The notes under the pieces were generated by a model. The model was not told where the DNA came from. It did no database searches and saw nothing but the letters and a program-made list of their open reading frames with translations. A stretch of DNA of 64,000 nt from Naegleria gruberi. Its lineage: Eukaryota. How positions within the stretch are numbered: the first letter of the stretch is position 1; each line of letters begins with the position of its first letter. A program made the translations under genes and the position numbers. This document shows positions 1 through 64,000 of the stretch, one piece after another. The stretch is taken from NCBI GenBank assembly GCA_000004985.1, contig GG738845.1; one strand, 5' to 3'.

Positions 1-2
1 AA

Positions 3-3000
3 GTTATTCTAGATCCAACATTGAAGAATTTTGTATTGGTTCACGTACGTCAACTGATGAACACAAAGAATATCGAACATTCTCACGAGTTTGAAATTTT
101 ACTTACCTATTTTACTGAAGTTTTTCCAATTATTATGGATAATCCAACCCAACAAAATTTACAACTGCTAATGGAAATGTTAGCAGCTGTGCAGAAGGGT
201 TTATGTGCTTCAAACAAGAAATTATTACAAACACAATTCAGGGACAAGCTTGACAAGTTTATGCACTTGCTCAACTTGGACATTCCAACAATTATTCCAC
301 CAAATAATACAGAATTTATCACAAGGCACTGTTTAGCTATGGAGGTAATAAGAACACTTACTACACTCATTTCCGATAACTCTAAATCAAAGCACCACTT
401 TAAAAGCATTTTAGGCTATGACACTTTCAAGAATTTGATTTTACATTGTGAGCAAAATAATCCATCACCAGAAATTTTCAATGTACTTTTTGACATGTTG
501 GCAGATGGCGAATTTGATAGCGAGACAAAATATGCAATTCAAAATCCAGATGTAGCCCGTTTAATTTTCCATCTATCAATGCACTGTGAACTGAGCTATA
601 TTTCTTCATTGGTGGCCAAATTTTCTTGTCTTGTTCAGAAATCTACAAACAATAGAAATATTTGTTGTTCTGTAGGGTTAATTAGCTCTCTATTAGACTT
701 ATTGACAAGATTTGAAAAGGAATCATTCTCTGAAGAAAAGACAGTGAGCGATATCGTAAATCTTATTGAAACTATTGGAAGACATTCAATTACTGTCAAG
801 GAATTGAAAGGGTTCCTCGGTCTTATTAAGAGACAATCAGATAGAGATCAATCAGACTTTCTGGCACTACTCTTGAAAGCCCTTAAAAATATGACTCAAA
901 GCTCTCCTGATGCCTTTTTCGATTTCAATGGCACCAACTCAGGACTTGTCTTACCAACTATTGATAACAGAGTATGGCCTAACACTAAGGGATATTCTGT
1001 TTCTATGTGGGTGAGAGTTGAAAGTTTTGTAGAGTCTAGACCATCCGCTCCTAATTCTAATCCAATGACTCCTATTTCCTCTGTAAAGAGTTTATCGTTC
1101 ACTACAGATCTACAAAGAAAGGAATCCTTCCAATTCATTCCACGTTCAACTACATACAAACCAAGATTGATCAGCTTCTATAATTCTGAAGGTCAAGGAT
1201 TTGAAGTATATTTTGAGGAAAATTCTATGAATATTGTTGTTCAACATTCCCAAAAGAAGCAGTACATCGAGAAGTTAAATTACAAATTCGAGGAAAAGGT
1301 GTGGTATCATATTGTATTAACTCACAGTTATGGAAAAGGACCTTTTTCGTTCTCTAAGAATGAGTTGAGACTGTATATTAATGGCTTGTGTGTTGAGCCT
1401 AAAATCCAACTCAAATATCCAAGTCTTCACAAGCCTTTGGATAAATGTATGATTGGTTCTAGCTATCTGGTTAATGAGAGCTTACAACAAGGAAGCACAC
1501 CAACACATAAGCGACAAGCAAGTAGCTCTAATTCTGAAAATCCAAACTTTAATGGACAAATGGGTACTATTTGTGTATTTGATGAGACCTTACTTCCAAA
1601 CATTATTCAATTAATTTATAACTTGGGTTACAATTATATGAATTGCTTCCAACCTACAGATTCTGTTCTAGCTAAACAATCACAAGAATACCTTCAATTA
1701 TTTGATGGATCTATTACACAAAAGATCATATTGTGTTATAGTCCAAAGGCCAGAGCAAACTATAATAAGATATGCCTTAACAATACTCCTGAAGCATTCT
1801 ATCAACTTCAATTACATAATGGTTTGGTATCAGGTGTTGAAAATGTTCCACAAATCAAGTCAGATATCCATCAAGCCATGCTCAACTCGAGAATTTTGAA
1901 TGGTACTCAACTTTGTGTAACACACAATGCAAAAGATATTATTGGTTGTTTGGGAGGTATCAAAGTCTTGTTCCCTCTATTTTTACAAATGGATCGTCTT
2001 TCCCATACAGATCAAGTTATTAGCGAAAAAGCCGACCCATTCCTTGTTAATACCTTATTTTCATTGATAATAGATTTATTGAGTGCTCACAATGACAACT
2101 TGGAAGATATGGCACGTTGCAGAGGTTTTTTAGTTATTAGTTTCTTGTTGAAACAAATATCTCCTCAACATTTAACACGTAATACTGTTGCATTGATACC
2201 TTCACTTCTCTCTTGTGCTAAAGATCACTCAGTGTTGTATTCTGATATTGTGAACTACCTTGTATTTAATTTTAGATTGTGGATTTATACTGACGTTGAA
2301 GTTCAAAAACTATTATTCCAACAATTATTGGATATTTCTAATGAAAAGAAGGATAATTTCACTAAAATTAGGGAAATTTTGGGTGTTCAAAAATTGTTAG
2401 ACCTTATGAGATGGTTTTATTGGTATGAAAGAGCCAAATCTAATTCTACAGAAAGTGAATACCAGTTGGGAACAGAAAAAATTTGTAATCCAGCCACAGG
2501 AGCTGTTTTAGGTCAAAGACCAAGTCAAGAAAATATCTATGAAATCAGACAAAAGCTTACAAAACTTTTGAAATGTCTGACATCAAAATCAGCAGAAATT
2601 GTTATTGTAAATAATGATGAAAGACTAACAACCACAACAGGTACTGTACTCACTACAGCAACCTCTATTTCATATCCAGAACTAGAAGCCATCATTAACT
2701 TATTGGCTGATTGTAATGATAATATGCAATATTCAGATGTAGTTATCTTTGTTTTGGAGCTTTTACTTTCTCCTGATGGAGTTGTAATTGCAGACATGTT
2801 AGCGAATATGAAAGCCTACCAAGTTTTTGTTCAATTACTCTATACTCATCACGAACCAACAAGACTCAACATTCTGAAATGCATCGGCCAAATGTTAATA
2901 CTCAATCCAAAACTAAGACAAAGAGTTTTTGCAGAGACTTCTTATGGTTTTTCTACTATTACCAATATTCTTACCATTTTCAATATTACCATTCAGACCT

Positions 3001-6000
3001 ACGGAGTTTTGAGGGATATTTTCCTTGGATGTATTTCTTTGAATCAAAGGGATATCCTTGAATTTGATGGTTTTGAACAAACAGAACAAAGCTACAAAGT
3101 ACAAGCAGTGCTCCAACCAATATTCAGATTACTTGTTAATACCCAACCAAATGTCAAGCATCATATTCTTCAAAATTTTAAAATTGTTCTCAAGTCTAAT
3201 AGAGCCAAGGACTGTTTGCTACAACAAGTCGGATGGCAAGAGTGGTTGTTAAATATTATTTGTGTTTCAGGTATTTCTGATGCCTCTATTCCTTCTGATG
3301 TTGGTCAGTCTGCTCAGTTTGAACTTTGCAAAGATATTGTTATTGAACTTATTGCTATTTTGCTTTATCACTCTTTAAAAACTGTCAAAAAGGGATGGAG
3401 AGATATAGAAGATACAATTTGTCAAGTTATTCTTTTGAAAGATAGAGAGGATATTGAAGGTATAGAAGAAATATTGGGAAGTATTTATAAGAGAATTCTT
3501 GATGAATACATTTCTGACATTCAAGGAGAGAGAATTATTGCAAACTATAATGATAGAAATTCTCCAATACTTGACAATTTTGTTCACTTAGCTACATTCA
3601 TTGAGGAATATATGTTTTATTTTGATGCTATTTATCAAAGTGTCTCTGGTACATGGATGAGAAAGACAACAGAATCTGGTACAGGAGTTCTTGGCACACT
3701 GAGGAGTATTGTTGTGGGTGCTAACACAAATCGAGCTCCACAAGAGCCTGGAATTATGCCATTATCACAAGCAGCTCAACAAAATCAAGAAGATTTCGTT
3801 GTAATTGATACTAGTTCTGTGTCTGTAGGTTCTCATTCAGAAATTATTCCTTCAACTCCTGAAAGTAAGAGAGGTGATCAGTTATCATCCAATAGTCCAT
3901 CTACTGCTTCAAATCCACTGACATATAATGTTGAAGATGAAATCAATACTAGAAGAGATGAAAATAATAATTGGATTGATCTTCCAATAGCTGAAAAGCT
4001 TATAACAATACTCAGTGCTTGGAAACTCAATACAGTATCCAACTATAGTTCTCTTAGAAGTGTTGTTCAAGGAGGAAAAAGATTGAGAGATGGAGGTACT
4101 CTTAGAATAACGCTCAGACTCATTAGATATTGTTTGAGAGAGTCTCCTTCATTAGACTCATCTCTTTTAGACTGTATAAAGCGAATCAACCAGAGAGATG
4201 TGGAGAGTGAGAAGGAAATTTTAAGATTTTCTGAACTTTGGGCTGTTACTGGCGATATTGAGAATAATGATGACTTCCATACTCGTTTAATGTTTATTTT
4301 GGCCTTCTTGTTTGATATTTTAAGTAGACTTTTGGAAAAGAAACAAGAAAAGGAAGCTCTATTTGTTTTTATAACAATAAGAGAAATTTTCATGACAAGA
4401 AAAGAGTATTTGGAACAAGCGCTCACCACCGATGATGATAAATCTATTTTGACTGATGATCCTGTATTTTCCACAAAGAAGAAGGCTGATTTATCTGACT
4501 ATCTTCAAGTTATTCATTCAAAGAGCTGGAAATTTGCTTGGACAAGATTTTTCGTTCCAGCAGTGAGACTAACAGAGAAACTTGAATCTGCATTCCTGGA
4601 AGAAATTATTGTAAGAAGAAAATTCACTCTACACAGGCTTTATGATCAAATAAGGGAGGTAGAATCAGCAATGTCTGACTTGGATAAGAAAATGGATTCA
4701 GAAATCAGATCTACTTTGGAAAATATAAGAAGAGCTGAAAGAGAGAGAATCAAAAAAGAAAGAAGTTCCTATGAGGAGTTTGACTTACTAGCCTCTCATT
4801 ATTGGAAGCAAACCATGAGAAATGTGGCTGACGAAAGAGGTATTTGGGGTGGTCAAAAAGATTCAGTGAAATGGAAATTAGATAAGTGCCAAAACAGTAA
4901 ATTTATTAGAACAAGATTGGTAAGAAATTTCTCAGAAATAGACCACAAGGATGCTACCATCAAAAAGACTGACAAATCTGTAATTGTTGAAAATACTATT
5001 ACCAATAGATTATTGGAAATTAAGGAAAAAGGAAGTTTCTTTATTCCAAAACTTTCAATTATTAACAATGAAACTGAAGATGCTTCTGAAGATGGTACAA
5101 GTGAGATTACTGCCGCCACTATTTCAACACAACAACCATCCACCACCAATATTTCTGAAGATATACAAATCAACCAAAAACCAGTTGAAAGAGAAAAAAC
5201 TATTCTCAAAGATGTTGAATGTGACCTGATAAGTCCAATGGCTGGTTTCTCAGGAAAAATGGAAATTACAAGTAAGAGAATAACCTGGACACCAGATAAG
5301 GAAAATCATGCTTTGAATTTTGGTCTTGATAGTGAGAGAGTTTCCAAGTTGATTAAAAAACCAACAGAAAAGACATTCACACTTGACTCTATTGTAGAAA
5401 TTAGAATTATGAGATACAGACTGAGAAAAACAGCACTTGAATTTATTTTTGTTGATGAATCTTCCGTATTGTATAATTTTAATGTAAATGAGAGAAACAA
5501 AATATTCAACAAGATTATTTCTCAAAAGTGTCCAAACTTGAGAAATGTTGAAAAGTCCTTCTCTCCAATGGAAAACATACAAAGATCTCCATGGACTAAA
5601 AAGTGGCAGCTTGGAAAGATATCCAATTTTGATTATTTGATGATTCTAAACATGTACGCAGGAAGGACATTCAATGATCTCTCACAATATCCTATTTTCC
5701 CTTGGGTTATTGCTGACTACACCAGTCCAGTACTTGATTTTTCAAAGGAATCTACCTTTAGAGACCTCTCAAAGCCAATGGGTGTGCTCAACCCAGATAA
5801 GGTCAGAATTGTGGAAGAAAAGTACCAGACACTTGCCAGCGATACTTACACAACTCCATACCACTATGGTTCTCACTACTCTACATCAGCATATGTTACC
5901 TACTACTTAATTCGTTTAGAACCTTACACAACACATGCCAGAGTTGTTCAAGGTGGTAAATTCGATCATGCCGATAGAATGTTTGAGTCAATAACTCAAA

Positions 6001-7673
6001 CATTTGATCACTGTTTGAATGGTGAAGGAGATCACAAAGAACTTATACCAGAATTTTTCTACATGCCAGAATTTTTAAGAAAACCTCAAGATTTAGAACT
6101 TGGTGAAAAACAGAATGGAGTCCATATTAGTGATGTTGTTTTACCTGCATGGGCAAAAACACCTGAGGATTTCATTAGAATTCACAGAGAAGCCCTTGAA
6201 TCCGAATATGTTTCACAACATTTAAATGAATGGATTGACCTGATTTTTGGTTATAAACAAAGAGGTCCTGAAGCCATAAAGGCATATAACGTTTTCCCAA
6301 AGCTTACCTATGAAGGAAATATTTCATTTGATCCTCAAGAATTTTATCAAAATATGGCTACCATTGATAGTTTTGGTCAAACTCCATCCCAATTATTCCA
6401 ATCATCTCACCCAAAGAAGTCAATAACCAGAAAAGACAAACACGAAACACTTCTCTCCTTAACTGTTCAATGCTCAAAACAAATCAATACTTCCAAGGTT
6501 TCTCCAATTGTTTTAATCAAGTTATTCCATTCAGAGAATAATATTACAAGATTATGTGTTGTGAATGAGGATGGTTTTATCTATACAACCAAAATGACAA
6601 ATATTACCCTACAAACCATTCTCTCAGAGTATACTTTATTCAATAATTGCAAGACTATTGGTTTCCCATTGGATGATCCTGTTGGTTTACTTTCGTCCTC
6701 TACTGAATCTAATAATTTTGTTCCAGTTAATAGCAACAATAGTACAAAGCAAAGAAGATCACTTGCCTCACTTCCAAAACAATTATCAGGTATCAGAAGT
6801 AATGTATCTGCCTGTAAGACTGCATTTGCAATTCCAAGTTCAACAAATCCAAACTCGGTTAAAGATATCACACTCATTTCATGTAGACATCATGATAACT
6901 CTTTCAGAATTTCAAAACCATACACACAACCACTCCAAACAAAGATTACACTCTGTCAACAAAATGCCATTTGGAGACACAAGGATTTGGTCACTTGTTG
7001 TTCAATTTGTGAAGAGGATAAATATTTAGTGACTGGAAGTAGAGATACAACAGTAATGGTTTGGGATATTTTGACCAATGACTTTTTCACTTCTCAACAG
7101 CCATCAACAATTTTATATGGACACGATGATGAAGTTACTTGTGTGGTAGTTTGTAATGACTTGGATAATGTTATTAGTGGAAGCAGAGATGGAACTATCA
7201 TTATTCACTCATTAAGAAGAGGAAAATACATTAGAACAATCAAGCATCCAAATGGAGGTTGTATTAACTCTATTGCAGTTGCAAGAGAGTGTAAGATTAG
7301 CCAAGATATTGAGGTTCTTGGTAGAATTTGTGTGTATAGTAATGATGATATGATTCTATACTTGTACAGTGCTAATGGTCAATTATTGGCCAAAGCTGAA
7401 ACTAATGGAGTTTTACATTGTATGATGATATTTGATTCAAAATATGTGATTTATGGAGGAGATCACTCCATAGTTGTTAGAGATTTACATTCACTCAAAG
7501 TAATCCACAAATTCACACTCAGTGAATACATGTCTCCAATAAGAACTATTGAAATTTCCAAGGATGAACAATTGCTCTTTGCTGGTCTTGATTCTGGTCA
7601 ATTAGTAGTGTTAGGTATTGATTCAACACTCAGTAATTCCATTGCTCCACCTTCTCCAAATCAAAACCTTTAA
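3..7673 (+). CDS. BEACH-domain protein, C-terminal ~2550 aa (ConA-like lectin-type region, PH-like/BEACH core, C-terminal WD40 repeats); 5' end is outside the window
   Basis: One uninterrupted 7.6 kb ORF, open from the window edge. The BEACH core motif WIDLIFGYKQRGPEA is followed by WD40-like repeats (GSRDTTVMVWD, GSRDGTIIIHS). A ConA-like segment (SVSMWVRVESF ... ISFYNSEGQGFEVYF) lies upstream, as in LvsA/neurobeachin/LYST-family proteins. TAA stop at 7671-7673 with AATAAA immediately 3'. Confidence 0.9.
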   Translation, partial: VILDPTLKNFVLVHVRQLMNTKNIEHSHEFEILLTYFTEVFPIIMDNPTQQNLQLLMEMLAAVQKGLCASNKKLLQTQFRDKLDKFMHLLNLDIPTIIPPNNTEFITRHCLAMEVIRTLTTLISDNSKSKHHFKSILGYDTFKNLILHCEQNNPSPEIFNVLFDMLADGEFDSETKYAIQNPDVARLIFHLSMHCELSYISSLVAKFSCLVQKSTNNRNICCSVGLISSLLDLLTRFEKESFSEEKTVSDIVNLIETIGRHSITVKELKGFLGLIKRQSDRDQSDFLALLLKALKNMTQSSPDAFFDFNGTNSGLVLPTIDNRVWPNTKGYSVSMWVRVESFVESRPSAPNSNPMTPISSVKSLSFTTDLQRKESFQFIPRSTTYKPRLISFYNSEGQGFEVYFEENSMNIVVQHSQKKQYIEKLNYKFEEKVWYHIVLTHSYGKGPFSFSKNELRLYINGLCVEPKIQLKYPSLHKPLDKCMIGSSYLVNESLQQGSTPTHKRQASSSNSENPNFNGQMGTICVFDETLLPNIIQLIYNLGYNYMNCFQPTDSVLAKQSQEYLQLFDGSITQKIILCYSPKARANYNKICLNNTPEAFYQLQLHNGLVSGVENVPQIKSDIHQAMLNSRILNGTQLCVTHNAKDIIGCLGGIKVLFPLFLQMDRLSHTDQVISEKADPFLVNTLFSLIIDLLSAHNDNLEDMARCRGFLVISFLLKQISPQHLTRNTVALIPSLLSCAKDHSVLYSDIVNYLVFNFRLWIYTDVEVQKLLFQQLLDISNEKKDNFTKIREILGVQKLLDLMRWFYWYERAKSNSTESEYQLGTEKICNPATGAVLGQRPSQENIYEIRQKLTKLLKCLTSKSAEIVIVNNDERLTTTTGTVLTTATSISYPELEAIINLLADCNDNMQYSDVVIFVLELLLSPDGVVIADMLANMKAYQVFVQLLYTHHEPTRLNILKCIGQMLILNPKLRQRVFAETSYGFSTITNILTIFNITIQTYGVLRDIFLGCISLNQRDILEFDGFEQTEQSYKVQAVLQPIFRLLVNTQPNVKHHILQNFKIVLKSNRAKDCLLQQVGWQEWLLNIICVSGISDASIPSDVGQSAQFELCKDIVIELIAILLYHSLKTVKKGWRDIEDTICQVILLKDREDIEGIEEILGSIYKRILDEYISDIQGERIIANYNDRNSPILDNFVHLATFIEEYMFYFDAIYQSVSGTWMRKTTESGTGVLGTLRSIVVGANTNRAPQEPGIMPLSQAAQQNQEDFVVIDTSSVSVGSHSEIIPSTPESKRGDQLSSNSPSTASNPLTYNVEDEINTRRDENNNWIDLPIAEKLITILSAWKLNTVSNYSSLRSVVQGGKRLRDGGTLRITLRLIRYCLRESPSLDSSLLDCIKRINQRDVESEKEILRFSELWAVTGDIENNDDFHTRLMFILAFLFDILSRLLEKKQEKEALFVFITIREIFMTRKEYLEQALTTDDDKSILTDDPVFSTKKKADLSDYLQVIHSKSWKFAWTRFFVPAVRLTEKLESAFLEEIIVRRKFTLHRLYDQIREVESAMSDLDKKMDSEIRSTLENIRRAERERIKKERSSYEEFDLLASHYWKQTMRNVADERGIWGGQKDSVKWKLDKCQNSKFIRTRLVRNFSEIDHKDATIKKTDKSVIVENTITNRLLEIKEKGSFFIPKLSIINNETEDASEDGTSEITAATISTQQPSTTNISEDIQINQKPVEREKTILKDVECDLISPMAGFSGKMEITSKRITWTPDKENHALNFGLDSERVSKLIKKPTEKTFTLDSIVEIRIMRYRLRKTALEFIFVDESSVLYNFNVNERNKIFNKIISQKCPNLRNVEKSFSPMENIQRSPWTKKWQLGKISNFDYLMILNMYAGRTFNDLSQYPIFPWVIADYTSPVLDFSKESTFRDLSKPMGVLNPDKVRIVEEKYQTLASDTYTTPYHYGSHYSTSAYVTYYLIRLEPYTTHARVVQGGKFDHADRMFESITQTFDHCLNGEGDHKELIPEFFYMPEFLRKPQDLELGEKQNGVHISDVVLPAWAKTPEDFIRIHREALESEYVSQHLNEWIDLIFGYKQRGPEAIKAYNVFPKLTYEGNISFDPQEFYQNMATIDSFGQTPSQLFQSSHPKKSITRKDKHETLLSLTVQCSKQINTSKVSPIVLIKLFHSENNITRLCVVNEDGFIYTTKMTNITLQTILSEYTLFNNCKTIGFPLDDPVGLLSSSTESNNFVPVNSNNSTKQRRSLASLPKQLSGIRSNVSACKTAFAIPSSTNPNSVKDITLISCRHHDNSFRISKPYTQPLQTKITLCQQNAIWRHKDLVTCCSICEEDKYLVTGSRDTTVMVWDILTNDFFTSQQPSTILYGHDDEVTCVVVCNDLDNVISGSRDGTIIIHSLRRGKYIRTIKHPNGGCINSIAVARECKISQDIEVLGRICVYSNDDMILYLYSANGQLLAKAETNGVLHCMMIFDSKYVIYGGDHSIVVRDLHSLKVIHKFTLSEYMSPIRTIEISKDEQLLFAGLDSGQLVVLGIDSTLSNSIAPPSPNQNL

Positions 7674-7714
7674 ATAAACAATTTTTTCAATAACTTCAAA
7701 ATTCAACATTAAAA

Positions 7715-8410
7715 ATGAAAAAAAGTTCAAACAAGGTATCTACACCCTCATCAACAACAGAAGATGATAAACCAAAGAAGCAACTCTCATCGTCGATAGC
7801 TTCCCTCAGGTTTATGAATCGGAATAAGCCAGCAACAAATTCCGATTCAACAAATCAATTACCTTCTCCTGCTCTTTCTTTCAAATCAGCAACTTCTCGT
7901 GTAGTAAAATCATCATCCAATTCTTCATTATCGAATAAAAACAATAGTAGTAGTGCCACTCCTGTTCCTCCCCAACAATCTGCTTCACCAAGTGTAGCAT
8001 CTTCATCAATTCAAAATACAGCAACACCAAAGAATCACAAAGCAGAACAGTGGAGTTATGCACAAGAAGGAAAACTAGATCAAGTCATCAATAATACCTT
8101 GTCAAACTATTCACTGAGTACAAATCAAGATACTCTGTTATCCTCAAACTCTTATGCCTGTCAAGAAGACAATGAATCAATTTATTCTTTAAATTTCTAT
8201 AGACATTTGGAAGGAGAACCAACAGAGGAAACAACTTCGGATTATGTAAGAGGAGGAAGACTTAAATTCGGAACTTATAAACAAGAGGAAATTGCAATCA
8301 CAACAGAAATAGATCCAAGTAGTGCACTGAAAAGAAAGAAGGATGATAATATTAAATTACCTATTGGAATTAGCTCCACTCAAAATAAGAAAAAGAAACA
8401 TAAAAAATAA
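7715..8410 (+). CDS. hypothetical Ser/Asn-rich low-complexity protein with a Lys-rich C-terminal tail
   Basis: ATG-initiated 231-aa ORF starting only 41 bp after the BEACH gene stop. Composition is strongly biased toward S, N and T, and the C-terminus reads KKKKHKK. No recognisable domain. Confidence 0.4.
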   Translation: MKKSSNKVSTPSSTTEDDKPKKQLSSSIASLRFMNRNKPATNSDSTNQLPSPALSFKSATSRVVKSSSNSSLSNKNNSSSATPVPPQQSASPSVASSSIQNTATPKNHKAEQWSYAQEGKLDQVINNTLSNYSLSTNQDTLLSSNSYACQEDNESIYSLNFYRHLEGEPTEETTSDYVRGGRLKFGTYKQEEIAITTEIDPSSALKRKKDDNIKLPIGISSTQNKKKKHKK

Positions 8411-8518
8411 ATTTGTAAATATCTTGAATAGAGATTCAAATAATTTGAAACAAATGAAGTTCATTACATTAACTTCTACTATGGTAAGGAGTTGAGAAAT
8501 CAATTGCGAATCACTTAT

Positions 8519-9565
8519 TTACAATTCAACAAGCAATACCTCCAGTGCTGATATCTCCTCGGCTGACAACATTGGATTGTCCTTAATCCAAGTACTAATT
8601 TTCTTAATGTATTCCTGTTTCTTCTCTGTCTGTTGAGTTGTGTTTTGTTTGATATGGACAGAATTAGTAATGGAGAAAAAGTGGTTGGCCTCTTGAAAAC
8701 TGTTAAAGTGGGAAGGAGAGGATTGTGGAATAATTGTTTCTGCTAAATACTTGAGCATTTTCAACTCCATGTCTGTTGCATTGAGTACTAGTTCATTAAA
8801 TTGTGCTACAACTTGATATCCTTCATATAGAGGTGGTAAAATCTTCCATTGAGAGCAGAAAATTGTTTCAAGTGTTGTTTTATGAGAATTCATCAGGTAG
8901 ATCCTGTATGGAGAGGTCTTGACATATGGCCATATTTCAACCATCATTTCTGTAAAGCGTTCAAAGAAACGAGATTTTCTTTCAAGAGGAATTGAAGTTC
9001 TTCCATTATAATATGCCAATGAATCCAGAATATAAATTAAGGCTCGGTTCATTATAAATTTGTGCCATCTCGCTTCTACATTAACTCTTTTCTCCATCAA
9101 CAAACTGACAAATTCCTTCAAATAAATACAAGTATTTTCCAAATCTCTATATTTCATTCCATACAATTTCACTTGAGCTTGTAAAAAGGATAACCTCATT
9201 AAATCACAATTTCTCAAATATTTTTCAATCAACACTTTCAATATCTCCTCCTCATTAAAAAGATTTTCACATGTAGTATCCAATAATTTGAGGTTCAAAT
9301 CTTTAAAAAACTCAATACTCGCTCTAGGATAATAAATAGTAACATGTCTTGGCAGTTTCCTCCGATGACGAAGAAACAATCTTTTTCTCCTCGAGTTTGG
9401 AGGTTCCATTCTTATCTGTCTCTCCAACTCTTCATTATTGGACAACATTCTCTCACGAACAATAAAAAACCAAGATTTAAAACAATATCCAATCCTCACA
9501 ACATCTCTCTCCTGCATAAATGAGGCAACATTCTCTAACATTTCAATCGGTAATTGATCAAGCAT
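8519..9565 (-). CDS. F-box domain protein (hypothetical)
   Basis: 348-aa ORF. The N-terminal LPIEMLENVASFMQERDVVRIGYCFKSWFFIV matches the F-box consensus (LPxE(I/M)L ... spaced hydrophobics ... W). The rest has no recognised domain. Confidence 0.5.
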   Translation of the reverse strand: MLDQLPIEMLENVASFMQERDVVRIGYCFKSWFFIVRERMLSNNEELERQIRMEPPNSRRKRLFLRHRRKLPRHVTIYYPRASIEFFKDLNLKLLDTTCENLFNEEEILKVLIEKYLRNCDLMRLSFLQAQVKLYGMKYRDLENTCIYLKEFVSLLMEKRVNVEARWHKFIMNRALIYILDSLAYYNGRTSIPLERKSRFFERFTEMMVEIWPYVKTSPYRIYLMNSHKTTLETIFCSQWKILPPLYEGYQVVAQFNELVLNATDMELKMLKYLAETIIPQSSPSHFNSFQEANHFFSITNSVHIKQNTTQQTEKKQEYIKKISTWIKDNPMLSAEEISALEVLLVEL

Positions 9566-9719
9566 TGTTTCTGTATTTTTTTATTTTAATTAAATTTAAA
9601 AAAAATTGTCTAACGTTAATTGGGTACCCACCATTCCGTTATCAAATTTGTGATCATCACACTATTACGACTCGTACGAGTAGACATTTTAGCAACTCTG
9701 TAAATAATTTATTGTTCCA

Positions 9720-11420
9720 ATGAAGAGAAAGCATCAAGTGAACGATGACTCGGATTCTGATTCCGATGAAGATTATTATGAAGAACCAAAAAAGCAAAGA
9801 CATAGTACTGGTTCGGCTTTTATGAATGCTTTTAATTCTATTTTGTCTGATTCAATTATACTTGATAATTATTCTAATTATGAGAATTTACCATTAGGAA
9901 TTAAATTTAAAGTGGTTCTTCGAAGTTTTAGACAAATGACAATAATTGAAAAGTTCTTTATTTTCAACAAATTACATAATATTAGTTATAGTACAATTCG
10001 TGAAGCGGATTGTATTGCTCTTTTAAGTCTAGGATTTTCACAAATAACTGAAGATGAAATTGGTAATTTACAAACATATTTCAAAAAAAAGGGAAAATCA
10101 TCTAATTACAATGATACTAAATATACATTACTCGATTTTGAGAATAATGACACTAGATTGTATTGGCAATTGTCATATCAAACTTGGGTTACTTTTTATC
10201 ATGATATGGTGGATTGTTATACAACTAGATACAACTCGAGAAATCCAAATGAAATTCCATCAAACTTTAATGAAACATTAGAGCAAATATCTAGAGATTC
10301 TAATTTCTATGCGAAAGCTATTCATGTCATTAGAAAAAAGTTGAGACATATTCCTGGGAAAACTTCTGGAAGCCAGGATATGAGCAAATTGTACAATAAT
10401 TTAACTGATGTTCTGTCCACAATGGAAGAAGCTAGTATGGAGAAAGTTGATGGTATTCATATGATTAATGAAAAGATACTGTCTGCTAACTTTTTCTTCC
10501 ACTTTTTACAATCTGAGGAGGATAAGAAATCTCAACTTGGAGCCTTTTTACTGAAAAAAGCAAGAATTATAGATGATATGGAGATTGTAAAGGTTTTATA
10601 TCCAATCAATACCAAAACCTCCTTTACTTCGCTCCCTATTTCAATACTCAACTTGGAGAAATCTATTCTATTTTTTAATGAGTTTATCAAGGCAAGAGAG
10701 ACTTCACTTATAAAACCAATAAGGGGCACACATATCAAAACAAAATTCTCTAACTATGGTAGAAAGGAACAAGATGTTACAGAGGTAGAACCAACCACCA
10801 CCACCATTAGCGAACAACCAAAAGAAAAGACTGTGATGATCCCTCATCAACAAGTCTCGACACCTTCTAAAGAAAGTCCTAGTGTAGCAGCATCTAACAC
10901 TAAGAATGGAAGCTCATCATCAGAAAATGTAAAACAACAACCTCCAAGTGTTGAACCAGCAACAGCAGCAGCAACGATTTCAACCCCAACTCTTCCACAA
11001 CAAACAAAACCAATTACAGCTACAGTAACTACTACTTCTTCATCAGCAGCCTCATCAGCAGCAACCAATTCTGATACTGCTACCATTACTTCACCACCTA
11101 GAGAACAACAAACCAGTAAACCAAATGAAATACCAGTTATTGACCTAGAGAATGACAAACTTGATGCAGCTGGTGTATTTAGAAATTGGTGGGTTGGAGA
11201 ATACAGGAACTTTGACTTTTCAAAACATCAAGCTGTCCTTTCAGCTAAAAGGTTATTACAATTCTTCAGTACTGCCATGAGACAAAAAGATCCAACCTTT
11301 CACATTGACAGTTCTCATACTTCTTGGAGAGTAATAAGAAAGGCTATTGAAAAGGGAGAGATTCATGGATTAAGAGTTGAAGGAGAAGGAGGTAGATCGT
11401 TTAAGGTTATTAATCAATAA
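9720..11420 (+). CDS. hypothetical protein (acidic N-terminus, Ser/Thr/Ala-rich linker, conserved-looking C-terminal region)
   Basis: 566-aa ATG-initiated ORF. The N-terminus (DDSDSDSDEDYYEE) is acidic and an internal STP-rich tract is present. TAA stop is followed by AATAAA. No family recognised. Confidence 0.5.
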   Translation: MKRKHQVNDDSDSDSDEDYYEEPKKQRHSTGSAFMNAFNSILSDSIILDNYSNYENLPLGIKFKVVLRSFRQMTIIEKFFIFNKLHNISYSTIREADCIALLSLGFSQITEDEIGNLQTYFKKKGKSSNYNDTKYTLLDFENNDTRLYWQLSYQTWVTFYHDMVDCYTTRYNSRNPNEIPSNFNETLEQISRDSNFYAKAIHVIRKKLRHIPGKTSGSQDMSKLYNNLTDVLSTMEEASMEKVDGIHMINEKILSANFFFHFLQSEEDKKSQLGAFLLKKARIIDDMEIVKVLYPINTKTSFTSLPISILNLEKSILFFNEFIKARETSLIKPIRGTHIKTKFSNYGRKEQDVTEVEPTTTTISEQPKEKTVMIPHQQVSTPSKESPSVAASNTKNGSSSSENVKQQPPSVEPATAAATISTPTLPQQTKPITATVTTTSSSAASSAATNSDTATITSPPREQQTSKPNEIPVIDLENDKLDAAGVFRNWWVGEYRNFDFSKHQAVLSAKRLLQFFSTAMRQKDPTFHIDSSHTSWRVIRKAIEKGEIHGLRVEGEGGRSFKVINQ

Positions 11421-11432
11421 ACTAAATTTATT

Positions 11433-12668
11433 TTACAATTTAGACAACCTAGATTCATCACGTTTGTATTTTGATAATTCAGTTCTTCTCTTCCACTTTT
11501 CCAAGTCAGTATAGATGGGTATTCTTGGACCACGAGCATCCAAATCTTGCCATTGATATTGGAAAAAGTCAGCTGTAATTGGAGGATAAATTTCTCTAAA
11601 AACTGAGAATAATAATTCCATTGTCCAACATTTCAGTTTAAATCTTGGAACATGTCTTATTGGTTCTGTAGACTTGATTTTACATCTATCATCTTCAACT
11701 TCCAATGAAAGTAAAAGTAAATCGTCACAGTACATGGCATCCTCATCAGTACAAACAGGTGGTTGAATATATTCGTAATCAACAACACAAAAACCAATAT
11801 TTCTCATAATCTTGTGTCTGTCTTCCGATTTCATGACACCATCATCAACTCCAATAGCATTTGTTTCAGCAAAAAAGTAAAATTCGTCATCTTCTTTTTC
11901 AAGAACCTTCTTCAAATTAGAATCGCTTGCTTTAACGCGAGCATCATCCAAACACAATTCAATATATTGTTGAGCAAATTGAAGTTGACCTTTTTGAGTT
12001 TTGGTTAATTGAAGAATAGTTTCATCACCAACATTCCAATTTCTTACATGCATTAAAGCATTATTAAGTGCTTCCCATCTGTTCGGCTTTCTTTTTGCAT
12101 ATAATTCATATTTGCAATATTCATAAGCTTGATAAACAAGAGTTTTTCCCAAACCATAGTTTCTATATTTTTCACAAACGACAAAGTATGTGAATAAAGC
12201 ACATTGAGACATTTCATAATACTCAAAAACAGAAATGCCTGCAATATTTTCATATCTCATCTCCTTATCGTCCTTTCCATTAACTTCATATGCAACCATA
12301 ATGTGCATAAGTGGAACAAAAACACGATTACCCTTGTGAGTCAAATTGTTAACCCAAACTTCTAAAGGATCTAATTCGGATTCAATAGGAAAATTTACCA
12401 TCATAATTTCATTATAAATTTTAGTAATTAAAGCAAGAGAAAAGTAATCTCTTAGTGAAATAAATCTAAATTTCTTATCCTTTACAGTGTAGAAGAAATC
12501 TGAACCTTTTCCGTCCTCCTTAGACAAGTCTAAATTATATTCCGCAGCATCTGATGATACATTGTTGTCAGCAGTAGCAACACTAGAAGATGTATTGTTT
12601 AATTCCAACAAATTGTTTTGAAAATGGAATTGTCTTTTTAAATGTTTTTTTATCATTTTATGAATCAC
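11433..12668 (-). CDS. GNAT-family N-acetyltransferase-like protein
   Basis: 411-aa ORF. VVCEKYRNYGLGKTLV resembles the GNAT acetyl-CoA binding motif A (R/Q-x-x-G-x-G/A). Convergent with the upstream gene; the two stops are 13 bp apart. Confidence 0.45.
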   Translation of the reverse strand: MIHKMIKKHLKRQFHFQNNLLELNNTSSSVATADNNVSSDAAEYNLDLSKEDGKGSDFFYTVKDKKFRFISLRDYFSLALITKIYNEIMMVNFPIESELDPLEVWVNNLTHKGNRVFVPLMHIMVAYEVNGKDDKEMRYENIAGISVFEYYEMSQCALFTYFVVCEKYRNYGLGKTLVYQAYEYCKYELYAKRKPNRWEALNNALMHVRNWNVGDETILQLTKTQKGQLQFAQQYIELCLDDARVKASDSNLKKVLEKEDDEFYFFAETNAIGVDDGVMKSEDRHKIMRNIGFCVVDYEYIQPPVCTDEDAMYCDDLLLLSLEVEDDRCKIKSTEPIRHVPRFKLKCWTMELLFSVFREIYPPITADFFQYQWQDLDARGPRIPIYTDLEKWKRRTELSKYKRDESRLSKL

Positions 12669-13004
12669 TTTGATATAAAATCCAATGTTGTTTTTTTATG
12701 GATAATAGATAGGATGATGATATTGAGTGTTTGATTGAATGCCGAATGTTGGCCTGTATTGTAGCAGTGTGTGTCAGCCTGTAAAAATAATAATATTTTT
12801 TTCTTTCAAATTTTTCAACACAACGTTTGTCTCGCAGCTGAACTCTTTAACAAAAGCATTTACCAGTCCTTTTATGATCTCATTTCTCCAAAAAGTGGCG
12901 GGTAGATAGTAATTGCATAACGTTTATCTTGGTCTTGTTTGAGTCGCCCTCAATTCTTACCAAAAGATGTTGGTGATTGCTTTTCAACAATAATTTATTG
13001 ATCA

Positions 13005-14015
13005 TCAATAAAGATATTGTCTTCTACGAGATCTTTCCAAGCAAGAAGATGTTTCGTCTCTATAGGTTGGCTTTTTAAGATTTGGATTCAGTTCCATTTC
13101 AAATTGACCCAATTGATTCGAAAATCCCTTGTTTGGTTTGACAAATTTTCTGGCTTGTTTAGTAATGTTATAAGCTTCTTGCAGTGTCAATCCTTCTTCG
13201 GCAATCAAATAGGCTAACACAATAGATGCTGATCTGGAAATACCTTTTTGACAGTGGACGAAAACCTTTTCACCATTCTTCTTACACTCCTTAATGTATT
13301 CAATTGCTTGCGAGAAGTGTTGTTTAATGTCCATGGTTTGATGGTCCACAATTTGAATTTGAAAATCGCCATACTTTTCCAAGACTTGATTTTCATGAGG
13401 TTCAGGTGTAACGTTAACAATTTTCTTAATACCTAACGATTCTAACAACTTTGGAACATAGGCGTGAAGGTAAGCTCCAAGGAAGAGGAAATCTGGTATA
13501 ATTTCATTTGGAAGGAGTGTTGAGTCTCTTTCCATGGTTTCTGGATATTCAAAATCGGAACAAATTGAATTAGAGTACTTTCTGTTCATTTCATCTAATC
13601 CGCCTTCGAGAGATTTCAAACTCTTAATGACAATGTTTCTTGGGAAGAGAGGAATAACTTTTTGGATGAACTGATCGACAACTTGTTGCGATAGTGATGA
13701 TTGGCCATAAATTACAAACATTTGATTCGAGTAGTTGGCCTTTCTGAAGAGACTTTGTTGGAATCCCTCCAAACCTGGATTCTTCTCAAGCAAATCCTCC
13801 CATTCTGTGGTACCTTCATCAATTTGTCTAGTGATTGCTTCGATATCTACATTCGTAGCCGCCAGTAAATGGCTCTTTTCATACAAATCACTAGAGCGAA
13901 GATCTACAAGAGCAAAAGTAAGCTTAGGACTTTGGCAAGGGGCCAATGAAGTCATATCGAGAACTTCATTGTAGAGGAAAGTACAAGTGATGGTTTCGTT
14001 GTGTAAAGAGGACAT
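13005..14015 (-). CDS. dual-specificity protein phosphatase (MKP-like: rhodanese-like N-terminal region plus DSP catalytic domain)
   Basis: Catalytic signature VHCQKGISRSASIVLAYLI fits the HCxxGxxRS P-loop. Start taken at the second in-frame ATG (MSSLHNE); the ORF-track start at 14036 lies in a TATATA stretch. Confidence 0.8.
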   Translation of the reverse strand: MSSLHNETITCTFLYNEVLDMTSLAPCQSPKLTFALVDLRSSDLYEKSHLLAATNVDIEAITRQIDEGTTEWEDLLEKNPGLEGFQQSLFRKANYSNQMFVIYGQSSLSQQVVDQFIQKVIPLFPRNIVIKSLKSLEGGLDEMNRKYSNSICSDFEYPETMERDSTLLPNEIIPDFLFLGAYLHAYVPKLLESLGIKKIVNVTPEPHENQVLEKYGDFQIQIVDHQTMDIKQHFSQAIEYIKECKKNGEKVFVHCQKGISRSASIVLAYLIAEEGLTLQEAYNITKQARKFVKPNKGFSNQLGQFEMELNPNLKKPTYRDETSSCLERSRRRQYLY

Positions 14016-14337
14016 TGTGATGATATATATATACAAAATTGTTTGGTTGTAATACTAAATGGTATCTAGTTGGAGGTGAAGATGTTTCGTACCCGACTAA
14101 GTGTTCTTGTAGTGATTTTTGAAAATAACTGACAAGAAAACGCGTTGCTGGCGTGCGTTGTTGTTAGGAAAGGGGAGTTGGAGATGATATTTTTTTGTCT
14201 CTAAATATGTTTTGTTAGTCGTTTAAATAAAGATGTATAGATAATTTAGTGCCTTTTGAATTTTGAAAATTCAGATAGTTTCAATTTGACGCTAATTGGA
14301 AGCCGTTCAACAGCAAAAAGTGGATGACGAGAATTTA

Positions 14338-17300
14338 TTAAAACTGGTTTGATGTTGTTTGGCTATTAATTTTAGAGGAAACATGATATTTTCTGACGTT
14401 GGCAATGGCGTTGGCTGCACTCAATTGTAGAGCATCATTTTTGGCACTCAACAGTCTAACCAACAAGTTTACGGTATTACAAATTCGCAACGTTTTAGAG
14501 ACAATTTCATTCTCTGAAAGAACACTTAATGCGTATGAAGTGTTTCTGAAAATGTGATGATAGTGGCAATCGATATCAGATGGTGTAACACCATTGGTTG
14601 GTAAATTCTCATAAAGCTCATCAGTTGCTTCTCCATCTTTGTTTGGTGTTGATGAACTTGATTCCAGTATTGACAAACTTGTAAGCGCGTTTGTGAGGTT
14701 AAGGTATGGAGCACAAACCAGGCTGTGACAAACGAAAGGGGAAATTTTTGATTGAGACTTTTTAAAGCTTTTTTCTTGTAATGGTTGTTGTCCGTTTTGT
14801 TGAATTGAGGAATGACCAAAAGTAAAACTAGCACTTTTTGTCAATTGGTTTTCAGTTGTTGATTTGTTTGGGTTTGCAATAGATAAAATTTCAACCATTG
14901 CTGTATTTTCATAATGCTTTCTATGATTAGAATCATAGTGCTTTTGCAGCATTCTTTGGAATTTGATATTCTCAATGAGAGGATCTACTACTCCCTTTTC
15001 AAAGAAAGAAAGGGAATTATGTTGATGTTTTCCCAATTCTGCAATTGCCAAAGCAGCCATTGAACGTAAGTAGAGATTTTCATCGAGTCTCTGGTTGTAA
15101 TTTGGATTATCGTAGACCAACTTTTTCTTCTCCCCACTTTCAGTTTCATACGTACACATGGAAAAATCATTTGTTTTTGGCTTTGTTGCCATCTGAATCA
15201 TTAATTCGTCAATCCACTTTTGAGTATTTTTCAACATGTTTGCGATGTGAGTACAGGCACCTTCCTCAGTGAAAATGGCTCTGTTAATTGGGTTCTGACT
15301 CATTTTAGCAATGGCAAGGCAAATATTGGCTAGAACAAAAATATCTTTAGAGGATTCCAAAACTCTCACCAGAACACCAATTCCACTAACATATGTCTCA
15401 CCAATTCTGGCAGCAATATCAGCATTGTGGATGCAATTTGAAATGGCCATAGCAGCTGCAGCCTGAATTTCTGGTTTTTCATTTCTCAACATTGACCACA
15501 TTGCCTTCATAGCACCCTGTTTCAGCATGCTGTCAAGGACAGAGTTACAGTTACAAATTCTTCCTAGTATATCTAGACAGTGAACAATTAAATCCGTTTT
15601 GGATGACGAAACCAAGAGAGGTGAGATGTAATCCACTATTCCAGATTTGAAAATCAGCAATTTGGTCCAAGGGAGTTTTGCACAATTGGCAATAATTCCA
15701 GCACACCTAAACTTGATTAATTCATCTGATTTTTCTACAGATTTTGTTTTGAGAAGGCTACTGATATAGTTGGAATCAACAATGACTTCCTCAGGTTCAT
15801 GTATTTCGGATTTTCTTCGTCTTCTGGATGGAGAAAGACTTGCAGAAACATTAACTTTTGGAACTGGTGGCGGCTTTACTTTCTTTTTAGGAATGAAATT
15901 AATATCCAGAAAGCCAGTCAGTGAGGGTAATAATCCTAGCTCGAAAATCTTCTCAGAGTTTTCCATAGAGAATGACGCATTGTACATGGCACCAGTAATG
16001 TATTCCAATAAAATTAGAGATCTCTCTGGATCATTTTTCGATTGTTTCTCACACCTCTTTATCCAACTTCCCATAATTTCAAGGATTGTATTGATCTGTT
16101 CTCTGACATATTCTGTTTTTGTTATTGAGAAAAATGAGGCACAACAGTAAATACTTACTCTCAACTGTTAGATTGAATAATAGTCCAGCCATTACAATTA
16201 GTAAATCTATATGGTACGTATTGGATTTAGTCATTATGTTATTAATCGACGCCACCACTAGTAAAAGCTTCTTAATCATGTTTGAGTTTCTCATTTGAGT
16301 TCGAATATTTTCTAAGAGAAATCACTTTTTAGGGGAGAGTATAATCAAACTTACCATTTTCAGCACAGTGCATGAATGACCCGATCACTGGAACTAAAAG
16401 CTTGTAAGGTCCAATAACTGACGAATCAGCCTCATTTCCAAAATCCTTCAAATAGGTGAACAAATGATCGAGATATATATCTAGTATTGAAATTCCAATA
16501 TCACCTCCAATTTTCACATTTAGAATATCCTCTTGATTAGACTCTTCAATGTTGGTTGCAGTGAGAAAAGTGTTGAAACTTACTTCTTTTAGATGCAGTC
16601 CAGATAACTCGTAAAGAATTGTAAATTATAGAAAGTGCTTCAGAAGGAGTTGAATTTTGTAAAGCCTGTGAGGCAACACTAAACGGCCTGGAAATGGCCA
16701 TTGACTTGTTTCTAAAATGTTCAAATATATTTACAGGTGAATTAGATGATCCATCAAAGAACCCTTTACAATTGTAAAGGAATTGGAACATTTTCTTAAT
16801 TCCTTTTGATTTGGTTATTATTTTTCTAACAGCTAATCTCTCACAACAATTAGCAATTACCTCACAAACTAGTTTTTGGAAAGATATTTGTGCATGTTTG
16901 TCTATCTTCACTCTCGATTGTCTGGTTAGTTCGGAGCTACCCATATTCAATGCTCTTAATAGAGAGGGAATGTTTTCAGCAATAGTAAGTTGAATCCTTG
17001 CTATTTTAATTGTTTGTTAACAACATCTCATCAATACAGGTTCAATACATACAATTATTTGATAAGTGAGATAAAATATTGGCTGCTCCCACACGAATTC
17101 TTTCATCTCCATTATATTCGAATAATTTAATAAATGTGGGTATACCTCCACATTCCACAATTGCGTATTGGTTACTCACTAATGAAAAAATGATTAGATT
17201 AATCTAAACTGAAGAACTTACCATCCCCCATATCTAAATCTTGGAAAAATGAAATTGCCAAAATGATATTTCTTTGAGATGTAGTTGAGATTGTGGTGGC

Positions 17301-18534
17301 TGAAGAGGTTGTTGGATGACCCACCTGTTTTGTATCCTTTTCTTTAAAATCACTCTCTGGGGTATTCTGTCTAACAACCTTGACCATCTTATTGATTCTG
17401 GCAACCAATGGTGAGACATCATCTTGACAAGGCAGGTCATTAACAAATGAAATGGTGAAACTTACGATTTTTGGGTAAGGTAACAGCTATCGACTCTTCT
17501 TCATCGCTCGAGTCAGTTGTCTTTGTAAACATGGTGCTTTTCTCAAGCTCCTTTACCTTGCTTTTGGTTAGATTGTCCTTTTTTAAAAATCTTGGGTCAG
17601 TAGATATTCCTTTCTGTTCCAAGAGAAAGGAGTAAGTGAAGATTTCCTTCTTTTTCTTTTGTTTTGGTTTTGATTCCTTTGGTGGCATCATAACTGGAGA
17701 CGGGGTCGAACTGATTCTGCTCAATGCATCAAGATTATTCCCATTATTAAGTGTTTCATATCTATCTGTTGGAATATTCTGGTTAAAAGTTACGGACATT
17801 CTTCGTTTCCTTTCTTCTAAATTTATGTTATCTGACATCGTTAATTCCTTTGGAGTTTCATTGGCTGCAATCAGTCTAGATTGGGATCTGAGTCTGGACA
17901 TTGTTGTGTTTCTAACTAAACTATTTGATCTTTCCCTTCTTCTAAAAGCAATAAAATTTGAAAAGAGGTGGAGTTCGAATTGAGCTATAAAATTATTAAA
18001 TTGAAGTCTTCGGAACAAATCTGATTCTTTAACTTTGGCATTTTCTTGCTCAATCAGATCTTTTATGGTGTCTTCAAATTCGTTAAGATTTTTACTAATA
18101 TCTTCCTCCACTGTCAAGTTTTGATTATTTTTCCCAGAACTCAATAATAATAGTTTCTTATTGTTTTGTAAAAATGATTTCATTTCCTGAAACAATTTAC
18201 CCCACTTTTCTGCGTTTTCTAAATGATTTAAAAAGGAATAAATAGTTCTAAACTCCACTGCAGATGATTTTTTCTCCAACTCTATTCCCATTTGATCTCT
18301 TGACAGACATGTCTCATATCTAATCACTAAATCATTCGGAAGTATCAAATGAAACAACTCCATAAAGGCAGATTTTTGTATCATTCCTTTCTGGTATTGT
18401 TGTTGTTGATTTTGGTAATCCACAAATAAATTATGTAAGGCATTTCCGATATACTCTAACACGTGAATATGCTGTTCATTAGACAAATCCAATGCAGTTA
18501 AATTTTTAAATTGTGCCGAAACAAAATTGCCCAT
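14338..18534 (-). CDS. large armadillo-repeat protein with N-terminal myristoylation-type signal (MGNFVSAQ), 7 exons, about 1310 codons
   Basis: Hand-joined exons on the minus strand are 17466..18534, 17222..17422, 17053..17178, 16584..17000, 16355..16543, 16159..16311 and 14338..16112. All junctions use GTAAGT or GTATGT donors and AG acceptors, with introns of 40-52 nt. Reading frames stay continuous across the ORF-track pieces at 17440..18534, 17199..17408, 16546..16950, 16329..16517 and 14338..16164. ARM-like repeats are present (GGIPTFIKLF, GAMKAMWSMLRNEKPEIQAAAAMAISNCI). Total length is 3930 nt. Confidence 0.65.
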
Positions 18535-18599
18535 CCTTGTCTAAGTTTTTCATTAATCAATTTTTTTTTAAATGAAAAATTGTAGTGTTGGCGGTGGAT

Positions 18600-18611
18600 T
18601 TTGGCGCCAAA
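18600..18611. promoter_or_regulatory. palindromic E2F-type site TTTGGCGCCAAA, about 70 bp upstream of the armadillo-repeat gene start, with an adjacent TTGGCGG half-site
   Basis: Exact 12-bp palindrome in a roughly 30% GC context. An E2F-like TTGGCGG sits 5 bp away. Confidence 0.4.
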
Positions 18612-18663
18612 GTTTTGAAAGATTTACTCAAGTTCTGAATAACATCATTTTATTGCTCTAATC

Positions 18664-20307
18664 TTATATCGATAGAGAGATGATTGTTCTTCCTTTGTAT
18701 TTCTTTCCAGATAAACCTTTTTGGGCGGCTTCTGCAGATTGTGTGTCTGCAAATTTCACTAGAATTCTTCCATTATTTTCTCCATAATTATATGTATTAG
18801 GTTCTGATTGATCGAATGGTATTGTGATTTGTAATACTTTCCCAAAAGTAGAGCACTCATTTTGAAAATCTCTCTTAATTTCTTCAAATCTTGATACGTC
18901 TTCTGGAAGGTTCAAACAGTTTAGGAAAACTACAGTTGAACTGTGTTGAGTTGACTTATTTTCGTGGAGTGGCACCTGCTGTAAGGCAATGTCATATTTT
19001 ACATTGAGATCTAACACTCTTCCAATAGCAGCCTTTTTTGGGTCGGCATCCAATTGCTGTCTATATTGTTGTTGAATTTCTATAACTCTGTCACTCTCTG
19101 TTAATTCAAATTTTGCTTCACATGGGGCTCTCTGAACCAGTAAAAATGTGTTATCAGAAATTTTTTGGAAAATTCTACTAAAGTCCTCTTGAGATATTAA
19201 CCCCATACTTTTCATTTCTTCCAATAATTGTCTTTGGGTTACCTTGTTCATTTCAGCTGTTACTTGATTGGTATTACCATAAAAATCACAGAAAATAAAT
19301 CCATCATTACCATATTGGTTGTCAGTTTCAAATATTCCTTTAGGAACATGAATGGATTTAAGTGCAGAAATATTCTGATTCTTTCTTGCTAAATATCCAC
19401 AAATTTGTTTCAAACTCAATTCTTTAGGCAAATTACCAATAAAGAGCTTATTTGGTGAATCGAGAATAAAACCATTTTTGCTAGGCATAACATCTATAAG
19501 TACATCATTGACAATTTGATTGGAAATAGCACTTCCACTTGATTTTCCTCCATTTGCTCTATTGTAAGTATAGCAAATTGTCACTTGAGGATCTACAAAA
19601 TCCTTTGGTCTATTGATCTTTAGTATAGATCCTCTGAATTGAGTACCATTTAAACAATTAACACAATAGGTTGCCTCTTGTGGTGTTCTAAAATCTACGA
19701 AAGCATAACCCTTGTGCATGGAAATTTGAATGACATTGTCATCAGTAAATTGATATTGTGAATTGTATCCACTGTTTGCATTTGAAGCACCTGTAGACAT
19801 GATCAACAACTCCAATGAATTTGCTGGTTGAGGATTGTATTTATGATTCGTATAGTCCATTCCAGCTTTTCTTAATTGAATAGTAAAGAATTCTATAATA
19901 TCCCTTTCACTTGAATTATCGGGTATACCTCCAACATAAATTTTACGAAGTTGTTTATATTGTGGATCTGTTAAACTAATTCCTGATGAACCTAAAAACA
20001 AGCCAGCACCCGATGTATTAATTTGTTGTGCTGAAACTCCTAGATTATTCTTGTTAACAATATTGGCATTATCATTCCTATTGACAATTCGTTCCATGTT
20101 GTTATTAAAGCTTGGTAACTTGACAATACCATACAATGTACCAGGGATAGCATCCTTCATCAAATCTTGTGGTGTCATATCGAATAGAGATTTTTGTACT
20201 TTTGTATTCAGTTGTATTGATTGCGAAATTTGTTGTTTCATCTTGTTTAAAATCGATTGATTCAAGTGCTCCGATGAAGGAACAGAGGAGTTATTATTTG
20301 ATGACAT
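18664..20307 (-). CDS. RRM-domain RNA-binding protein, U2AF65/PUF60-like architecture (two RRMs plus a C-terminal UHM-like RRM)
   Basis: RNP-type motifs KIYVGGIPDNS and YAFVDFRTPQEA mark RRM1, and KLFIGNLPKE marks RRM2. The C-terminus GRILVKFADTQSAEAAQKGLSGKKYKGRTI resembles a U2AF homology motif. Start taken at the internal ATG (MSSNNNSS); the track start is a non-ATG codon. Confidence 0.65.
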   Translation of the reverse strand: MSSNNNSSVPSSEHLNQSILNKMKQQISQSIQLNTKVQKSLFDMTPQDLMKDAIPGTLYGIVKLPSFNNNMERIVNRNDNANIVNKNNLGVSAQQINTSGAGLFLGSSGISLTDPQYKQLRKIYVGGIPDNSSERDIIEFFTIQLRKAGMDYTNHKYNPQPANSLELLIMSTGASNANSGYNSQYQFTDDNVIQISMHKGYAFVDFRTPQEATYCVNCLNGTQFRGSILKINRPKDFVDPQVTICYTYNRANGGKSSGSAISNQIVNDVLIDVMPSKNGFILDSPNKLFIGNLPKELSLKQICGYLARKNQNISALKSIHVPKGIFETDNQYGNDGFIFCDFYGNTNQVTAEMNKVTQRQLLEEMKSMGLISQEDFSRIFQKISDNTFLLVQRAPCEAKFELTESDRVIEIQQQYRQQLDADPKKAAIGRVLDLNVKYDIALQQVPLHENKSTQHSSTVVFLNCLNLPEDVSRFEEIKRDFQNECSTFGKVLQITIPFDQSEPNTYNYGENNGRILVKFADTQSAEAAQKGLSGKKYKGRTIISLSI

Positions 20308-20461
20308 TTTTTTTAATATTAAATTGATTTTTATTTTCTTTATTATTTGAACCTGAATGTTGTTAGTGGCATCATTAAAACCACATTGGACCAACATAAT
20401 ATCAATAATTAAGCAATGTTAAAATCTCCCGCCGAGATGTATCGTAGTTAACATCAAAAAA

Positions 20462-22018
20462 ATGGATTCACCTGGACGAGCAAATCACAGCACATCAAAC
20501 AATTCAAAAACAACATCATTAAATAACAACAACGGAGGGCCTTTACGAATAAGCGTTCAAAACCAAGGATCTTCAAACAATTTTTCTTCTCCTGTTAGTC
20601 CATCATCGGGAAACCTTGGATCACCTTATAAAATGCAGAAAAAGTTTGATTCATATGAAACAGCCCTTAACAGCAAATTGAGACTGGAAACTCCACCAAC
20701 CGAAGAGGATTTAAAGTCAGAAATACCCAGTCAAAAAAAGTATGATCAAATATTACAAAATGTTGAGAATGTTGTAAAACAACAAACATCGTTTATGAAT
20801 TCGGATTCAATCACTGGCAATGTTGCTACATCAAGGCCAGAAACTAAGTTGAAACAAAAAAAGAAAAAGAAAGGAAGTGCTCTGTATAATCCAACAGGGG
20901 CTAGTGAAACCAGTTATATGGAATTGTATAATAATTTAAGAGAAAAATATCAGACGCTACTTGCTGAAAATCTAAGACAACAAGAAGTATTCAAATTGAG
21001 GCACGATACATTTTTGAAACGAGAGCAACAATCTAAGGAAATAGAAACTGAGCTACATGAGAAAATGAGAGAATCCATGATTGCTAGGGGAGCTGCTGGG
21101 GATCATATGCAACATTTAGTATTAATGAAAGAAAAAATTCAAGAAGGAGTAACTCTAATGAGATTGGAAACTCAAAGACTTTTGGATGGAAAAGAAAAAG
21201 AATTTGGAAGAAAAATAGAGGAAATGATTAGGAGATTCGACAGAGATCTTGCTGATGAAAAGAAAATTAATACGTCAGGAGAACGAGAGTGGAGGGAAAA
21301 GAGTAAATCTTTGAAGAAAGAGTTGGATAATTCAACTGCTCAAGTCATTAAGGTTGACCAACTCAATCATGAGCTGATGAAGGAAAACCAAAAATTAAAA
21401 ATTCAATTTGCAGCCCAAGAAGATGACAGAAACTATCTAGCAAAACATATTGCAAAAACTAAAAGAGACAATGAAAAGCTAAAAGAGGAAACCAAAAGAC
21501 TTCAGGAAGAACTTCAAAGATGCAATAATATAATTAAGGAAATGCAACTTTTAAAACCAATGAGCCCTACAACTCCATCTTTTGCAAATAACAAATCTTC
21601 AATAACCAGTCCTAGAGATAGGGACTCTTCTTCAATCTACACAGTGAATCACTTATCAATTTTGGAACCAGAAGAAAAGGAAAGAAGATTTTTAGAGGCA
21701 AATAACAAACTAAAGAAACTTCTTGATCAAGAAAGGAGAAACATTAGGCAAATTAGAGCTCAAAATATAAGAATATTAGAGGAAAGAACAGAATTAGAAA
21801 TATTCTTAAAGAGTTGTATTGAAGATGTAAAAGAAGAAGTGCGAAGAATGAAGGGAGAAAAGGGAGATAATGAATTCCATAAAAGGGATAGAATGAGAGT
21901 GATAGAGTTACTTCTTTCAAAAGAAAGAGTCATCAAAATACTGTATGAAAGAATGTTTGACAAACCACCAGAAAAAGATTTTGATGTAGAAAGTCAACAC
22001 CAACAGTTTACAGAATAA
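20462..22018 (+). CDS. coiled-coil protein (hypothetical)
   Basis: 518-aa ATG ORF. Long heptad-like E/K/L/Q-rich stretches and a KKKKKG basic patch. The stop is embedded in AATAAA. Confidence 0.55.
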   Translation: MDSPGRANHSTSNNSKTTSLNNNNGGPLRISVQNQGSSNNFSSPVSPSSGNLGSPYKMQKKFDSYETALNSKLRLETPPTEEDLKSEIPSQKKYDQILQNVENVVKQQTSFMNSDSITGNVATSRPETKLKQKKKKKGSALYNPTGASETSYMELYNNLREKYQTLLAENLRQQEVFKLRHDTFLKREQQSKEIETELHEKMRESMIARGAAGDHMQHLVLMKEKIQEGVTLMRLETQRLLDGKEKEFGRKIEEMIRRFDRDLADEKKINTSGEREWREKSKSLKKELDNSTAQVIKVDQLNHELMKENQKLKIQFAAQEDDRNYLAKHIAKTKRDNEKLKEETKRLQEELQRCNNIIKEMQLLKPMSPTTPSFANNKSSITSPRDRDSSSIYTVNHLSILEPEEKERRFLEANNKLKKLLDQERRNIRQIRAQNIRILEERTELEIFLKSCIEDVKEEVRRMKGEKGDNEFHKRDRMRVIELLLSKERVIKILYERMFDKPPEKDFDVESQHQQFTE

Positions 22019-22066
22019 ATTGGAAATATTTATTTTAGGACAACATTTGAAATATATTATTCTATA

Positions 22067-23630
22067 TTATGATATTTCCAAAATTCTAGAAATAAACGCA
22101 CACCATTCATTTCTTTCATTTTCATTCTTAGCAGTAACATTGATTGACTTTTTCCTCTCCTTTCCAATCTCACATACAATCTCAAAAATGGAAGTGTTTT
22201 TAGAACTAATCTTGAGAGTGGCACAAGCTAGACTGAAACACGAAATCATACTCTTTTCGCCTTCATCGGTAAATATACAAATTCCAGAGTTTGAAATTTT
22301 AACCCATTTATCCTTATTATCAAAGTAACTAGTGGTTATCCTTAACCATCCCTTTTTGGTAACATGAGCTCGCTTCTTTCCACCTGTTGCGAAAAAATCA
22401 TCCAAACCCAGCTCGTTAATAATTTTCTTTTGCAAGATTGCATAGCTCATTTCCATAGATGAGGAATCATTTTCAGAATTATTCAAAGAGGTTTGAGAAA
22501 CAAGACCTGTCATACCACTCAAAACTGAAGACAACTCGTCAAAACAATTGGATATCGATGCCGAATCTTTAAGAAATTGAGTCCTAAAGTTTCTCAACTC
22601 TCTATTGCATTCTGTGGCGTCGTTGTGTGCCTTTTTAATCTTGCTGGGTGGTTGTTTTTTCTCAAGCATTTCTTTTAACTTCTTTTCGTTTTCCTGTAAT
22701 TCATCCATATTTTGTTTCAACTTTTAAAGTAAATTGAAATTCAAACACTGTGAAAATACAAACCTCGTTAATTCTAACTCTGGCTTGTACATGAGCCATA
22801 TCTCGTTCTGCTTGATATTTTTCCATCTTTTGTTGTAAATCATTGATTTGTTTCTTTAAAAATTCGACTTCTGTTTTCTCACTTTTTTCTGAATTTTTTC
22901 TCAAAAGATCTGCTTTCTTCTCCTCGTTCCTTTCCTTTTCTTCAAAACTCTGTATAATGGTTTTAAGTTTTGAAATTTCATCTTTCATATCCTCTATTTT
23001 ATATTTGTACTCAATTGACTGTTCTTTGATTTGGGAAAATTTCTCCAATAAGCATTCTTTTTCGTGTGCTTCTTGTTGAAGTCTTTACAGAGTTAGAATA
23101 TTTTTAATCAGTAGGAACTTACTTTTCGATTTCTTGTCCCAATTCTTTACAAGTATACTGTAACTTGTTTCTTTCCTTTCGAGAATCATCAATTATCTTA
23201 TCCAAGTCAATAAATGATAAAATAATAAACTCCATACCTCCTCCAAGTTTTCAATTCTATGTTTCAGTGCATCATTATCCTCCTCTAAATATCCTTTTGC
23301 TTTTTGATATTCATCCTTCTCCGTCCTCTCCAATGCTAACTGATTTTCCAAGTACCTCACTCTTTTCAATAGTTTTTGTCCAAATTCCACTGCTTTTATC
23401 ATTTCCTGTTCTCTCTGGGCATATAATTGTGCCAATGGAATATCACAATATTCATCCTCATTTGTATTACTATCAGATGTTTTTTCCGTCATTGATGAAT
23501 TAATTTCTACTACATTTTCCTGATTTTCTTCAAAGTATTCATCATCCTCAAGATGTCCATTTTCCCTTAGACTACCAATATTTCCAGAAGAGCCAAAACC
23601 CTTCTCTACAAGATTCAAACTTGGTATCAT
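22067..23630 (-). CDS. multi-exon coiled-coil protein with C-terminal PH-like domain
   Basis: Three minus-strand ORF pieces (23193..23630, 22701..23048, 22067..22720) are connected by short GT..AG introns, for example GTTTGT...AAAAG near 22721-22775. The C-terminal piece has a PH-like pattern (KKGWLRITTSYF ... ERNEWCAFISRI). The internal exon arrangement between 23050 and 23240 could not be resolved uniquely. Confidence 0.5.
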
Positions 23631-23891
23631 GATGATGATGATAATATTATATTGTCGAGTAGAGTGGTGTTGTTGGATACGGTCAAATTAAGGCAATTTT
23701 TCGCAGTAGATTCTTGAAAACTCCTGTGTTATATTTGATTGAAAGGGTGATTGTTCAATCTCTATCATGATACCTATTGAAGTTAGTTTTTATTGACAAA
23801 CAAAAACAAATAAAAAGAAATCTCTCTTTGCATCAATGAAGAGAGGGTTTAAAGTTGATTACTTTCCACTAATAAAAACTTGGTGGCAAAG

Positions 23892-23903
23892 TTTGGCGCC
23901 AAA
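23892..23903. promoter_or_regulatory. palindromic E2F-type site TTTGGCGCCAAA, about 30 bp upstream of the CDC27 start codon, in a divergent promoter
   Basis: Exact copy of the same 12-mer. Located between the divergently transcribed coiled-coil/PH gene and CDC27. Confidence 0.45.
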
Positions 23904-23931
23904 ATTTTATTGATTTTTAAAATTAAAAAAA

Positions 23932-26367
23932 ATGGAAACATTCATCAGGCATTTTGTTCATCAATCCTTGTCCTTCCATCTTCATGAAAATGCAATTTTT
24001 CTATGTGAAAGATTGTTTGCGGAAAGCCCATCAATCCCTCACCTGTTATTGATGGCCCAAACATATTTTGAGTCGGGACAATATAGTGTTGCTTATCACT
24101 TGCTAAAATTTCATTCTTCAAAATGGGATGTTCCCTTTAGAACCAACACTTTATCATCGGATCCAGAATTGTCAAAAAGTTTCTTTGATTTTATGGATCC
24201 ACAAGAAAGTATCTTTTATTTATTTTCTTTATGTTGTATTAAATTGGAACACTACAGTGATGCTGAAAGATATTTGAGGAAATGTCACGAACATAATGAA
24301 AATAACGCTATTATTAATTATTGGCTTGGAATAGTCTACAAGTTGACTTGTAGAAAAGAGTTGGCAATTTATCACTTCCATAGAAGTGTCACTCTTTGTC
24401 CAATGTTATGGACTGCCTACGAACAACTAACCCAACTAGGATATGACAAAGTAGAATCGGATGGATTGTTTGATTCCAACAAGGCCACTTCACTTTTTGA
24501 AAGATTTTCTCAAATGTATTCTAATTTAACTGGAAACCAACCAAATAGTCTTACCAATATTCCTTTGATGCCCAATTTTAATTTTACTCCAATGCAAAAC
24601 ACAGGCACTGAATTTAATTCTAATCCACTTATTGATCGTGACACAATTATGGATCAGCCATTTATTCAACTTTCAAATGATCATGCAGGAATTTCATCTA
24701 CCCCAAGCAAATCAAAGTAAGTTTCGAATTTTATTTAATTGTAAGAATATTATGATTTTAGATCAGGAAATGACTTGATAAGCTCCAATATAATCAATAC
24801 ATCCACTGCTAAAACACCAAACATCTCATCAACTAAAAGCAAAACTAGAACTAGTATAGGAAGTGCTTCAAGAAGTAGTTTAGGAAATGATCTACTCAAT
24901 AGCACTTCAACACAACAAACTCCAAATTCATTCTTCTATAGAACTCCTTCTCCTCAACAGTCTCCTTCCTCAATTATTAATCACCCACCAGTGTTAGCTC
25001 AAAAACCAAAACCTCCAAGAAAGAGCCAAACCATCACTGGAGTCACAACAAAGAAAATATCATTCGACTCTGCCGATAAAAAGCTAGGAAGATCAAGTAT
25101 TACAAGCTCGAGTAGCGAGTCAGAAGAATCTCCATTCCTTCTCTATCCAACCCAAACATCTCATTCCTTCTCTAAAAATTACAGAGCATCTCCACAAAGA
25201 CCATACCAAAGAGATTCTCTGCCTAATCAACCAGAATTAATTTTGAGTGCAACAACACCTCTTCCATCAATTCCTTTGGATCCAAGTTCTGTATCATTCC
25301 CTTCCTTCAGCACATGGCAGTCAACATTTTCATTTAATTATAAGAAAGTTACTGTAAATGATGTAAGGGCAATACTCTCCCTCCTTTATGCACATGCCAT
25401 ACCATACAAATTCTTTTCCCAATACAAAGGAAAGGAAGCCATAGAGGCTTTCGAAAGACTTCCTCCAAAACATTATCAAAGTGGGTGGACGTTACAACAT
25501 GTGGGAAGATCTCATTTCGAGATGGCTCAATATGAAGATGCAGAAACTGCATTCGAAAAGATACAAATGAATGAGCCATACAGATTGGAAGGATTGGAAA
25601 TATACAGCACCATATTGTGGCACTTGAAAAAAGATAAGAAGCTCAGTTATCTTGCTCAACATATGAGTGAAATTGATAAAATGGCACCACAAACATTGTG
25701 TGCCATCGGTAACTGTTTCAGTCAACAAAAGGACCATGAGACAGCCTTAAAATTCTTCGAACGAGCTACAAAAGTTAATAATCTTTTCACCTATGCCTAT
25801 ACATTAGCTGGCCATGAAAGAGCTGCAAATGATGATTTGGATGGTGCATTACAATGCTATAGACATGCAATTAGAATAGATGACAGACATTATAATGCAT
25901 GGTATGGTATTGGCACAGTTTACTTTAGACAGGAAAAGTATCAATTGGCTATGTATCATTTCTCCAAAGCCATCAGTATTAATTCTAAGAGTTCAGTACT
26001 CTATTGTTATGCGGGTATGGCAGAAGCTGCCTGTAATCACTTTGAGTCAGCAATTAAAATGTTCACTTGTGCCATCAAGATTCATCCACAAAACCCAATG
26101 CCCAAATTTAAGAAAGCTAATGCCCTCATATCACTCCAAAAGTATAACGAAGCACTGGAAGAATTGAAAGAACTGAAGCATATGGTTCCAAAAGAATCTC
26201 AAATTTACTTTACATGTGGTAAAATTTATGCCTCCAGAAAGCAGAAAGACCTGGCTTTGTATGAGTTTAATATTGCTCTCGATTTAGATGGCTCTAAAGA
26301 AAATCCTCTCATTAAAGAAGCTATTGCAAAGCTCTATGAGATGGATGATGAAAAACTTGAAGAATAA
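23932..26367 (+). CDS. CDC27: anaphase-promoting complex subunit CDC27/APC3 (TPR protein), 2 exons
   Basis: join(23932..24716,24762..26367), 797 codons. Intron GTAAGT...TTTTAG of 45 nt. The C-terminal TPR block (AWYGIGTVYFRQEKYQLAMYHFSKAI ... ALYEFNIALDLD) is typical of CDC27. Confidence 0.8.
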
Positions 26368-26390
26368 AGACTTTTTATATCATTGTCAAA

Positions 26391-29300
26391 CTAATGCACT
26401 TCTTCTGCTGTTTCATCTGAAAATCCTAGTAATTTTTCTGCAAACTCAACTGAGGTAAATCGCTCTTCCAAAGAAGCAACCGTCACAGTGTCTTTGAGTA
26501 ATTTACAGAGGCAATCATTGAGTTCATTTTCACTCATTCTTTCGCCCATCGTTTTAAGTTTTTGGAACAAATCAGTTTTGTTGATGAAACCAGTGATTGG
26601 TTCACTGCCTAGCTTGATAAATGCTTCCTCAATATCCTTTCTCTGAATTCCAAATACTGGTCTGTGATTTACATAAATTTTCACAAATGCATTGAAATCG
26701 ATGAAAATTTCGGGTTCCTTCTTTGATTTTTTCTCAAGGTTGGAAGAACTGTTCTCAGCTGGGTCCCCAACACCCTTAATGACTCTCAATTCATAAATCA
26801 TATTTTGAATTTCCCATTGGGTTGCATAAAATCCTAAAGAACGAACTAGATCTGGCATTTGATTAATTGGTACACTGCCTGTGATTTTTCTTTCACTGGT
26901 AGTAATCTCGCCTTGACTTCTAATCTGGGCATAGTAGAAATATTGTTGAACCTCTTGGAAAAATTCACCTTCTTCTCCTCCTTCAATCAAACTCACATAT
27001 GGTGCAATACCCTCATCAACTTGCCTGTTTCTATCGAGTGGCGTACCAATAATCTTCCATTGGTTGACCATACAATCCGATCCTCCAGCAGTGAACAAGT
27101 ATTTACCATCTGGAGACACAACTGAGGCTGTGATTTCTCCAGCATGAGCAACCAACCCCATATGATGCTTTGGATTGCCATCTAAAGGTAATGCAATTAA
27201 TCCAATTACTTTTTCATGTGTAGAGTAGCACATGTATTTTGGTGGTCGAAGTTCTGGCAACAAGGAAGAGGATTCCTTAACATAATTTGGAACTATCATT
27301 AGTCTATTGAGAGGTCCTCCATATGTTGGGCTGAGAATTGTTCTATTACACCTGGTGTCTCTGTGGCCATAAGGTGTTATGAAGGAAGTTATCTTGTATT
27401 GGTCATTGGCAAATAGAATACCATCGAAATACTTCTTCTCATTTGGATAAGTTTCAATTACGTTTTCATCTCTTGACCATAAAAATGCTGTTGGAACTGC
27501 ATCTTGACTGATTCTGTGGATTGTTTTGACTTTAATGCCTCCTTGAATTGAGCTGCTTTCTAAATCGTACTCAATCAGTCTTCTGTCTTCTGACACCGAC
27601 ATTAATCTAGGAATGTCACCATATGGTTCAATTCCAAACTCCAATCCTGTAATTGCTCTCTTATGAGATTTATATCTACCCAAATACATCCATTCATCCT
27701 TTCCCATACCTTTCTTTTGTGGATTTGGCATGAACTTGAAAATACCAACACAGCTGATTGTTTGATTATCAAAGAATATTGTTAGATAAATGACTTACTA
27801 ATCAGTATCATAAAATGCTAAAAACAAGGAATCGTGAGAAAATTTTAGGGATTGGATACATGCTTTGGATGGTCTATAACCAAAATGAACTATTTCAGTA
27901 AAAAGTACTGCATCGAAAAATTTTACATAACCATTCGAACATCCAACAGCCAAATATTCACCTCTATTGTCAAATGCCAAACTTGAAATATATAATCCTT
28001 TTAGAACCAGAACTTTAAGAACCTCCTTCAGTTGATAATCCCAAATGTGTACATAGCCTGAAAGGCCAGATATTGCAATGTATGGTTTTGTTGGATGCAC
28101 AGCTAATGTTTGAATTGATTCATTTTGACTAGTAACAATAATTCGACCCTTCATACCATCAACATCATAATCGTGAAAGGAAGATGATTTAGCCTTTGCA
28201 ATAAAACCAGACTTGGTTTGAATCATAAAGTCTGGACTGTAGAAATCCCTCTTGATAGGACCATCCGTTGATTCAATAGTGCTCTTTTCCTTTGTTGCTT
28301 TATCAAACGAAATGGAAATGATAGATCCAAGATTAAAGTCCTCAAACCATGCCTCTAATCGCAGTTTGTGATCTAAAAATTTAACAAATCCATCACTGCC
28401 TCCACTTACAATGAAAGGTCCAGAACATGTAATGTAGTTAACACTGTACCCTGTATGAATTCTATCGATCCTTAATAAGAAAATGTTATTAATTACTTAC
28501 TTGACCACTTTCATTGCTTCCTTTTCAATTTCCTTTGCTTCTCTGTCTGGGAAAATCTTCCTCTCCCAAAGAACAATTTCACCATCAGAAGTTCCTGAGG
28601 CTGCCATAGTTGTATTATCTACAAAAGTTGTTTGAATAAATTCACTTGATGCCTGCCTAAAGTCGCTTTTTGCTGTGCTAGGACAAAAATATTCTAAGGA
28701 ATTGTTGTCTTCATGATTTTCCCAAAACACAACAGATTTTGGACCGCTAGTCAAAAAAATTGTTGGATTGGCAAAATGGCAAGTTAGAGAAGTCTGAAGC
28801 TCATTATTAGGGACCAAGGAGGAAACTTTGGCACCTTCTAAATCTTCAGTCCATTCCCAAACTGAAACCTGTTGCTCCCCTTCCTCATTAGGTCTACTAA
28901 CGCTGTAAATTAACATAGAGTCGCAAGAAATGTCCACTGACTCAATTCCAACCGGATGAGGGTCAAAAATTGTTTTGACTGGAATACCCTTATAACTATC
29001 CCAAATGACAATCATATTTTCCTTTCCACTATCTGCAGTTACAATCCATTTCTTGTCCCTACTGACTGCACAGCATGTTATCATGTTTGTCTATTTTTAA
29101 TTGAATAATAATTTTACATTCATTTTCAATCAATTCGTATTCCTTACAAAAACTTACATGACCTTGAAGTAATATTTGTTCCTTTGACTCGTATCTGAAA
29201 ATTATTCCAACATTTCCTGCAACATAAAATACCTCCTTTCTGTAATCGTCACATAAATTGTGCATGCCTCCCAAAATGTCCTTATTCATTCCAAAAATCC

Positions 29301-29769
29301 ATTTCAAATCGAGAGTGGAATCCTCATCTACATTCTCTGATTGATCATAAAAGCTATCCTCTCCTTCATTGTCCTCATTATTTCTTCGAATATCTCGATT
29401 ATCATATTCATCTCCAGCATCTGAATGTTCATCCATCTCAACCTTTGATTCATCATTTTCATTTACTTCGTGTTCCTGAACGTGGTGATGTAGATTTTCT
29501 TCATCATTTTCCTCACCGTCATTTTCTGGATCTTCCTCTTCATGAACCTCCTGATTATCCTCCTCTTCTCCATATTGTTGATTTTCTTCATCATCAGCCT
29601 CTTCTCCTTCTTGGTTCTCATCTTCCTCAATCAAAGGAGTTCCATGATCCCTATTTTCATTCTCATTTTCCTCTGTCATTTCCTCCTCTGCGGAATTGTC
29701 CACCATCAAAGTTTCTTCTGGATCTTCGTTGGCTGAAATATGTGTATCCTCATCTGTTGTTGGTTCCAT
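26391..29769 (-). CDS. WD40-repeat protein with Glu/Asp/Asn-rich N-terminus and EF-hand-like C-terminal region (CFAP251/WDR66-like architecture), 4 exons
   Basis: join(complement 29158..29769, 28501..29090, 27799..28443, 26391..27753), 1070 codons. Donors are GTAAGT, with introns of 67, 57 and 45 nt. Frames are continuous across ORF-track pieces 29059..29823, 28497..29084, 27798..28226 and 26391..27731. Several WD-like repeats are present, and the C-terminus has a paired helix-loop-helix pattern. Confidence 0.7.
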
Positions 29770-29788
29770 TTTTTTTAAATTGTAGTCT

Positions 29789-29800
29789 ACAACCAACTTT
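29789..29800. promoter_or_regulatory. E2F-type site TTTGGCGCCACA, about 25 bp upstream of the WD40/EF-hand gene start codon (minus strand)
   Basis: Same GGCGCC core with TTT flank. One-base deviation from the palindrome. Confidence 0.35.
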
Positions 29801-30232
29801 TGGCGCCACAATCCAAAAAACACCTTACCCGATAAAAATTCTCTCCAATTTTAAAGTAATTATTGTCAGATGAACTCCTTGTCATCATTATAACAAGTTA
29901 CAATTAATGATAAGTTGAGGTTGAATTTAGGAAGGAACATTTAGTAACATCACCATCGATGAAGGTTTCTATTGGAGATTGGTACGTTAGAGAGGAGTTT
30001 CTCAGTCAACGACAAGACAATTTAAAAAAATATCATCAAACCGCTACTACCTCTGCGAGTTTCATAGTGAAAAATCGTCTCAGGATTGGCATTGATTATT
30101 TTCTTCTTCATCATTTAACCCATCCCTCCTCCTTTCGAAATAGTAAATTGGTCGTCATTGAATCGTCGCCTATTATTATATTCCTCTATTCAACTGTAAA
30201 AAATCTAAAATTAAATTAACCACTATTATAAA

Positions 30233-31071
30233 ATGTCTAGCGACAGTGTAAATCCTAATGCCAAGTCGGTTCCTTTCAAACTCGTTTTACTTGGGGAAAG
30301 TTCTGTTGGTACGTTAGTAGTTATTTTTCATAAGTATTTAGTGATCATCATTTGTGGTAAACAGGTAAATCATCCCTCGTTCTCAGATTTGTAAGAGGAC
30401 AATTCTTTGAATATCAAGAAAGTACGATTGGTGCTGCTTTTTTGACTCAAACAGTCCCTTTGGGCGACACTATTGTCAAGTTCGAAATTTGGGATACGTA
30501 GGTTTAAATTACGAATTTTTAATAGTAATAATCCATCTTATTACCATCATGATTATAATACTTGAAATCTGCATCATATATTAATTTTACAACAACAACA
30601 ACTATTCTCGAAACTGAACAATTATTTGGATCAATTAGTGCCGGACAAGAACGTTACAAATCTTTAGCACCAATGTACTATAGAGGAGCTGCTGCAGCAA
30701 TTGTTGTGTACGATATAACTAGTGCTGATTCTTTCCAACGTGCTAAGAATTGGGTTAAAGAACTTCAAAGACAAGGAACAACAAATATTGTGATTGCTCT
30801 TGCTGGTAACAAAGTAGATCTTGAAGATAAACGTCAAGTGGAATCAGCAGAAGCTAAATCTTATGCCGAAGATAATGGATTATTATTTATGGAAACATCT
30901 GCGAAGGCAGCCACTAATGTTAATGAACTCTTTGTAGCCATTGCACGTAAATTACCTTCAAAGGAAACTGATAATAATAATAATGTAAATTCAGATCTTA
31001 CTCCAGCCATCATTCCTAAACCAGGCGACCAACCACCAGAACGAAAACAAAAAGGAGGATGTTGTAATTAA
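30233..31071 (+). CDS. RAB5: Rab5-family small GTPase, 3 exons
   Basis: join(30233..30308,30365..30497,30639..31071). The spliced product reads [56 protein letters not shown]...[30 protein letters not shown]...GNKVDL...[14 protein letters not shown]...GGCCN. All G-boxes are present and the C-terminus is a CCxx prenylation motif. Introns are GTACGT..ACAG (56 nt) and GTAGGT..TTAG (141 nt). Confidence 0.9.
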
Positions 31072-31193
31072 ATCATTAATTGGAATTCGAGAATCTAATA
31101 ATAATATATTTATTGTAAAAACTGTTTGTACAATTAAAATAACAATTTTTTATTTGAATGTTGTTGACATTCTTAATAACTTAATGTGGTAGC

Positions 31194-32023
31194 TTAGAGG
31201 TTTAACTTGGAGAGTTCCATCAAGTAAGGACCAAGAACTGGAACTGGAGGAGGAGAACCTGGGAAAACATAAGGAGTATTAACCAAAATCCAGTGATAGA
31301 AGAAGAAAATAAAGAAGAAAATGTGAATGACACAGAAACCTTCGAGAACATGTTGCATGAATGGTTTGTTAGAAACATAATCTCTACAGAAAACATTTGG
31401 AGTTTCATACCACAATCTACCAATGATAACAATTGGGAAAGTGACATAGAGTGAGTAGGCAACCAAAAATTGGAACTTGTTAACAGCTGTTCATTCATTG
31501 TGTAAATAAAATAATCATATGGGAAAAATCACTTACATTCATAACCTTCACCACCATACATTCCGATACCAATACAGACAACTAAACTATACAATAAAGA
31601 GGTGGCATGAACAATTCCGAGAGTTCTAAATGATCTCCATCCAAAAGTGAAAGCCAATGCCATAGCAGCATTACCAAAAGTCATAAAAACAACATTAATC
31701 CATTCCATGATTTGCCAAAAGTGTGGATTGGTGATCATGACTGGGTCAATTTGTTCACCCCAAATTCTAAAAGCAGTTTTAGTGAATTGTGCAGGTGGCC
31801 AATCCAATGGTCTCTTAATATCCTTATCAATTAAATCTCGGACTGTAACACCAAGAGCAGGAGCCAAAACATTGTGATAATCAAAGAAAGCTGTAGAAGC
31901 AATAAAGGTCAAATAAAAAGCAATGATAATAATATCGAAAGGTCTCTTCCAGACAGACACAGATGGGAAGGACTCGGCTATTTGTGAAGAAGTAACTTTT
32001 GTGGTTGGTTTGCTTGCAGTCAT
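31194..32023 (-). CDS. polytopic membrane protein of the EXPERA / sigma-2 receptor (TMEM97)-like family, 2 exons
   Basis: join(complement 31537..32023, 31194..31486), with a 50-nt GTAAGT..AACAG intron. Four predicted TM segments. Local resemblance to the TMEM97/EBP family (FYLTFIASTAFFDYHNVLAP; WINVVFMTFGNAAMALAF). The family call is tentative. Confidence 0.5.
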
Positions 32024-33125
32024 TTTTTATAATTTCACTCCAAAAAACAAAAGAGGAGCTTTGTTTTATAGTTTTTCGCACAGCGAATAATTTCGGATGC
32101 AGCAAGACAAAGTGCTATGAGGACTTGCGATAAGTACTCTTAATGCTCATTGAGTTTTAAACTCACAAATGCTCCATGTATATCACTTAGGTCAATAATT
32201 TGAAAGTATTCCTCATATGGATAATCTTCTACTTTTCCCTGTGTTGAAGCAGCTGCAATTCAACATAATAGTTTTGAAATAGAGATACACCTGATTCCTT
32301 CCAATAAAAGCTCTTGAATTATGGTTAAATCTGTTAATGCTTGTGGATTAACATCTAATGGGAAAGAGAGGAAACAGAAAGAATAAACTTTTATTGTAAT
32401 TAGTTTCATTTCCTCTTTCAGAAAACAGAATGGATCTATCGATATCTATTGAAATTCTTTCAATCAGATGTTTCAAATTTGAGATAAGGTTACAATGAGA
32501 GGTGGTGATATGTACATGGGTAAGGAGTACAAGAATGGCCTCAAAGATCAACAATCTTCTTCACATAAAACATTTGTTCCATCAATTGATTTGTCGACTT
32601 GTGATCTATCGATCTTAATTGTTCAAGTGCTTGGGACATGTCTCTTTTACTAGGCGATTTGTATCGAAACGAGGAATTAGAAGAAGGTGGCAATAATGCT
32701 GAAGAATTATTCAAACCGTTAGTGTGATCTGGCATCGTACGTGTTGATTGAGGTGTTTTTTTTGTACAATGTTTATCGTTGTTAAGGCGTAAACTTGGAG
32801 TGTTGTTTTAAACAAACACCAATTCCCCTATTATCTACAAAATAGTGAAAAACATCTATTTTTAATCAAGGACATTGTACGCCATAGAGATGAACAATCT
32901 TACAACATTAAAGGTTCACCAGTTTTAAATTGAATTTGATCAATAAGGTCATCATGAAAAGATACCACAAATACAGCCCCGGATAACTATGTCTAGGCAA
33001 TACCATTTAGAAATTGCTTTCCTTTTTCTGATGTTGGATTTTGTGCTCTGTAAACGTCGTTAGATTCCAAATAACATTGAGGAATTAATTGATTGTGAAC
33101 AAGCAAAGGGCAATTCATACAAGGT

Positions 33126-34280
33126 TTATTCATGCAATTCCAAAATGAAATCATTCAATTTGTTTGCAACAAATTTCCACTCAACATCCAAAACCATATT
33201 GTGACCTACTTGAACGCTGTTTGGAATTAAAACAGAGTGAACTTGATGATGTGGTTTAGAGTCCAAAATTAATTTCCAAAATTCCACAATCTTTTCAAAC
33301 TGACCAACTGAAAAGAAGGTATCCTTTTCAATACCTAACACCATAATATTAAATCTTCTCTTGCTAAAATATTCCATGATTGGTGTAGGATTCAATGAAC
33401 AAGTAAGGGCATCAAGATAATAAATGATACTCTCTGGGTAGAGTGGAACTTGTTTGGAGATTTCTTCAATTTGAGACTCACTTGTCTTTTCATGGTAGAG
33501 GAAATGTTTGGTATGTTTGGTTGTTTTGGTGACAAGTGGATCCAATCTTTGAGTGAGAACCATATCCAAGGCAATACTAGGGTCATATAAAAGAGAAGGT
33601 AAAATATTGTCAAATCTGTGGATTGGAGGAATGGATCCTAACAAGATTACAGATCTAATGATAACACTCTGATCATTTTTCGAGGCGAGAGATTCCAAAT
33701 ATTTCTGACAAACCAAGCCACCTAAAGAGTGACAAACAAGAATTACCTTTTCACCCTTGTAATTGTTGTCAATAATTGTTTTCAAATCTTTTACATAATC
33801 ATGCAATCTCAGCCACTTAATATATTCGGAATGACTCGATTGACCATGTCCAGTCATGGAAAAGGCACCAAGTGATTTAATATTTGGATTTTCAATCTTT
33901 TGAAAATATGGGAAATAATTAACAAGCCATTCTTCCTTTCCTCCAAAGGCCCCATGCACAAATAATAAATTATAACCCTGATTACTGGGTAATTTTTCAT
34001 TATAAACTCTAGTAAAATCCAACTTTCTAGTTTCCTCTTTAATAAAAGAAAATTCTTCATTAGTAATAAATAATCCCAACAAGACGCTAACTAATACAAT
34101 CACATAGCTTAAATTTGTACAACAAGAAATGAGAAAGGATGGCCCTTCTCGTTGAGCTCTTTGAATTAATTTCCTATCGGAATGTTCTTGGTGGTGGTGA
34201 TGATGATCGTGGTGATGTTCCTCCGAAGAGTGAAGATCTTCAATTTGATTTCTCTTTCTGAGTGTTGGTGTATTTTGCAT
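33126..34280 (-). CDS. alpha/beta-hydrolase (lipase/esterase-type GHSLGG nucleophile elbow) with N-terminal His-rich tract and TM segment
   Basis: CHSLGGLV matches the GxSxG serine-hydrolase motif. The N-terminal EEHHHDHHHHHQEH is followed by a hydrophobic segment. Start taken at the internal ATG (MQNTPTLRKR). Confidence 0.6.
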   Translation of the reverse strand: MQNTPTLRKRNQIEDLHSSEEHHHDHHHHHQEHSDRKLIQRAQREGPSFLISCCTNLSYVIVLVSVLLGLFITNEEFSFIKEETRKLDFTRVYNEKLPSNQGYNLLFVHGAFGGKEEWLVNYFPYFQKIENPNIKSLGAFSMTGHGQSSHSEYIKWLRLHDYVKDLKTIIDNNYKGEKVILVCHSLGGLVCQKYLESLASKNDQSVIIRSVILLGSIPPIHRFDNILPSLLYDPSIALDMVLTQRLDPLVTKTTKHTKHFLYHEKTSESQIEEISKQVPLYPESIIYYLDALTCSLNPTPIMEYFSKRRFNIMVLGIEKDTFFSVGQFEKIVEFWKLILDSKPHHQVHSVLIPNSVQVGHNMVLDVEWKFVANKLNDFILELHE

Positions 34281-34459
34281 TTTTTTAAATTTTGAATAAT
34301 AACCTAATGTAAACAATAGTAAACAATAGATGAAATTTGTAGTTTTTAATATCATAAAAATTTCTATTAATTTTCTTATTGAATTATACAATATATCAAT
34401 GCTCCAAGAAACCTTTGAGTTTTCTGTTCACCCAACATGAAAAAATTCAATCAAAAAAA

Positions 34460-35641
34460 ATGTTCAACAATAATTCATTGCGTAAAGTTTTAAATGTTAC
34501 CCTTGCGACTCATCACACTTCCGTTTCAACATTTGGCTTGTTTTCATCACGATGGAATTGCCTCTCGAGACGATGCTATGCGACAGTAGTTACTAAAACT
34601 ACTACAGCCAACACCAACACTACAATAACAAACAATCACTCTCAACAACAAATTGATATTCAGCAAACACCAATTTTAAATAGTTCCACGAAAATCCAAA
34701 TATCCAAGAGCGGGAAGATTTATACTGAAACGAATTTAACACCTGGATTACAAAAATTCTTGGAAAAATCCAGAATCATTAACAGAGAGTTAGCAAAAAG
34801 TGGAACACCTGAAAATAAGGACACCAAATTGGATAACGATACAGATGCTCATTTACAAACATTATTACTGAGAAGTGTCACTCATGCATCTTATGGAACT
34901 GGTAAAGTTAGGAGTCAAGAACGATTGAGTTTTATTGGATCATTTGTATTGAATATGGTTTTAACAGAAATAATTTCTCAAAAGTATATGGTTAATCAAA
35001 ATAATTGTGGACGCGAGAATTTTAACACTGTCAATCTTATCAAATCCATCTACAATAATAGATCATTTTTGGCCTTTATTGTGGCTAATCAATATTGGAA
35101 TTTGTCAAATCAATACAACAATAAGACAGTTGAAAATGATACTAAATTGAACAAATCATTGAATCAAATTTGTACCAAATATAATATTACAGACTTGAAT
35201 GATAATATAATTGAAGTAGATAACGAGCATTATACATTACGTGTTGTTGGATGGAATGAAATGTCATTCAAATCACAAGTTGAAATTTTATCCAATACAG
35301 TCAATGCTATCATTGGTACTATTTACAGTAAATGTGGATTACAAGTTGCTAGAGAATTTATTGAAGAAGAGATTATAAAGGAAAGACCAGCAGTAGTTTA
35401 CAAAAAGTTATTATTGCTCGACGAACCACAAATGGTACTGAATGATTTAGCCTCCTCTCAATATTATGCATCCATCAAATTCATTGAAGAGTATGTAAAG
35501 GCCAATAATTGTCACAAATGCACCATCTATGTCAAACAAAATGTAATTGGTGATGCCAACGCCAAAGACAATTTCAAAGCTAAAAAATTGGCTTGTTTTG
35601 ATGGTTTGATGAGATTCCAATCCATGATACCATCCTATTAG
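34460..35641 (+). CDS. protein with degenerate RNase III-like domain, possibly mitochondrial ribosomal protein mL44-like
   Basis: QERLSFIGSFVLNMVLTEII resembles the RNase III signature (ERLEFLGDS) with catalytic residues altered, as in mL44/Mrpl3. The N-terminus is basic and S/T-rich, presequence-like. Start taken at the first true ATG (MFNNNS). Confidence 0.4.
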   Translation: MFNNNSLRKVLNVTLATHHTSVSTFGLFSSRWNCLSRRCYATVVTKTTTANTNTTITNNHSQQQIDIQQTPILNSSTKIQISKSGKIYTETNLTPGLQKFLEKSRIINRELAKSGTPENKDTKLDNDTDAHLQTLLLRSVTHASYGTGKVRSQERLSFIGSFVLNMVLTEIISQKYMVNQNNCGRENFNTVNLIKSIYNNRSFLAFIVANQYWNLSNQYNNKTVENDTKLNKSLNQICTKYNITDLNDNIIEVDNEHYTLRVVGWNEMSFKSQVEILSNTVNAIIGTIYSKCGLQVAREFIEEEIIKERPAVVYKKLLLLDEPQMVLNDLASSQYYASIKFIEEYVKANNCHKCTIYVKQNVIGDANAKDNFKAKKLACFDGLMRFQSMIPSY

Positions 35642-35762
35642 AAATAAATTATTTATACCTTACTAATAATACTCATCATCGTTTAGCGTGCTACTACCAC
35701 CTTATTGGCCCACCGTTTTTTTTAACTCTATTAGTAAAAAAAATAGTTTGAGAATAATAACC

Positions 35763-36651
35763 ATGGGGGAAGAGCTACCACCACGTAAAATATTCTTCCT
35801 CTCTCAATTTGCATTTGGGTCAGCTTGTTGTTTTGTGATTTGTTTTATAGTATGGTTGGGAGTGTTTTTTGGAAGCAATTTCTATGGTAAGTTAATATGG
35901 TATGATTGGAATTTTAGTATGAAATTTTGTACTGTAGAAATTAGAGTTAAGGAAACTTTCCTTCCGACAACTTGTAAGGTTAGTAGTGTCTATTAAGACC
36001 CTCTTAAAATCCTGAATCAACAAAAAGGTAATTAAAAGAGAAGTTCTCTCATACAAACACTGTGAAACTAGTTGCTTTGGTTGTAACGAGTGTGAATATT
36101 CTAAATTGCCTTCTTGCAATAATGCTGATTCTTATTTAACCTATAACTCATCTGCCTATTGTTGTGGAGGTTACATATGTTGCAGTGAGTGTGATTGTGA
36201 TGAAAAAGATCGCCACTGTCGATGCTGTCACAGTATCAGTCATCAAAAATGTAGAATGGATTGTTTTGAATATTGGAGGGGAGAAATTACAATGGAATAT
36301 TTGACCGTGGAAAACAAGACAATTGGTTCACTAATGGTTAAGGATTGCAGAAACGAATTTTCTTGCATTGACATGTATTTTGATTTGTGGAAAGTGAATC
36401 AGACTGGACAATGTTTCTATAATCCTATGAGACCATCAGAGTTTGCCACAAAGAATACCTATAACATGGATGCTTTTAGTGCCATGTATGTTTTTGCAAG
36501 CTTTATAATATTATACTGTTTGCTTTGTGTTCCAAGTTGTACTATCTTTGCATATCTTAAAAGAAATAAGAGTAACGGAGATCAATTAACGAATATTCAT
36601 CCTCCAATAACTATTGTTTCAACAGAACCAAATGTGGATTACAATGTCTGA
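35763..36651 (+). CDS. cysteine-rich membrane protein (hypothetical), 3 exons
   Basis: Proposed join(35763..35886,35938..35978,36028..36651), with canonical GTAAGT/GTTAGT donors, AG acceptors and a continuous frame. Dense Cys clusters (CCGGYICCSECDCDEKDRHCRCCH) and two hydrophobic segments. No family recognised. Confidence 0.4.
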
Positions 36652-37649
36652 TAATGTGTGTCTTTTGTTGCCTGTTTGAATTGGCCGTAATTAAATTTTA
36701 AGGTAATAGAAACTAGAGTATGATGAGTAATACCTTTATGAATATATATTGTATTTCCTTTAGAATCTAGTAATTTGGTTACCTTGGTAAGTCAAGTGTT
36801 GTATATTTTCACTTTATTAGTTGTAAATGACTTTGAGAATAAATATATATATATAAACAGTTACAATTTAATTTGATTGCAATAATCTAAATGAAAAGCT
36901 ATTAAAAGTACTTTCTTTTTATTAGAGATCCCATGTTTCCCATTTAATATCGAGTAGTAAAAATATGTAAATTAAAAAATGGAAAAAATGTTGAGTTTTG
37001 GTATTTTTTTAAAAAATGTTTTTTTCAAAAAAATTTCGATAAAAACTAGAAATTTATTAGTATTTCAATGAAAAATACGAATTTTCATACATGCGTTGGT
37101 GGGATATGTTTGTCATATTAGATATTTAATAAAAATAAAATAAAAATTTTCGCATGCATTTATATATATATATAAATACATCCGAAAAAATTTTTGTTGA
37201 AAGTTGGTTTATTAGATGGTTAAATTGGTTTATCTGAAAAATCATTTAAAAGTGATTTAGATATAAAGATAATGAAATTAATTGAAAATTAAGAAGCTAA
37301 AATAAATTTTCAAAAATTTATCGATTTGAAATTTAGAAAAGCTTAACAAAGTAATATAAAAAACCATTAATTTTTAAAAATCTTCTAAAGTTGGTATTAT
37401 CATTATGAAGATTATTGATTGGAAGTAATAATCTTTATGGTAAATCCAAAGAAAATGAATTCAAAGAAAGAACAAACTTTGTAAAAATATTACAAAAACA
37501 CTGTTATTAGAAGTAGTAAAAGTAGAGTGATAGTTGTTTATTAAAACAAAGAAAAACTCTTACAACAAGAAATAGACAACTAGATTCATGGAGGTTGATG
37601 GAGTGATAAGTTTAAAAATAAATGGTCCAACTAATATCTAACATCAATT

Positions 37650-37652
<3 letters not shown>

Positions 37653-37680
<28 letters not shown>

Positions 37681-37681
37681 T
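37653..37681. repeat. (AT)n dinucleotide microsatellite, about 14 units, inside a 2.8 kb gene-free AT-rich island
   Basis: Perfect ATATAT... run. Shorter (TA)5-7 runs at about 36845 and 37163. Confidence 0.9.
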
Positions 37682-39430
37682 TCAAATATCATCATTTGAC
37701 TACTTTCAGCTTTTATTGTTAAAAACATAAATAAATTTCCGGTGTTTATTACAACTAGGTAAAACTGAAACGGTGCTACTAAGTTGATTAAGGAACCAGG
37801 TCAACAAATGATCCTGTCTTGTTCCTGATAGTGATATCCACTTGATATCAACTACCAAGCAATACTACAAAAGCTATTGCTTTAGATAATTGGCTATCCA
37901 AATGAAAATGTCATTTGATCAAATTATCTGTCACCAAATTGGATATGATCAAATGAAATCCAATAAAATAATAAATTATTAAAAAATTATTGACTTACTA
38001 GATCTGAAATTTCTATTGAAATTATTTTGTGTTAGGGTGGGGTGGTGGGAATTCTTTAGCCACTTGTGGTGTGAAAGTGGCAAGTAAATCTTTTAATGAT
38101 GATGCCATTCTTGTAAATTTTTAAAATTGTTTTTGAAATTTGCTAGTTGACACTTATTTTATTGTTGTTAATAAACCTACATAAGCTTAACGCTTACTGC
38201 GAAAAAATAAAACACAAAAAATCAATTCAACTCAAAAACAAATTTTGTGAAAACTTGAATTTAGACTAAACTACCTAAACGGTACTACTAAGTTTACCAT
38301 TGTTACACTGAGATATTATGATCTTTTTTGGTTTTTTCATTTGTTTGGTTAGTCAATTTGAAGTTTTGAAAAAAGTTGAAGCTGTAGTAGTTTTTGGTTC
38401 ATCAAAAGCAGTTTTTGGTAATTCAAATCAAGAAACAAGGTAATTTAGAATTTTCTAATAAAATTAAAGAACCAATTGTTTATTAGAAAATAATATACAT
38501 CATCTTCCTTCAAAACATAATTCCTTAAACATTTCGAGTCTTTCAAACCTAGTTATTTAAAGCTGAAACAATCGGTGTTTTATTTTTGAGACCTGCTTTT
38601 ATAAATATAAATCTTGTACGATTGAATGAGTTTATTGATGTTAAGAAAAGAACATAGGAAGAATATATTTATCACAAGATTCACAAAGAAAATCAAGGAG
38701 GGATTATTGAAGTTCATTTTAAAAACACAAACATGCAATTTTATTGTACCTTAAAAAGAATTTTATAAGCATCCTTAAGACGTTATTTGATTCAACCAAT
38801 TGGTTGAGTAGGTATTTTAAGAGAATATAATGAATAATTTGGAGCATTTTGGAATGAATTTTTTTTTATAAATAATTTGATAAATCATATTCTCAATTTA
38901 AATGTAGAGAAATAGAAAATTATTATGAAGGCTATTTACAACTCATTTTACAGGAAATACTTATATTTAAGAAACGAACTAAGTGTTCGAATACTTGATT
39001 GCCCTAATTAATCATCTGTTCATGTTGTTTTTGAATTGTTGATTTTATCATTAAATAAATCACCAAATCAACAATCAACCAACATGAAATAACTTTGTAG
39101 TTGTTATATTTAAAAGATGTTAGGGTTTTGTTATTTATTGAATACAGAATAATAAAAGAATCAATTTGGTTTTCCTGATGAATTAAAAAATGTGTTTGAT
39201 GTGTCGGCATTTTTGTAATAACTGTCTAATAGAATATAATTTGACAACAAATTCAGGCTAGAAATTACATTTCAATTTATGAAATAAACTTTATTTCATA
39301 TCATGGTTATTTAAAATACAATATCTCAAAAATGGATCTTGTGTATTAAATAAGATAATTAGTTCGTTTCTGTTTTAGGTTTGAAAAAAATTTCAAATAA
39401 AATACCCTTCATTAAATCCAAGTTTAAAAA

Positions 39431-41795
39431 ATGTCTTTCATTGTAAGAGGGGTTAAAGATGGACATTTTATTGCATTACATTTTGATCGGAATAATAATG
39501 AATTGATAGAGGAATGGTTTGAGTGGAATGGTAATGATTTAGCATTAAAGAAATCCTCCATATTGCAATTATTTACATCACATCCTCCTATCAATCAAGT
39601 AGAATTGTTTGAAATATTTAATACAACTATCGGAATGTAGGTAGAATTTAACGAATTATGTGATTTTAATATAATTCATAGATCACAAATATACATGGTA
39701 TCACTATTAAATAATTATCAAACCATGATGATTCATGTAAAATTGTGTGGACAAATGAATAATAATTGGTTAAAGTGTTTTGAAATGGATACAAGTGATC
39801 AATTTAATGAAAAATCTAAATTGGAAATATATGGATTGGATGGGCCTAATTTTATTATGAAACAGGATTCACACTTGTTTTATATTAATTCTAATAATGA
39901 GGTATTATTTACGAATTTAAATGAAGAAGAATCGAGTGACGTGAAATTTAAAATTATTTATTGTGATTACATTGGTGGTGATAGAGATTTTGTTAATATT
40001 GTATTGGCATCGAATAAGAATCAGTACAGTTTATTTAATGTACCAGTTTGTTGTTCTCGTAATGAGTGTTCATTCATTGAGTGGTGTGACAAGATTAATG
40101 ATCAATTTAAACTACCTCAAGCAACTTTTTCAACACATAGTTCCTGTTTAGCATTTCACAACGATTCTACATTTATTGGAAGTGTGGAGAAACAGATATT
40201 AATATTCAAAGATAATTTAATTAATAAGTGTATAGAAATCAAGTCTATTCCCGTTAAAATTAATGTATTGACAATTAATAGCCATCCAGTAAAGGAAGAA
40301 TATCTGATTGTACACACATCCGATAGACGAGTGAGTATAGTTTCACTTCTCGACTACTCTATTCAACAAGGTATGTGTTTCAAAATAGACTATTAATCTT
40401 TAATCTACTCTAGAAATCCAAGGTGTTTTAGAATATCATATTGGGGATTTTATGTATTCAGGTTCTCAACAATTAATTTGTTTTCATACTGAATTGAGTT
40501 TTGGGAAAGTATCATACACACTTATACCTAATATGAACGAATCCATTACTGATGGAAACATTACCATTAAAGAGAAGAATATTAAGGGAAAGCACTTGTA
40601 TTCCGTTCTGAGATCTCTTGCATCACGAATTGAACAATGTCACCATGATTTAACCAAAATTGAGAGCAATACCTTTTTCAAATCTCAATTAATTCAACAT
40701 CAACAAGAGGTCACTCTGGATATTTTGAAAGGTATCAACTCTAGCTCTACCGAAATCGAGGCTTTGGATGAAAATGAAGAGTTGGAAATTGGCACTAGGA
40801 TTTTATTCAAAAATAATTCAATTAATTTTGGAAATACTTTATTCTATGATAAAAGAATAGAAGGAAAAAATAACAAGGATACATCAGATATCACCATTCA
40901 GTATGCTTCTCAATCCTTTAATATTAATCAGTGGACAATAAGAACGATGTTCAATAAGTGTAATCCCAACTTGGATTTATTAATAGTACCAATTTCAAAC
41001 ACTGTTAATATGGAGAGTGAAATATTCAAATCTGAAAACTCTGAAACATCTGATCTCGTCCTGAAAATGAAAACTCCCCAACACTATTCAGATCCAAATC
41101 TCTCTGTAAAGTGTATGGTTATCAAGAGAGATACCACCAACCCAAATCAAACTCAATTCGAATATCTTGGAAGTATTCAACCTTCAAGCACGGATAAACT
41201 ATTTGGAATCAAGCCATCCCCCATAGAAATTGAACAACCTGATATCCAACATGTACAATTCATTTTGATGAGGAACAACAAATCACATTCTGGCACTTCA
41301 ATAGAGCAAATACTAAAAGAGTGCCTCTCCAATGAGCTAGGTATGAATATTTCAGAAAATCCTTCAAAAACTGACTCGCCAACAATACCGACTACCAATT
41401 TTGAATTTAACACACTCTCTAAGGGTTACAGTTCATCCCTCTACTATCGAGTCCAATATTATAGTGAACAAGTTGTTGAAAATGAAAGTTCATTAATATG
41501 TAATCTATATGCAGATACCAATGAAACTGTCATGTTAGTGATTGAGAAAATTCAACAAACCCTAAAATCTGAAAATGTTATACTCCTTCTCTCACCTCTA
41601 ACAATGATGAACGATCGAAGGGAATTAATATCAAGTTTATCAAGGGAAATCAAGCACGTCATTTTCAAATTACACGATCATGTTAAAAAGATGACACTAA
41701 TGAACCCACAAGAGAGGGAAATTCAAAACGACATTCTTATCTATCTTCAATTACAAATGGAAAGTGATAAGGTAATTTCAAAATTATTGGAATAA
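39431..41795 (+). CDS. hypothetical protein, 3 exons, about 758 aa
   Basis: join(39431..39636,39682..40370,40414..41795). Donors are GTAGGT and GTATGT, with introns of 45 and 43 nt. Frame continuity links ORF-track pieces 39431, 39695 and 40452. No domain recognised. Confidence 0.6.
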
Positions 41796-41823
41796 AAAAG
41801 ATCTTTCAAAATTAAAAAAATAA

Positions 41824-44800
41824 ATGAAAGCCATCTCCAATGCCAAAACACGATTCAGTCGGCAAACACAAGATGGCCACAAATCGGATCAATTATTAAT
41901 TAATGATCAAATATTGAAAAATTCAGTATATGAATATGAGCGGAATGTATTATTATTATTCATGTTGCAACAACATTCGGAATTGTTGAATCAGAGTGAT
42001 AGGGAATATATTAAGAATATTAAAAGTGATGATATTGATCATGTTAATGAATTGAGTAATATTACAGATATTCATTACGTTATGAATCATTTAACTAGAA
42101 AACTTTCTATTGATTTGACAAAATTTGATTTGAATAAGAAGAAGGAATTAATTCAAGACACACAAATGATTCATCATCCTCCATCAACAACACAACAAAA
42201 CTTGGGAAAATCTCCAGGTATTAAAAAACCATTACCACTCACACCACAAAATGCTTTCGCAATTAATTCACAACAACAACAATTTGATTCTACTATTAAT
42301 TCATTGGACAATAATCCAGTTAGTATTATCAATACTTCTTCTATTCCTTCACCAACTAAAATTAATACATTTACCGAACCAATACTATCAACACCAACAA
42401 GTATTACAACTTCTGTTAATGAAAGTGGCACATTGTACCCAAGTATTACTACTCCTGTTAATGAAGTTTCCTCTCCAATTGCCGAGAAGAGAATTAAACC
42501 TCTTCCAAAGCCAGCCCTATTAGATACTAAAGAAATCATGTACACAACCATTATGGGAAGTACAAAGGAAAATACTGATCAATTTTGGAAACTTGATAGT
42601 TATAATGAGCTCAAATCGCTCAGTTATGAAATTTTATTATTAAATTCTAATGGTCTGGTAGATTTCAGTGGAAATAGAGAAAATTTGGATGCAATTTTGA
42701 ATACTGTTAGAAAATATTGTGGAGTTTCAAAGAATGAACATTTTGAGATGGTTAAACGAGTTACCAATTCTGCTTCATTTACCAATTCTCTAAATACAAT
42801 AGATAGTGTCGAATATTATCAAACTATTTCAAAAATTAAATTACAACCAAGTACAGATTCCAAAACTTCTCTCCAATTATGGAAACTCATTGGATTAGTT
42901 TTGAAGAATGAAAATTTAGATATCATCAAACAATATTCACAAGTTTTCTATAACAACTTGTTACTATTTTTGAAACAACAAACAAATATTAATTTCAAAC
43001 TGAATAACATTACATTTACCGACATGCAAAAACTGGAAGAATTTTTGAATGAGGAGTTTACAAATTTTGATGACAGCGATTCTATTAATGACATCATTCA
43101 AATTTACACAAAATTGAATTCTGACATTGTAACTCCGCTAATCAAACAAATACCTTCTACAGGTGATTTAATTCCCTACTTGTATCCTTTGAATATCAAG
43201 CTCTACTCTTACTTGTCAGATACTAGAGTGTTGAGCCTTTTAAAGCTGGCCAAGAGTGGTGAAATTGAGATACCATACGATATTGATGATGTTATGAATG
43301 ATGAAATTGATTTGAGCGACATCTTTATTGATCTTATTGAAGATGAAGAAGTAACCAAGAGTTTAAAGTTGCACCGTAAAGTATTGAACATTTCTGAAAC
43401 GATGGACATTATGTGCTATATTGATTCTGTGTTCAGAATGGAACAAAATTGTCAAACAGATACAGATCTACTTTTACTGTGTGATCGTTACCTTTTATGC
43501 CTTTTACAATACTATATCAAACATACCAAATTTTCAAATTATTCAAAAGAGGAACTCTCATTGTACAATAATGTATTTAATAATATGAGACACATTTTGG
43601 GTAATTCACTCATGGATTTCACATCTAGTTATACTATCGATCATGAAGTATTTTCCTCCCATCTCAAACTCTTTAAATATGTCTATTACATTATGCAAAA
43701 GAATGAAAATAATTTGACCAACTTGAGTACAGTATTTGACTATATCACCAAGCTTTCAATGAGAAAGCAATATGAAAGAATCAAATCTAGTAATATGCAT
43801 TCTGCTTCAGAACAAGCAGGAAGTAATAACATAATTGATGACAGTGTTGTATTGGATGAACTGGTCAAGTTTGGTAAAGATATCCTTGAAGAATTATCCT
43901 ACCAACAATCAACCTTCTTTACTTACTTGGGCTCTAAAGATTATTATCCAAATGCCTTTATCGATTCCCTGTACTTGAATTTGTCAAATTATTTGAAGGA
44001 TGTTCAGACAGTATTTTCAAAGTATGTTAAAACAGAAGTTTCTGGAGGAGTTTTTGAAATATTCGAAATATTTGAATCATTTTTGAAAATATTCAATGAA
44101 TACTTGTTCAATGATGAAGAGTTAGAGTTGACTGATTTGGAAAATATAAGAAAAGAATATCCATTCAAAATGTCAAAACTGTTCGAACCAAACATTTCAA
44201 TACTCAGAGTACCAATGAATAATTGGATGAATAACATTCAAAATCAATACTTTAAATATCTGGAAAATTCTGTAAAATTGGAAAAGTTTGAACCTATCAG
44301 TCAGGAGGTTATGTATTCCTCTTCACATGTTGACCTTTTCACATTCGTCAGACAGGGTTTACCAACTCTGTACAAGTTGTGCATGCCGAATGCTATGGAA
44401 TATTTCAGACATTTTAATCAATGCCTGTCTGGACTCATGCAAAGGTATTGTGTCCATATGGTTCATAACTTGCCAAAAGTTGAAGATTTTATTCCAAAAA
44501 AGATACAACCATTTTCTTCAATTACAGTAAACACTTCAGGTAATGGTGTTCTCAAAAAGCTAATGTCATCAGGAGAAACTGCTGACAACACCAATGGATT
44601 TATAACACCAAGATTTGAATCAAATGGTATTAGTTACGAAGAATTGTTTGTGAGATTGGCCAATTTGGTCAACACTAGAAGACAATATATCAAGGTTGTG
44701 AAGGAACTCATTGAAAAATCAGATAATTACCGCTTACTCTTTGTTGGTAAGACGAATACCAATAGTACATCTCTTCCAGCAACGTTACTCCCTATTGATT

Positions 44801-45459
44801 TTTATTCCAACTTGGAAGGTACATCAGAACTTTTGAAAGATTTCATCAAACAACTAACTGAAATAATAGGATGTAGAAATATCTATCACGAACTTTATAA
44901 TAATTTATTTGGAGAACTTTATTTGCCAACTGTTAAGGATATGACTCTTTCCAAAATGATTGAGGACTACTTTGAACCATGCTTGGAGTCTCTAGTAGAA
45001 ATGACAGATGATCCAAACTGTGTAGAGTGGATTATTATGTCCATGTTTAGACATTTAATCAAATCCTTACAGTTTATCATTATTGATGGATACATTTCTC
45101 AAAATGAGTTCCATTTGAATAAGAGGCAATACAGTGCTTCCGATACAAAATATTTCCTTTCTGATTTGAGTTTGATTGAGAAATTCTTTTATAGTGATGG
45201 AGAAGGTATTTCGGATTGGAATTTTATTATTCAGACAACTGGTTTCTTGAAGAATGTGATTGCGAATGTAATGGACAAAGCTTCAGAATATTTAATCAAT
45301 GGATCAAACCAAAATCCAGCTTTTGAAACTCTCTCAGCAAGTATCACACCAAAAACTCCATTTTCTAAAAATGTTGTCTACAAGGTTTTATTTAATAGAA
45401 CTGATCTGCATGCTAAAAAGTTCATTAAGAATCACAAATTCAGGTATGGCTATGAATAA
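41824..45459 (+). CDS. hypothetical large protein (1211 aa)
   Basis: Single ATG ORF starting 28 bp after the previous gene's stop. An Asn/Ser/Thr-rich linker is followed by a long alpha-helical-looking region. TAA stop with AATAAA. No motif recognised. Confidence 0.6.
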   Translation: MKAISNAKTRFSRQTQDGHKSDQLLINDQILKNSVYEYERNVLLLFMLQQHSELLNQSDREYIKNIKSDDIDHVNELSNITDIHYVMNHLTRKLSIDLTKFDLNKKKELIQDTQMIHHPPSTTQQNLGKSPGIKKPLPLTPQNAFAINSQQQQFDSTINSLDNNPVSIINTSSIPSPTKINTFTEPILSTPTSITTSVNESGTLYPSITTPVNEVSSPIAEKRIKPLPKPALLDTKEIMYTTIMGSTKENTDQFWKLDSYNELKSLSYEILLLNSNGLVDFSGNRENLDAILNTVRKYCGVSKNEHFEMVKRVTNSASFTNSLNTIDSVEYYQTISKIKLQPSTDSKTSLQLWKLIGLVLKNENLDIIKQYSQVFYNNLLLFLKQQTNINFKLNNITFTDMQKLEEFLNEEFTNFDDSDSINDIIQIYTKLNSDIVTPLIKQIPSTGDLIPYLYPLNIKLYSYLSDTRVLSLLKLAKSGEIEIPYDIDDVMNDEIDLSDIFIDLIEDEEVTKSLKLHRKVLNISETMDIMCYIDSVFRMEQNCQTDTDLLLLCDRYLLCLLQYYIKHTKFSNYSKEELSLYNNVFNNMRHILGNSLMDFTSSYTIDHEVFSSHLKLFKYVYYIMQKNENNLTNLSTVFDYITKLSMRKQYERIKSSNMHSASEQAGSNNIIDDSVVLDELVKFGKDILEELSYQQSTFFTYLGSKDYYPNAFIDSLYLNLSNYLKDVQTVFSKYVKTEVSGGVFEIFEIFESFLKIFNEYLFNDEELELTDLENIRKEYPFKMSKLFEPNISILRVPMNNWMNNIQNQYFKYLENSVKLEKFEPISQEVMYSSSHVDLFTFVRQGLPTLYKLCMPNAMEYFRHFNQCLSGLMQRYCVHMVHNLPKVEDFIPKKIQPFSSITVNTSGNGVLKKLMSSGETADNTNGFITPRFESNGISYEELFVRLANLVNTRRQYIKVVKELIEKSDNYRLLFVGKTNTNSTSLPATLLPIDFYSNLEGTSELLKDFIKQLTEIIGCRNIYHELYNNLFGELYLPTVKDMTLSKMIEDYFEPCLESLVEMTDDPNCVEWIIMSMFRHLIKSLQFIIIDGYISQNEFHLNKRQYSASDTKYFLSDLSLIEKFFYSDGEGISDWNFIIQTTGFLKNVIANVMDKASEYLINGSNQNPAFETLSASITPKTPFSKNVVYKVLFNRTDLHAKKFIKNHKFRYGYE

Positions 45460-45484
45460 ATTGTTTATTCAATAACATTGGTTA

Positions 45485-46632
45485 CTACTTGCTATCTTTT
45501 ACAGAATATAATTTCAGAATTTCCTTTCGCAACCTCAATTTCTGTCTCTCAGCTCCAATTACAGAGATGGGCACATCGTGTGTATCCATTATGGAGAGCA
45601 CATCTGCTTGAGGAGTTGCTGGTTGATTTTGAGTTGAATTCCTACTATATCCAACATTTACAACATGTTGATAAAATGATTCACAAAATTCTGCAAATGC
45701 TAGTTTCCCATCATTTTCATTAATGTATTTCAATCTCATTTGAACTGCCTTCTCCAATATCGTTTGCATATTTTCAACATTTGGCTTTGAAAACTCTTGT
45801 TGTCCCAAAATGTGAGTTATTGATTTGGTTACAATGTTAGTTGGCACAGGAATGAAGAATGATTTGTGAAATATTGAATCAAAAATCAATTCAAAGAATT
45901 CAAAGTAAAACAGAAATGTTCTAAAACATAGAATAAATGATTGAAATGCTGGTAATTCAATCAGTTTCTTTTCCTCACTTCCTTGCACATCAAATAACAT
46001 TTCCGGTAATTGTTCATATATTTCCTTATTCTTAATTATTGTGCTGTACATTACAATACTATTATACAAACTATGCATTATACTCTCTGGGAAATCCTCA
46101 CATAGCAATAAAATTAATTGGTAATATTCAGAAAAATTCATTTCTAAGTTGTGATGATGGCAAAAATTCTACTTAAATACTACTTACTCTGTTCGTTACT
46201 GATCTTGGAATAGATCTGTTCAAAATAATCTGTAAAACTCAATCTATTTCTTGGTGTTGAATGAATATAGGAATAAGGTTTATGAATGATATGTAATCCA
46301 CTAATCACTTGTTTAAAACTTTAGGTACATTATTAGAATTTAGAAATTTCCATCATTACTATTCAAACCTACTAATTAGCCAGAAATTGTAAGGGATCAT
46401 CATCCCTCGCAAATATCAGTTGAGAAAGTACATCATTCAAATAAAAATTCATTTGAAATCTCTTCAAATAGTCATCACCATCATGATGAAAGAATTGAGG
46501 TTTTGGCTGTGTTGTATTATCCTTTTGCAAGTTTGATGAGGATTTCTTTTTAAATGCCGATGGCGATGTTTTTGTATTCAAATAATCAGAGTTTGATCGT
46601 GTAATTCCGGCACCGCTAGGATGTTGACTCAT
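45485..46632 (-). CDS. hypothetical protein with RIIa/Dpy-30-like dimerisation-docking motif, 3 exons
   Basis: join(complement 46373..46632, 46188..46318, 45485..46143), 350 codons. Donors are GTAGGT and GTAAGT, with introns of 54 and 44 nt. DPLQFLANYF resembles the PKA RII-alpha/Dpy-30 docking helix. Confidence 0.45.
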
Positions 46633-46817
46633 TTTTTTGTTCTTTGTTCCCGCTTAATTTCCTTATTAATTTTAATATTATAAAAATATTAATAATTATT
46701 TAATCTCGTATTTTGTAAATATTAAAAAAATGAATGAAAACAGAACCTTTCTATCCACCGTGATGAACATTGTATGTACATTACCAACAAGAATTATGGT
46801 TAACACAACCATTTCAG

Positions 46818-47936
46818 ATGTTTCCACGAGTGATTGACAATTTAACAGTAATTAGTGGATTGAAGAATAATTCATCGGATGCCATTCGGAGAGTCATTGG
46901 GAGTGATAGAGAAATGTTTGATAGACTTGATCCTGAAACTTTGCAAATAATTAAACACGATTTGGAAGCACAAAAATCATCAATCTATTCCTCGTCAAGT
47001 AAAGGCAATAATGGACAAGAATTTGATAGGGAAATTATGTCCACTAATGATGATATTAATCAACAACAACAATGGAAGAGAAATTCAGCTCTTGATAATG
47101 AAATTAAAAAACAAGAATCATTCAATCAGAGGATTTCGGAAATTGCCAATAGCAATATAGTCAATTTGGAGGAAAAAGCAAGTGGAAAGAAAGGAAAGGG
47201 ATTATTGGATGAATTTCTAGTAGATCCTAGCGAAGAAAATGTACTTACCACAAGAAGAGCCAAATCTACTCTCAATGTTTCAACATCAAGTGCTGAAAAT
47301 GTTTTTGATCTGTATGCAAGAGCCTTACCAGAATTGAGAGCAGAGCTCAGACAAAAAGGATTAAAGCAAGTGGGATTTATTAAATTCAATAAGGATAGTA
47401 ATAAGGCGGTGGAAAATTTGAGATTGACTTCAAAAGAAAATTTTAAACATGATGCTTTTAATCCTCTTGCTTTGGAAGATCCATCTTTGAGAGTTTTGGC
47501 ACCAAAACAATGGAAAGGAAGTTTACCGTCACCTGCCAAGGATGATATTATTCAATCAGCGATCAATGGTTTAAAAACACATTTCGAGCTCAATAATAAT
47601 TTTCTAGTTCAAGGAGATCCAATATCCTATGACTTTATGGTGTCTCAGGAAAATACAGAATCAAAAGCTTTAGATACACTCACCATTCAGCTTGTAATTA
47701 CCCTAACCCATGCTGATACCTCTAGAACATTGACTCAAACAAAGAAAATTTTCAAATTCAATGAAGATTCACCATTCGAGATTGTAAAACCTTTACAAAC
47801 TTTGAATCTGAATACCAAATATATGGATTTAGGAAGTTATCAGTTATTTGCACAAGTATTTCTATTCCTTCCAAACAGTACTCATTCATCAATTCTGTCC
47901 TCTCATGGTCCTTTTGATATTTTCTTGACAAGATAG
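46818..47936 (+). CDS. hypothetical protein
   Basis: ORF-track frame 46770..47936. The first real ATG is at 46818, preceded by TTTCAG, so an upstream exon is possible. No domain recognised. Confidence 0.45.
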   Translation: MFPRVIDNLTVISGLKNNSSDAIRRVIGSDREMFDRLDPETLQIIKHDLEAQKSSIYSSSSKGNNGQEFDREIMSTNDDINQQQQWKRNSALDNEIKKQESFNQRISEIANSNIVNLEEKASGKKGKGLLDEFLVDPSEENVLTTRRAKSTLNVSTSSAENVFDLYARALPELRAELRQKGLKQVGFIKFNKDSNKAVENLRLTSKENFKHDAFNPLALEDPSLRVLAPKQWKGSLPSPAKDDIIQSAINGLKTHFELNNNFLVQGDPISYDFMVSQENTESKALDTLTIQLVITLTHADTSRTLTQTKKIFKFNEDSPFEIVKPLQTLNLNTKYMDLGSYQLFAQVFLFLPNSTHSSILSSHGPFDIFLTR

Positions 47937-47982
47937 GCATTATAGTGGTTTTTCAGCATTGCAATAGTATTATTGTATTATA

Positions 47983-49670
47983 CTATTGCTCTTTTAGAAT
48001 TTGGAAAAGAGTGTAAAGCTTAGAGTTGACTGGATTAGTATCATGTTTTTCAATTCCTTTTTCTATTGGTATGATAGCTCCATACTTGCTATCAATCAAG
48101 TGAGTCATGAGTAGTTTCTTATAATTTTCCTGATTTAACAGGTCAAGGTAGGCATCCATAGCCAGCTTCACCATCTCAAAAATAGTATTAAATTCAGGAT
48201 ATTCTTCTATAATTTCTTTTCTATATTGCTCTATTGACTGTAGCAGCTCCTTTTTAAACATGGAAATATCTAAAAGATAAGAGATGAATTTGAGTAGTTT
48301 TTTCTCTTTTTTCAAATTATAAAGTAGGCTCAGATAAATGTGAGCTCTCTTGTTGTACATCTCAATAAATCTAGAAACATGCTTCATGTGTCTGGCTTTG
48401 GTTTCAAGAAGTAATTTTTGGGCATTCCTAGTTGTGTTTTTCTCGATTAAAGGAATACACTCTGTATAAATAATATGAAAATAAATATTGTAAAACTCTG
48501 TCTTGAATCTGAATTTTTTGATTTGGTCTGTATCAAATTCTTCCTCAGGTTTTTCAATTAATTCCTTAATTTGAGGATCATTTTCTAGAATGTCACTAAT
48601 TATATTTAATATTTTTCTAAAATTCCTACTAATACATACTTGTACATTGATTCTATAGTTTGTAAAAACTCATTTCTCACAAGTTCTTCATCTATTTTTG
48701 AATAGTCAACCGCTAAGTTTACACTCTCTACGTTTGAAAATCGGATTTGGGACAACCTATTTTGTTTTTCGATAGACAATTCCACCTCCTCGTTAGATCC
48801 TGTCCATAGAAATGACCTCAAGTCAATTCTATAGGTTTGTTTTTGTAAATTTCTAGTAAAGGTACACAATTTTTGTAACTTGTTATAAATCTCTGCTCTT
48901 TCCAAGCACAGAGCATCACTTGATTCATTAAATTGCTTTAAAAATTGATTATCCTCCTCTGAGAATCCATTCTTATCCACAATATATTTCAAAGTTTTAT
49001 CCAATAATACTTTCAATAATTGTTTTTGATTTTTTACAATACTATCTTCAGTGTTAATTGTGTAAATATCAGGAAACGTTTGCCATAGAGTTATTAATTC
49101 ATGATCATTTAAAGTAACATAATCATTCAATTCTTTCAAAATTTCCTTCCTAATTGACTTTTTGTAATACTGTTGGGTGATTCTTGTCAATTCATGATCT
49201 ACATCTCTAATTTGTGGTATACCCTTCCTTATCGATTCAATCACTGATTTATTTACCAATAAATCTTCACTTTCCTCTTCCTTCTTCTCAGTGTCGTTAT
49301 TCTTCTCATCTCTATGCTTTAACTCCTCCCTCCATCGATATTTCACATATTCTTCCAACATTAAATCCCACCACTCACCAAAACACATTACTTTCAGAAA
49401 ATCAATATTCTTCTCTTCCAAATCATTGATAATTTCCTTCAAACAATCATGTAATATCCAATTCTTACAAATTTGAATCACCTCCGAAAGTAATAAATTG
49501 TTTTCCACCACCTTATCTTGTTCATTATTAGTCAACAGTATACAAGAATGATTTTTCAAATACAATGCACACCATTCTTCAATTTGATATTTTGATTCAC
49601 GATCATGAATGAATTTTACTTTCCAATATCGTTCCCAGTAGAAATTTAATAAATTCAAATCTTCAGCCAT
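47983..49670 (-). CDS. hypothetical protein, 2 exons
   Basis: join(complement 48640..49670, 47983..48584), with a 55-nt GTATGT..CTAG intron. The frame runs continuously from the 354-aa piece into the 47983..48387 piece. No domain recognised. Confidence 0.5.
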
Positions 49671-49778
49671 GATGATAATAATCCAGTTGTTAAACGTTGC
49701 TTCATAATTTTTTTCTTTTCAAAATAATATTTAATTAATATTTTAATAATTTACAAATAATATTTACTAATTAATAAT

Positions 49779-50435
49779 TTACAACATTGAATAATCCCCA
49801 TGAACTCTACTAGCACCTCTCGTGGATTGTCTAAATTTTGCAGGTAAGAATAAACAATTGACAACAGCACAAAACAATAAAAACATCACAGCCAACATGA
49901 TTGTTCTCACAATTGCAAATCCAACATCTCCCTTCCTGGCAATAACTACAATAGAGAGTGTCATGCTTCCAATCGATAATATCATGGCCATCACAAACAA
50001 GATGGTATAAATCAGAATTGAAAACAAGTGGAGCTTCCATCTCCCTTTAGAGGCAGCCGCAACACTAACCAATAGAAAGAGAGACATGACGACCATGGTA
50101 GCATAGAAAACCATATCCGTAATGCTGTATGCCAAGTAGAGTTGCTCATCGAGAGTATTGAGGAGGATGGTTGTTCGAGCAAAGAAAATTATATACTGAA
50201 TGATGTTCAAGGCTCCCATAAAGAGGAAGAACAGGGCTAAGAGAATGGATAGAATGCTATTTTCCATCATGTTGGAGATGCTTGATGGAGTTGTTGATGT
50301 TGTAGGATTGGATGAAGGCATATTGTAGTGATTGGAGTGATGAGAGGTTGAATCATCATTCGGAACTGTTTTAATGTATTGATCATCATCGTCATCGTTA
50401 TGATCTCTCAAGAGGGATTGTTGTTGTTGAGACAT
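49779..50435 (-). CDS. small polytopic membrane protein (about 4 TM), hypothetical
   Basis: 218-aa ORF with an acidic, DDDDD-containing N-terminus followed by four hydrophobic segments. Confidence 0.45.
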   Translation of the reverse strand: MSQQQQSLLRDHNDDDDDQYIKTVPNDDSTSHHSNHYNMPSSNPTTSTTPSSISNMMENSILSILLALFFLFMGALNIIQYIIFFARTTILLNTLDEQLYLAYSITDMVFYATMVVMSLFLLVSVAAASKGRWKLHLFSILIYTILFVMAMILSIGSMTLSIVVIARKGDVGFAIVRTIMLAVMFLLFCAVVNCLFLPAKFRQSTRGASRVHGDYSML

Positions 50436-50792
50436 TTTTATAATTATTGTTGATGATGATTATTGACGTCAATAATATCGTAACATTATAACGAGAAGAA
50501 CAATTATGTATCTTGCTGTTGAAGGATATCAGTTTGCAAACCAAAATCAGCCAATGTCATTGTTGAATTTTAGAAAATAATTATGCCCTAATTAAAGATC
50601 AAAAGAGAGAAAATTCGACAACTTTATACATCTGTTTGCTAGCATGTTGGAAGCATTCCCGATCTACTCGATAGTATTATACAAGTATTATATTAAATAG
50701 TTGATAAACATATAACTTGTTAAAAATCAACACTTTTATTGAATACTCTCATTTTTTCATTTGTGAATGCAAATTTTAATGAAAGTAAAAAA

Positions 50793-53700
50793 ATGAACAA
50801 CAATTCAAAGAATTCATCTCACTTGTTGGAACCATTCAAAGTCATTGGTCTGGTTACGAATCATGTTGTACCAGCTATTAGCTTTCAGTCATCAAACGGT
50901 TCTGCTATTGATTCGGATTTAATAGATGATGCTTTAATTTATTCTGCTATTGGAAATACATTTTATGCATACGGGGTATGTTTTTAGTAATAATAACAAT
51001 ATTGAACAATAGCATTTAACAAATTGTAATATCTTTGATTTTCGGAATTTAATGATGAATTTTTAATGATGAAATTTAATAGGTAAAATCACTTATTCAT
51101 ATTGATATTGGTCCACAATTACCAGCACCAATTTGTAATATGCTCGTTGAAAGACAATCTACACTAACAACACATAGTACCTCTCATCCAACTCAACGTG
51201 ATATTCTCTTTGTTGCTTGTGAAGAACACTCAAAGATTTATGTTTTACGTGGTGCTAGGGAATTGATAACCATTATTGATACATCAAAGGATATGACAAT
51301 TAAGAGTGGTAAAATAATACAATTACTTAAAATTGGACAATATTTATTAGTATGCTTTGAACATGCTATTGCAATTTATGATACATTCCAAATTGAAGAT
51401 CCTTTTGTTACTTTATGTGAATTGCCAAAGGATAGTACATTGACTTGTGCTATTCACTTGCAAACATATTTGGATAAATTAATAATAGGAACAAAAGAAG
51501 GTCATTTCATTTTGTACAATTTTAGAGTTGGAAAGGAAATTTATCGTTTTTCGAAACATTTAAATACCTTTTTGAAGGAAAAAAAGAAGATTAATGAGGA
51601 AGAAGATTTATTACACTCATTGTTAAATACACAAAATACTGATTCAAAGGATGATACTGTAAATGTTAGTGTTACATGCATCAAGGCATCTCCTGCTTTG
51701 GATGTTATTGCTGTAGGATTGTCATCAGGTCACACAATGTTGTATCATGTTAAATATGATCACATCATTAATGTTTTTAAACAAACTGGACCTGTTAGTG
51801 CCATTTCATTCAGAACAACCTCTCCAACAGTCAGAGAAGAACAACTCTTCAGTCAAACAGTCAATTCTGAAGATTCACTGGCAACAGGTAATCACACTGG
51901 TGAAATTTCAATCTTTGATTTGAATAATAATCAACTCATTCACAGAATTAAGAAGAATGACAGACATACAGGTCCAATCACTTGTTGTGAATTCTTACCA
52001 GGAGAACCATTCATGATCACTGCTTCCGCTGACAATGTAATGTGTACAGTTGTTTTTGATCGTGTTGACAAACCTCGTGAAGTTGTCTGTAGAATGGGAC
52101 ACAAAAAGGCACCAAAGATTATCAGATTCTACGATCCAATGGGTAATTACATTGTTACTGGTGGTGTTGATGGTCAAATCAGAGTAACTTCCCTTATTGA
52201 TCCAAAAGAAACAAGACAAATTTCACAAGCTGAAAATTCTCACTTGTGGAAACAAGCCAATAAGAACCAATCTCAAATCGATATTATGCCTGCAGTAACA
52301 GATATGGATATTTGTTATTTGAGACAAGACGACTGGAACAATCTTGCTTGTTGTCATTCCAACTTGAACCGTGTGACGTTGTGGAACATTAAATATCTCA
52401 GATCTGATAACCAAACTCTCTACAAGCCTGAACTCAAATTTGGTATTCCTCAATCAGTGGCACTCTCTATTTGTGGTAATTTTTCAGTAGTTGGTACAAA
52501 CAAGGGATATTTGGAAAAGTGGATTGTCCAATCTAAGAATATGAAACACTTGTATACAACAAATGATATCAAGAAGGAGTCTGAAGTTGAAATTAGAAAG
52601 GTTTATGATTTCAAGGGAAGACAAAAGAAGTTGAAAAATTATGTTACCAAGTTGGAAAATGTTGCTCACAACTCTTCCATCAACTCTGTTATCATTGATA
52701 ATACTAACACTAAGGTATGCAGTGGTGGACATGATGGACTTCTCAAGATTTGGAGATTTGATGCCGAAAAGGTTGAAAATGTCAAGGACCAATTAATTGC
52801 TAGTTTTGATTTGAAATCACCAATTTTAAAGATGGTCAAGAGTAAGAACTCTGCCTCTGCAAATTTTGTATCTGTTGCAACTGAAAACTTTAAGATCCAT
52901 GTGTTCGATTTAAATACTTGCAAATTAATTCGTACATTCCACGGTCATCATGTCAATAAGGTTAATGACATGTGCTTTACTCATGATAATCGTTATTTGG
53001 TTTCATGTGGTATTGATGGTTACATACTCATTTACGATATTTTAACAGGTCAATTAATTGATTGGTTGCTTCTTCCAAAACCAGCAACCAGTTTAGATTT
53101 CCATCCTGAAGGCTTATACTTGGTAACAACACACGTCGGATCAGTAGGTGTTTGTATCTGGGCTAATAAGGCAATTTTCGGTAATGCCTTGTTACAATCT
53201 GTTAATGCTCCAAAACCTATTGCTTTGCCATTCAGTGGTGATAGTATGTTTGTTACTGAGCGATCAACAGTTGATGTCAAACTTCTTGAAAATTCCACTG
53301 AAAATTCAAAGAAGAAGAGAAAGAGAGCCATGAAGATTTTGTCCAAAGTCGACGATTGGATGAAACAGGATGGAAGTGATAGTGATGATAGTTTATCTGA
53401 AGATAGTGACGAAGAAGAAGAGGATGTTAACAATGTAAAGAAGGCTAACAATGATCAAACTTCTATTTCAATTCAAGAACCAGCCAACTTTATCAAACTT
53501 TCTGGTTTGCCAAAGTACAAATGGCATTCTCTTACACATTTGGACGAATTAAGAAAGAGAAACAAACTTGATGGTAAGAAGGGTACTCTTGATTTGGAAG
53601 AATTAGATGTTTCAGGAGTTGCACCATTCTTCATTCCAACTGAACCAACCTTTGGTAAGAATATTAAATTTGCCGAGAAGTCAACCGAGAGCAAGATTTT

Positions 53701-54148
53701 ACAAAACTCATCTAACAAGATGAATAGAAAGGCCATGTTAACAAATCCACTCATTGCCAACATTAAGAAGGATAAGGATTCTAGCTCAAATAGTTATATC
53801 AATACCTTGAAATATATCAAGGAGTCTAATGTTAAACATGTTGATTTGGCTGTAAGAACACTCTCTGCCTTTAACCAATACGAAGAGTACAAGTTGATAC
53901 TCGACTTTTTCTTGCACTATTTGGAAGTAGAGTATACAGAATTTGATTTGATTCAAGCCATGATTAATTTATTCTTGCAAATACATGCCGAGATCCTTGT
54001 GGATGCCATTAGAGATGACGATCAAATCAGACAATTTGTGGATAGACTTTCATCTGCAAACACCAATTCTTTCAAATCTCTCGATGATATGAACAAGTAT
54101 AACCAATGTATGATTGATTATATGTCATTTGGAGGAGTCTTCATATAA
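50793..54148 (+). CDS. UTP21: U3 snoRNP / SSU-processome WD40 protein UTP21 (WDR36-like), 2 exons
   Basis: join(50793..50975,51083..54148), with a 107-nt GTATGT..AATAG intron. The N-terminal LEPFKVIGLVTNHVVPA aligns with yeast Utp21 FSPFRIIGNVSNGVPFA. Multiple WD repeats. The C-terminal region (LVTTHVGSVGVCIWANKAIF) aligns with the Utp21-specific domain. Confidence 0.8.
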
Positions 54149-54188
54149 AAAATTTAAATCATTTTACTGTCATTTGATTTTGAAAATA

Positions 54189-54965
54189 TTATTCAATTTT
54201 TATTAATAAGGGAGGTATCAATTTTATCCTCCAACCAGTGATCATTTGTTCCAGTAATTCCATTTCATTTGTATATTCTTGTTGAGTGTTGTTATTTTCT
54301 TTCGATTTCATTTGAGTGAAATGTTTTTCAATTTTAAATACAGTATTATAATATGAGCCCTCATTGCAATAGAAATACATTTCAATATCCATAATAATTT
54401 TCATATATCCATCCACATATGAAAATGACATGTTTAGAATGTCTATTGATTGAATGGTTTCCACTTTTGGGTATGTTAACTCTATTGATTTCAAATCATT
54501 TTTACAATTCTCTGGAAGCAATATGCCATACTCGTCAATTAAATCCCTATTCTTTACGATTTCCAAATATTTTACAAGTAAATGATTTTTAAAAACAAAA
54601 AACAAGAATAAATCCTTTTCAAATAATGGTTCAAAATCTCTAATATTAATCAAATCTGTTGCACTCCTTGCTTCCGCCAATTGATCTGACTTTGATCTCA
54701 AATAATTATTTTTATATTCTGCATCATCCCAAGAATTGAAAAATATATTCTTAAACTCATATTTGTATTCATCTAATTTCCTAATCAATAATTTAGATTT
54801 ATCATCAATCGAGTCGAGTATTTTTCTAAAATTATAAGAATAGGATATTGGTTTTTTCTGTTTTTGGTATTGCAACAACGCTGAATGTGAATGGAGAGGA
54901 AGCAAACAAGTTTTTCCCGTCCTAGAAGAGTACAGTGGTGTACTGTTTCTTATTATTTTTTTCAT
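54189..54965 (-). CDS. hypothetical protein (258 aa)
   Basis: ATG ORF lying between the two UTP genes on the opposite strand. No motif recognised. Confidence 0.4.
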   Translation of the reverse strand: MKKIIRNSTPLYSSRTGKTCLLPLHSHSALLQYQKQKKPISYSYNFRKILDSIDDKSKLLIRKLDEYKYEFKNIFFNSWDDAEYKNNYLRSKSDQLAEARSATDLINIRDFEPLFEKDLFLFFVFKNHLLVKYLEIVKNRDLIDEYGILLPENCKNDLKSIELTYPKVETIQSIDILNMSFSYVDGYMKIIMDIEMYFYCNEGSYYNTVFKIEKHFTQMKSKENNNTQQEYTNEMELLEQMITGWRIKLIPPLLIKIE

Positions 54966-55193
54966 TTTAATTGCAAGATGACGGTTTCATCATGAGCAAG
55001 AACATCATCTTTAAACGACTTGCCATCATCATTTTGATTCAATTCCATCAATAAAGTGTTCTTTCTTTCTGAATTGTTATTTCATAAAATTCTGTGCTTC
55101 AACAAAAGTTTGATAATTTTTGAATCTAAAAAAAATTTGAACATTTGCTAGGAGCCTCTATCATCACGGAAAGAATTCGATTTTACTAACAAA

Positions 55194-56975
55194 ATGAATG
55201 AACAACAAATATTTATTTCGGAACAATTGGAACTTCAAGTTGATTCTTTGAACGAGTTGAAATATAAAAAAGTCTTTGCTAATGAAGAAATTGCCAAGAT
55301 TGTTCAAAAACGTACAGATTACTTGTACTTGTTGGCTTCATCACTTCCTAAGGAAGATTTATTACATCCATATTTATCACACATGCTATTCGAATTGAAT
55401 TTATTACAATTAATTAAAACTAGACTCAAATTGAATAAGAAGAAGAATAATGATTTTAATATTCACTTACAATTTCCATATAATCAATACAAGATTGGTA
55501 TTGCTAAATTTAGTACACAAATTTATCTTATGAAATCTTATATTGACTTCTGTATGCAATATCAATTGAAACCAAACTCTGCTTTTGACCAAGTTTTATC
55601 AAAACACTCTAATCAAGAACAATTGTGGTTATTATACTCTAAATTTGAATTTGAATATAATCAAGCTATTGATAGTGGTATTCAAATTTTAAAGAATGGT
55701 ATCAAGGCAATTCCACATACTAGTCAATACTTACACTTGGAATTATTGAAATTATACTTGATTAAAGCGGAATATGCTGAATTTAGAATGCTTTTCAATA
55801 GTGTATTAGAAAATTTAAATAATGTAGAATATGGATACTTTTTTGAAATTATTAAATTATTAATGTTCTATTATAGAGAAGAATTGACCAAGAATGATGA
55901 AGAACAAGATGATATGAGCGATGATGAAGAACCAACTTCAACTGAAAAACATGAATTCTTCACTGAAATGATTGAATTCATTCTTGAAAAGGTATTATTG
56001 AAGAATTATAGAAATGATGAAAAGTGCTTGTACGAAATTTTCAAGTTCAAACTGACCTATTTCAATAATAATACTGATTATGAAGAGTTAATCTCCAATA
56101 TGGAGAATATTTGCGATAGAATTTGTCATACCAGCAAAATGTATCACTATTACATGTTATTATTAATTGATATTTTTAATATTACAAAGAAGGTTGAATA
56201 CATTAATAGAATTCACTCAGTCTTTGGAAAGATGAATACTTTCAACTTGTTGACCTTTAGGACAATTTTAATTTATTCTAACATTTTATTATCTATTGAA
56301 GATAACTCTCAACAAGTTGTCAAAGTTTTGAAGCAATTACACTTGATTAACTCTAATCACTCTAGTGACTTTTTCAAGTGCTTACTCTTACTTTTAGATT
56401 TGACTAAATATAGCAGAGACTCTATTGATTATTCTGTGAAATTGGTAAATGAAAAGAGTGCTGACAATGAATTCAAGATTCAATTCTATGAACAATTATT
56501 TACCAATATTTCTAAATCAGTATCACAAGAACAACTCCAACATTTATATTTGGATGGTATTAAGAATACAGGAAACTCACACGAAATCAAAAAGTTATAC
56601 TTTAAACATATTATTGATAATGTGGCACAAGGCGATTATCAAAAATTGGACAAGTATGTGAAATTAATTCTCTCCCTACCACCAAATTCCCATCAAGTTT
56701 ATCAAATGATGATTACTTACATTACCAAACATTTGACTGGTTTGGAATCAGCAAGTTGTGGCAATTATCACTCACTGTTAGGATATTTATATGAACAACA
56801 AATGGTTGAAAATAGACATGATTGGAAAGTTTACATTCAATATATGCAATATTTAAAGAAACAAAATCGTTTGAAGAATATTTCATCAGTTTACCAAAAG
56901 GCTGTTAATGCCTTGTCTGGTAAATCAGAAGAATTATCAGCTTTTGTTCAACATTATGATAAATATGTTAAATAA
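55194..56975 (+). CDS. UTP6: U3 snoRNP protein UTP6-like (HAT-repeat protein)
   Basis: 593 aa, the size of Utp6. The N-terminal pattern (EQLELQVDSLNELKYKKVFANEEIAKIVQKRTDYLY) matches the Utp6 N-terminal domain (E..L..LE.L.....F...EI..I...R..FEY). The remainder is a helical-repeat region. Confidence 0.6.
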   Translation: MNEQQIFISEQLELQVDSLNELKYKKVFANEEIAKIVQKRTDYLYLLASSLPKEDLLHPYLSHMLFELNLLQLIKTRLKLNKKKNNDFNIHLQFPYNQYKIGIAKFSTQIYLMKSYIDFCMQYQLKPNSAFDQVLSKHSNQEQLWLLYSKFEFEYNQAIDSGIQILKNGIKAIPHTSQYLHLELLKLYLIKAEYAEFRMLFNSVLENLNNVEYGYFFEIIKLLMFYYREELTKNDEEQDDMSDDEEPTSTEKHEFFTEMIEFILEKVLLKNYRNDEKCLYEIFKFKLTYFNNNTDYEELISNMENICDRICHTSKMYHYYMLLLIDIFNITKKVEYINRIHSVFGKMNTFNLLTFRTILIYSNILLSIEDNSQQVVKVLKQLHLINSNHSSDFFKCLLLLLDLTKYSRDSIDYSVKLVNEKSADNEFKIQFYEQLFTNISKSVSQEQLQHLYLDGIKNTGNSHEIKKLYFKHIIDNVAQGDYQKLDKYVKLILSLPPNSHQVYQMMITYITKHLTGLESASCGNYHSLLGYLYEQQMVENRHDWKVYIQYMQYLKKQNRLKNISSVYQKAVNALSGKSEELSAFVQHYDKYVK

Positions 56976-57324
56976 AATTAATTCTCTCTGCAGACAATTA
57001 TTTAAATTCTTATCAGAAAAAAATTATTGAAAAATTAAAAAAAATTTAAACGTTTATTAATCGTATGAACCCGACGGGTTCGTCTTGATGATATTACGAA
57101 TATTAAATAATAAATTCTTTCTTGTTGGGATTGCTTTGTTCATTTCTTGTAACTCTGTGGACACAAATACTTGGCTTGAACACCCTATGCTGGAACCCCG
57201 GGTAGTATAGGGTACGGTGACTTAACCCGACGTAAGTATTGCGGCAACACACTGTGGTCTCAGGGTCAACAGTGTAGTTACTGGGTGGTACGACATTTTT
57301 TTTGAGACGGAAAAATTAAAAAAA

Positions 57325-58377
57325 ATGAAAACATCACAACTCTTTATTAAACCAAAATTAATTTTCGGAAAGAATTTTTCATCATGTCAACAACTTTTTA
57401 AAACAACAATATCACAACAATCCATTAGATGTTTTTCAACAAGAAATTTACAATTGGAACAACAAAATAAGCCTTCCATTGATAAAATTTTACAAAAGGA
57501 TTTTCCATCATCAAAGAAGGAGGCAACAATAGTAAATCAACCACCAAGAGAGACACTTTCATCGTTTTTTAAATCACCATTTCTCAAGAGGGATAATGAA
57601 CAAGAGGAATATCTTGGACCAATTCGTGAAATGATTTCTGTGAGTATGAAGGAAGTTCCTACAGGAGCACTTATTGCTACAGGTGTTGCTATTTTACCAG
57701 TTATGGTTGGTGCTGCATCCTTCTATTTTTCATCACTTCCTGCCTATGTTTTGTTTGGATATCAACTCAATTATTCTTCTACATTGTTAACATTGTTGGG
57801 TGCTTCACATTTGGGATTTTTGTTTGCTGATTATGTGCATCCAGCAAAATTCAAGTCTTACATCATGTCACAAAATACTAATTTTGATCCAACAACAGCA
57901 GCAAAACAAGAGGAAGTGGATATTAGCAAGGAATTGGAAAAGAGAAAAACAGCCCATACTGTTATGAGATTTGTTCTCTTCTCGTTTTGTCAATTGGTTG
58001 CCTTCTCTTGTTTGGCACTTCCAGTTGTTAAATCCTCATTATTATTGGCTGGTACATTTTCAATCTTGTCATATTATGATGCTGTAATGACAAGTCGTGG
58101 TTTGGCTCCAAACTGGTTCACTTCACTCAAGGTGCCAATCACCATCGTCCTTGTTGCCACAATTCTTTCATCATTATTCTTCTATCTGATTTATGGAGCT
58201 ATGGAACAATTTGATGAAGATACCGAAAAGGAATTACAAAAATTCGAAGATTCACGAAAGAAGGGAGGTTTGAGAGAAACTATCAACTTTGTTGAAGAAG
58301 CCAAAGCAAAGAAGGAACACCTTGTTCAACTCTCAGAACAAAAGCAAAAACTTTTGGAAGGAGTCAAGAAGGAATAA
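57325..58377 (+). CDS. membrane protein, possibly mitochondrial (hypothetical)
   Basis: 350 aa. The N-terminus is basic and hydroxylated, presequence-like (RCFSTRNLQ). It is followed by several hydrophobic segments and a charged C-terminal helix. Confidence 0.5.
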   Translation: MKTSQLFIKPKLIFGKNFSSCQQLFKTTISQQSIRCFSTRNLQLEQQNKPSIDKILQKDFPSSKKEATIVNQPPRETLSSFFKSPFLKRDNEQEEYLGPIREMISVSMKEVPTGALIATGVAILPVMVGAASFYFSSLPAYVLFGYQLNYSSTLLTLLGASHLGFLFADYVHPAKFKSYIMSQNTNFDPTTAAKQEEVDISKELEKRKTAHTVMRFVLFSFCQLVAFSCLALPVVKSSLLLAGTFSILSYYDAVMTSRGLAPNWFTSLKVPITIVLVATILSSLFFYLIYGAMEQFDEDTEKELQKFEDSRKKGGLRETINFVEEAKAKKEHLVQLSEQKQKLLEGVKKE

Positions 58378-58534
58378 AAGATTTTTGACTTTACTGATAC
58401 TTTACAATGAGCAGTCTGGCCGCTGATTGATATGTGCACTCCAGACTTTGATTAATTCACTATTTACATTGTGTCGCAACCTTGAAATCACGAGAGGCTG
58501 GTTTTACTAATAATGTGCACATACCGATCTGTTT

Positions 58535-59329
58535 TCACATGGTTGTATTCAAAGTATTCTGAAGTGCCATTGAAACTAAATCATTGTCTAGGGCAACCTT
58601 GACAAATTCGTCTCTTGAAATTGAGCCGTCCTTATCTGCATCCAATTTGGCAAAAAATTCATTTGAGAATTCTTCTACTGTCTTTCCACATTTTTGAAAT
58701 TCCTTTGGGAAACTTCTGTAAAGTTGAAAAATCATTCTCTCCACTTCATCCTTGGTAATTTTTCCAGTCTTTTACTTAGCTTAATATATTATTCAATTTC
58801 ATTAAAACCTACTCTATCTGTATCGTAAACTTCAAATGCACTTTACAATTTGATTTTCCATTATTGATATATATTCAATGATCAAATACTCACAATAAGA
58901 CCTTCTCCTCAGCTGTTGCTCTCGTATATAATGTCATGGTCACAACATATTCCGCTATAGATACTATTCCATCATTATCCATATCAAAAAGACTAAGGTT
59001 CAACATTAATAGTATTTTCGATTTGGCCATTGGTTGTTCAATATTACACTTGAAAGACACACAACTTACAAATATAAAGAATCTACCATAGGTGTGGTTG
59101 GATTTGCCAAATTAACAATCTTGGCCAACTGTTCTCTCGGAATTGAACCATAAGGAAAACGTTGTGCCAATGATTGAAATAATTTCCGCACTTCTTCCTT
59201 ATCCAAATTTAAGGCCTTACACACTCTGCTTATTTCCTGCATTGTTCGTTGATATGAGTGCAGGATTTTAATAATTAAGGTAAGCCACTACTCCACACAG
59301 AAAAAATCTGTTACGTACTGATGATTGTT
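58535..59329 (-). CDS. N-myristoylated EF-hand calcium-binding protein (calcineurin-B / CHP / NCS-like), 5 exons
   Basis: join(complement 59309..59329, 59070..59236, 58894..58992, 58813..58840, 58535..58768), 183 codons. Donors are GTACGT, GTAAGT, GTGAGT and GTAGGT. The product starts MGSQQSS... and contains EF loops DMDNDGIVSIAE, DTDRTGKITKDE and DADKDGSISRDE. Confidence 0.7.
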
Positions 59330-59581
59330 GTGAGCCCATTTTTTTCAAATTTACCTCCTAACCTGTTTTTGTGGCCGTTTTCTGTTAAGTTATCATGATT
59401 CTGTAAAGATTTTCTCAATCATTATTTCCTAACTTGTACTTGTATTAATTTGGAAAGTTTATTCAGTAAGTAATACTGAAAACAATCTCAATTCACTAAT
59501 AATTCACGAATAAAAAGGTTCATGATTTAAATGTCTAAACTCATTTCTCAATTCTTGTAAATTAGTAATTCTCTCTCTTAT

Positions 59582-60538
59582 TTATTTTTCTTGATTTTCA
59601 TTGACTTGTTCTGTTGTTGTTGTTGAAGTCAAATCCAAAGTTGGGGTAGCTCTTTCAGAGAATTTGTTAAAAGAGGATATCAGTGTTTCAATCTTAGGGT
59701 ACAAATTAGTTCCATTAGGACTCTTAATTTCTCTAAATAAAGTGGTAAATCTTTCTGGAGCAACTCGGTCATATATTGGCATTACCCAATCTCTCATCCA
59801 AGTACTATTTTCCAAAGGTGTGAATGGATCAAAACGACCAACATGTATTGAGTGTGCAACAGCAATAGAAGCACCAATAAAACCACTTCTAACAATCTTT
59901 TTGAAAGGAGAAGGTGTTCTATAGAGCATACCTGCTAACATACCAGCAAACAAGGCATTAATTGGTGGATTTTTCATTTCATCATAAACTTCAACACCTT
60001 CCTCTTCATTAGCAAGTTCTCCGTTTTCATTAAAATTAAAAGTAGAAAGATTTGAAATATTATCTTGTGCTTCCTTCTCTTCACGATTCTTCTTATCTTC
60101 ATCATTTTCTGGTACTTTACCCAAATAATTCATTCCGATATCAACAAAGTTATAAAAAAGCATGGCAGCAGCAACACTATTGGCAAGTTTTAAACTTCTT
60201 GCCAATGAATGGTTAAGAACGGCATTAAAACGAACTTTTAAAGAACCTCCTTGACCAAATCTAAGACCATGATAAGCTCCTTGTACTGCACCCAATCCCA
60301 AACATCCTATATATACTCTACCGACAAGATTCATAGACTTTTCCAAAATTCTATTGTTGTCTTGTTCATCAAGTTCTAAATATTCTGGAGGAGGAGTGTT
60401 TTGGTCAAAGTGATATTCTGCTGGAAGGGCTTGTTGTTGTGTTGTATAGGTACGTAAATTTCTCAGGAAATCAACACCACTTTTTGGCTGTTGTTGTTGA
60501 TGATGTTCTTGAGTGGATGATGAAGTATCGGAAGACAT
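59582..60538 (-). CDS. Tim17/Tim22/Tim23-family preprotein translocase-like membrane protein
   Basis: A GxxxG-rich TM pair (GCLGLGAVQGAYHGLRFG ... AAAMLFYNF) and a second TM pair (ALFAGMLAGMLY ... GFIGASIAVAHSI) are separated by an acidic loop. Start taken at the internal ATG (MSSDTSSS). Confidence 0.5.
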   Translation of the reverse strand: MSSDTSSSTQEHHQQQQPKSGVDFLRNLRTYTTQQQALPAEYHFDQNTPPPEYLELDEQDNNRILEKSMNLVGRVYIGCLGLGAVQGAYHGLRFGQGGSLKVRFNAVLNHSLARSLKLANSVAAAMLFYNFVDIGMNYLGKVPENDEDKKNREEKEAQDNISNLSTFNFNENGELANEEEGVEVYDEMKNPPINALFAGMLAGMLYRTPSPFKKIVRSGFIGASIAVAHSIHVGRFDPFTPLENSTWMRDWVMPIYDRVAPERFTTLFREIKSPNGTNLYPKIETLISSFNKFSERATPTLDLTSTTTTEQVNENQEK

Positions 60539-60728
60539 TTTTTTTATCGGAGACTCAATCAATTCTTGTTATTTTATTAAATATTAAAAATAATTTTGAT
60601 TGGGTAAAGAGAAGAAATGTGAAAAAATTTAACAATTCAAACTGTGCAGCAAGTAATAATGCAAATAATAACTTTTTTAACAAAGAATCGAAAAGAAATA
60701 ATATGTTTAATCCAATGCAAAAACAAAC

Positions 60729-60801
60729 CGCCCACCGTGGGGGTCGAACCCACGACCACAAGGTTAAGAGCCTTGCGCTCTACCGACTGAGCTAGACGGG
60801 C
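60729..60801 (-). tRNA. tRNA-Lys (anticodon CUU)
   Basis: The reverse complement reads GCCCGTCTAGCTCAGTCGGTAGAGCGCAAGGCTCTTAACCTTGTGGTCGTGGGTTCGACCCCCACGGTGGGCG. This is a canonical cloverleaf with D-loop AGTCGGTAGA, anticodon loop CTCTTAA and T-loop GGTTCGA, and it is near-identical to eukaryotic cytosolic tRNA-Lys(CUU). Confidence 0.9.
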
Positions 60802-60958
60802 TACGGATTATTCATTCTAATGTTTCTACAAGTACATAAAATTTAGAAATGAAGAATAGCAAGATTCCAATTCACTAAAACAATTAATTAGATATCTTTC
60901 GTGTCATAATTTACCAAGCCAATGTGAATAATTTATTTCACCAACAAAATATTAAAAA

Positions 60959-61387
60959 ATGAAGAAACAATCAAACACCAATGTAAATACATCGACATCA
61001 TCAATAAATGCTCCATCCTCAAATAATCAATCAACAACATCATCGACCAGTGGTGGTAATAATCCAAGAAAACCTAGAGAAAATATTTTAGACTTGAATC
61101 AATATATTTCTAAACAAGTTTTGGTTAAATTTATCGGAGGTAGAGAAGTTTATGGTACACTGAGAGGATTTGATAATATGATTAATTTGGTTTTGGAAGA
61201 TTGCTATGAATTTATTAGAGATTTACAAGATCATCACAATAGACAAACCGATGAAAATAACAAACAATATGTAAGAAAGCTAGGAATTGTAATTTGTAGA
61301 GGTACCTCACTGATGCATTTGTGTCCTGTCGATGGTACAGAAGAAATTGAAAACCCTTTTGAAGATAATGAAGATGGTAATGAATAA
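60959..61387 (+). CDS. LSM7: Sm-like protein LSm7 with Ser/Asn-rich N-terminal extension
   Basis: ENILDLNQYISKQVLVKFIGGREVYGTLRGFDNMINLVLEDCYEF ... RKLGIVICRGTSLMHLCPVDGTEEIENPF aligns along its length with LSm7 (ILDLSKYIDKTIRVKFQGGREASGILKGFDPLLNLVLD ... LGLVVCRGTSVVLICPQDGMEAIPNPF). Confidence 0.85.
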   Translation: MKKQSNTNVNTSTSSINAPSSNNQSTTSSTSGGNNPRKPRENILDLNQYISKQVLVKFIGGREVYGTLRGFDNMINLVLEDCYEFIRDLQDHHNRQTDENNKQYVRKLGIVICRGTSLMHLCPVDGTEEIENPFEDNEDGNE

Positions 61388-61582
61388 AATAATATTTTAA
61401 TTTATTATTGCTTTAATTATTATTATTAAAATTAATTGTTGATATTAAAGAATAATGATTAATTTTAAATACAACAATTGCACAAAATAATAAACAATTT
61501 ACTACTAAACAAAGCCTTCACTTCTAAAATTCGCCTATTTTATCCAATTAATCGGACCATTCAATCTATTAACTTTAAAAAA

Positions 61583-62716
61583 ATGTTTAAAAATCAACTC
61601 CTCGTTCAACAATTCATCAAATACTCACAACGTAATCCAACAGTTGTTAGAAACGTTTTGCAATCTAGTATTCTCAGAGCATCATCACATAACAATGTTG
61701 TTTCATCATCAACTAAACAGTATCATACTAATCAAGTAAATAGAGTCTCCGATCGTGAAACTAATTGGGAAAAACAACATCGTGAAAGAATGGCTGCTCA
61801 AGAAAAGTTGTGGAAGGATGCTCCTGAAAAGGTTGTCAGATACTTTGTAGAATTTCAATTTATCAAGAATATGAATAGAAGTAAATTCCTTTTACTTTTA
61901 GTCATTTTGTTTGTTGGATTCTATGGTTATGATAAATTCTCAGGAAGTCACTCAATTGGTTCTGGTATTTATCAAATGATTAACGGACCAAAGAAATCCA
62001 CTACAATGACTAGTGAAGAACTTGCTCAAATGAATGGTGGTAGTGAGGATGATTCTCAAAATACTATTGCTGACAAGCCAGATCCACACAAAGTATTGAT
62101 TGAACGTATTGATCCATCCCGTATGAGAACATTCACATATTTAGATATTGAACATCAAGATTCTCGTTTTGAAAATAATGTAATTAAGGGACGTATAATT
62201 ATTGGATTGTATGATAAGGTTGTTCCTGTTACAAGTTACAATTTTGCCATGATGTGTCAACAAAAATTATTACAAAATACTATTTTCCACAGAGTTATTA
62301 ACAAATTCATGTTACAAGGAGGTGACACTAAACAAGGAACAGGCATGTCAAGTGTCCCATTTATTGGAAACCATGAAGCTAAGGCAGATTTACAAAATCA
62401 AATTAATGAATTAGTTATTAGGGATGCTTTGGGAAATGTTGTTCAATTCAAGGATGAAAACTTTGAATTGACACACTCTGAACCATACTTGTTATGTATG
62501 GCCAACAGAGGTCCAAACACAAATGGTTCTCAATTCTTTATTACAACTGTTAATACTCCTCATTTGGATGGTAAACATGTAGTCTTTGGTAAAGTTTTAC
62601 AAGGTATGGAAATTGTTGACCAATTACAAAAAGTCAGAACTTCCACACGTGACAAACCATTAGATTCAATTAAAATTACAGACTGTGGTATTATTCCAGT
62701 TGATGATTTGATTTAA
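61583..62716 (+). CDS. cyclophilin-type peptidyl-prolyl cis-trans isomerase with N-terminal presequence-like region and TM anchor
   Basis: C-terminal cyclophilin core motifs HRVINKFMLQGGD and MANRGPNTNGSQFFITTV ... GKHVVFGKVLQGMEIV. Upstream hydrophobic segment FLLLLVILFVGFYGY. Start taken at the internal ATG (MFKNQLLVQQ). Confidence 0.8.
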   Translation: MFKNQLLVQQFIKYSQRNPTVVRNVLQSSILRASSHNNVVSSSTKQYHTNQVNRVSDRETNWEKQHRERMAAQEKLWKDAPEKVVRYFVEFQFIKNMNRSKFLLLLVILFVGFYGYDKFSGSHSIGSGIYQMINGPKKSTTMTSEELAQMNGGSEDDSQNTIADKPDPHKVLIERIDPSRMRTFTYLDIEHQDSRFENNVIKGRIIIGLYDKVVPVTSYNFAMMCQQKLLQNTIFHRVINKFMLQGGDTKQGTGMSSVPFIGNHEAKADLQNQINELVIRDALGNVVQFKDENFELTHSEPYLLCMANRGPNTNGSQFFITTVNTPHLDGKHVVFGKVLQGMEIVDQLQKVRTSTRDKPLDSIKITDCGIIPVDDLI

Positions 62717-62790
62717 TAAATTTGTTAATTTAAGGATAAAGATGAATCGTTTCTGATGATTTCTTTTTTTAATAATTCGAAATTAAAAAA

Positions 62791-64000
62791 ATGTCCAAAG
62801 ATGAGTCAATCATGATGGAAGAAGAAATGTACTCACCTTCCATGACAATTCAACAAGATGAAGAAGATCACTGTACGTACACATTCTCTCCTATTGTTTT
62901 GATCAATTTTGAATGATGATGACAACAGTTAAACAATCAAAGACCAATCCAATAATCAAATCATCATCCCGAATTCAAAATATCCTCCTCTATATATTAT
63001 TAATAGTCTTTATATTATCCTCTTTGATAGGCTTGGTGTTGGCTTTTATTGATTTTTCATTCCCTGATCGGACCAACACTTCCAATCGATTCATTACAAG
63101 TAATAATCAAATAGTTATTGATTTACCTGTGGAAGCATTCATGATGGTCCTATCAATTGGATGTATTTGTATTGCCTTTATGATATTCATGTGGATTGGA
63201 TTGAAAAGGAGAGCCATTAATAATGATCAACAAGAAGGAAAGGAAGAATTGAAACAATTGAAAGATAAATTGGAGGTTGATGCAATGGTTTTGACATTTA
63301 CTAGACAATTTTTCAAGAGGGAAATCAAGTATTTAATTCCATTCATTATCATTGTTGGTTCATTGTTAATTGGATTCGATCAGACGAATTTATTTGTTAC
63401 GAATTCCATTTGTTTTATTTTGGGATGTTTTGCAGTCATTTTGGCAACCTATGTTAATGGTTTAATTTCGAATAGCAATTCAAGTATATATAGTGGAGGG
63501 GAGATAATTGGCTTATCTATTAGGTTTGGAAGTGTGATTGGATTTTTAACACTTGGTATTTCATTGATCATGTTAATTGCTTGCTTTTTACTCTTTTCAA
63601 ATTTTAATGCTGTACTGTCCTTTGTGTTGGGATGTAGTTCCATTTCATTGATTAGTCAATTGAGTGGATCTGTTTTTCAAAAGTCAGCTGATGTAACCAT
63701 GAATTTATTGGGGCAATATATTAATAGTAGTACGACAGGTCAAGAAGAAAATTTAACATCTGACCATAAGAGAAATCCAATTGTTATTGCCAAAATTGTG
63801 GGAGAACATATTGGTGGAATAGTAGCTCACTCTACTGATGTTATTCACTCGTTTGTAGCAATTGTTGTTCTCTCCTCAATTATTGGAAGTCAATACTTTG
63901 GAACGAATGGAGTTTCTCTGCCTCTCTACTTGGTTATTATAAACATTTTGACTTCTATTATTGGAATAGTTGTGGCTGCACTTTCTAATATAATATATCC
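62791..64000 (+). CDS. H+-translocating pyrophosphatase (V-PPase) family membrane protein, divergent and probably catalytically degenerate; 3' end outside window
   Basis: join(62791..62872,62929..>64000), with a 56-nt GTACGT..AACAG intron. The polytopic product aligns to the V-PPase core: ILATYVNGL against [41 protein letters not shown] against [63 protein letters not shown] against [31 protein letters not shown]. The conserved Asp/Lys residues of DVGADLVGK and DNVGDNVGD are substituted. Confidence 0.6.

Follow-up and report, generated by a model that had tools for sequence, protein, structure and literature searches.

Stop codons overlapped by AATAAA and closely packed genes in a 64,000-nucleotide window of Naegleria gruberi DNA

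The genes in the window, a 64,000-nucleotide stretch of N. gruberi nuclear DNA, are most probably separate, individually polyadenylated transcription units that are tightly packed, with AAUAAA serving as the polyadenylation signal and superimposed on the stop codon in ~45% of them. The association between stop codons and AATAAA is real but already known in N. gruberi, from direct RNA sequencing. The Utp21 open reading frame (ORF) of the window is 100% identical to an N. gruberi protein encoded on a 1.56-Mb scaffold, and six ORF translations match N. gruberi NEG-M proteins exactly.

AATAAA at gene ends

AATAAA overlaps the stop codon in 14 of the 31 genes of the revised map, in the aaTAAa register in 11 genes, as T(AATAAA) in two, and as TA(AATAAA) in one. 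The coordinates were checked, and all 14 are dual-use stops by the published definition, in which the hexamer overlaps the stop and is searched for from 2 nt upstream to 5 nt downstream (PMC11529991). The hexamer lies 0–1 nt 3' of the stop in two further genes, and 20/31 genes carry it within −5 to +36 of the stop. The earlier note had proposed at least nine such stops; the pattern is real, but the number was an undercount, and the gaaTAAa that it listed at stops ending at 22018, 26367, 45459, 58377, and 61387 is present in every case. Eleven genes, among them Utp21, the EML-like gene, and orf372, lack AATAAA in the 36 nt that follow the stop, and variants or signals farther away must serve them instead; one of the 11, orf258, has the hexamer 7 nt ahead of its stop. 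In the first list of 35 ORFs, 14 of the 26 TAA stops overlap the hexamer, compared with 6.5% of 3285 other TAA triplets (p=1e-10).

The hexamer is strongly strand-specific. The 44.8 kb of coding sequence contain 6 copies of sense AATAAA where codon shuffling predicts 46.8 +/- 6.9 (z=-5.9), an avoidance of ~8-fold, and 72 copies of its complement TTTATT where 54.8 are expected. Across gene spans, 6 copies are sense and 85 antisense. The 20 nt after terminal hexamers have a T content of 0.45 versus 0.37 at other AATAAA copies (p=5e-4), in line with the U-rich downstream element published for N. gruberi (PMC11529991). In contrast to the published genome-wide result, TGTA is not enriched upstream of the terminal hexamers of the window (0.15 vs 0.25, n=20). 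The avoidance on the sense strand is indirect evidence that AAUAAA is the polyadenylation signal of the organism; published RNA data supply the direct evidence. There, nanopore direct RNA sequencing (reads in GEO GSE260731) identified AAUAAA as the signal, 15–20 nt upstream of cleavage, and annotated 3'UTRs as a whole had a median length of 39 nt, those at dual-use stops one of 22 nt (Sajek et al. 2024, Genome Res 34:1570, PMC11529991). The suggestion in the earlier note that genes have next to no 3'UTR and that the stop context signals polyadenylation thus gains support from the sense avoidance, the stop overlap in ~45% of genes, and the published nanopore data; its expectation that this would be notable for the organism is overtaken by the same literature.

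The published dual-use share is about 11–13% of annotated N. gruberi genes (PMC11529991). The share in the window, 45% (14/31), is higher with p ~5e-7 if the window is taken as a random sample, and the window was chosen because of the stop/AATAAA pattern; dual-use stops might possibly be several times commoner in N. gruberi than published.

Gene map, spacing, and the two tight same-strand pairs

The revised map was derived from ORFs and orthologue comparison, which also supplied the starts and some gene boundaries, and not from RNA (Table 1). Three ORF pairs of the first list are each exons of one gene (39695/40452, the pieces of the ARM-repeat gene, and 47983/48606), and the pairs cited in the earlier note are not among them. 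The span of the ARM-repeat gene is shown by exon-wise matches to a gene of ≥1390 aa in N. lovaniensis. Upstream of some ATGs, strong donor sites point to additional 5' exons. Spacers in the window reach 3 kb, and the window is not uniformly compact.

Table 1. Genes, spacers, and AATAAA hexamers in the window
Feature	Position	Strand	Remarks
BEACH-domain gene	57–7673	+	cut at window 5' end; stop TAA 7671–7673; single ORF >2538 aa
AATAAA, as TA(A ATAAA)	7673–7678	+	first base is last base of BEACH stop; T6 run 7683–7688 downstream
Spacer, 41 nt	7674–7714	+	BEACH stop to next same-strand ATG; no AG dinucleotide
orf231, conserved gene, 231 aa	7715–8410	+	no Pfam family; own dual-use stop, AATAAA 8406–8411
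AATAAA with TAA stop 11418–11420	11416–11421	+	566-aa gene 9720–11420 (XP_002683234.1); orthologue alignment reaches 2 codons from stop
AATAAA directly after TAA stop 11435–11433	11427–11432	-	407-aa gene 11433–12656 (XP_002683556.1)
AATAAA overlapping stop	14334–14339	-	multi-exon ARM-repeat gene 14338–18534
gAATAAA dual-use stop	22014–22019	+	518-aa gene 20462–22018 (XP_002683235.1)
AATAAA of PH-domain gene	22029–22034	-	convergent gene
gAATAAA dual-use stop	26363–26368	+	APC3/Cdc27-like gene 23932–26367, 45-nt intron 24717–24761
TAG stop of EML-like gene	26391–26393		convergent; 23 nt from APC3/Cdc27-like stop
gAATAAA dual-use stop	33125–33130	-	alpha/beta-hydrolase gene 33126–34355
Gene of ~686 aa	39695–41795	+	two ORFs joined by 43-nt intron 40371–40413 (GTATGT...CTCTAG)
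AATAAA, gaaTAAa dual-use stop	41791–41796	+	~686-aa gene, stop 41793–41795
Spacer, 28 nt	41796–41823	+	second AATAAA 41819–41824 shares last base with ATG
PATROL1/MUN-like gene, 1211 aa	41824–45459	+	Pfam TPR_PATROL1 match; dual-use stop, AATAAA 45455–45460
AATAAA	45464–45469	-	gene convergent to PATROL1-like gene
Dual-use stop	56971–56976	+	Utp6-like gene 55194–56975 (XP_002683243.1)
Dual-use stop	58373–58378	+	DUF3429 gene 57325–58377 (XP_002683244.1)
Dual-use stop	59581–59586	-	Tim17-family gene 59582–60538 (XP_002683565.1)
Dual-use stop	61383–61388	+	LSM-domain gene 60959–61387
AATAAA overlapping stop 62714–62716	62715–62720	+	cyclophilin gene 61583–62716

Median spacers are 46 nt between convergent, 263 nt between tandem, and 301 nt between divergent genes, the latter two values being approximate because several mapped 5' ends are uncertain. 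Convergent spacers are shorter than divergent ones (p=0.009), whereas tandem spacers are not (p=0.37), and these lengths by orientation fit one gene per transcript. Same-strand runs comprise 1–4 genes, with a mean of 1.6. An E2F-like palindrome, TTGGCGCCAA, lies 32–68 nt upstream of three ATGs, and one copy shares a 129-nt tandem spacer with the AATAAA of the upstream gene. H3K4me3, a histone mark of active promoters, is found at most N. gruberi genes (PMC12695648).

The close neighbours pointed out in the earlier note were all recovered. The convergent stops at 11420/11433 and 26367/26391 nearly touch, with 12 nt and 23 nt between them; at the former, the plus-strand and minus-strand hexamers stand back to back in and beside the spacer, and the 407-aa gene and its orthologue align with 77% identity as far as the last codon. 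The same-strand pairs, with stop 7673 before ATG 7715 and stop 41795 before ATG 41824, are nearly abutting as described.

The BEACH stop reads TAAATAAA. The BEACH gene is 69% identical over 1467 aa to an N. lovaniensis gene that carries the Pfam domains Beach, PH_BEACH, and NBCH_WD40, and the alignment reaches within 5 codons of the stop. The homologues of orf231 are stand-alone proteins of 227–284 aa, covering 96–99%. In N. lovaniensis, a distance of 5.6 kb and three genes on the opposite strand separate the orf231 orthologue from the BEACH gene. Sequence comparison thus shows two separate genes. The exact orf231 sequence is absent from the public protein collection, and this conserved 231-aa gene is apparently unannotated.

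For the ~686-aa gene no homologues were found, and its support is the long ORF alone. The N-terminus of the PATROL1-like gene, MKAISNAKTRFS, aligns from Met1 with MKALSKAKLRHS of N. lovaniensis, and the motif EYERNxLLL is conserved in three species; the start at 41824 is conserved. In N. lovaniensis the orthologue consists of one exon, and its neighbour on the upstream side is divergent. These two genes are likewise separate. The public model P0011 (1567 aa, 40452–45459) joins a 447-aa ORF to the PATROL1-like ORF, and this fusion is probably wrong.

Alternative explanations

Chance from base composition could in principle place functionless AATAAA at stops, since the genome is 67% A+T (G+C 26–36% across the window), prefers TAA as stop, and is rich in GAA and AAA codons. 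TAA makes up 23/31 stops, the +4 base is A in 18/31, and the last codon before a dual-use TAA-A is most often GAA, AAA, or CAA. In addition, the dual-use status of N. gruberi genes is not conserved in their N. lovaniensis orthologues. However, the aaTAAa register is found in 11/31 genes (35%), whereas codon usage, stop usage, and the +4 base together predict 6.1% (p=1e-6), and TAA triplets in non-genic DNA of the same composition lie in the hexamer in only 9.3% of cases (p=1e-8 against the TAA stops). Composition cannot produce the 14-fold asymmetry between the strands inside genes either, and coincidence is an extremely unlikely explanation. The tight same-strand pairs might instead be exons of single genes, with short introns removing the stop as in the public 1567-aa model. 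Introns of 43–45 nt do occur in the genome, and the three re-merged ORF pairs were such cases. This is very improbable for the pairs discussed here. Between BEACH and orf231 the available donors are weak (GTATTG, GTAATT) and the acceptors lie inside conserved sequence, while the orf231 orthologues stand alone at ~230 aa and are placed differently in N. lovaniensis. Splicing out the P0011 intron, 41772–41994, would remove MKAISNAKTRFS and EYERNVLLLF, both of them conserved in N. lovaniensis and the third species, and the N. lovaniensis gene is one exon from the homologous Met.

Co-transcription, the other possibility raised in the earlier note, would make tight same-strand genes as one precursor that is then resolved by spliced-leader (SL) trans-splicing, as in Euglenozoa, or translated from one mRNA. 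Naegleria and Euglenozoa both belong to Discoba and have short same-strand spacers in common, spacers of 28 and 41 nt are too short for a conventional promoter plus two UTRs, and the 28-nt spacer holds one AG, in an A-rich context. It is nevertheless highly unlikely and is not supported by the analysis. Both upstream stops carry AATAAA, a hexamer avoided in coding sequence, so that a 3'-processing signal separates the ORFs of each tight pair, where a bicistronic message would have none. Unlike in Euglenozoa, every upstream gene has its own polyadenylation signal, same-strand runs are short, and tandem spacers are not shortened within runs. An AG acceptor with a pyrimidine tract is not found upstream of each downstream ORF, and 7674–7714 lacks AG altogether. 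A search of the window with Rfam found no SL RNA family, the sole match being a tRNA. In N. lovaniensis the orthologues of neither pair are adjacent same-strand genes, and they are therefore expressed independently there. Published nanopore direct RNA reads show discrete 3' ends for each gene, and a survey of Discoba put the same-strand runs of Heterolobosea at ~2 genes and did not find there the long runs of Euglenozoa (bioRxiv 10.64898/2026.07.29.740908).

Proposed organisation and relation to known systems

For individually polyadenylated genes, cleavage would occur ~15–20 nt past a dual-use AAUAAA, with distance and usage taken from the published RNA data, giving 3'UTRs of ~20 nt. Such short 3'UTRs would account for convergent genes that end 12–48 nt apart and for same-strand neighbours able to start 28–41 nt after the preceding stop. 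The predicted 3' ends of convergent mRNAs would run ~10–15 nt into each other's last codons. In the tight pairs, with their 28- and 41-nt spacers, the next ATG would follow the predicted cleavage site after only ~6–20 nt, which would put the downstream core promoter inside the last codons or the 3'UTR of the upstream gene. The downstream 5'UTR would then be only a few nt long or would overlap the 3' end of the neighbour. A more tentative and rather doubtful version holds that downstream transcription starts in the upstream last codons or 3'UTR, so that the mRNAs overlap head to tail and the functional AAUAAA of the neighbour stands in the 5' leader of the downstream mRNA. If this is true, the leader of the 41824 mRNA would also contain the second AAUAAA that overlaps the ATG, and an AAUAAA close to the cap would have to be ignored.

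Overlapping transcription is reportedly a feature of highly compacted eukaryotic genomes such as those of microsporidia and nucleomorphs. In these genomes, only tens of nt separate the genes and a transcript inevitably has its start or end within an adjacent gene; signals are degraded, and multi-gene transcripts are common. The window likewise has spacers of tens of nt, but each of its genes retains an AATAAA under strong selection as well as promoter motifs of its own, and compaction is uneven.

The closest known case is the published set of N. gruberi dual-use stops, which shares the organism, the hexamer, the definition, and the consequence of ultrashort 3'UTRs; that study does not discuss gene spacing, convergent 3'-end overlap, or the positions of neighbouring promoters (PMC11529991). 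Giardia and Spironucleus also have dual-use stop and poly(A) signals (as summarised in PMC11529991). In Giardia the signal is WGURAA with cleavage 8–9 nt downstream, in contrast to the canonical AAUAAA, 15–20 nt distance, and metazoan-like auxiliary elements of Naegleria (PMC11529991).

The analysis adds little that is new, and a published property of N. gruberi is recovered independently from sequence. In this genome, AATAAA on or beside the stop marks gene ends reliably, and this marker is the basis for flagging both the 1567-aa fusion as probably wrong and the 231-aa gene as apparently unannotated.

Gene content and the revised gene map

The window has a G+C content of 26-36%, with long ORFs crowded on both strands, and is 77% genic overall. 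The ORF products are typically eukaryotic and include BEACH, APC3/Cdc27, EML-like WD40, Utp21, Utp6, Tim17, LSM, cyclophilin, PATROL1/MUN-like, RNase III, and dual-specificity phosphatase proteins. The translations of six ORFs match N. gruberi NEG-M RefSeq proteins exactly (e.g., XP_002683234.1 and XP_002683556.1). The Utp21 product is 100% identical to an N. gruberi predicted protein, and its orthologues in N. lovaniensis, N. fowleri, and Willaertia show identities of 62%, 61%, and 43%, respectively. Judged by its sequence, the window is N. gruberi nuclear DNA.

The gene map was compiled from ORFs, Pfam matches, and comparison with the syntenic N. lovaniensis locus, and its revision at three places gave 31 genes (Table). 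AATAAA is absent at every 'stop' removed by this revision. Two spliceosomal introns, both very short, start at strong donors (GTAAGT or GTATGT); one encloses the in-frame 'stop' at 24720 and the other that at 40396. A stretch of ~3 kb with a G+C content of only 26%, one short (AT)14 repeat, and no ORF reaching 70 aa is unusual for the window; strong donor motifs suggest that a gene with several exons occupies its left edge. The tRNA gene sits between the divergent Tim17-family and LSM genes, in a spacer of 420 nt.

Table. Positions of the features discussed in the text
Feature	Position	Strand	Remarks
BEACH gene	57-7673	+	
orf231	7715-8410	+	231 aa
Back-to-back AATAAA	11416-11421; 11427-11432	+; -	at convergent stops 11420/11433
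AATAAA ... TTTATT inverted repeats	11416-11432; 22014-22034; 45455-45469		arms 3-10 nt apart
ARM-repeat gene	14338-18534	-	three ORFs are exons of one gene; N. lovaniensis gene at least 1390 aa
TTGGCGCCAA sites	18601-18610; 23893-23902; 29800-29809		
AATAAA in 129-nt tandem spacer	18649-18654	-	signal of the upstream gene
Short intron	24717-24761		45 nt
Strong donor motifs	35887; 36486; 36787	+	
ORF-poor stretch	36700-39690		
686-aa gene	39695-40396 and 40452-41795	+	two ORFs, one gene; 43-nt intron 40371-40413, GTATGT...CTCTAG
PATROL1-like gene	41824-45459	+	
Probable single gene	47983-48387 and 48606-49670		two ORFs; strong donor 33 nt before the upstream 'stop'
258-aa gene	54189-54965		
AATAAA in 258-aa gene	54199-54204	-	
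tRNA-Lys(CTT)	60729-60801	-	

Poly(A) signals on stop codons

The earlier note described TAA stops embedded in the poly(A) signal AATAAA and almost abutting genes, and all of its coordinates proved correct on re-checking. The stops ending at 22018, 26367, 45459, 58377, and 61387 read gaaTAAa. The BEACH stop is TAAATAAA, followed after 41 nt by the ATG at 7715, and the stop at 41795, also gaaTAAa, is followed by an ATG after 28 nt. The convergent stops 11420/11433 and 26367/26391 leave spacers of 12 and 23 nt, respectively. On the revised map, AATAAA overlaps the stop codon in 14 of 31 genes, lies 0-1 nt past it in two more and 7 nt before it in one, and is present at -5 to +36 relative to the stop in 20 of 31. 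The copy ahead of its stop sits in the last codons of the 258-aa gene, and the cleavage site predicted there would leave a 3'UTR of only ~5-10 nt.

By three tests, the pattern is real, significant, and beyond chance. Fourteen of the 26 gene-terminal TAA codons occupy these AATAAA registers, compared with 6.5% of the 3285 other TAA in the window (p=1e-10) and 9.3% of the non-genic TAA (p=1e-8). For the aaTAAa register, the last codon must end in AA, as 14.1% of codons do, the stop must be TAA, and position +4 must be A; multiplied together, these frequencies give 6.1%, whereas 11 of 31 genes have the register (p=1e-6). On the sense strand of 44.8 kb of coding sequence, AATAAA occurs 6 times against 46.8 +/- 6.9 expected from shuffling codons within genes (z=-5.9), while its complement TTTATT shows no such depletion (72 copies, 54.8 expected). 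Gene spans hold 6 sense and 85 antisense copies, a 14-fold strand asymmetry such as a functional RNA signal should show, since a copy inside a gene would truncate the mRNA. The T content of the 20 nt after the terminal hexamers is 0.45, higher than the 0.37 found after other copies of AATAAA (p=5e-4), and an upstream TGTA element shows no enrichment at the 20 terminal hexamers of the window.

The mechanism is not new and has already been described for N. gruberi itself. In nanopore direct sequencing of N. gruberi poly(A) RNA (Sajek et al. 2024, Genome Research, PMC11529991), the top hexamer is AAUAAA, located ~15-20 nt upstream of cleavage sites, and the median 3'UTR is 39 nt. AAUAAA overlaps ~11-13% of annotated stops, termed 'dual-use' stop codons, whose 3'UTR median is 22 nt; coding sequence is poor in AAUAAA, and a U-rich downstream element aids discrimination (PMC11529991). 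The share of 14/31 found here clearly exceeds the genome-wide 11-13% (p ~5e-7 if the window is taken as a random sample), and the simplest explanation is that the window was chosen because of the pattern. Annotation errors also contribute to the gap, since a fused public model hides one dual-use stop and one gene is missing from the public protein collection, but they are not the whole answer because five dual-use genes are annotated exactly as called here. Among 27 stops annotated in loci of N. fowleri and N. lovaniensis, ~4 are dual-use, a count from few genes and unverified models that cannot explain 45% versus 11-13%. Dual-use status is not conserved between orthologues.

Separate genes in the tight same-strand pairs

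The packing had been read either as short 3'UTRs with polyadenylation signaled by the stop context, or as polycistronic co-transcription of adjacent genes. The short-3'UTR reading is correct, according to the sequence statistics of the window and the published N. gruberi RNA data (PMC11529991), and co-transcription is unsupported. The median spacer is 46 nt for convergent genes, where two 3' ends meet, 263 nt for tandem genes, and 301 nt for divergent genes; convergent spacers are shorter than divergent ones (p=0.009), whereas tandem spacers are not (p=0.37). Such orientation dependence is the pattern expected for independent units. Same-strand runs comprise 1-4 genes (mean 1.6), and Heterolobosea have ~2 genes per run and lack the long runs characteristic of Euglenozoa (2026 preprint, bioRxiv 10.64898/2026.07.29.740908). 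In both tight pairs the upstream gene carries AATAAA on its stop, and no trans-splice acceptor AG is present in the 41-nt spacer 7674-7714. A tRNA was the sole Rfam match in the window. Most N. gruberi genes carry H3K4me3, a histone mark of active promoters (PMC12695648). Exact look-ups of window proteins found no RNA contigs, the matches being to contigs of metagenome ERR1078381 (PRJEB11402) or none. Contigs of this metagenome (L001, L002, L007, L008) encode proteins identical to the window phosphatase and cyclophilin, which indicates the presence in the sample of N. gruberi or of a strain very close to it.

All GT..AG introns that would remove the stop at 7673 or 41795 and join the frames were listed; both sets contain weak donors only, and the orthologues speak against them. 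The same screen found real introns elsewhere, by which the gene map was corrected. Homologues of orf231, from N. lovaniensis and two metagenomes, have 227, 232, and 284 aa and cover 96-99% of it. In N. lovaniensis, 5.6 kb and three opposite-strand genes separate the orthologue of orf231 from the BEACH gene, and flanking synteny is retained (566-aa gene, 407-aa gene, phosphatase, and ARM gene). On these comparisons, BEACH and orf231 are two separate genes. The public protein collection lacks the exact orf231 sequence, which also matches no Pfam family; orf231 appears to be an unannotated N. gruberi gene.

At the second pair, the public 1567-aa model P0011 (40452-45459) fuses the 447-aa ORF, the second ORF of the 686-aa gene, with the PATROL1-like ORF via an intron at 41772-41994. 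This intron would delete conserved N-terminal residues, namely MKAISNAKTRFSRQTQDG, whose alignment with N. lovaniensis MKALSKAKLRHSQKQQQDG starts at Met1, and EYERNVLLLF, conserved in three species. The N. lovaniensis PATROL1-like gene is a single exon from the homologous Met, with a divergent neighbor 81 nt upstream. The fusion is thus most likely an annotation error covering two genes 28 nt apart, and by sequence comparison the ATG at 41824 is the real start. A second AATAAA (41819-41824) shares its last base with this ATG. No homologues of the 447-aa ORF were found, which is weak evidence because the search also missed the public fused model containing most of the ORF.

The motif TTCAAAATT, present 11-12 nt ahead of the ATG in each tight spacer, was rejected as a shared promoter/initiator motif; its 11 copies in the window against 8.4 expected show no enrichment. 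The ARM-repeat, APC3/Cdc27, and EML-like genes each have the E2F-like palindrome TTGGCGCCAA 32-68 nt ahead of their ATG, and the window has five matches with at most one mismatch against 0.5 expected. These sites suggest putative cell-cycle promoters within very short spacers. One copy shares a 129-nt tandem spacer with the AATAAA of the upstream gene, so short spacers do hold a 3' signal plus a gene-specific promoter element, which also speaks against co-transcription.

Convergent pairs and predicted mRNA ends

For the convergent pair 11420/11433, the public annotation is identical to the call made here, and orthologue alignments support both C-termini to the last codons. Its signals stand back to back, a layout repeated at two other places, so that AATAAA ... 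TTTATT forms a small inverted repeat. Such a repeat would serve as a two-way 3'-end signal with mRNA ends overlapping in antisense. At 11420/11433, each mRNA would end ~10-15 nt within the last codons of the other gene, giving an antisense overlap of ~25-35 nt. The syntenic N. lovaniensis pair is 135 nt apart. Annotated spacers of 13-29 nt occur in N. lovaniensis and N. fowleri loci (L005 4415/4429, L004 3178/3208, L003 19933/19956), which points to genus-wide tight packing.

When the published N. gruberi distances are applied to the window stops, cleavage of the BEACH mRNA is predicted near 7693-7700, 15-22 nt short of the ATG at 7715, and that of the upstream mRNA of the second pair near 41811-41818, 6-13 nt short of 41824. 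With predicted cleavage so close to the next ATG, the core promoters of the 7715 and 41824 genes would lie inside the last codons or 3'UTR of the preceding gene. Their 5'UTRs would be a few nucleotides long or would overlap the 3' end of the neighbor. The residual interest of the 28- and 41-nt pairs is the position at which transcription of the downstream genes starts.

Follow-up and report, generated by a model that had tools for sequence, protein, structure and literature searches.

Are the GGCGCC palindromes that precede several start codons in an AT-rich stretch of protist DNA the binding sites of an E2F-family transcription factor and, if so, do the adjoining genes make up a cell-cycle regulon? 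The stretch in question (the window) is scaffold_1:88001-152000 of Naegleria gruberi, 64 kb in length; the preliminary description of this DNA was right in judging its origin to be nonfungal. Overlapping inverted E2F sites are a feature of, e.g., the DHFR promoter. To our knowledge, promoter architecture and the targets of transcription factors are almost wholly unknown in Heterolobosea.

The 12-bp sequence TTTGGCGCCAAA is found in the window in two exact copies, at positions 18600-18611 (site 1) and 23892-23903 (site 2), and a copy with one mismatch, TTTGGCGCCACA, occupies positions 29799-29810 (site 3). All three had been listed in the preliminary description, which placed the start of the third at 29789, 10 bases off. 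When one mismatch is allowed, there are 5 matches to TTTGGCGCCAAA in the window versus 0.12 expected, a count that is reached in none of the 100 dinucleotide-preserving shuffles. The remaining two matches, TTTGGCACCAAA at 47495 and TTTGGCTCCAAA at 58101, have lost the CG core and both lie within coding ORFs. The GGCGCC hexamer had been described as rare, and it occurs in the 64 kb only 3 times (0.28 expected), exactly at sites 1 to 3. The N. gruberi genome is CpG depleted (CpG observed/expected ratio of 0.43), which is already allowed for by shuffles that preserve dinucleotides. The 12-mer is real and far from chance.

Site 1, a perfect palindrome, precedes the ATG (position 18534, minus strand) of an ARM-repeat gene by 65 bases and follows the stop codon of an RRM gene by 52. 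The 364-aa ORF at 17440-18534 (minus strand) represents the first exon of the ARM-repeat gene, since the N. fowleri orthologue reads through as a 1381-aa protein; among solved structures, the ARM region of ODAD2/ARMC4 matches the gene best (E=1.5e-16). A half-site-like TTGGCGG element (18588-18594, plus strand) lies 5 bases from site 1, within a stretch of 29 nt that shares 79% identity with the flank of site 2. Site 2, also perfect and palindromic, precedes by 28 bases the ATG (23932, plus strand) of the CDC27/APC3 gene, which consists of two exons (23932-24720 and about 24775-26367) and equals the curated model AKG0049 (scaffold_1:111932-114367). Site 3 is 29 bases upstream of the ATG (29769, minus strand) of a multi-exon gene at 26391-29769 that encodes WD40 beta-propellers and an EF-hand-like C terminus. 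This is the flagellar axoneme gene CFAP251 (E=1.6e-95 against a solved CFAP251 chain), and the region that contains site 3 also belongs to a Rab gene that lies further downstream on the plus strand. The consensus TTTSSCGC is matched on both strands at sites 1 and 2 and on one strand at site 3. A related element, TCTCCCGCC (GGCGGGAGA on the minus strand, to which it is assigned), occupies positions 20425-20433 in the middle of a 64-bp divergent promoter, 28 bases from the ATG of the coiled-coil gene NAEGRDRAFT_45205 (20462-22018, plus strand; without matches in Pfam or PDB) and 30 bases from the ATG of the RRM gene (20397, minus strand). The preliminary description had pointed out this element, as well as the TTGGCGG next to site 1 and a GGTGG common to two of the copies, and all of these are present. 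Its gene labels (ARM-repeat, CDC27/APC3, and WD40/EF-hand) are likewise correct, as follows from the N. fowleri ARM-repeat orthologue.

The early impression that the copies sit just upstream of start codons is confirmed by the distances from motif edge to ATG at sites 1 to 3 (65, 28, and 29 bases) and, more generally, by a range of 14 to 65 bases upstream of ATGs for the sites. The spacing is nearly equal at the coiled-coil (28 bases), CDC27 (28 bases), and CFAP251 (29 bases) genes, and it is 32 to 34 bases at two of the N. fowleri orthologues. Pooling of the window with five other heterolobosean loci (~140 kb, 17.5% of it intergenic) gives 7 intergenic and no genic matches for TTTSSCGC (P=5e-6), 6 and none for GGCGGG (P=3e-5), and 11 intergenic versus 3 genic matches for the shorter TTSSCGC (P=1e-6). 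An unbiased comparison of 6-mers places GGCGGG and TGGCGC among the top intergenic-enriched words that are not AT rich. The sample is small, with ~40 promoters within the window and ~180 kb in all; in it, the motif is confined to promoters.

The orthologous intergenic regions are essentially unalignable with MAFFT, the exception being the CDC27 pair from the window and from the third Naegleria-like species (L003/L004); because these alignments fail, conservation was scored as the presence of the motif in each orthologous region rather than by aligned columns. In the syntenic 22.6 kb of N. fowleri, all four instances of GGCGGG are intergenic, and they are distributed one per region over the four orthologous regions among eleven (P=0.0025; the joint probability of falling into these regions and being intergenic is 6e-7). 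These are aaaTGGCGGGGAAAg, ~75 bp before the ATG of the ARM-repeat orthologue; a GGCGGG that precedes the ATG of the coiled-coil orthologue by 34 bases; another ~155 bp upstream of CDC27; and aaaaTGGCGGGtttt, which precedes the ATG of the CFAP251 orthologue by 32 bases. The N. fowleri versions (aaaTGGCGGGGaaa, aaaaTGGCGGGtttt, ttGGCGGGtga, and taGGCGGGtaa) keep the core, and the run of A residues after GGCGGG, which is an E2F preference, is mostly missing; the variant sequences in this species include AAATGGCGGGT and TGGCGGGGAAA. In the third species, TTTTTGGCGCCA is retained upstream of CDC27 amid otherwise unalignable DNA. In the orthologous promoters of other Naegleria, an E2F-type core is retained amid DNA too divergent to align and, judged by motif presence, the element is under selection. 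In the more distant Acrasis, no site was found in the CDC27 promoter. A TTTTGGCGCCAC match at L008:9218 was considered as a conserved CDC27 site and rejected: the true ATG is 780 bp further downstream, and the match falls within an apparent unannotated coding region on the minus strand. The E2F gene of N. lovaniensis has no site in its own 1.3-kb upstream region.

The proposal that this is a textbook E2F sequence holds up well. An HT-SELEX motif of the human E2F family has TTTGGCGCCAAA as its consensus and is listed beside the E2F1 motif ATTGGCGCCAAA (PMC5449588), and the core of the 12-mer fits the description of E2F/DP sites as [C/G]GCGC[G/C] with T/A flanks (PMC3734150). The cognate proteins are there as well: the search of the proteome for E2F/DP suggested in the preliminary description is answered by NgruE2F, NgruDP, NgruDEL, and NgruRB, all present in the source data of PMC4862756. 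E2F orthologues that combine PF02319 and PF16421 are encoded in N. gruberi, N. lovaniensis, N. fowleri, Willaertia, and Acrasis, and protein P0121 has both of these domains. The RRxYD DNA-recognition motif is present in the N. gruberi E2F and DP, in the latter within the recognition motif RRRVYDALNVLMALNIISK. The DNA-binding domain of NgruE2F matches the E2F4 chain of 1CF7 with E=7e-25, and a 24-residue stretch of it equals that of human E2F4 except for one extra residue in the human protein (an R before QKRR); the recognition helix is near-identical to that of human E2F4. Because the consensus match, the conserved promoters, and the presence of E2F, DP, DEL, and Rb with a conserved helix all point the same way, an E2F-type site is the best reading. 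We consider it probable that the sites are promoter-proximal binding sites of the N. gruberi E2F family, i.e., of E2F-DP and/or the two-domain DEL/E2F7-like protein. Most likely, we are dealing with a promoter element of the ordinary E2F-family kind, predicted here for a lineage in which it had not been described.

Should that be so, the symmetric GGCGCC (or GGCGGG) core would be read by the E2F-family factor through its conserved RRxYD recognition helices, with the T and A runs on the flanks raising the affinity. The factor would be bound at or beside the transcription start, since the site is ~15 to 65 bases from the ATG and the intergenic spacers are tiny. Once bound, it might switch the adjacent gene on or, in concert with the pocket protein Rb, keep it repressed; whether the effect is positive or negative is as conjectural as the rest of this scheme. 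We infer that E2F, not another factor, is the binder; the link of the sites to the cell cycle is likewise putative.

The same observations can be read in other ways. The conserved promoter motif could be real, with a TGGCGSS core, and its resemblance to E2F sites coincidental, the reader being a different Naegleria factor, such as a YY1-type C2H2 zinc finger or an uncharacterized protein. Indeed, only (A/T)TGGCG(G/C)(G/C) is conserved between species, two of the N. fowleri sites read AAATGGCGG, which resembles the YY1/YY2 core CCGCCATT, and the associated genes are atypical as E2F targets. However, the sites of N. gruberi and L003 do not contain the CCAT core required by YY1-type proteins, the E2F match extends over all 12 positions, and N. 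gruberi encodes its own cognate E2F/DP, in which the recognition helix is unchanged. Furthermore, the two variants seen here, GGCGCC and GGCGGG, correspond to the two standard cores of E2F sites and coexist as E2F-like motifs in Cryptosporidium (PMC3734150). On balance, a different factor is a possible but rather doubtful explanation. A far less credible one, effectively refuted by the observations above, is that the sites are chance occurrences or functionless copies of a dispersed repeat, the latter being the alternative raised in the preliminary description. Site 1 does resemble site 2 over 29 nt (79% identity) and, in inverted orientation, site 3 over 17 nt (94%), but the similarity is restricted to the motif and its immediate flanks and stops after 17 to 29 nt, with no longer repeat around the sites. 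It is also hard to see why functionless copies would be found only in promoters, be conserved in the orthologous promoters of two further species, and reach a count unmatched in 100 shuffles.

A third alternative accepts the E2F family as the reader and changes the purpose: the elements would serve the differentiation of amoebae into flagellates, through basal-body and flagellar genes, rather than G1/S control. E2F4 and E2F5 act with Multicilin in vertebrate multiciliated cells. By analogy, E2F sites ~30 bases from the ATG might drive, or repress until differentiation, a part of the de novo basal-body/flagellum program, with CFAP251 as a target and perhaps also the ARM-repeat and coiled-coil genes, a scenario that we rate as unlikely. 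One target, CFAP251, is axonemal, and the best solved match of the ARM-repeat gene is to the ARM region of ODAD2/ARMC4, although that match is at the level of the repeat only, which leaves a single clearly flagellar gene. Naegleria has no RFX, FOXJ1, or XAP5, and its cilia genes have no known transcription factors (PMC12183034), which would leave room for an E2F in this role, but APC3 bears the best site as well and is not induced in differentiation. We treat this version, too, as improbable.

Several simpler candidates were discarded. An NFI-like TTGGC/GCCAA site is at odds with general knowledge of NFI, which requires a half-site spacing of 5 versus 0 here and is restricted to animals. An RNA hairpin is ruled out because a perfect 12-nt palindrome has no loop. 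In the CDE/CHR of animal G2/M promoters, GGCGG is followed, after a 4-nt spacer, by TTTGAA; in the Naegleria loci, TTTGAA is found 5 nt after site 1 and TTCAAA 3 nt after the L003 CDC27 site. In contrast to CDE/CHR, the hexamer is missing at sites 2 and 3 and in N. fowleri, and the orientation of site 1 relative to the gene is wrong. Since TTTGAA/TTCAAA is common in this AT-rich DNA (one per 295 bp) and lacks conservation at the sites, we take this tandem arrangement as chance.

The cell-cycle regulon implied in the preliminary description draws no support from the genes next to the sites. CDC27/APC3 is the sole cell-cycle gene among those that bear the motif, a mixed set that also includes the flagellar CFAP251 and two genes without assigned function (the ARM-repeat and coiled-coil genes); none of the canonical S-phase genes are located within the 64-kb window. 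In the N. gruberi RNA-seq tables of Kennard et al., which cover mitotic synchrony and differentiation, APC3 is marked FALSE for both up_in_mitosis and up_in_differentiation, and all its log2 changes are within about 1. With such a mixed set, a widespread promoter element of the Cryptosporidium kind would fit better than a narrow G1/S regulon.

The sites of animals and plants resemble those of Naegleria in the 12-bp sequence, identical in N. gruberi to the human SELEX consensus, in the location near the gene start, in the complement of regulators (E2F, DP, DEL/E2F7-like, and Rb), and in the conserved recognition helix. In contrast, the animal and plant regulon is defined by DNA-replication and G1/S genes, whereas the genes adjoining the Naegleria sites are of other kinds, APC3 expression is essentially flat, and E2F binding at the sites is putative, literature searches for EMSA, protein-binding array, or ChIP results having found none. 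The nearest parallel is seen in Cryptosporidium parvum, in which no upstream motif is more abundant than the E2F-like DTTGSCGCCH and TTTGGCGGGAAV (Oberstaller et al. 2013, PMC3734150). The two protists have in common a compact AT-rich genome whose intergenic regions are very short, the core pair of GGCGCC and GGCGGG, genes for E2F and DP, and a motif that precedes functionally mixed genes with no single expression pattern; in both, E2F binding is putative. They differ in that Cryptosporidium has no Rb, which Naegleria has, and in the scale of motif usage (2,379 genes in C. parvum versus roughly 4 to 6 of about 40 promoters in the N. gruberi window), and they belong to unrelated lineages, Alveolata and Heterolobosea, respectively.

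That a genome encoding E2F should contain E2F sites is in itself no surprise; it is what one would expect. The value of the element is that of a testable handle, a precisely placed conserved element of 12 bp with candidate partners (E2F, DP, DEL, and Rb), both of which can be paired with the published time courses of mitosis and differentiation. If the element is bound by E2F, it would provide direct cis-element evidence for an E2F/Rb network in a lineage far from animals and plants and would support the view of PMC4862756 that this network dates to the last eukaryotic common ancestor. If the flagellar role were true, E2F/DP/DEL would become candidates for the long-sought regulator of cilia genes in Naegleria, where RFX, FOXJ1, and XAP5 are missing, and the part played by E2F4/5 in vertebrate multiciliogenesis would then seem to reflect an ancient link between E2F and centriole/cilium biogenesis.

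The window contains two possible further members of the motif family which, like the element of the coiled-coil promoter (core at 20428), match the GGCGGG or GCGGGAA core only. The assignment is weak for the intergenic TGGCGGG at 12896-12902 (plus strand), which lies between the stop codon of a dual-specificity phosphatase gene (13005) and a minus-strand gene, ~240 bases from the first ATG of the latter. The other, GCGGGAA at 46647-46653 on the minus strand (TTCCCGC on the plus strand), is 14 bases upstream of the minus-strand ATG at 46632 that begins the first exon of a gene without assigned function.

Three copies of an E2F-type palindrome stand just upstream of gene starts in the window, as the preliminary description had claimed. 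Exact copies of TTTGGCGCCAAA are found at 18600-18611, 65 bases upstream of the minus-strand ATG (18534) of an ARM-repeat gene, and at 23892-23903, 28 bases upstream of the ATG (23932) of CDC27/APC3. The third site, TTTGGCGCCACA, precedes the minus-strand ATG (29769) of CFAP251 by 29 bases and is located at 29799-29810; its reported position, 29789, was a 10-base slip, while 18600 and 23892 were correct. Such counts are not random: the 12-mer has 5 matches at no more than one mismatch, versus 0.12 expected from 100 dinucleotide-preserving shuffles, none of which reached 5. With a window G+C content of 33%, GGCGCC occurs 3 times in 64 kb (0.28 expected), always within these sites, and 3 of the only 6 GCGC tetramers are inside E2F-like sites. 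In addition, TCTCCCGCC (20425-20433) occupies the center of a 64-bp divergent promoter, 28 bases from the ATG of a coiled-coil gene, and intergenic core matches are found at 12896 (TGGCGGG) and at 46647 (GCGGGAA, 14 bases upstream of a minus-strand ATG).

Gene organization in the window is that of a compact eukaryotic genome, and introns are short. Three of the intronless open reading frames (ORFs) are identical to N. gruberi NAEGRDRAFT_45205, NAEGRDRAFT_45201, and NAEGRDRAFT_61522, and the curated Apc3 model (scaffold_1:111932-114367) agrees exactly in length and structure with the gene at 23932-26367. This places the window at N. gruberi scaffold_1:88001-152000, so the earlier argument against a fungal origin was correct. 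The CDC27/APC3 ORF contains the Pfam ANAPC3 and TPR domains and shares 79% identity with Naegleria fowleri FDP41_007193. Site 3 precedes the gene for the axonemal protein CFAP251 (E = 1.6e-95 for the C-terminal ORF against solved CFAP251 chains). The ORF that follows site 1 makes up the first exon of the ARM-repeat gene: the N. fowleri orthologue is a 1381-aa protein with ARM matches, and a downstream ORF also has ARM matches. Public annotation around this site (11421-20461, scaffold_1:99421-108461) looks incomplete or wrong: the consecutive NCBI accessions EFC50490 (9720-11420) and EFC50491 (20462-22018) are separated by ~9 kb that clearly hold the ARM-repeat gene together with genes for a phosphatase and an RRM protein, and the single-exon JGI model jgi_61107 (scaffold_1:105949-108426) merges the first ARM exon with the RRM gene across site 1. 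A near-identical sequence, TTTAAAAAAAATGGAA, surrounds the start codons of CDC27 (23920-23940), CFAP251 (29761-29781), and the RRM gene (20305-20323), with a run of 7 to 8 A residues directly 5' of the ATG, which points to a strong start-site or translation-initiation context for genes of N. gruberi.

In the pooled set of the window and five heterolobosean loci, where 17.5% of the sequence is intergenic, TTTSSCGC was found 7 times in intergenic and never in genic DNA (P = 5e-6), GGCGGG 6 times and never (P = 3e-5), and TTSSCGC 11 and 3 times (P = 1e-6), respectively. An unbiased comparison of all 6-mers between intergenic and genic DNA of three Naegleria sequences also listed GGCGGG and TGGCGC with the top-ranking words whose composition is not simply AT-rich. 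The Myb-type core AACGGT/ACCGTT, possibly a second promoter element, was the non-AT-rich 6-mer with the strongest intergenic enrichment in these sequences (8 intergenic and 1 genic, P = 1e-5; positions 32715, 35712, 37769, 38278, and 50895 in the window and 8183, 8272, and 19572 in the syntenic N. fowleri locus L001). Two of its positions, 37769 and 38278, each mark a copy of the short element aaacggt[ga]ctactaagtt in a stretch of low GC content (36000-39700, 26-27%) with few long ORFs.

GGCGCC is absent from L001, where GGCGGG occurs 4 times, each time in intergenic DNA: among 11 intergenic regions, the four orthologues of the motif-bearing regions of the window have one copy each (length-weighted P = 0.0025; 6e-7 jointly with the intergenic location of all four). 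The N. fowleri motifs lie 32 bases from the ATG of CFAP251, 34 from that of the coiled-coil gene, and about 75 from that of the ARM gene, and this spacing is likewise kept between the two species. In a third Naegleria-like species, represented by two metagenomic loci (L003 and L004, 80% protein identity), TTTTTGGCGCCATTTT is found 54 bases upstream of CDC27 and is the sole block of that promoter that aligns well with the window. The rest of the orthologous intergenic DNA has diverged beyond alignment, which makes the retained cores conspicuous. A dispersed repeat family, the alternative raised originally, does not fit copies that are alike over 17 to 29 nt only. The promoter motif is genuine and conserved, and three lines of evidence (promoter restriction, conservation, and the distinction from a repeat) argue that it is functional.

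The 12-mer is listed as a human E2F-family HT-SELEX consensus (PMC5449588) and fits the textbook E2F site, a symmetric [C/G]GCGC[G/C] core with T and A flanks (PMC3734150). The proteins that such a reading presupposes are present: N. gruberi has genes for E2F, DP, Rb, and a DEL/E2F7-like protein with two domains (PMC4862756 source data), and E2F orthologues with PF02319 and PF16421 are found in N. lovaniensis, N. fowleri, Willaertia, and Acrasis. The N. gruberi E2F DNA-binding domain matches the E2F4 chain in the crystal structure of an E2F4-DP2-DNA complex (1CF7, E = 7e-25), with a 24-residue stretch identical to human E2F4 save one extra residue in the latter, and NgruDP carries RRRVYDALNVLMALNIISK. 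A predicted E2F-family binding site is thus the best-supported and a fairly probable identity of the element. A serious rival is a different factor that reads TGGCGSS, since the N. fowleri sites retain only (A/T)TGGCGGG, with the A-run mostly missing, and two of them are AAATGGCGG, which also resembles the YY1/YY2 core. No publication on Naegleria E2F cis-elements turned up in our literature search; the closest precedent for an E2F assignment is Cryptosporidium parvum, where no upstream motifs are more abundant than the E2F-like DTTGSCGCCH and TTTGGCGGGAAV, which precede functionally mixed genes.

The proposed cell-cycle regulon is unsupported. According to its RNA-seq flags, APC3 is up neither in mitosis nor in differentiation (log2 changes no larger than about 1), CFAP251 is a flagellar gene, and the ARM-repeat and coiled-coil genes have no assigned function. 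No canonical S-phase genes are present in the window, and no site was found in the Acrasis CDC27 promoter or upstream of the N. lovaniensis E2F gene. A link to the flagellar/basal-body differentiation program, whose regulators in Naegleria are not known (PMC12183034), seems quite improbable.

Other occurrences include TTGGCGCG about 85 bp upstream of an uncharacterized N. lovaniensis gene, GGCGCCAAA and TTCCCGCGAAAA upstream of two genes in a more distant heterolobosean contig, and TTTGCCGC 45 bp upstream of an MGMT-like DNA repair gene of Willaertia magna (contig L009, 15211), which suggests that roughly 1 in 10 promoters of this group use the motif. In the W. magna E2F gene, TTTGGCGC (L009, 10047) is 46 bases inside the annotated start. 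Because the Naegleria orthologues are shorter than the encoded protein by ~100 to 160 residues, translation may really start further downstream, and the site may belong to the promoter of the E2F gene itself.

A GC-richer intergenic stretch at 57180-57300 (ccccgggtagtatagggtacggtgacttaacccgacg...), 84 bases upstream of the gene at 57325, holds a TTGCCGC match and is a possible small RNA gene; it had no match in Rfam, whose sole match in the window is a minus-strand tRNA gene (60729-60801). Across the window (1-64000), CpG is strongly depleted (observed/expected, 0.43), with TG and CA in excess (1.27 and 1.26), a pattern classically left by cytosine methylation and subsequent deamination; DNA methyltransferase and Tet-like genes are present in N. 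gruberi. Palindrome copies with the CpG destroyed, TTTGGCACCAAA and TTTGGCTCCAAA, are found within coding ORFs at 47495-47506 and 58101-58112 (2 matches versus a total of 0.12 expected) and may be either decayed sites or codon driven.

Follow-up and report, generated by a model that had tools for sequence, protein, structure and literature searches.

The window, the whole 64-kb stretch of DNA analysed here, belongs to the nuclear genome of Naegleria gruberi, and one of its ORFs shares 99% identity with a protein of that species. ENA run ERR1078381 (PRJEB11402) contains reads of a strain with 98.2% identity at this locus. Its largest ORF-free gap is a non-coding island of 2779 nt (36652-39430), which extends from the stop codon of an ORF ending at 36651 to an ATG at 39431. 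The next largest gaps of the window measure 1204 and 1102 nt and the median gap 122 nt, making the island 2.3 times as long as the next gap and 23 times as long as the median. A gene-free stretch of 2.8 kb had been reported at this place by a first-pass annotation of the sequence, and the measurement bears this out.

To the left of the island lies a plus-strand gene for an orphan Cys-rich membrane protein (35688-36651), with ORF blocks at 35688-35996 and 36106-36651. It has no Pfam match, and no relative was found in a 5.8-billion-protein database or in IMG/VR. The IMG/VR comparison asked whether the orphan genes at the flanks came from a virus; no relatives appeared, and the idea was set aside. 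To the right lies a plus-strand gene of three exons (39431-39638, 39695-40370 and 40413-41795), the orthologue of a 778-aa protein of Naegleria lovaniensis (P0005). Its ATG is supported by orthology, because the N-termini of the two proteins align. Three genes near the island appear to be unannotated in the public N. gruberi gene set, in which one model is a chimera.

The N. lovaniensis orthologue of the right-hand gene has different neighbours and an upstream spacer of just 145 nt, which makes the island lineage-specific. It is particular to the N. gruberi lineage rather than ancient at this locus. Gene order differs between N. gruberi and N. fowleri/N. lovaniensis around the PATROL1-like gene, the RNase III gene and the downstream gene; since this applies to every anchor, the synteny-based comparison failed. 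A comparable ORF-poor gap of 1.5 kb with 24.6% GC lies nearby at the N. fowleri locus. Six-frame and blastn comparisons of the island with three Naegleria loci (L001, L002 and L013, from N. fowleri/N. lovaniensis) gave chance-level matches only, and a fourth locus (L016) was compared with the window as a whole, at a strict threshold.

Coding content and base composition

No coding-looking ORF of at least 60 aa had been noted in the island. This holds. The longest ORF has 68 aa and lies on the minus strand (39004-39210); by our estimate, chance would give about 0.4 stop-free stretches as long as this at the island's composition. Stop-free segments of at least 20 aa in all six frames contain no Pfam domain and gave one noise match. 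A composite six-frame query of the island and its flanks retrieved no near-identical protein from the 5.8-billion-protein database; this search finds only relatives sharing exact 5-residue words with the query, and it therefore rules out annotated N. gruberi proteins and the recent insertion of mitochondrial sequence, but not distant relics. Neither a long ORF nor homology in any frame, the marks of a protein-coding gene or pseudogene, was found in the island. Codon usage, scored as log-odds over every stop-free segment, separates coding from non-coding sequence too poorly for short exons to be recognised, since real genes themselves yield only about 0.1 bit per codon. When the island was compared with the rest of the window by blastn and tblastx, the matches were at chance level only and no second copy of island sequence was found.

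The island has an A+T content of 75.7% over its 2779 nt, and the lowest GC of the window at the 1-kb scale falls within it. Its description as an AT-rich island stands as far as the measured value of 24.3% GC is concerned, but this value is not special: pooling the true short spacers of the window gives 25.6% GC, and an intron has 21%. The larger gaps of the window have 32% GC, and exons are probably hidden there. Given the match with the short spacers, the island is long non-coding DNA rather than a compositional anomaly. GC skew is positive across the island, with no clean polarity switch at the scale of the window. Autocorrelation of the island revealed no tandem periodicity, and there is no satellite or repeat array.

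The 18-mer pair and the core between its copies

Two copies of an 18-mer lie on the plus strand of the island, AAACGGTGCTACTAAGTT at 37768-37785 and AAACGGTACTACTAAGTT at 38277-38294. They are identical at 17 of the 18 positions and spaced 509 nt apart, in agreement with the first-pass annotation, which had put them about 510 bp apart. The same annotation had described a similar local context for both copies, which does not survive alignment: over 60-250 nt, the flanks score at the level of shuffled sequence. The edges of the 18-mer are sharp, and the sequences upstream and downstream of the two copies are unrelated by local alignment. A degenerate tandem duplication of about 510 nt, to which repeat pairs spaced 507, 509 and 513 nt had pointed, was ruled out by autocorrelation and flank alignment.

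No further match to the 18-mer exists in the window with up to 3 mismatches, and the motif and its 10-12 nt sub-cores are absent from all other spacers of the window. It is also absent from the four other Naegleria loci, and the 10 JGI metagenome contigs that matched it in a scan are all unrelated. Of 300 dinucleotide shuffles of the island, 0.7% produced an 18-mer pair with no more than 1 mismatch that is not of low complexity. Besides the pair described here, the real 64 kb has a single one of this kind whose members lie within 2.8 kb of each other. At the scale of the whole window, at least one comparable pair would be expected in roughly one case out of four. The 18-mer repeat is therefore unlikely locally and weak at window scale, suggestive rather than compelling.

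The 491 nt exactly between the copies (37786-38276) form a core with a hairpin cluster, a G-run and an A-rich 3′ part. Its GC content is 28.9%, against 21.8% on the left and 24.3% on the right, and the step coincides with the 18-mers. The last 77 nt or so are A-rich, with an AT skew of +0.35. At the start of the core, a 9-bp stem (37782-37895) encloses three adjacent hairpins (37791-37826, 37827-37856 and 37857-37882), with fold z values of -3.2 (plus strand) and -2.9 (minus strand); in sliding windows over this cluster, z falls as low as -4.8. Three further features of the first-pass annotation were recovered. Its short palindromes around 37905-37960 correspond to a perfect 11-nt inverted repeat (37911-37957) with arms TCATTTGATCA (37911-37921) and TGATCAAATGA (37947-37957) and a 25-nt spacer. 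Its G-run, GGGTGGGGTGGTGGG on the plus strand (38035-38049), is unique in the window, being the sole 15-nt stretch with at least 11 G (or C) in 64 kb, and its (AT)14 microsatellite lies at 37653-37680, left of the core.

Elsewhere in the island, an AT-rich palindrome with a (TA)n run at its centre (37137-37198) has a fold z of -4.5, and a 70-nt imperfect palindrome or hairpin (39019-39088) has values of -5.0 and -4.4. Fold z falls to -4 or below at three inverted-repeat loci of the island, whereas it never fell below -3.4 in 84 control windows elsewhere. At these places folding is as strong on one strand as on the other, indicating DNA palindromes rather than a strand-specific RNA. To the right of the core, T6 runs lie about 30 nt past 18-mer copy 2, and a 21-nt tandem duplication with 81% identity occupies 38386-38427.

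Searches for RNA genes

With Rfam 15, which covers snRNA, snoRNA, SL RNA, SRP, RNase P/MRP, telomerase RNA and others, no sequence of the island reached a family's gathering threshold; in the window as a whole, a tRNA at 60729-60801 alone did so. At E<=10, the region 36000-40000 returned two weak snoRNA matches that overlap the coding flank; the rest was miRNA-type hairpin noise of at most 26 bits, where the thresholds are 60-90. ARAGORN found no tRNA or tmRNA in the island, nor was the tRNA-like part of a tRNA-derived SINE seen there. Box C/D genes were sought as RUGAUGA followed by CUGA 40-160 nt on, with a terminal stem. No pair at workable spacing was found on either strand of the island, whose single AUGAUGA (38097) has its nearest following CUGA 213 nt off.

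The G-run was also considered as a telomerase RNA template, for which about 1.5 telomere repeats would be expected. TTTGGG is a candidate telomere repeat of N. gruberi (PMC3622300). The complement of the G-run carries CCCTAAC and no TTTGGG template, and CCCAAACCC is absent from the window; the candidate was rejected.

The first-pass annotation had proposed tandem small-RNA genes sharing a promoter or internal box; its other suggestions were a replication origin or centromere-like AT island and a long non-coding transcript. The tandem RNA genes find no support in Rfam or in the tRNA and C/D-box scans, and the sequences around the 18-mers are unrelated, so that there are no repeated gene units. 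One or two unannotated, lineage-specific small ncRNA genes at 37.7-38.35 kb, with the 18-mer as a shared promoter element or internal box, are unlikely. The same-strand copies with their sharp edges and near identity, the GC-richer core, the compact three-hairpin junction that begins right past copy 1 and the T6 runs beyond copy 2 are what such genes could leave in the sequence. The arrangement also resembles clustered snoRNA, snRNA and SL-RNA genes of protists, where copies of a short conserved element, all oriented alike, sit a few hundred nt from one another within a spacer. Unlike those clusters, however, the island has no repeated gene bodies, box C/D pairs or Rfam match, even at E<=10 where nothing meaningful appeared. 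In addition, the flanks of the two copies differ on both sides, the folding is that of DNA palindromes, and the 18-mer recurs neither in the other spacers of the window, where its sub-cores are missing too, nor at the four other Naegleria loci.

Discussion

We favour, with middling confidence, the reading that the island is unconstrained non-coding intergenic DNA of the N. gruberi nuclear genome, perhaps with an old insertion. Neither genes for RNA or protein nor mobile elements were detected, and the composition is that of ordinary intergenic DNA, which makes a long spacer the most likely identity. Lying between the 3′ end of an orphan gene and the start of a conserved gene, the island must carry the 3′ end signals of the upstream gene and the promoter of the downstream one. 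Its AT-richness, normal for non-coding DNA in this species, would be the end point of AT-biased mutation, and the (AT)14 run, A/T runs, small tandem duplication and AT palindromes would be the usual by-products of replication slippage. The GC-richer core could then be a later insertion or local rearrangement, and the 18-mers might be duplicated target or junction sequence. Ordinary Naegleria spacers share the range of 24-26% GC, the lack of ORFs, and the microsatellites and A/T runs, the 1.5-kb gap of N. fowleri being one such case. For N. gruberi as a whole, 41.0 Mb, 15,708 genes and a mean gene length of 1677 bp have been annotated (PMC8296547). These figures put the average annotated spacer near 0.93 kb, so that 2.8 kb is long but not extreme genome-wide. 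On the spacer reading, the genome would be expected to have hundreds of spacers at least this long.

Several features are nevertheless unlike an ordinary spacer. The island is a local outlier in length: it measures about 23 times the median gap of the window, and its length is threefold the mean annotated spacer of the genome. It also contains three inverted-repeat clusters that fold more strongly than any of the control windows, the sole strong G-run of the 64 kb, and an 18-nt direct repeat of a kind that few shuffles reproduce. Together, the length, the inverted repeats, the G-run and the 18-mer pair may reflect a degree of constraint or a particular history.

One such history, unlikely but compatible with the spacer reading, is that the 491-nt core is a retroposed or other insert and the 18-mers its target-site duplication, as in target-primed reverse transcription of LINE/SINE type. 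A target-site duplication of such length is typical only of insertion mediated by reverse transcription. LINE/SINE-type insertions likewise have direct repeats of 7-20 nt around a block of different composition with an A-rich 3′ part, and the 18-mers do bound a block of different GC whose final 77 nt or so are A-rich. Unlike those elements, however, the core has no poly(A) tail at its junction, as no homopolymeric A stretch abuts the 3′ repeat, and its ends are unrelated, with no terminal inverted repeats. It has no coding capacity and no reverse transcriptase or transposase relic by Pfam in six frames, nor does it have a second copy in the 64-kb window, and at window scale the repeat itself could be due to chance.

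The island may also act as a replication origin, which would be compatible with a long spacer, although we consider this improbable. AT-rich intergenic islands mark origins in fission yeast, and the analogy with Schizosaccharomyces pombe extends to the kilobase-scale A+T-rich intergenic tract and the asymmetric A/T runs. At 2.8 kb and 76% A+T, the island is well above the 0.5 kb of A+T-rich sequence looked for in such origins, and its long A/T runs, palindromes, G4-capable run and positive GC skew point the same way. Its A+T content is, however, no higher than that of the other spacers of the same genome, unlike the situation in S. pombe, and there is no clear switch of skew polarity at the island at window scale. 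The S. pombe mechanism uses the AT-hook of Orc4, which is not known in Naegleria, and to our knowledge nothing has been established about origin specification in this genus, which we count against the analogy.

Very unlikely is a small regional centromere, AT-rich and palindrome-bearing, of an N. gruberi chromosome. Gene-free, AT-rich centromeres of 2-4 kb occur in Plasmodium, Cyanidioschyzon, diatoms and Clavispora (Candida) lusitaniae. Like those of P. falciparum, C. merolae, diatoms and C. lusitaniae, the island is a gene-free GC trough of 2-4 kb in a compact genome; it is the lowest-GC and longest gene-free stretch of the 64 kb, is rich in inverted repeats, and occupies a position that is not conserved between species. 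Naegleria has CENP-A kinetochores, and its centromere DNA had not yet been mapped in a 2026 kinetochore preprint. Unlike those centromeres, however, the trough is no deeper than ordinary spacers and has no satellite or repeat array, and similar, shorter AT-rich gaps occur at other Naegleria loci. The prior is also low, since about one centromere per 1-3 Mb, by our estimate, gives a 2-6% chance per 64-kb window.

That the island conceals a protein-coding gene split into very small exons is highly improbable, as is a micro-ORF, for instance MASSLKDLLATFTPQVAKEFPPPHPNTK, of 28 aa on the minus strand (38021-38107). In favour of coding, both 18-mers read LSSTV on the minus strand with their single difference synonymous, a reading F-[ED]-[LE]-P-K-T-[AT] is obtained from the 21-nt tandem repeat, and the micro-ORF has the best per-codon codon score among comparable segments. 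Such scores are, however, within noise for short segments, the peptide similarity stops at the limits of the 18-mer, Pfam and the protein database gave no relatives, and inspection gave no splice-compatible exon chain.

If the island is only a long spacer, as we favour, its value is practical, as a marker of a region in which the public N. gruberi gene set is of poor quality. A discrete transcript tied to the 18-mer would make it a new lineage-specific RNA gene, and the finding would matter more if replication starts in the island. It would also matter more if CENP-A binds there, as the centromere DNA of Naegleria is unknown and its kinetochore is now under study; a true centromere at this locus would give Heterolobosea its first identified centromere DNA.

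A long gene-free island of ordinary composition

When all ORFs of at least 100 aa were mapped across the window, the largest uncovered gap was the island at 36652-39430 (2779 nt), bounded on the left by an ORF whose stop codon ends at 36651 and on the right by the ATG at 39431; the next two gaps measure 1204 and 1102 nt and the median is 122 nt. The gene-free island described in the first-pass annotation is real and accurately described there, and all motifs listed there were recovered, including a pair of 18-mers, (AT)14 (37653-37680), the G-run GGGTGGGGTGGTGGG (38035-38049) and a perfect 11-nt inverted repeat (arms 37911-37921 and 37947-37957). The low GC content of the island (24.3%, against approximately 33% for this gene-dense window with short introns) also holds, but its AT-richness is not special, since short unambiguous spacers between adjacent genes have a pooled GC of 25.6% and one confirmed intron has 21%. 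The larger gaps of the window, at 32% GC, probably harbour unrecognised exons. The composition of the island is ordinary for non-coding DNA of the N. gruberi genome, and only its length is unusual. The published annotation (41.0 Mb, 15,708 genes, mean gene length 1677 bp; PMC8296547) implies that annotated spacers average about 0.93 kb, and a spacer of 2.8 kb is long, not extreme, genome-wide. A shorter analogue is found in N. fowleri, where a 1.5 kb ORF-poor gap of 24.6% GC without notable repeats (locus L001, 18655-20196) lies between a PTH2 gene and the orthologue of the alpha/beta-hydrolase gene at 33126-34391 of the window.

The left flanking gene encodes an orphan Cys-rich membrane protein. 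The right flanking gene (39431-41795) has three exons (introns 39639-39694 and 40371-40412) and is collinear with P0005, an N. lovaniensis protein of 778 aa, N-terminus included; judged from sequence, the right edge of the island is a true gene start. In N. lovaniensis this orthologue has a 145-nt upstream spacer and other neighbours, so the association of island and gene is not ancient. The next ORF (41824-45459) matches an NCBI entry, 'predicted protein [Naegleria gruberi]', at 99% identity, which identifies the window as N. gruberi nuclear DNA. The protein carries a PATROL1/MHD1-type domain and has homologues in N. fowleri (46% identical) and N. lovaniensis (38%). Gene order differs between N. 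gruberi and these two species at every anchor tested, which precludes a comparison of non-coding DNA by synteny. In all three species the hydrolase and PATROL1-like genes are separated by no more than a few kb, with varying relative orientation and intervening genes (L001 and L002); inversions and insertions have therefore occurred locally around the island.

Our leading explanation for the island, held at about even confidence, is an unconstrained spacer between genes that is specific to this lineage. Such a spacer would bear the 3' signals of the upstream gene and the promoter of the downstream gene, and AT-biased mutation together with slippage would generate its composition and simple repeats.

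The direct repeat and palindromes within the island

The two 18-mers (37768-37785 and 38277-38294) are identical at 17 of 18 positions and lie on one strand, 509 nt apart. Among 300 dinucleotide shuffles of the island, 0.7% yielded a pair of 18-mers that was not of low complexity and differed at no more than one position, and the real 64 kb holds one further pair at this level within 2.8 kb, giving a local p of approximately 0.01-0.02; across the whole scanned window, at least one such pair is expected by chance in about one case in four. The other pair, TGTAGATTTTCTTCATCA (29489-29506) and TGTTGATTTTCTTCATCA (29576-29593), with one mismatch and 87 nt apart, sits within an ORF. The copies in the island are sharp-edged: their 60-250 nt flanks align no better than shuffles, and the similar local context previously ascribed to them was not supported. 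No further occurrence of the 18-mer or its 10-12 nt sub-cores was found in the window or in four N. fowleri and N. lovaniensis loci, and ten exact matches in JGI metagenome contigs all lie in unrelated sequences (36-54% GC). A weak third copy, AAATGGTCCAACTAATAT (37620-37637; 13/18, same strand), lies 148 nt 5' of the first, with about 0.2 such matches expected by chance in the island. No periodicity of about 510 nt was detected in the island, three repeat pairs being spaced 507-513 nt by coincidence.

The core between the copies (37786-38276, 491 nt) has 28.9% GC, against 21.8% to its left and 24.3% to its right, with peaks of 36-38%. Three hairpins lie side by side in it under a closing stem of 9 bp (37782-37895); it also holds the 11-nt palindrome and the G-run, which is the sole 15-nt stretch with at least 11 G or C in the 64 kb. 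Sliding 120-nt folds gave three island loci with z <= -4 (37092-37251, 37732-37971 and 38972-39131), compared with a minimum of -3.4 in 84 control windows elsewhere. Their signal is equal on both strands, indicating DNA inverted repeats rather than a strand-specific RNA fold. Rfam at gathering thresholds gave no match in the island, and at E <= 10 only miRNA-type matches on two palindromes and two weak snoRNA matches on the coding flank; neither a tRNA nor a C-box/D-box pair was found in the island. The sole Rfam/ARAGORN match in the window is a tRNA-Lys(CTT) at 60729-60801 (minus strand). With these searches empty and the 18-mer flanks at shuffle level, the proposed tandem small-RNA genes find no support, and a new lineage-specific RNA gene with the 18-mer as its box is unlikely. 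The G-run was rejected as a telomerase template, as it does not match TTTGGG, the candidate N. gruberi telomere repeat (PMC3622300).

Within the spacer reading, the core may be an old insertion, the 18-mers resembling a target-site duplication. This step is weak because the junction lacks a poly(A) tail and there is no terminal inverted repeat, no coding relic and no second copy in the window. A retroposed insertion as such, compatible with the spacer reading, is about as improbable as the RNA gene. An AT-island-type replication origin, likewise compatible with a spacer, is less probable still. A small regional centromere is very improbable. Naegleria has CENP-A kinetochores, and its centromere DNA had not been mapped as of a 2026 kinetochore preprint.

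A cryptic coding gene or micro-ORF is equally improbable. The longest ORF within the island (68 aa) is near chance level at its composition. A composite of every six-frame stop-free island segment of at least 20 aa contained no Pfam domain and had no near-identical protein among 5.8 billion, which excludes any gene annotated in N. gruberi as well as a recent insertion of mitochondrial or transposon origin whose reading frames are intact. The island showed no similarity to the remainder of the window or, in six-frame comparison, to three other Naegleria loci. An exact 19/19-nt match, ATGTTGTTTTTGAATTGTT (39022-39040 against 20498-20516, minus strand; blastn E = 0.004), joins an arm of the 70-nt palindrome in the island with the 5' portion of a coding ORF and is probably a low-complexity coincidence. 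On the minus strand, a 28-aa ORF, MASSLKDLLATFTPQVAKEFPPPHPNTK (38021-38107), runs across the G-run, and a 21-nt tandem duplication (38386-38427) reads F-[ED]-[LE]-P-K-T-[AT]; no homology was found for either.

Gene models around the island and a related strain

The public N. gruberi model P0001 (1567 aa) looks, from its alignment, like a chimera: its first 432 aa (40533-41828) are part of the three-exon gene, and the remainder is the PATROL1/MHD1-like gene (41932-45456). In the protein database, no 100%-identical NCBI N. gruberi entry was found for the RNase III gene (34379-35641), the Cys-rich membrane-protein gene (35688-36651) or the first two exons of the right flanking gene (39431-40396). 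These appear to be unannotated, which would widen the annotated gap at the island to about 6 kb. The sole 100% match to the RNase III protein comes from an ENA metagenome. The 2.4 kb ENA metagenome contig L017 (ERZ929261, run ERR1078381, PRJEB11402) has 98.2% DNA identity to window 33329-35725, with 21 mismatches and 9 gaps, and its RNase III protein is identical. By this resemblance the environmental contig represents a closely related strain or haplotype of N. gruberi.

In summary, the island is best read as a long non-coding spacer that has a few odd local features. There is a small chance that it is something important, and the data set containing L017 could provide an allele of it.

Follow-up and report, generated by a model that had tools for sequence, protein, structure and literature searches.

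Can a gene that carries the fold of an ion-pumping membrane pyrophosphatase (M-PPase) still encode a pump once many of the residues that handle Mg-PPi have been replaced? This question is raised by NAEGRDRAFT_61527 of Naegleria gruberi (XP_002683247, D2UYN0), the plus-strand gene located at the end of the 64,000-nucleotide stretch of DNA analysed here and designated below as the window. Naegleria depends on PPi-dependent glycolytic enzymes, and the answer bears on whether this organism has any PPi-driven pump. Beyond this particular protist, M-PPases are regarded as catalytic throughout the family and are being targeted by drug development against protists; if true, a full-length and maintained member devoid of the metal cage, the nucleophile-activating Asp and the gate Glu would constitute a natural separation of fold and function, in which the residues that the inner helix ring needs to fold become distinguishable from those required for the chemistry alone. 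Literature searches on pseudo- or inactive M-PPases, on Naegleria combined with pyrophosphatase and on the locus identifiers found no published description of the NAEGRDRAFT_61527 protein.

Gene model and maintenance of the open reading frame

The full product of the gene comprises 748-772 aa, of which the window covers the first ~362-385 codons (from 62791 or 62913 to 64000), close to the ~390 aa originally considered visible: 362 aa are counted from the Met at 62913 and ~385 aa when exon 1 is included. The part of the gene lying beyond the window was taken from a contig of a second strain (L001), 99.4% identical. In the following, P0001 refers to the RefSeq model XP_002683247 and P0151 to the 772-aa full-length version; the window ORF (open reading frame) is 99.2% identical to residues 1-362 of P0151 and 100% identical to P0001 over the region that the latter covers. 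The features are collected in Table 1.

Table 1. Features of NAEGRDRAFT_61527 within the window, with residue changes given relative to canonical M-PPases.
Feature	Position	Strand	Remarks
Putative exon 1 (MSKDESIMMEEEMYSPSMTIQQDEEDH..)	62791..62872	+	Open from ATG 62791; RefSeq model uses Met13 onward; status uncertain
Candidate short intron, 56 nt (GTACGT...ACAG)	62873..62928	+	Splice keeps frame
Alternative long intron, 158 nt	62873-63030	+	Used by RefSeq model XP_002683247; splice keeps frame
Main ORF (MMMTTVKQ...), codons 1-362 of the 772-aa P0151	62913..64000	+	Open to window end, continues past it
Extra N-terminal transmembrane helix (NILLYILLIVFILSSLIGLVLAFIDF)	62979..63053	+	Before the 16-helix core; aligns with the N-terminal helix of P0226 and P0307
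PF03030 (H_PPase) homology, TM1-TM7 of the pump fold	63222..64000	+	Pfam match
End of TM5, degenerate substrate-binding motif	63657..63716	+	R5.50Q, D5.65N, K5.69Q; K5.58 and D5.61 kept
Loop 5-6	63717..63770	+	8-residue insertion YINSSTTG; E5.76S, D6.26H; D5.77 kept
TM6, kept residues	63771..63860	+	RNPIVIA, D6.50, S6.54
TM6, changed residues	63771..63860	+	D6.35K, D6.39E, D6.43G, 6.53 His, 6.57 Ala

At the 5' end, the upstream ATG could be joined to the main ORF in frame via a GT..AG intron, the 5' site of which reads GTATGT in strain L001. The putative exon 1 stretch is kept in that strain with one M>I change, and no homology of this stretch to other M-PPases was found. Since the long intron would delete the N-terminal helix that aligns with the M-PPase of Percolomonas, either the 56-nt intron or translation starting at 62913 appears more likely. 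Using this Percolomonas protein (P0307) as a query, tblastn matches the window at 63123-63965, and the PF03030-homologous part begins near 63123-63222.

Over its 772 codons (L001 1441-3759), the ORF is free of internal stops, whereas the other frames contain 78 and 50. The two strains differ by three non-synonymous and four synonymous changes, two of the three non-synonymous ones falling in the extra N-terminal helix. Purifying selection, a check suggested together with the original prediction, is indicated by a pN/pS of 0.21 (one-sided P=0.047), a value that rests on seven substitutions between nearly identical strains. Judged from the sequence, NAEGRDRAFT_61527 would thus be an intact and clearly maintained ORF rather than a decayed pseudogene. 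No orthologue was found outside N. gruberi in a collection of ~15 billion proteins, and two scans of the JGI metagenomes returned neither orthologues nor heterolobosean-type relatives.

Family membership and predicted fold

The HMM search proposed with the original prediction gave significant similarity to the superfamily model PF03030 (cut-off 29.7 bits), both for the visible fragment of 358 aa (100 bits, E=1.7e-28) and for full-length P0151 (249.6 bits, E=9.9e-74), the match spanning residues 104-763 of P0151 and positions 15-645 of the 645 of the profile. The visible fragment also matches the solved Vigna and Thermotoga M-PPases with E-values of ~1e-10 to 1e-11. The AF2 model, shaped by an input alignment made up of canonical pumps, has a pLDDT of 82.4 and a pTM of 0.87 with the helices in the expected order, and all 36 significant Foldseek matches in the PDB are M-PPases (TM 0.74-0.82, top range 0.78-0.82). 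The best structural matches are to the Na+-PPase of Thermotoga maritima (PDB 4AV3, 5LZQ; TM 0.78-0.82, rmsd 3.5-3.9 Å; sequence match E=4.7e-39), from which the Naegleria protein differs in being eukaryotic, in the replacement of the gate E6.53 by His, in its degenerate Mg/PPi cage and in its added helix. With the H+-PPase of Vigna radiata (PDB 4A01), of the Arabidopsis AVP1 type, it has fold and helix order in common (residues 143-742 vs 153-754, E=5.5e-44; TM-score 0.78-0.80), the extra N-terminal helix being again a difference. NAEGRDRAFT_61527 is thus a member of the H_PPase superfamily with a predicted 16-helix M-PPase fold.

Scores drop markedly with the NCBIfam equivalog models (TIGR01104 and NF001951-NF001961), as all 12 cut-offs were failed. 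The best model, NF001960, gave 239 bits vs a cut-off of 546, and TIGR01104 gave 196 vs 652, whereas Percolomonas P0307 passes both (819 and 763, respectively).

Degeneration of the hydrolytic centre and ion gate, and state of the coupling funnel

The original prediction had aligned the protein by hand with H+-pyrophosphatases, in the right order and including the RNP(A/I)VIA block, and this block is indeed kept at 63771-63791. The replacements then read from the alignment were recovered as well, that is DVGADLVGK to DVTMNLLGQ (63690-63716), (A)DNVGDNVGD to (A)KIVGEHIGG (63792-63818) and DLF(G/E)S(Y/F) to DVIHSF (63837-63854). The broader statement that the residues coordinating Mg-PPi are substituted stands for most motif residues but not for D253, D269 and D294 (Vigna numbering), which are retained. 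Mis-registration of the hand alignment was rejected, since four alignments (phmmer against PDB chains, MAFFT, a BLOSUM62 pairwise map and BLASTP) agree on the placement of the motifs, the registration being confirmed by the HMM and structure alignments. The possibility that the catalytic motifs lie beyond 64000 was likewise discarded, as they are found inside the window and the C-terminal motifs of the full-length protein are degenerate too.

Twelve carboxylates form the hydrolytic centre of M-PPases, namely D5.61, D5.65, E5.76, D5.77, D6.35, D6.39, D6.43, D11.57, D15.61, D16.31, D16.35 and D16.39 (PMC6882861). Four of them are kept in the Naegleria protein (D5.61, D5.77, D16.31 and D16.39) and one is conservatively replaced (D6.39E); the remaining seven are lost (D5.65N, E5.76S, D6.35K, D6.43G, D11.57N/gap, D15.61N and D16.35I). 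Regarding the Asp pair D6.43/D16.39, responsible for activating the nucleophilic water (PMC6882861), the former corresponds to Gly302 and the latter is kept as D743. Among the substrate-binding lysines, K5.58 is kept (K257), and K15.64 and K16.38 have become R710 and R742; five Lys in all are turned into Arg, including K12.50 and K16.50 besides these two. The ion gate is made up of a Glu, at position 6.53 or 6.57, together with D6.50 and K16.50, and R5.50 lies in the funnel (PMC6882861). Here D6.50 is kept, whereas Arg takes the place of K16.50 and Gln that of R5.50; position 6.57 carries Ala, and position 6.53, occupied by Glu in the nearest relatives, carries His. In addition, the seven-residue NAGGIAE loop after TM11 is deleted, and K10.49 at the dimer interface is Leu in the alignment of phmmer against PDB chains. 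Across the M-PPase family, the positions lost are 96-99.9% conserved (PMC6882861 Table 3).

In terms of the Vigna enzyme, K250, D253, D269, R272-N273-P274, D294, D500, D723 and D731 are kept. The differences comprise R242Q, D257N, K261Q, E268S, D279K, D283E, D287G and E301A in the N-terminal half, and the loss of D507 together with N534L, K541R, D691N, K694R, D727I, K730R and K742R in the C-terminal half. More globally, 24 of the 35 functional positions conserved in every close canonical relative are changed in the Naegleria protein, and of the 158 columns in which 49 canonical M-PPases show at least 90% conservation only 59 are kept, including 9/22 acidic and 2/10 basic columns (five of the eight basic changes being K>R). 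Within the helices, hydrophobic residues are replaced conservatively and glycines are preserved. In the coupling funnel, the buried salt-bridge network, corresponding here to K5.58, D5.61, E6.39, D6.50, D11.50, R12.50, R16.38, D16.39 and R16.50, is mostly kept or conservatively replaced. As seven carboxylates have disappeared, one in favour of Lys, and five Lys have become Arg, the cytoplasmic funnel would be far less acidic, with an inner helix ring that is still polar. Some binding of phosphate or PPi may persist; it is conceivable because K5.58, D5.61, D5.77, D6.50, D16.31, D16.39 and the RNP motif survive and three substrate lysines are replaced only by Arg.

Relatives and origin

The nearest relatives are the M-PPase of Percolomonas cosmopolitus (P0307, from transcriptome MMETSP0759) and P0226 (Logan SRR23962323, locus L003), which score 260 and 271 bits, respectively, in local phmmer searches, all other matches remaining at or below 207. 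Identity to both is 27-30%, and 27% over 770 aa when the extra N-terminal helix is included. Percolomonas belongs to the same phylum, Heterolobosea, and its protein has the same length and 16-helix core, preceded as in Naegleria by the extra helix and a short loop leading to the ...PVEA/PVES... of TM1. The signatures IGRQKML, IDGLLEGR, FGT(N/S)GV and YRP are common to both; among 322 fetched proteins, the motifs GRQKML and FGT[NS]GV occur only in the Naegleria and Percolomonas-type proteins. When other long branches are left out of the NJ tree, Naegleria groups with Percolomonas with a bootstrap of 84%.

The two types nevertheless differ sharply at the functional positions, since all 35 are intact in Percolomonas and P0226, which are of the E6.53, A12.46 type; the E6.53 gate of these nearest canonical relatives is the one found in Thermotoga. 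The Naegleria protein is further set apart by its eight-residue insertion in loop 5-6 and its seven-residue deletion after TM11. Its branch is also ~9 times longer, 1.46 compared with 0.16-0.18 for the Percolomonas sequences. Vertical descent from a heterolobosean M-PPase of the K+-dependent type would best explain these data and, taken jointly with the pseudo-enzyme reading developed below, is considered probable.

Other degenerate M-PPase-like proteins

Several proteins of bacterial or metagenomic origin (P0052, P0098, P0090 and P0111) also match PF03030 over its full length with several residues of the hydrolytic centre replaced, and the same applies to MEA3292917.1 from Patescibacteria (P0065), to P0101/P0197 from the diplonemid Artemidia motanka and to P0110. 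At 20-22% identity to the Naegleria protein and with different sets of substitutions, they are not specifically related to it, and they are less divergent from the PF03030 profile (350-660 bits vs 250). When GTDB was scanned with the degenerate P0052, every match was a canonical pump, with identity not exceeding 41%. These degenerate proteins look like the products of independent events. P0052 and P0098 have D6.43G, K12.50R, N15.62S and K15.64R in common with the Naegleria protein. A more daring proposal would see in the recurrence of these four substitutions the mark of a functional class rather than mere decay, the M-PPase scaffold having repeatedly given rise, in several bacterial lineages as well as in a diplonemid and in Naegleria, to a membrane protein that no longer hydrolyses PPi but has acquired a new activity, for which Mg-independent binding or sensing of a phosphate-type anion and a passive ion pathway are the candidates; this generalisation is regarded as doubtful. 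Less ambitiously, the Naegleria protein and the other degenerate homologues together suggest an unstudied non-catalytic branch of the M-PPase family.

Weighing the alternatives

The protein could in principle be a PPi-hydrolysing pump with an unorthodox site, where the newly introduced Glu, Asn and Arg, together with residues nearby, stand in for the lost Asp and Lys; K5.58, D5.61, D5.77, D6.50, D11.50, D16.31 and D16.39 are unchanged, the replacement D6.39E is conservative, as are four or five K>R, and, according to the model, the whole fold would be retained. Such activity is nonetheless highly improbable given that seven of the twelve carboxylates have disappeared (among them D6.43, now Gly, D16.35, now Ile, D6.35, now Lys, and D15.61, D11.57 and D5.65), that the NAGGIAE loop is deleted and the gate Glu absent, that the affected positions are those conserved at 96-99.9% in the family (PMC6882861 Table 3) and that the equivalog scores fall below half of the cut-offs. 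At the other extreme, a lineage-specific copy freed from selection might be drifting towards loss as a functionless relic, perhaps unexpressed or a pseudogene that is still open. The extreme branch length, the failure to find an orthologue outside N. gruberi in the protein and metagenome collections and the seemingly unconstrained catalytic positions would all fit, but a stop-free ORF of 2.3 kb in DNA of 33% GC, with 50-78 stops in the other frames, the conservative hydrophobic replacements, the kept helix glycines and the confidently predicted fold render this reading unlikely, as does the pN/pS of 0.21, based on seven changes between two nearly identical strains. More than one substitution per site has accumulated with neither nonsense nor frameshift, so that selection on the protein would be needed.

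Becoming a regulatory partner is a common fate of pseudo-enzymes, and a dead copy might form dimers with a canonical M-PPase present in the cell and modulate its activity. M-PPases are obligate dimers for which functional asymmetry and cross-talk between subunits are established (PMC6882861), and the modelled fold, including TM10, TM13 and TM15, appears retained. Against this, the interface residue K10.49 is Leu and the window contains no canonical M-PPase, none being detected elsewhere in its 64 kb by tblastn with Percolomonas P0307. Likewise, no Naegleria entry appeared among the best 120 of the 8000 matches to a canonical protist query, the Percolomonas one being present, and the open literature on Naegleria yielded no mention of a canonical M-PPase; a partner subunit is accordingly deemed quite unlikely. 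The gene could also have been acquired horizontally from a bacterium carrying a degenerate M-PPase-like gene instead of deriving from a heterolobosean pump, as the best full-length matches of a word-limited search are bacterial Na+-PPases (24% identity) and an NJ tree including the other degenerate proteins groups Naegleria with metagenomic P0111 and P0090. This grouping is attributed to long-branch attraction because identity is only 21-22%, and kinship with the bacterial or other degenerate proteins was rejected on that account. The best scores and identity go to Percolomonas-type proteins, which also have the additional N-terminal helix and the motifs restricted to this group (bootstrap 84% without long branches), and neither the composition nor the probable intron departs from what is usual in the host genome, which leaves horizontal transfer extremely improbable.

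Proposed nature of the protein

The reading considered probable is that of a fast-evolved pseudo-enzyme, vertically inherited from a heterolobosean M-PPase, deprived of the pump chemistry and retained as a membrane scaffold, because catalytic residues have been lost, with 24/35 functional positions changed, while the ORF has been maintained. It would be a membrane protein of ~770 aa with 16+1 helices, whose rate of evolution has been ~nine times that of its canonical relatives. Hydrolysis of Mg-PPi by the mechanism of the family would be impossible, and PPi would no longer serve to pump H+ or Na+; some property of the scaffold would then account for its retention. The original view of a pseudo-enzyme or repurposed scaffold, as opposed to a PPi-driven pump, is supported by every sequence-level test run, its repurposed-transporter half being put forward here as a hypothesis. 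Very tentatively, the scaffold may provide a non-energised site for a ligand such as a phosphate-type anion, or an ion pathway, possibly in an endomembrane as for the M-PPases of Discoba; a role as the silent partner of an active pump seems less likely than either. In the ABC family, CFTR (a channel) and SUR (a regulator) re-use a pump scaffold whose energy coupling was lost or changed, a parallel with the Naegleria protein that is conceptual only and implies no homology. As for the annotation, the automatic name 'H(+)-exporting diphosphatase' borne by D2UYN0 is probably wrong.

Membership of the M-PPase superfamily

The product of NAEGRDRAFT_61527 belongs to the M-PPase superfamily, as follows from its Pfam PF03030 (H_PPase) match, its alignment to Vigna VP1, an AlphaFold2 model and a Foldseek search. 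The visible 358 residues match PF03030 at E=1.7e-28 and the structurally solved pumps of Thermotoga and Vigna at E ~1e-10 to 1e-11, and the full-length protein reaches 249.6 bits over profile positions 15-645 of 645 and aligns to VP1 at E=5.5e-44 (residues 143-742 against 153-754). The HMM search called for in the original prediction thus returned significant similarity, and the hand alignment behind that prediction is reproduced exactly by the alignments to VP1, e.g. SDLFGSY opposite TDVIHSF, its registration being right. The AlphaFold2 model (50-sequence alignment as input; pLDDT 82.4, pTM 0.87) is all-helical with the expected order, and its significant Foldseek matches in the PDB are all M-PPase chains (TM 0.74-0.82). 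Membership of the functional M-PPases is another matter, since the protein falls below all NCBIfam equivalog cut-offs (best 239 vs. 546 bits; TIGR01104, 196 vs. 652), whereas the canonical Percolomonas cosmopolitus M-PPase (P0307) exceeds both (819 and 763 bits, respectively).

Degeneration of the catalytic centre and gate

With the residue lists of Holmes et al. 2019 (PMC6882861), their Ballesteros-Weinstein table and a position map verified by several alignments, 24 of 35 functional positions prove to be changed in the Naegleria protein, against none of the 35 in its two closest canonical relatives (P0307 and its relative P0226), which confirms the proposed substitution of Mg-PPi-coordinating residues. 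Among the hydrolytic-centre carboxylates, D5.61, D5.77, D16.31 and D16.39 are kept; D5.65 and D15.61 are replaced by N, E5.76 by S, D6.35 by K, D6.39 by E, D6.43 by G and D16.35 by I, and D11.57 by N or a gap, the NAGGIAE loop just after it being deleted. K5.58 is kept, K5.69 becomes Q, and K12.50, K15.64, K15.65, K16.38 and K16.50 all become R; N534 (VP1 numbering) is changed to L, R5.50 to Q and D6.26 to H. At the gate, D6.50 and S6.54 persist, with His at 6.53 and Ala at 6.57. More globally, 158 alignment columns are conserved to 90% or more across 49 canonical pumps; the Naegleria protein keeps 59 of them, the acidic ones faring worst (9/22); five of the eight changes in basic columns are K>R, and hydrophobic changes are mostly I/L/V/F swaps. 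The residues lost are 96-99.9% conserved in the family (PMC6882861), and a full-length member devoid of them is notable to the family specialist.

In M-PPases, Mg2PPi is held by a carboxylate cage and three Lys, D6.43 and D16.39 activate water, and a Glu/Asp/Lys gate holds the ion (PMC6882861). On this mechanism, the Naegleria protein would be unable to run a hydrolysis-coupled pump cycle.

Maintenance of the gene and possible roles

The 772-codon frame contains no internal stop, against 78 and 50 in the other two frames of the same DNA, and for more than one substitution per site to accumulate with neither a nonsense change nor a frameshift, the protein must be under selection. Over the 1086 nt that can be compared between the window and a second strain, three differences are non-synonymous and four synonymous, for a pN/pS of 0.21 (one-sided P=0.047). 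Two of the non-synonymous ones lie in the N-terminal helix, and the other 410 residues add only two amino-acid differences; this check, also suggested by the original prediction, gives weak but consistent support to purifying selection. The sequence shows a preserved fold and a maintained ORF together with a degenerate metal cage and gate. The protein is quite probably a pseudo-pump that lacks catalysis but is retained by selection, and sequence analysis, as far as it reaches, supports the earlier proposal of a pseudo-enzyme or repurposed scaffold rather than a PPi-driven pump.

As to what such a pseudo-pump might do, its funnel network is retained or conservatively replaced (K5.58, D5.61, E6.39, D6.50, D11.50, R12.50, R16.38, D16.39 and R16.50) and the funnel is strongly shifted to less acidic; with both features, a Mg-independent anion-binding or passive-pathway role would be conceivable, albeit with low confidence. 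A role as silent partner in a heterodimer, for which a canonical N. gruberi paralogue is a prerequisite, would be less likely; among the 120 best matches listed for a canonical protist query, Percolomonas appears and Naegleria does not.

Gene model and second strain

The window is AT-rich (32.6% GC), eukaryotic, dense in genes and holds a single M-PPase-related locus. Scanned exhaustively with HMMER, 1.84 billion cluster representatives gave one match below 1e-30, the 748-aa RefSeq model P0001 (XP_002683247 / EFC50503 / UniProt D2UYN0), 100% identical over the overlap; it is named 'predicted protein' at NCBI and, automatically, 'H(+)-exporting diphosphatase' in UniRef, a probable misannotation of D2UYN0 worth correcting. 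Its cluster has a second member, P0151 (772 aa), encoded on metagenome contig L001 (5680 bp; ENA ERZ929261 / run ERR1078381, PRJEB11402), which is 99.4% identical to window positions 61473-64000 (14 substitutions, 2 indels) with the same cyclophilin gene upstream, and which supplied the DNA of the entire gene, including the part past 64000 sought in the original prediction. The contig points to another N. gruberi-like strain in the ERR1078381 sample and is useful for comparing this locus at population level.

The putative upstream exon can be joined in frame through a 56-nt or a 158-nt intron. The RefSeq model starts at Met13 of this exon and removes the 158-nt 'intron', which holds an N-terminal transmembrane helix alignable to Percolomonas pumps; this helix being common to those pumps, P0001 is probably wrong at its 5' end, and the homology agrees better with the 56-nt intron, or else with translation from 62913. 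At the 5' splice site, the second strain has GTATGT where the window has GTACGT.

Features of the Naegleria window and of related contigs
Feature	Sequence	Position	Strand	Remark
PATROL1/Unc13-like protein	window	41824-45459
Utp21/WDR36	window	51140-54148
Utp6	window	55194-56975
DUF3429 membrane protein	window	57325-58377
Short ORFs, different frames	window	58535-58744, 58890-59060, 59066-59242	-	EF-hand-like
Tim17-family protein	window	59582-60562	-
LSm protein	window	60959-61387
Cyclophilin-type PPIase	window	61478-62716	+	Pro_isomerase at residues 237-404
Short upstream exon	window	ATG at 62791	+	originally predicted start; in-frame splice possible
56-nt intron	window	62873-62928
158-nt intron	window	62873-63030
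Main open frame	window	62913 to window end	+	start MMMTTVKQSK...
Whole gene (P0151)	L001	1441-3759
Canonical M-PPase (P0226)	L003	851-3094
P0052	L004	8001-10094		degenerate
P0098	L007	148-2280		degenerate

Origin

Of the proteins compared by phmmer, those scoring highest with the Naegleria protein are P0226 (271 bits) and P0307 (260 bits), all others scoring at most 207, and BLASTP aligns it to these heterolobosean-type pumps at 27% identity over 770 columns, from the extra N-terminal helix onward. Among 322 proteins, GRQKML and FGT[NS]GV are exclusive to the Naegleria protein and Percolomonas-type pumps, IDGLLEG and PVEA being almost as specific. In neighbour-joining, bootstrap support for grouping Naegleria with Percolomonas is 84% when the other long-branch sequences are left out; with them, long-branch attraction is obvious. 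Measured from their common node, the branch to Naegleria has 1.46 substitutions per site vs. 0.16-0.18 for Percolomonas, and identity to canonical pumps of any domain is 21-30% vs. 50-58%. The protein therefore descends vertically, with drastic acceleration, from the heterolobosean pump, and horizontal transfer is rejected.

Contig L003 (Logan SRR23962323, 33.5 kb, 28% GC, eukaryotic), whose M-PPase is 83% identical to the P. cosmopolitus transcript, is probably from a Percolomonas-like heterolobosean genome and provides the best outgroup at hand. Besides, the canonical protist M-PPases P0003 (Hemistasia), P0004, P0006 (Diplonema ambulator) and P0152 (900-990 aa) carry a long N-terminal extension with an extra helix and a 100-200-aa luminal segment; the extra helix seems common to Discoba/protists. 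Those of the diplonemids also show Cys variants of core motifs (DLCGKV and ADCVGDNVGD).

Distribution and other degenerate homologues

No orthologue was found in any other species: in the exhaustive fragment search (1.84 billion cluster representatives), identities drop from 100% straight to 27%; at the 90%-cluster level, the full-length query matched itself alone before canonical pumps at 24%, and two scans of JGI metagenomes gave no match. The gene is provisionally restricted to N. gruberi, an orphan for now, and makes no long-standing question directly testable.

Other families often include pseudo-enzymes. Searches of the open-access literature gave no account of an M-PPase with a degenerate catalytic centre, or of this locus, the sequence of which became public with the 2010 genome. 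Several of the top 150 relatives are also full-length PF03030 proteins with degenerate centres, namely P0052, P0098, P0090 and P0111 (bacterial or metagenomic), P0065 (Patescibacteria), P0101/P0197 (transcriptome of the diplonemid Artemidia motanka) and P0110 (eukaryote-like contig), with 7-16 functional positions replaced. At 20-22% identity, none is closely related to the Naegleria protein, yet P0052 and P0098 share D6.43G, K12.50R, N15.62S and K15.64R with it, which may reflect convergence or chance. P0052 occurs on at least 24 contigs, immediately following genes for PPDK and an HD-domain protein.

Genomic neighbourhood

The neighbours at 41824-62716 are ordinary eukaryotic housekeeping genes, with no functional link to pyrophosphate metabolism. 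The cyclophilin bears an N-terminal extension of ~230 aa with a hydrophobic stretch, FLLLLVILFVGFYGY, which suggests a membrane-anchored or organelle-targeted protein. The three minus-strand ORFs, containing EF-hand-like DADKDGSISRDEF and DMDNDGIVSIAEY, look like exons of one intron-containing gene for a putative calcium-binding protein.
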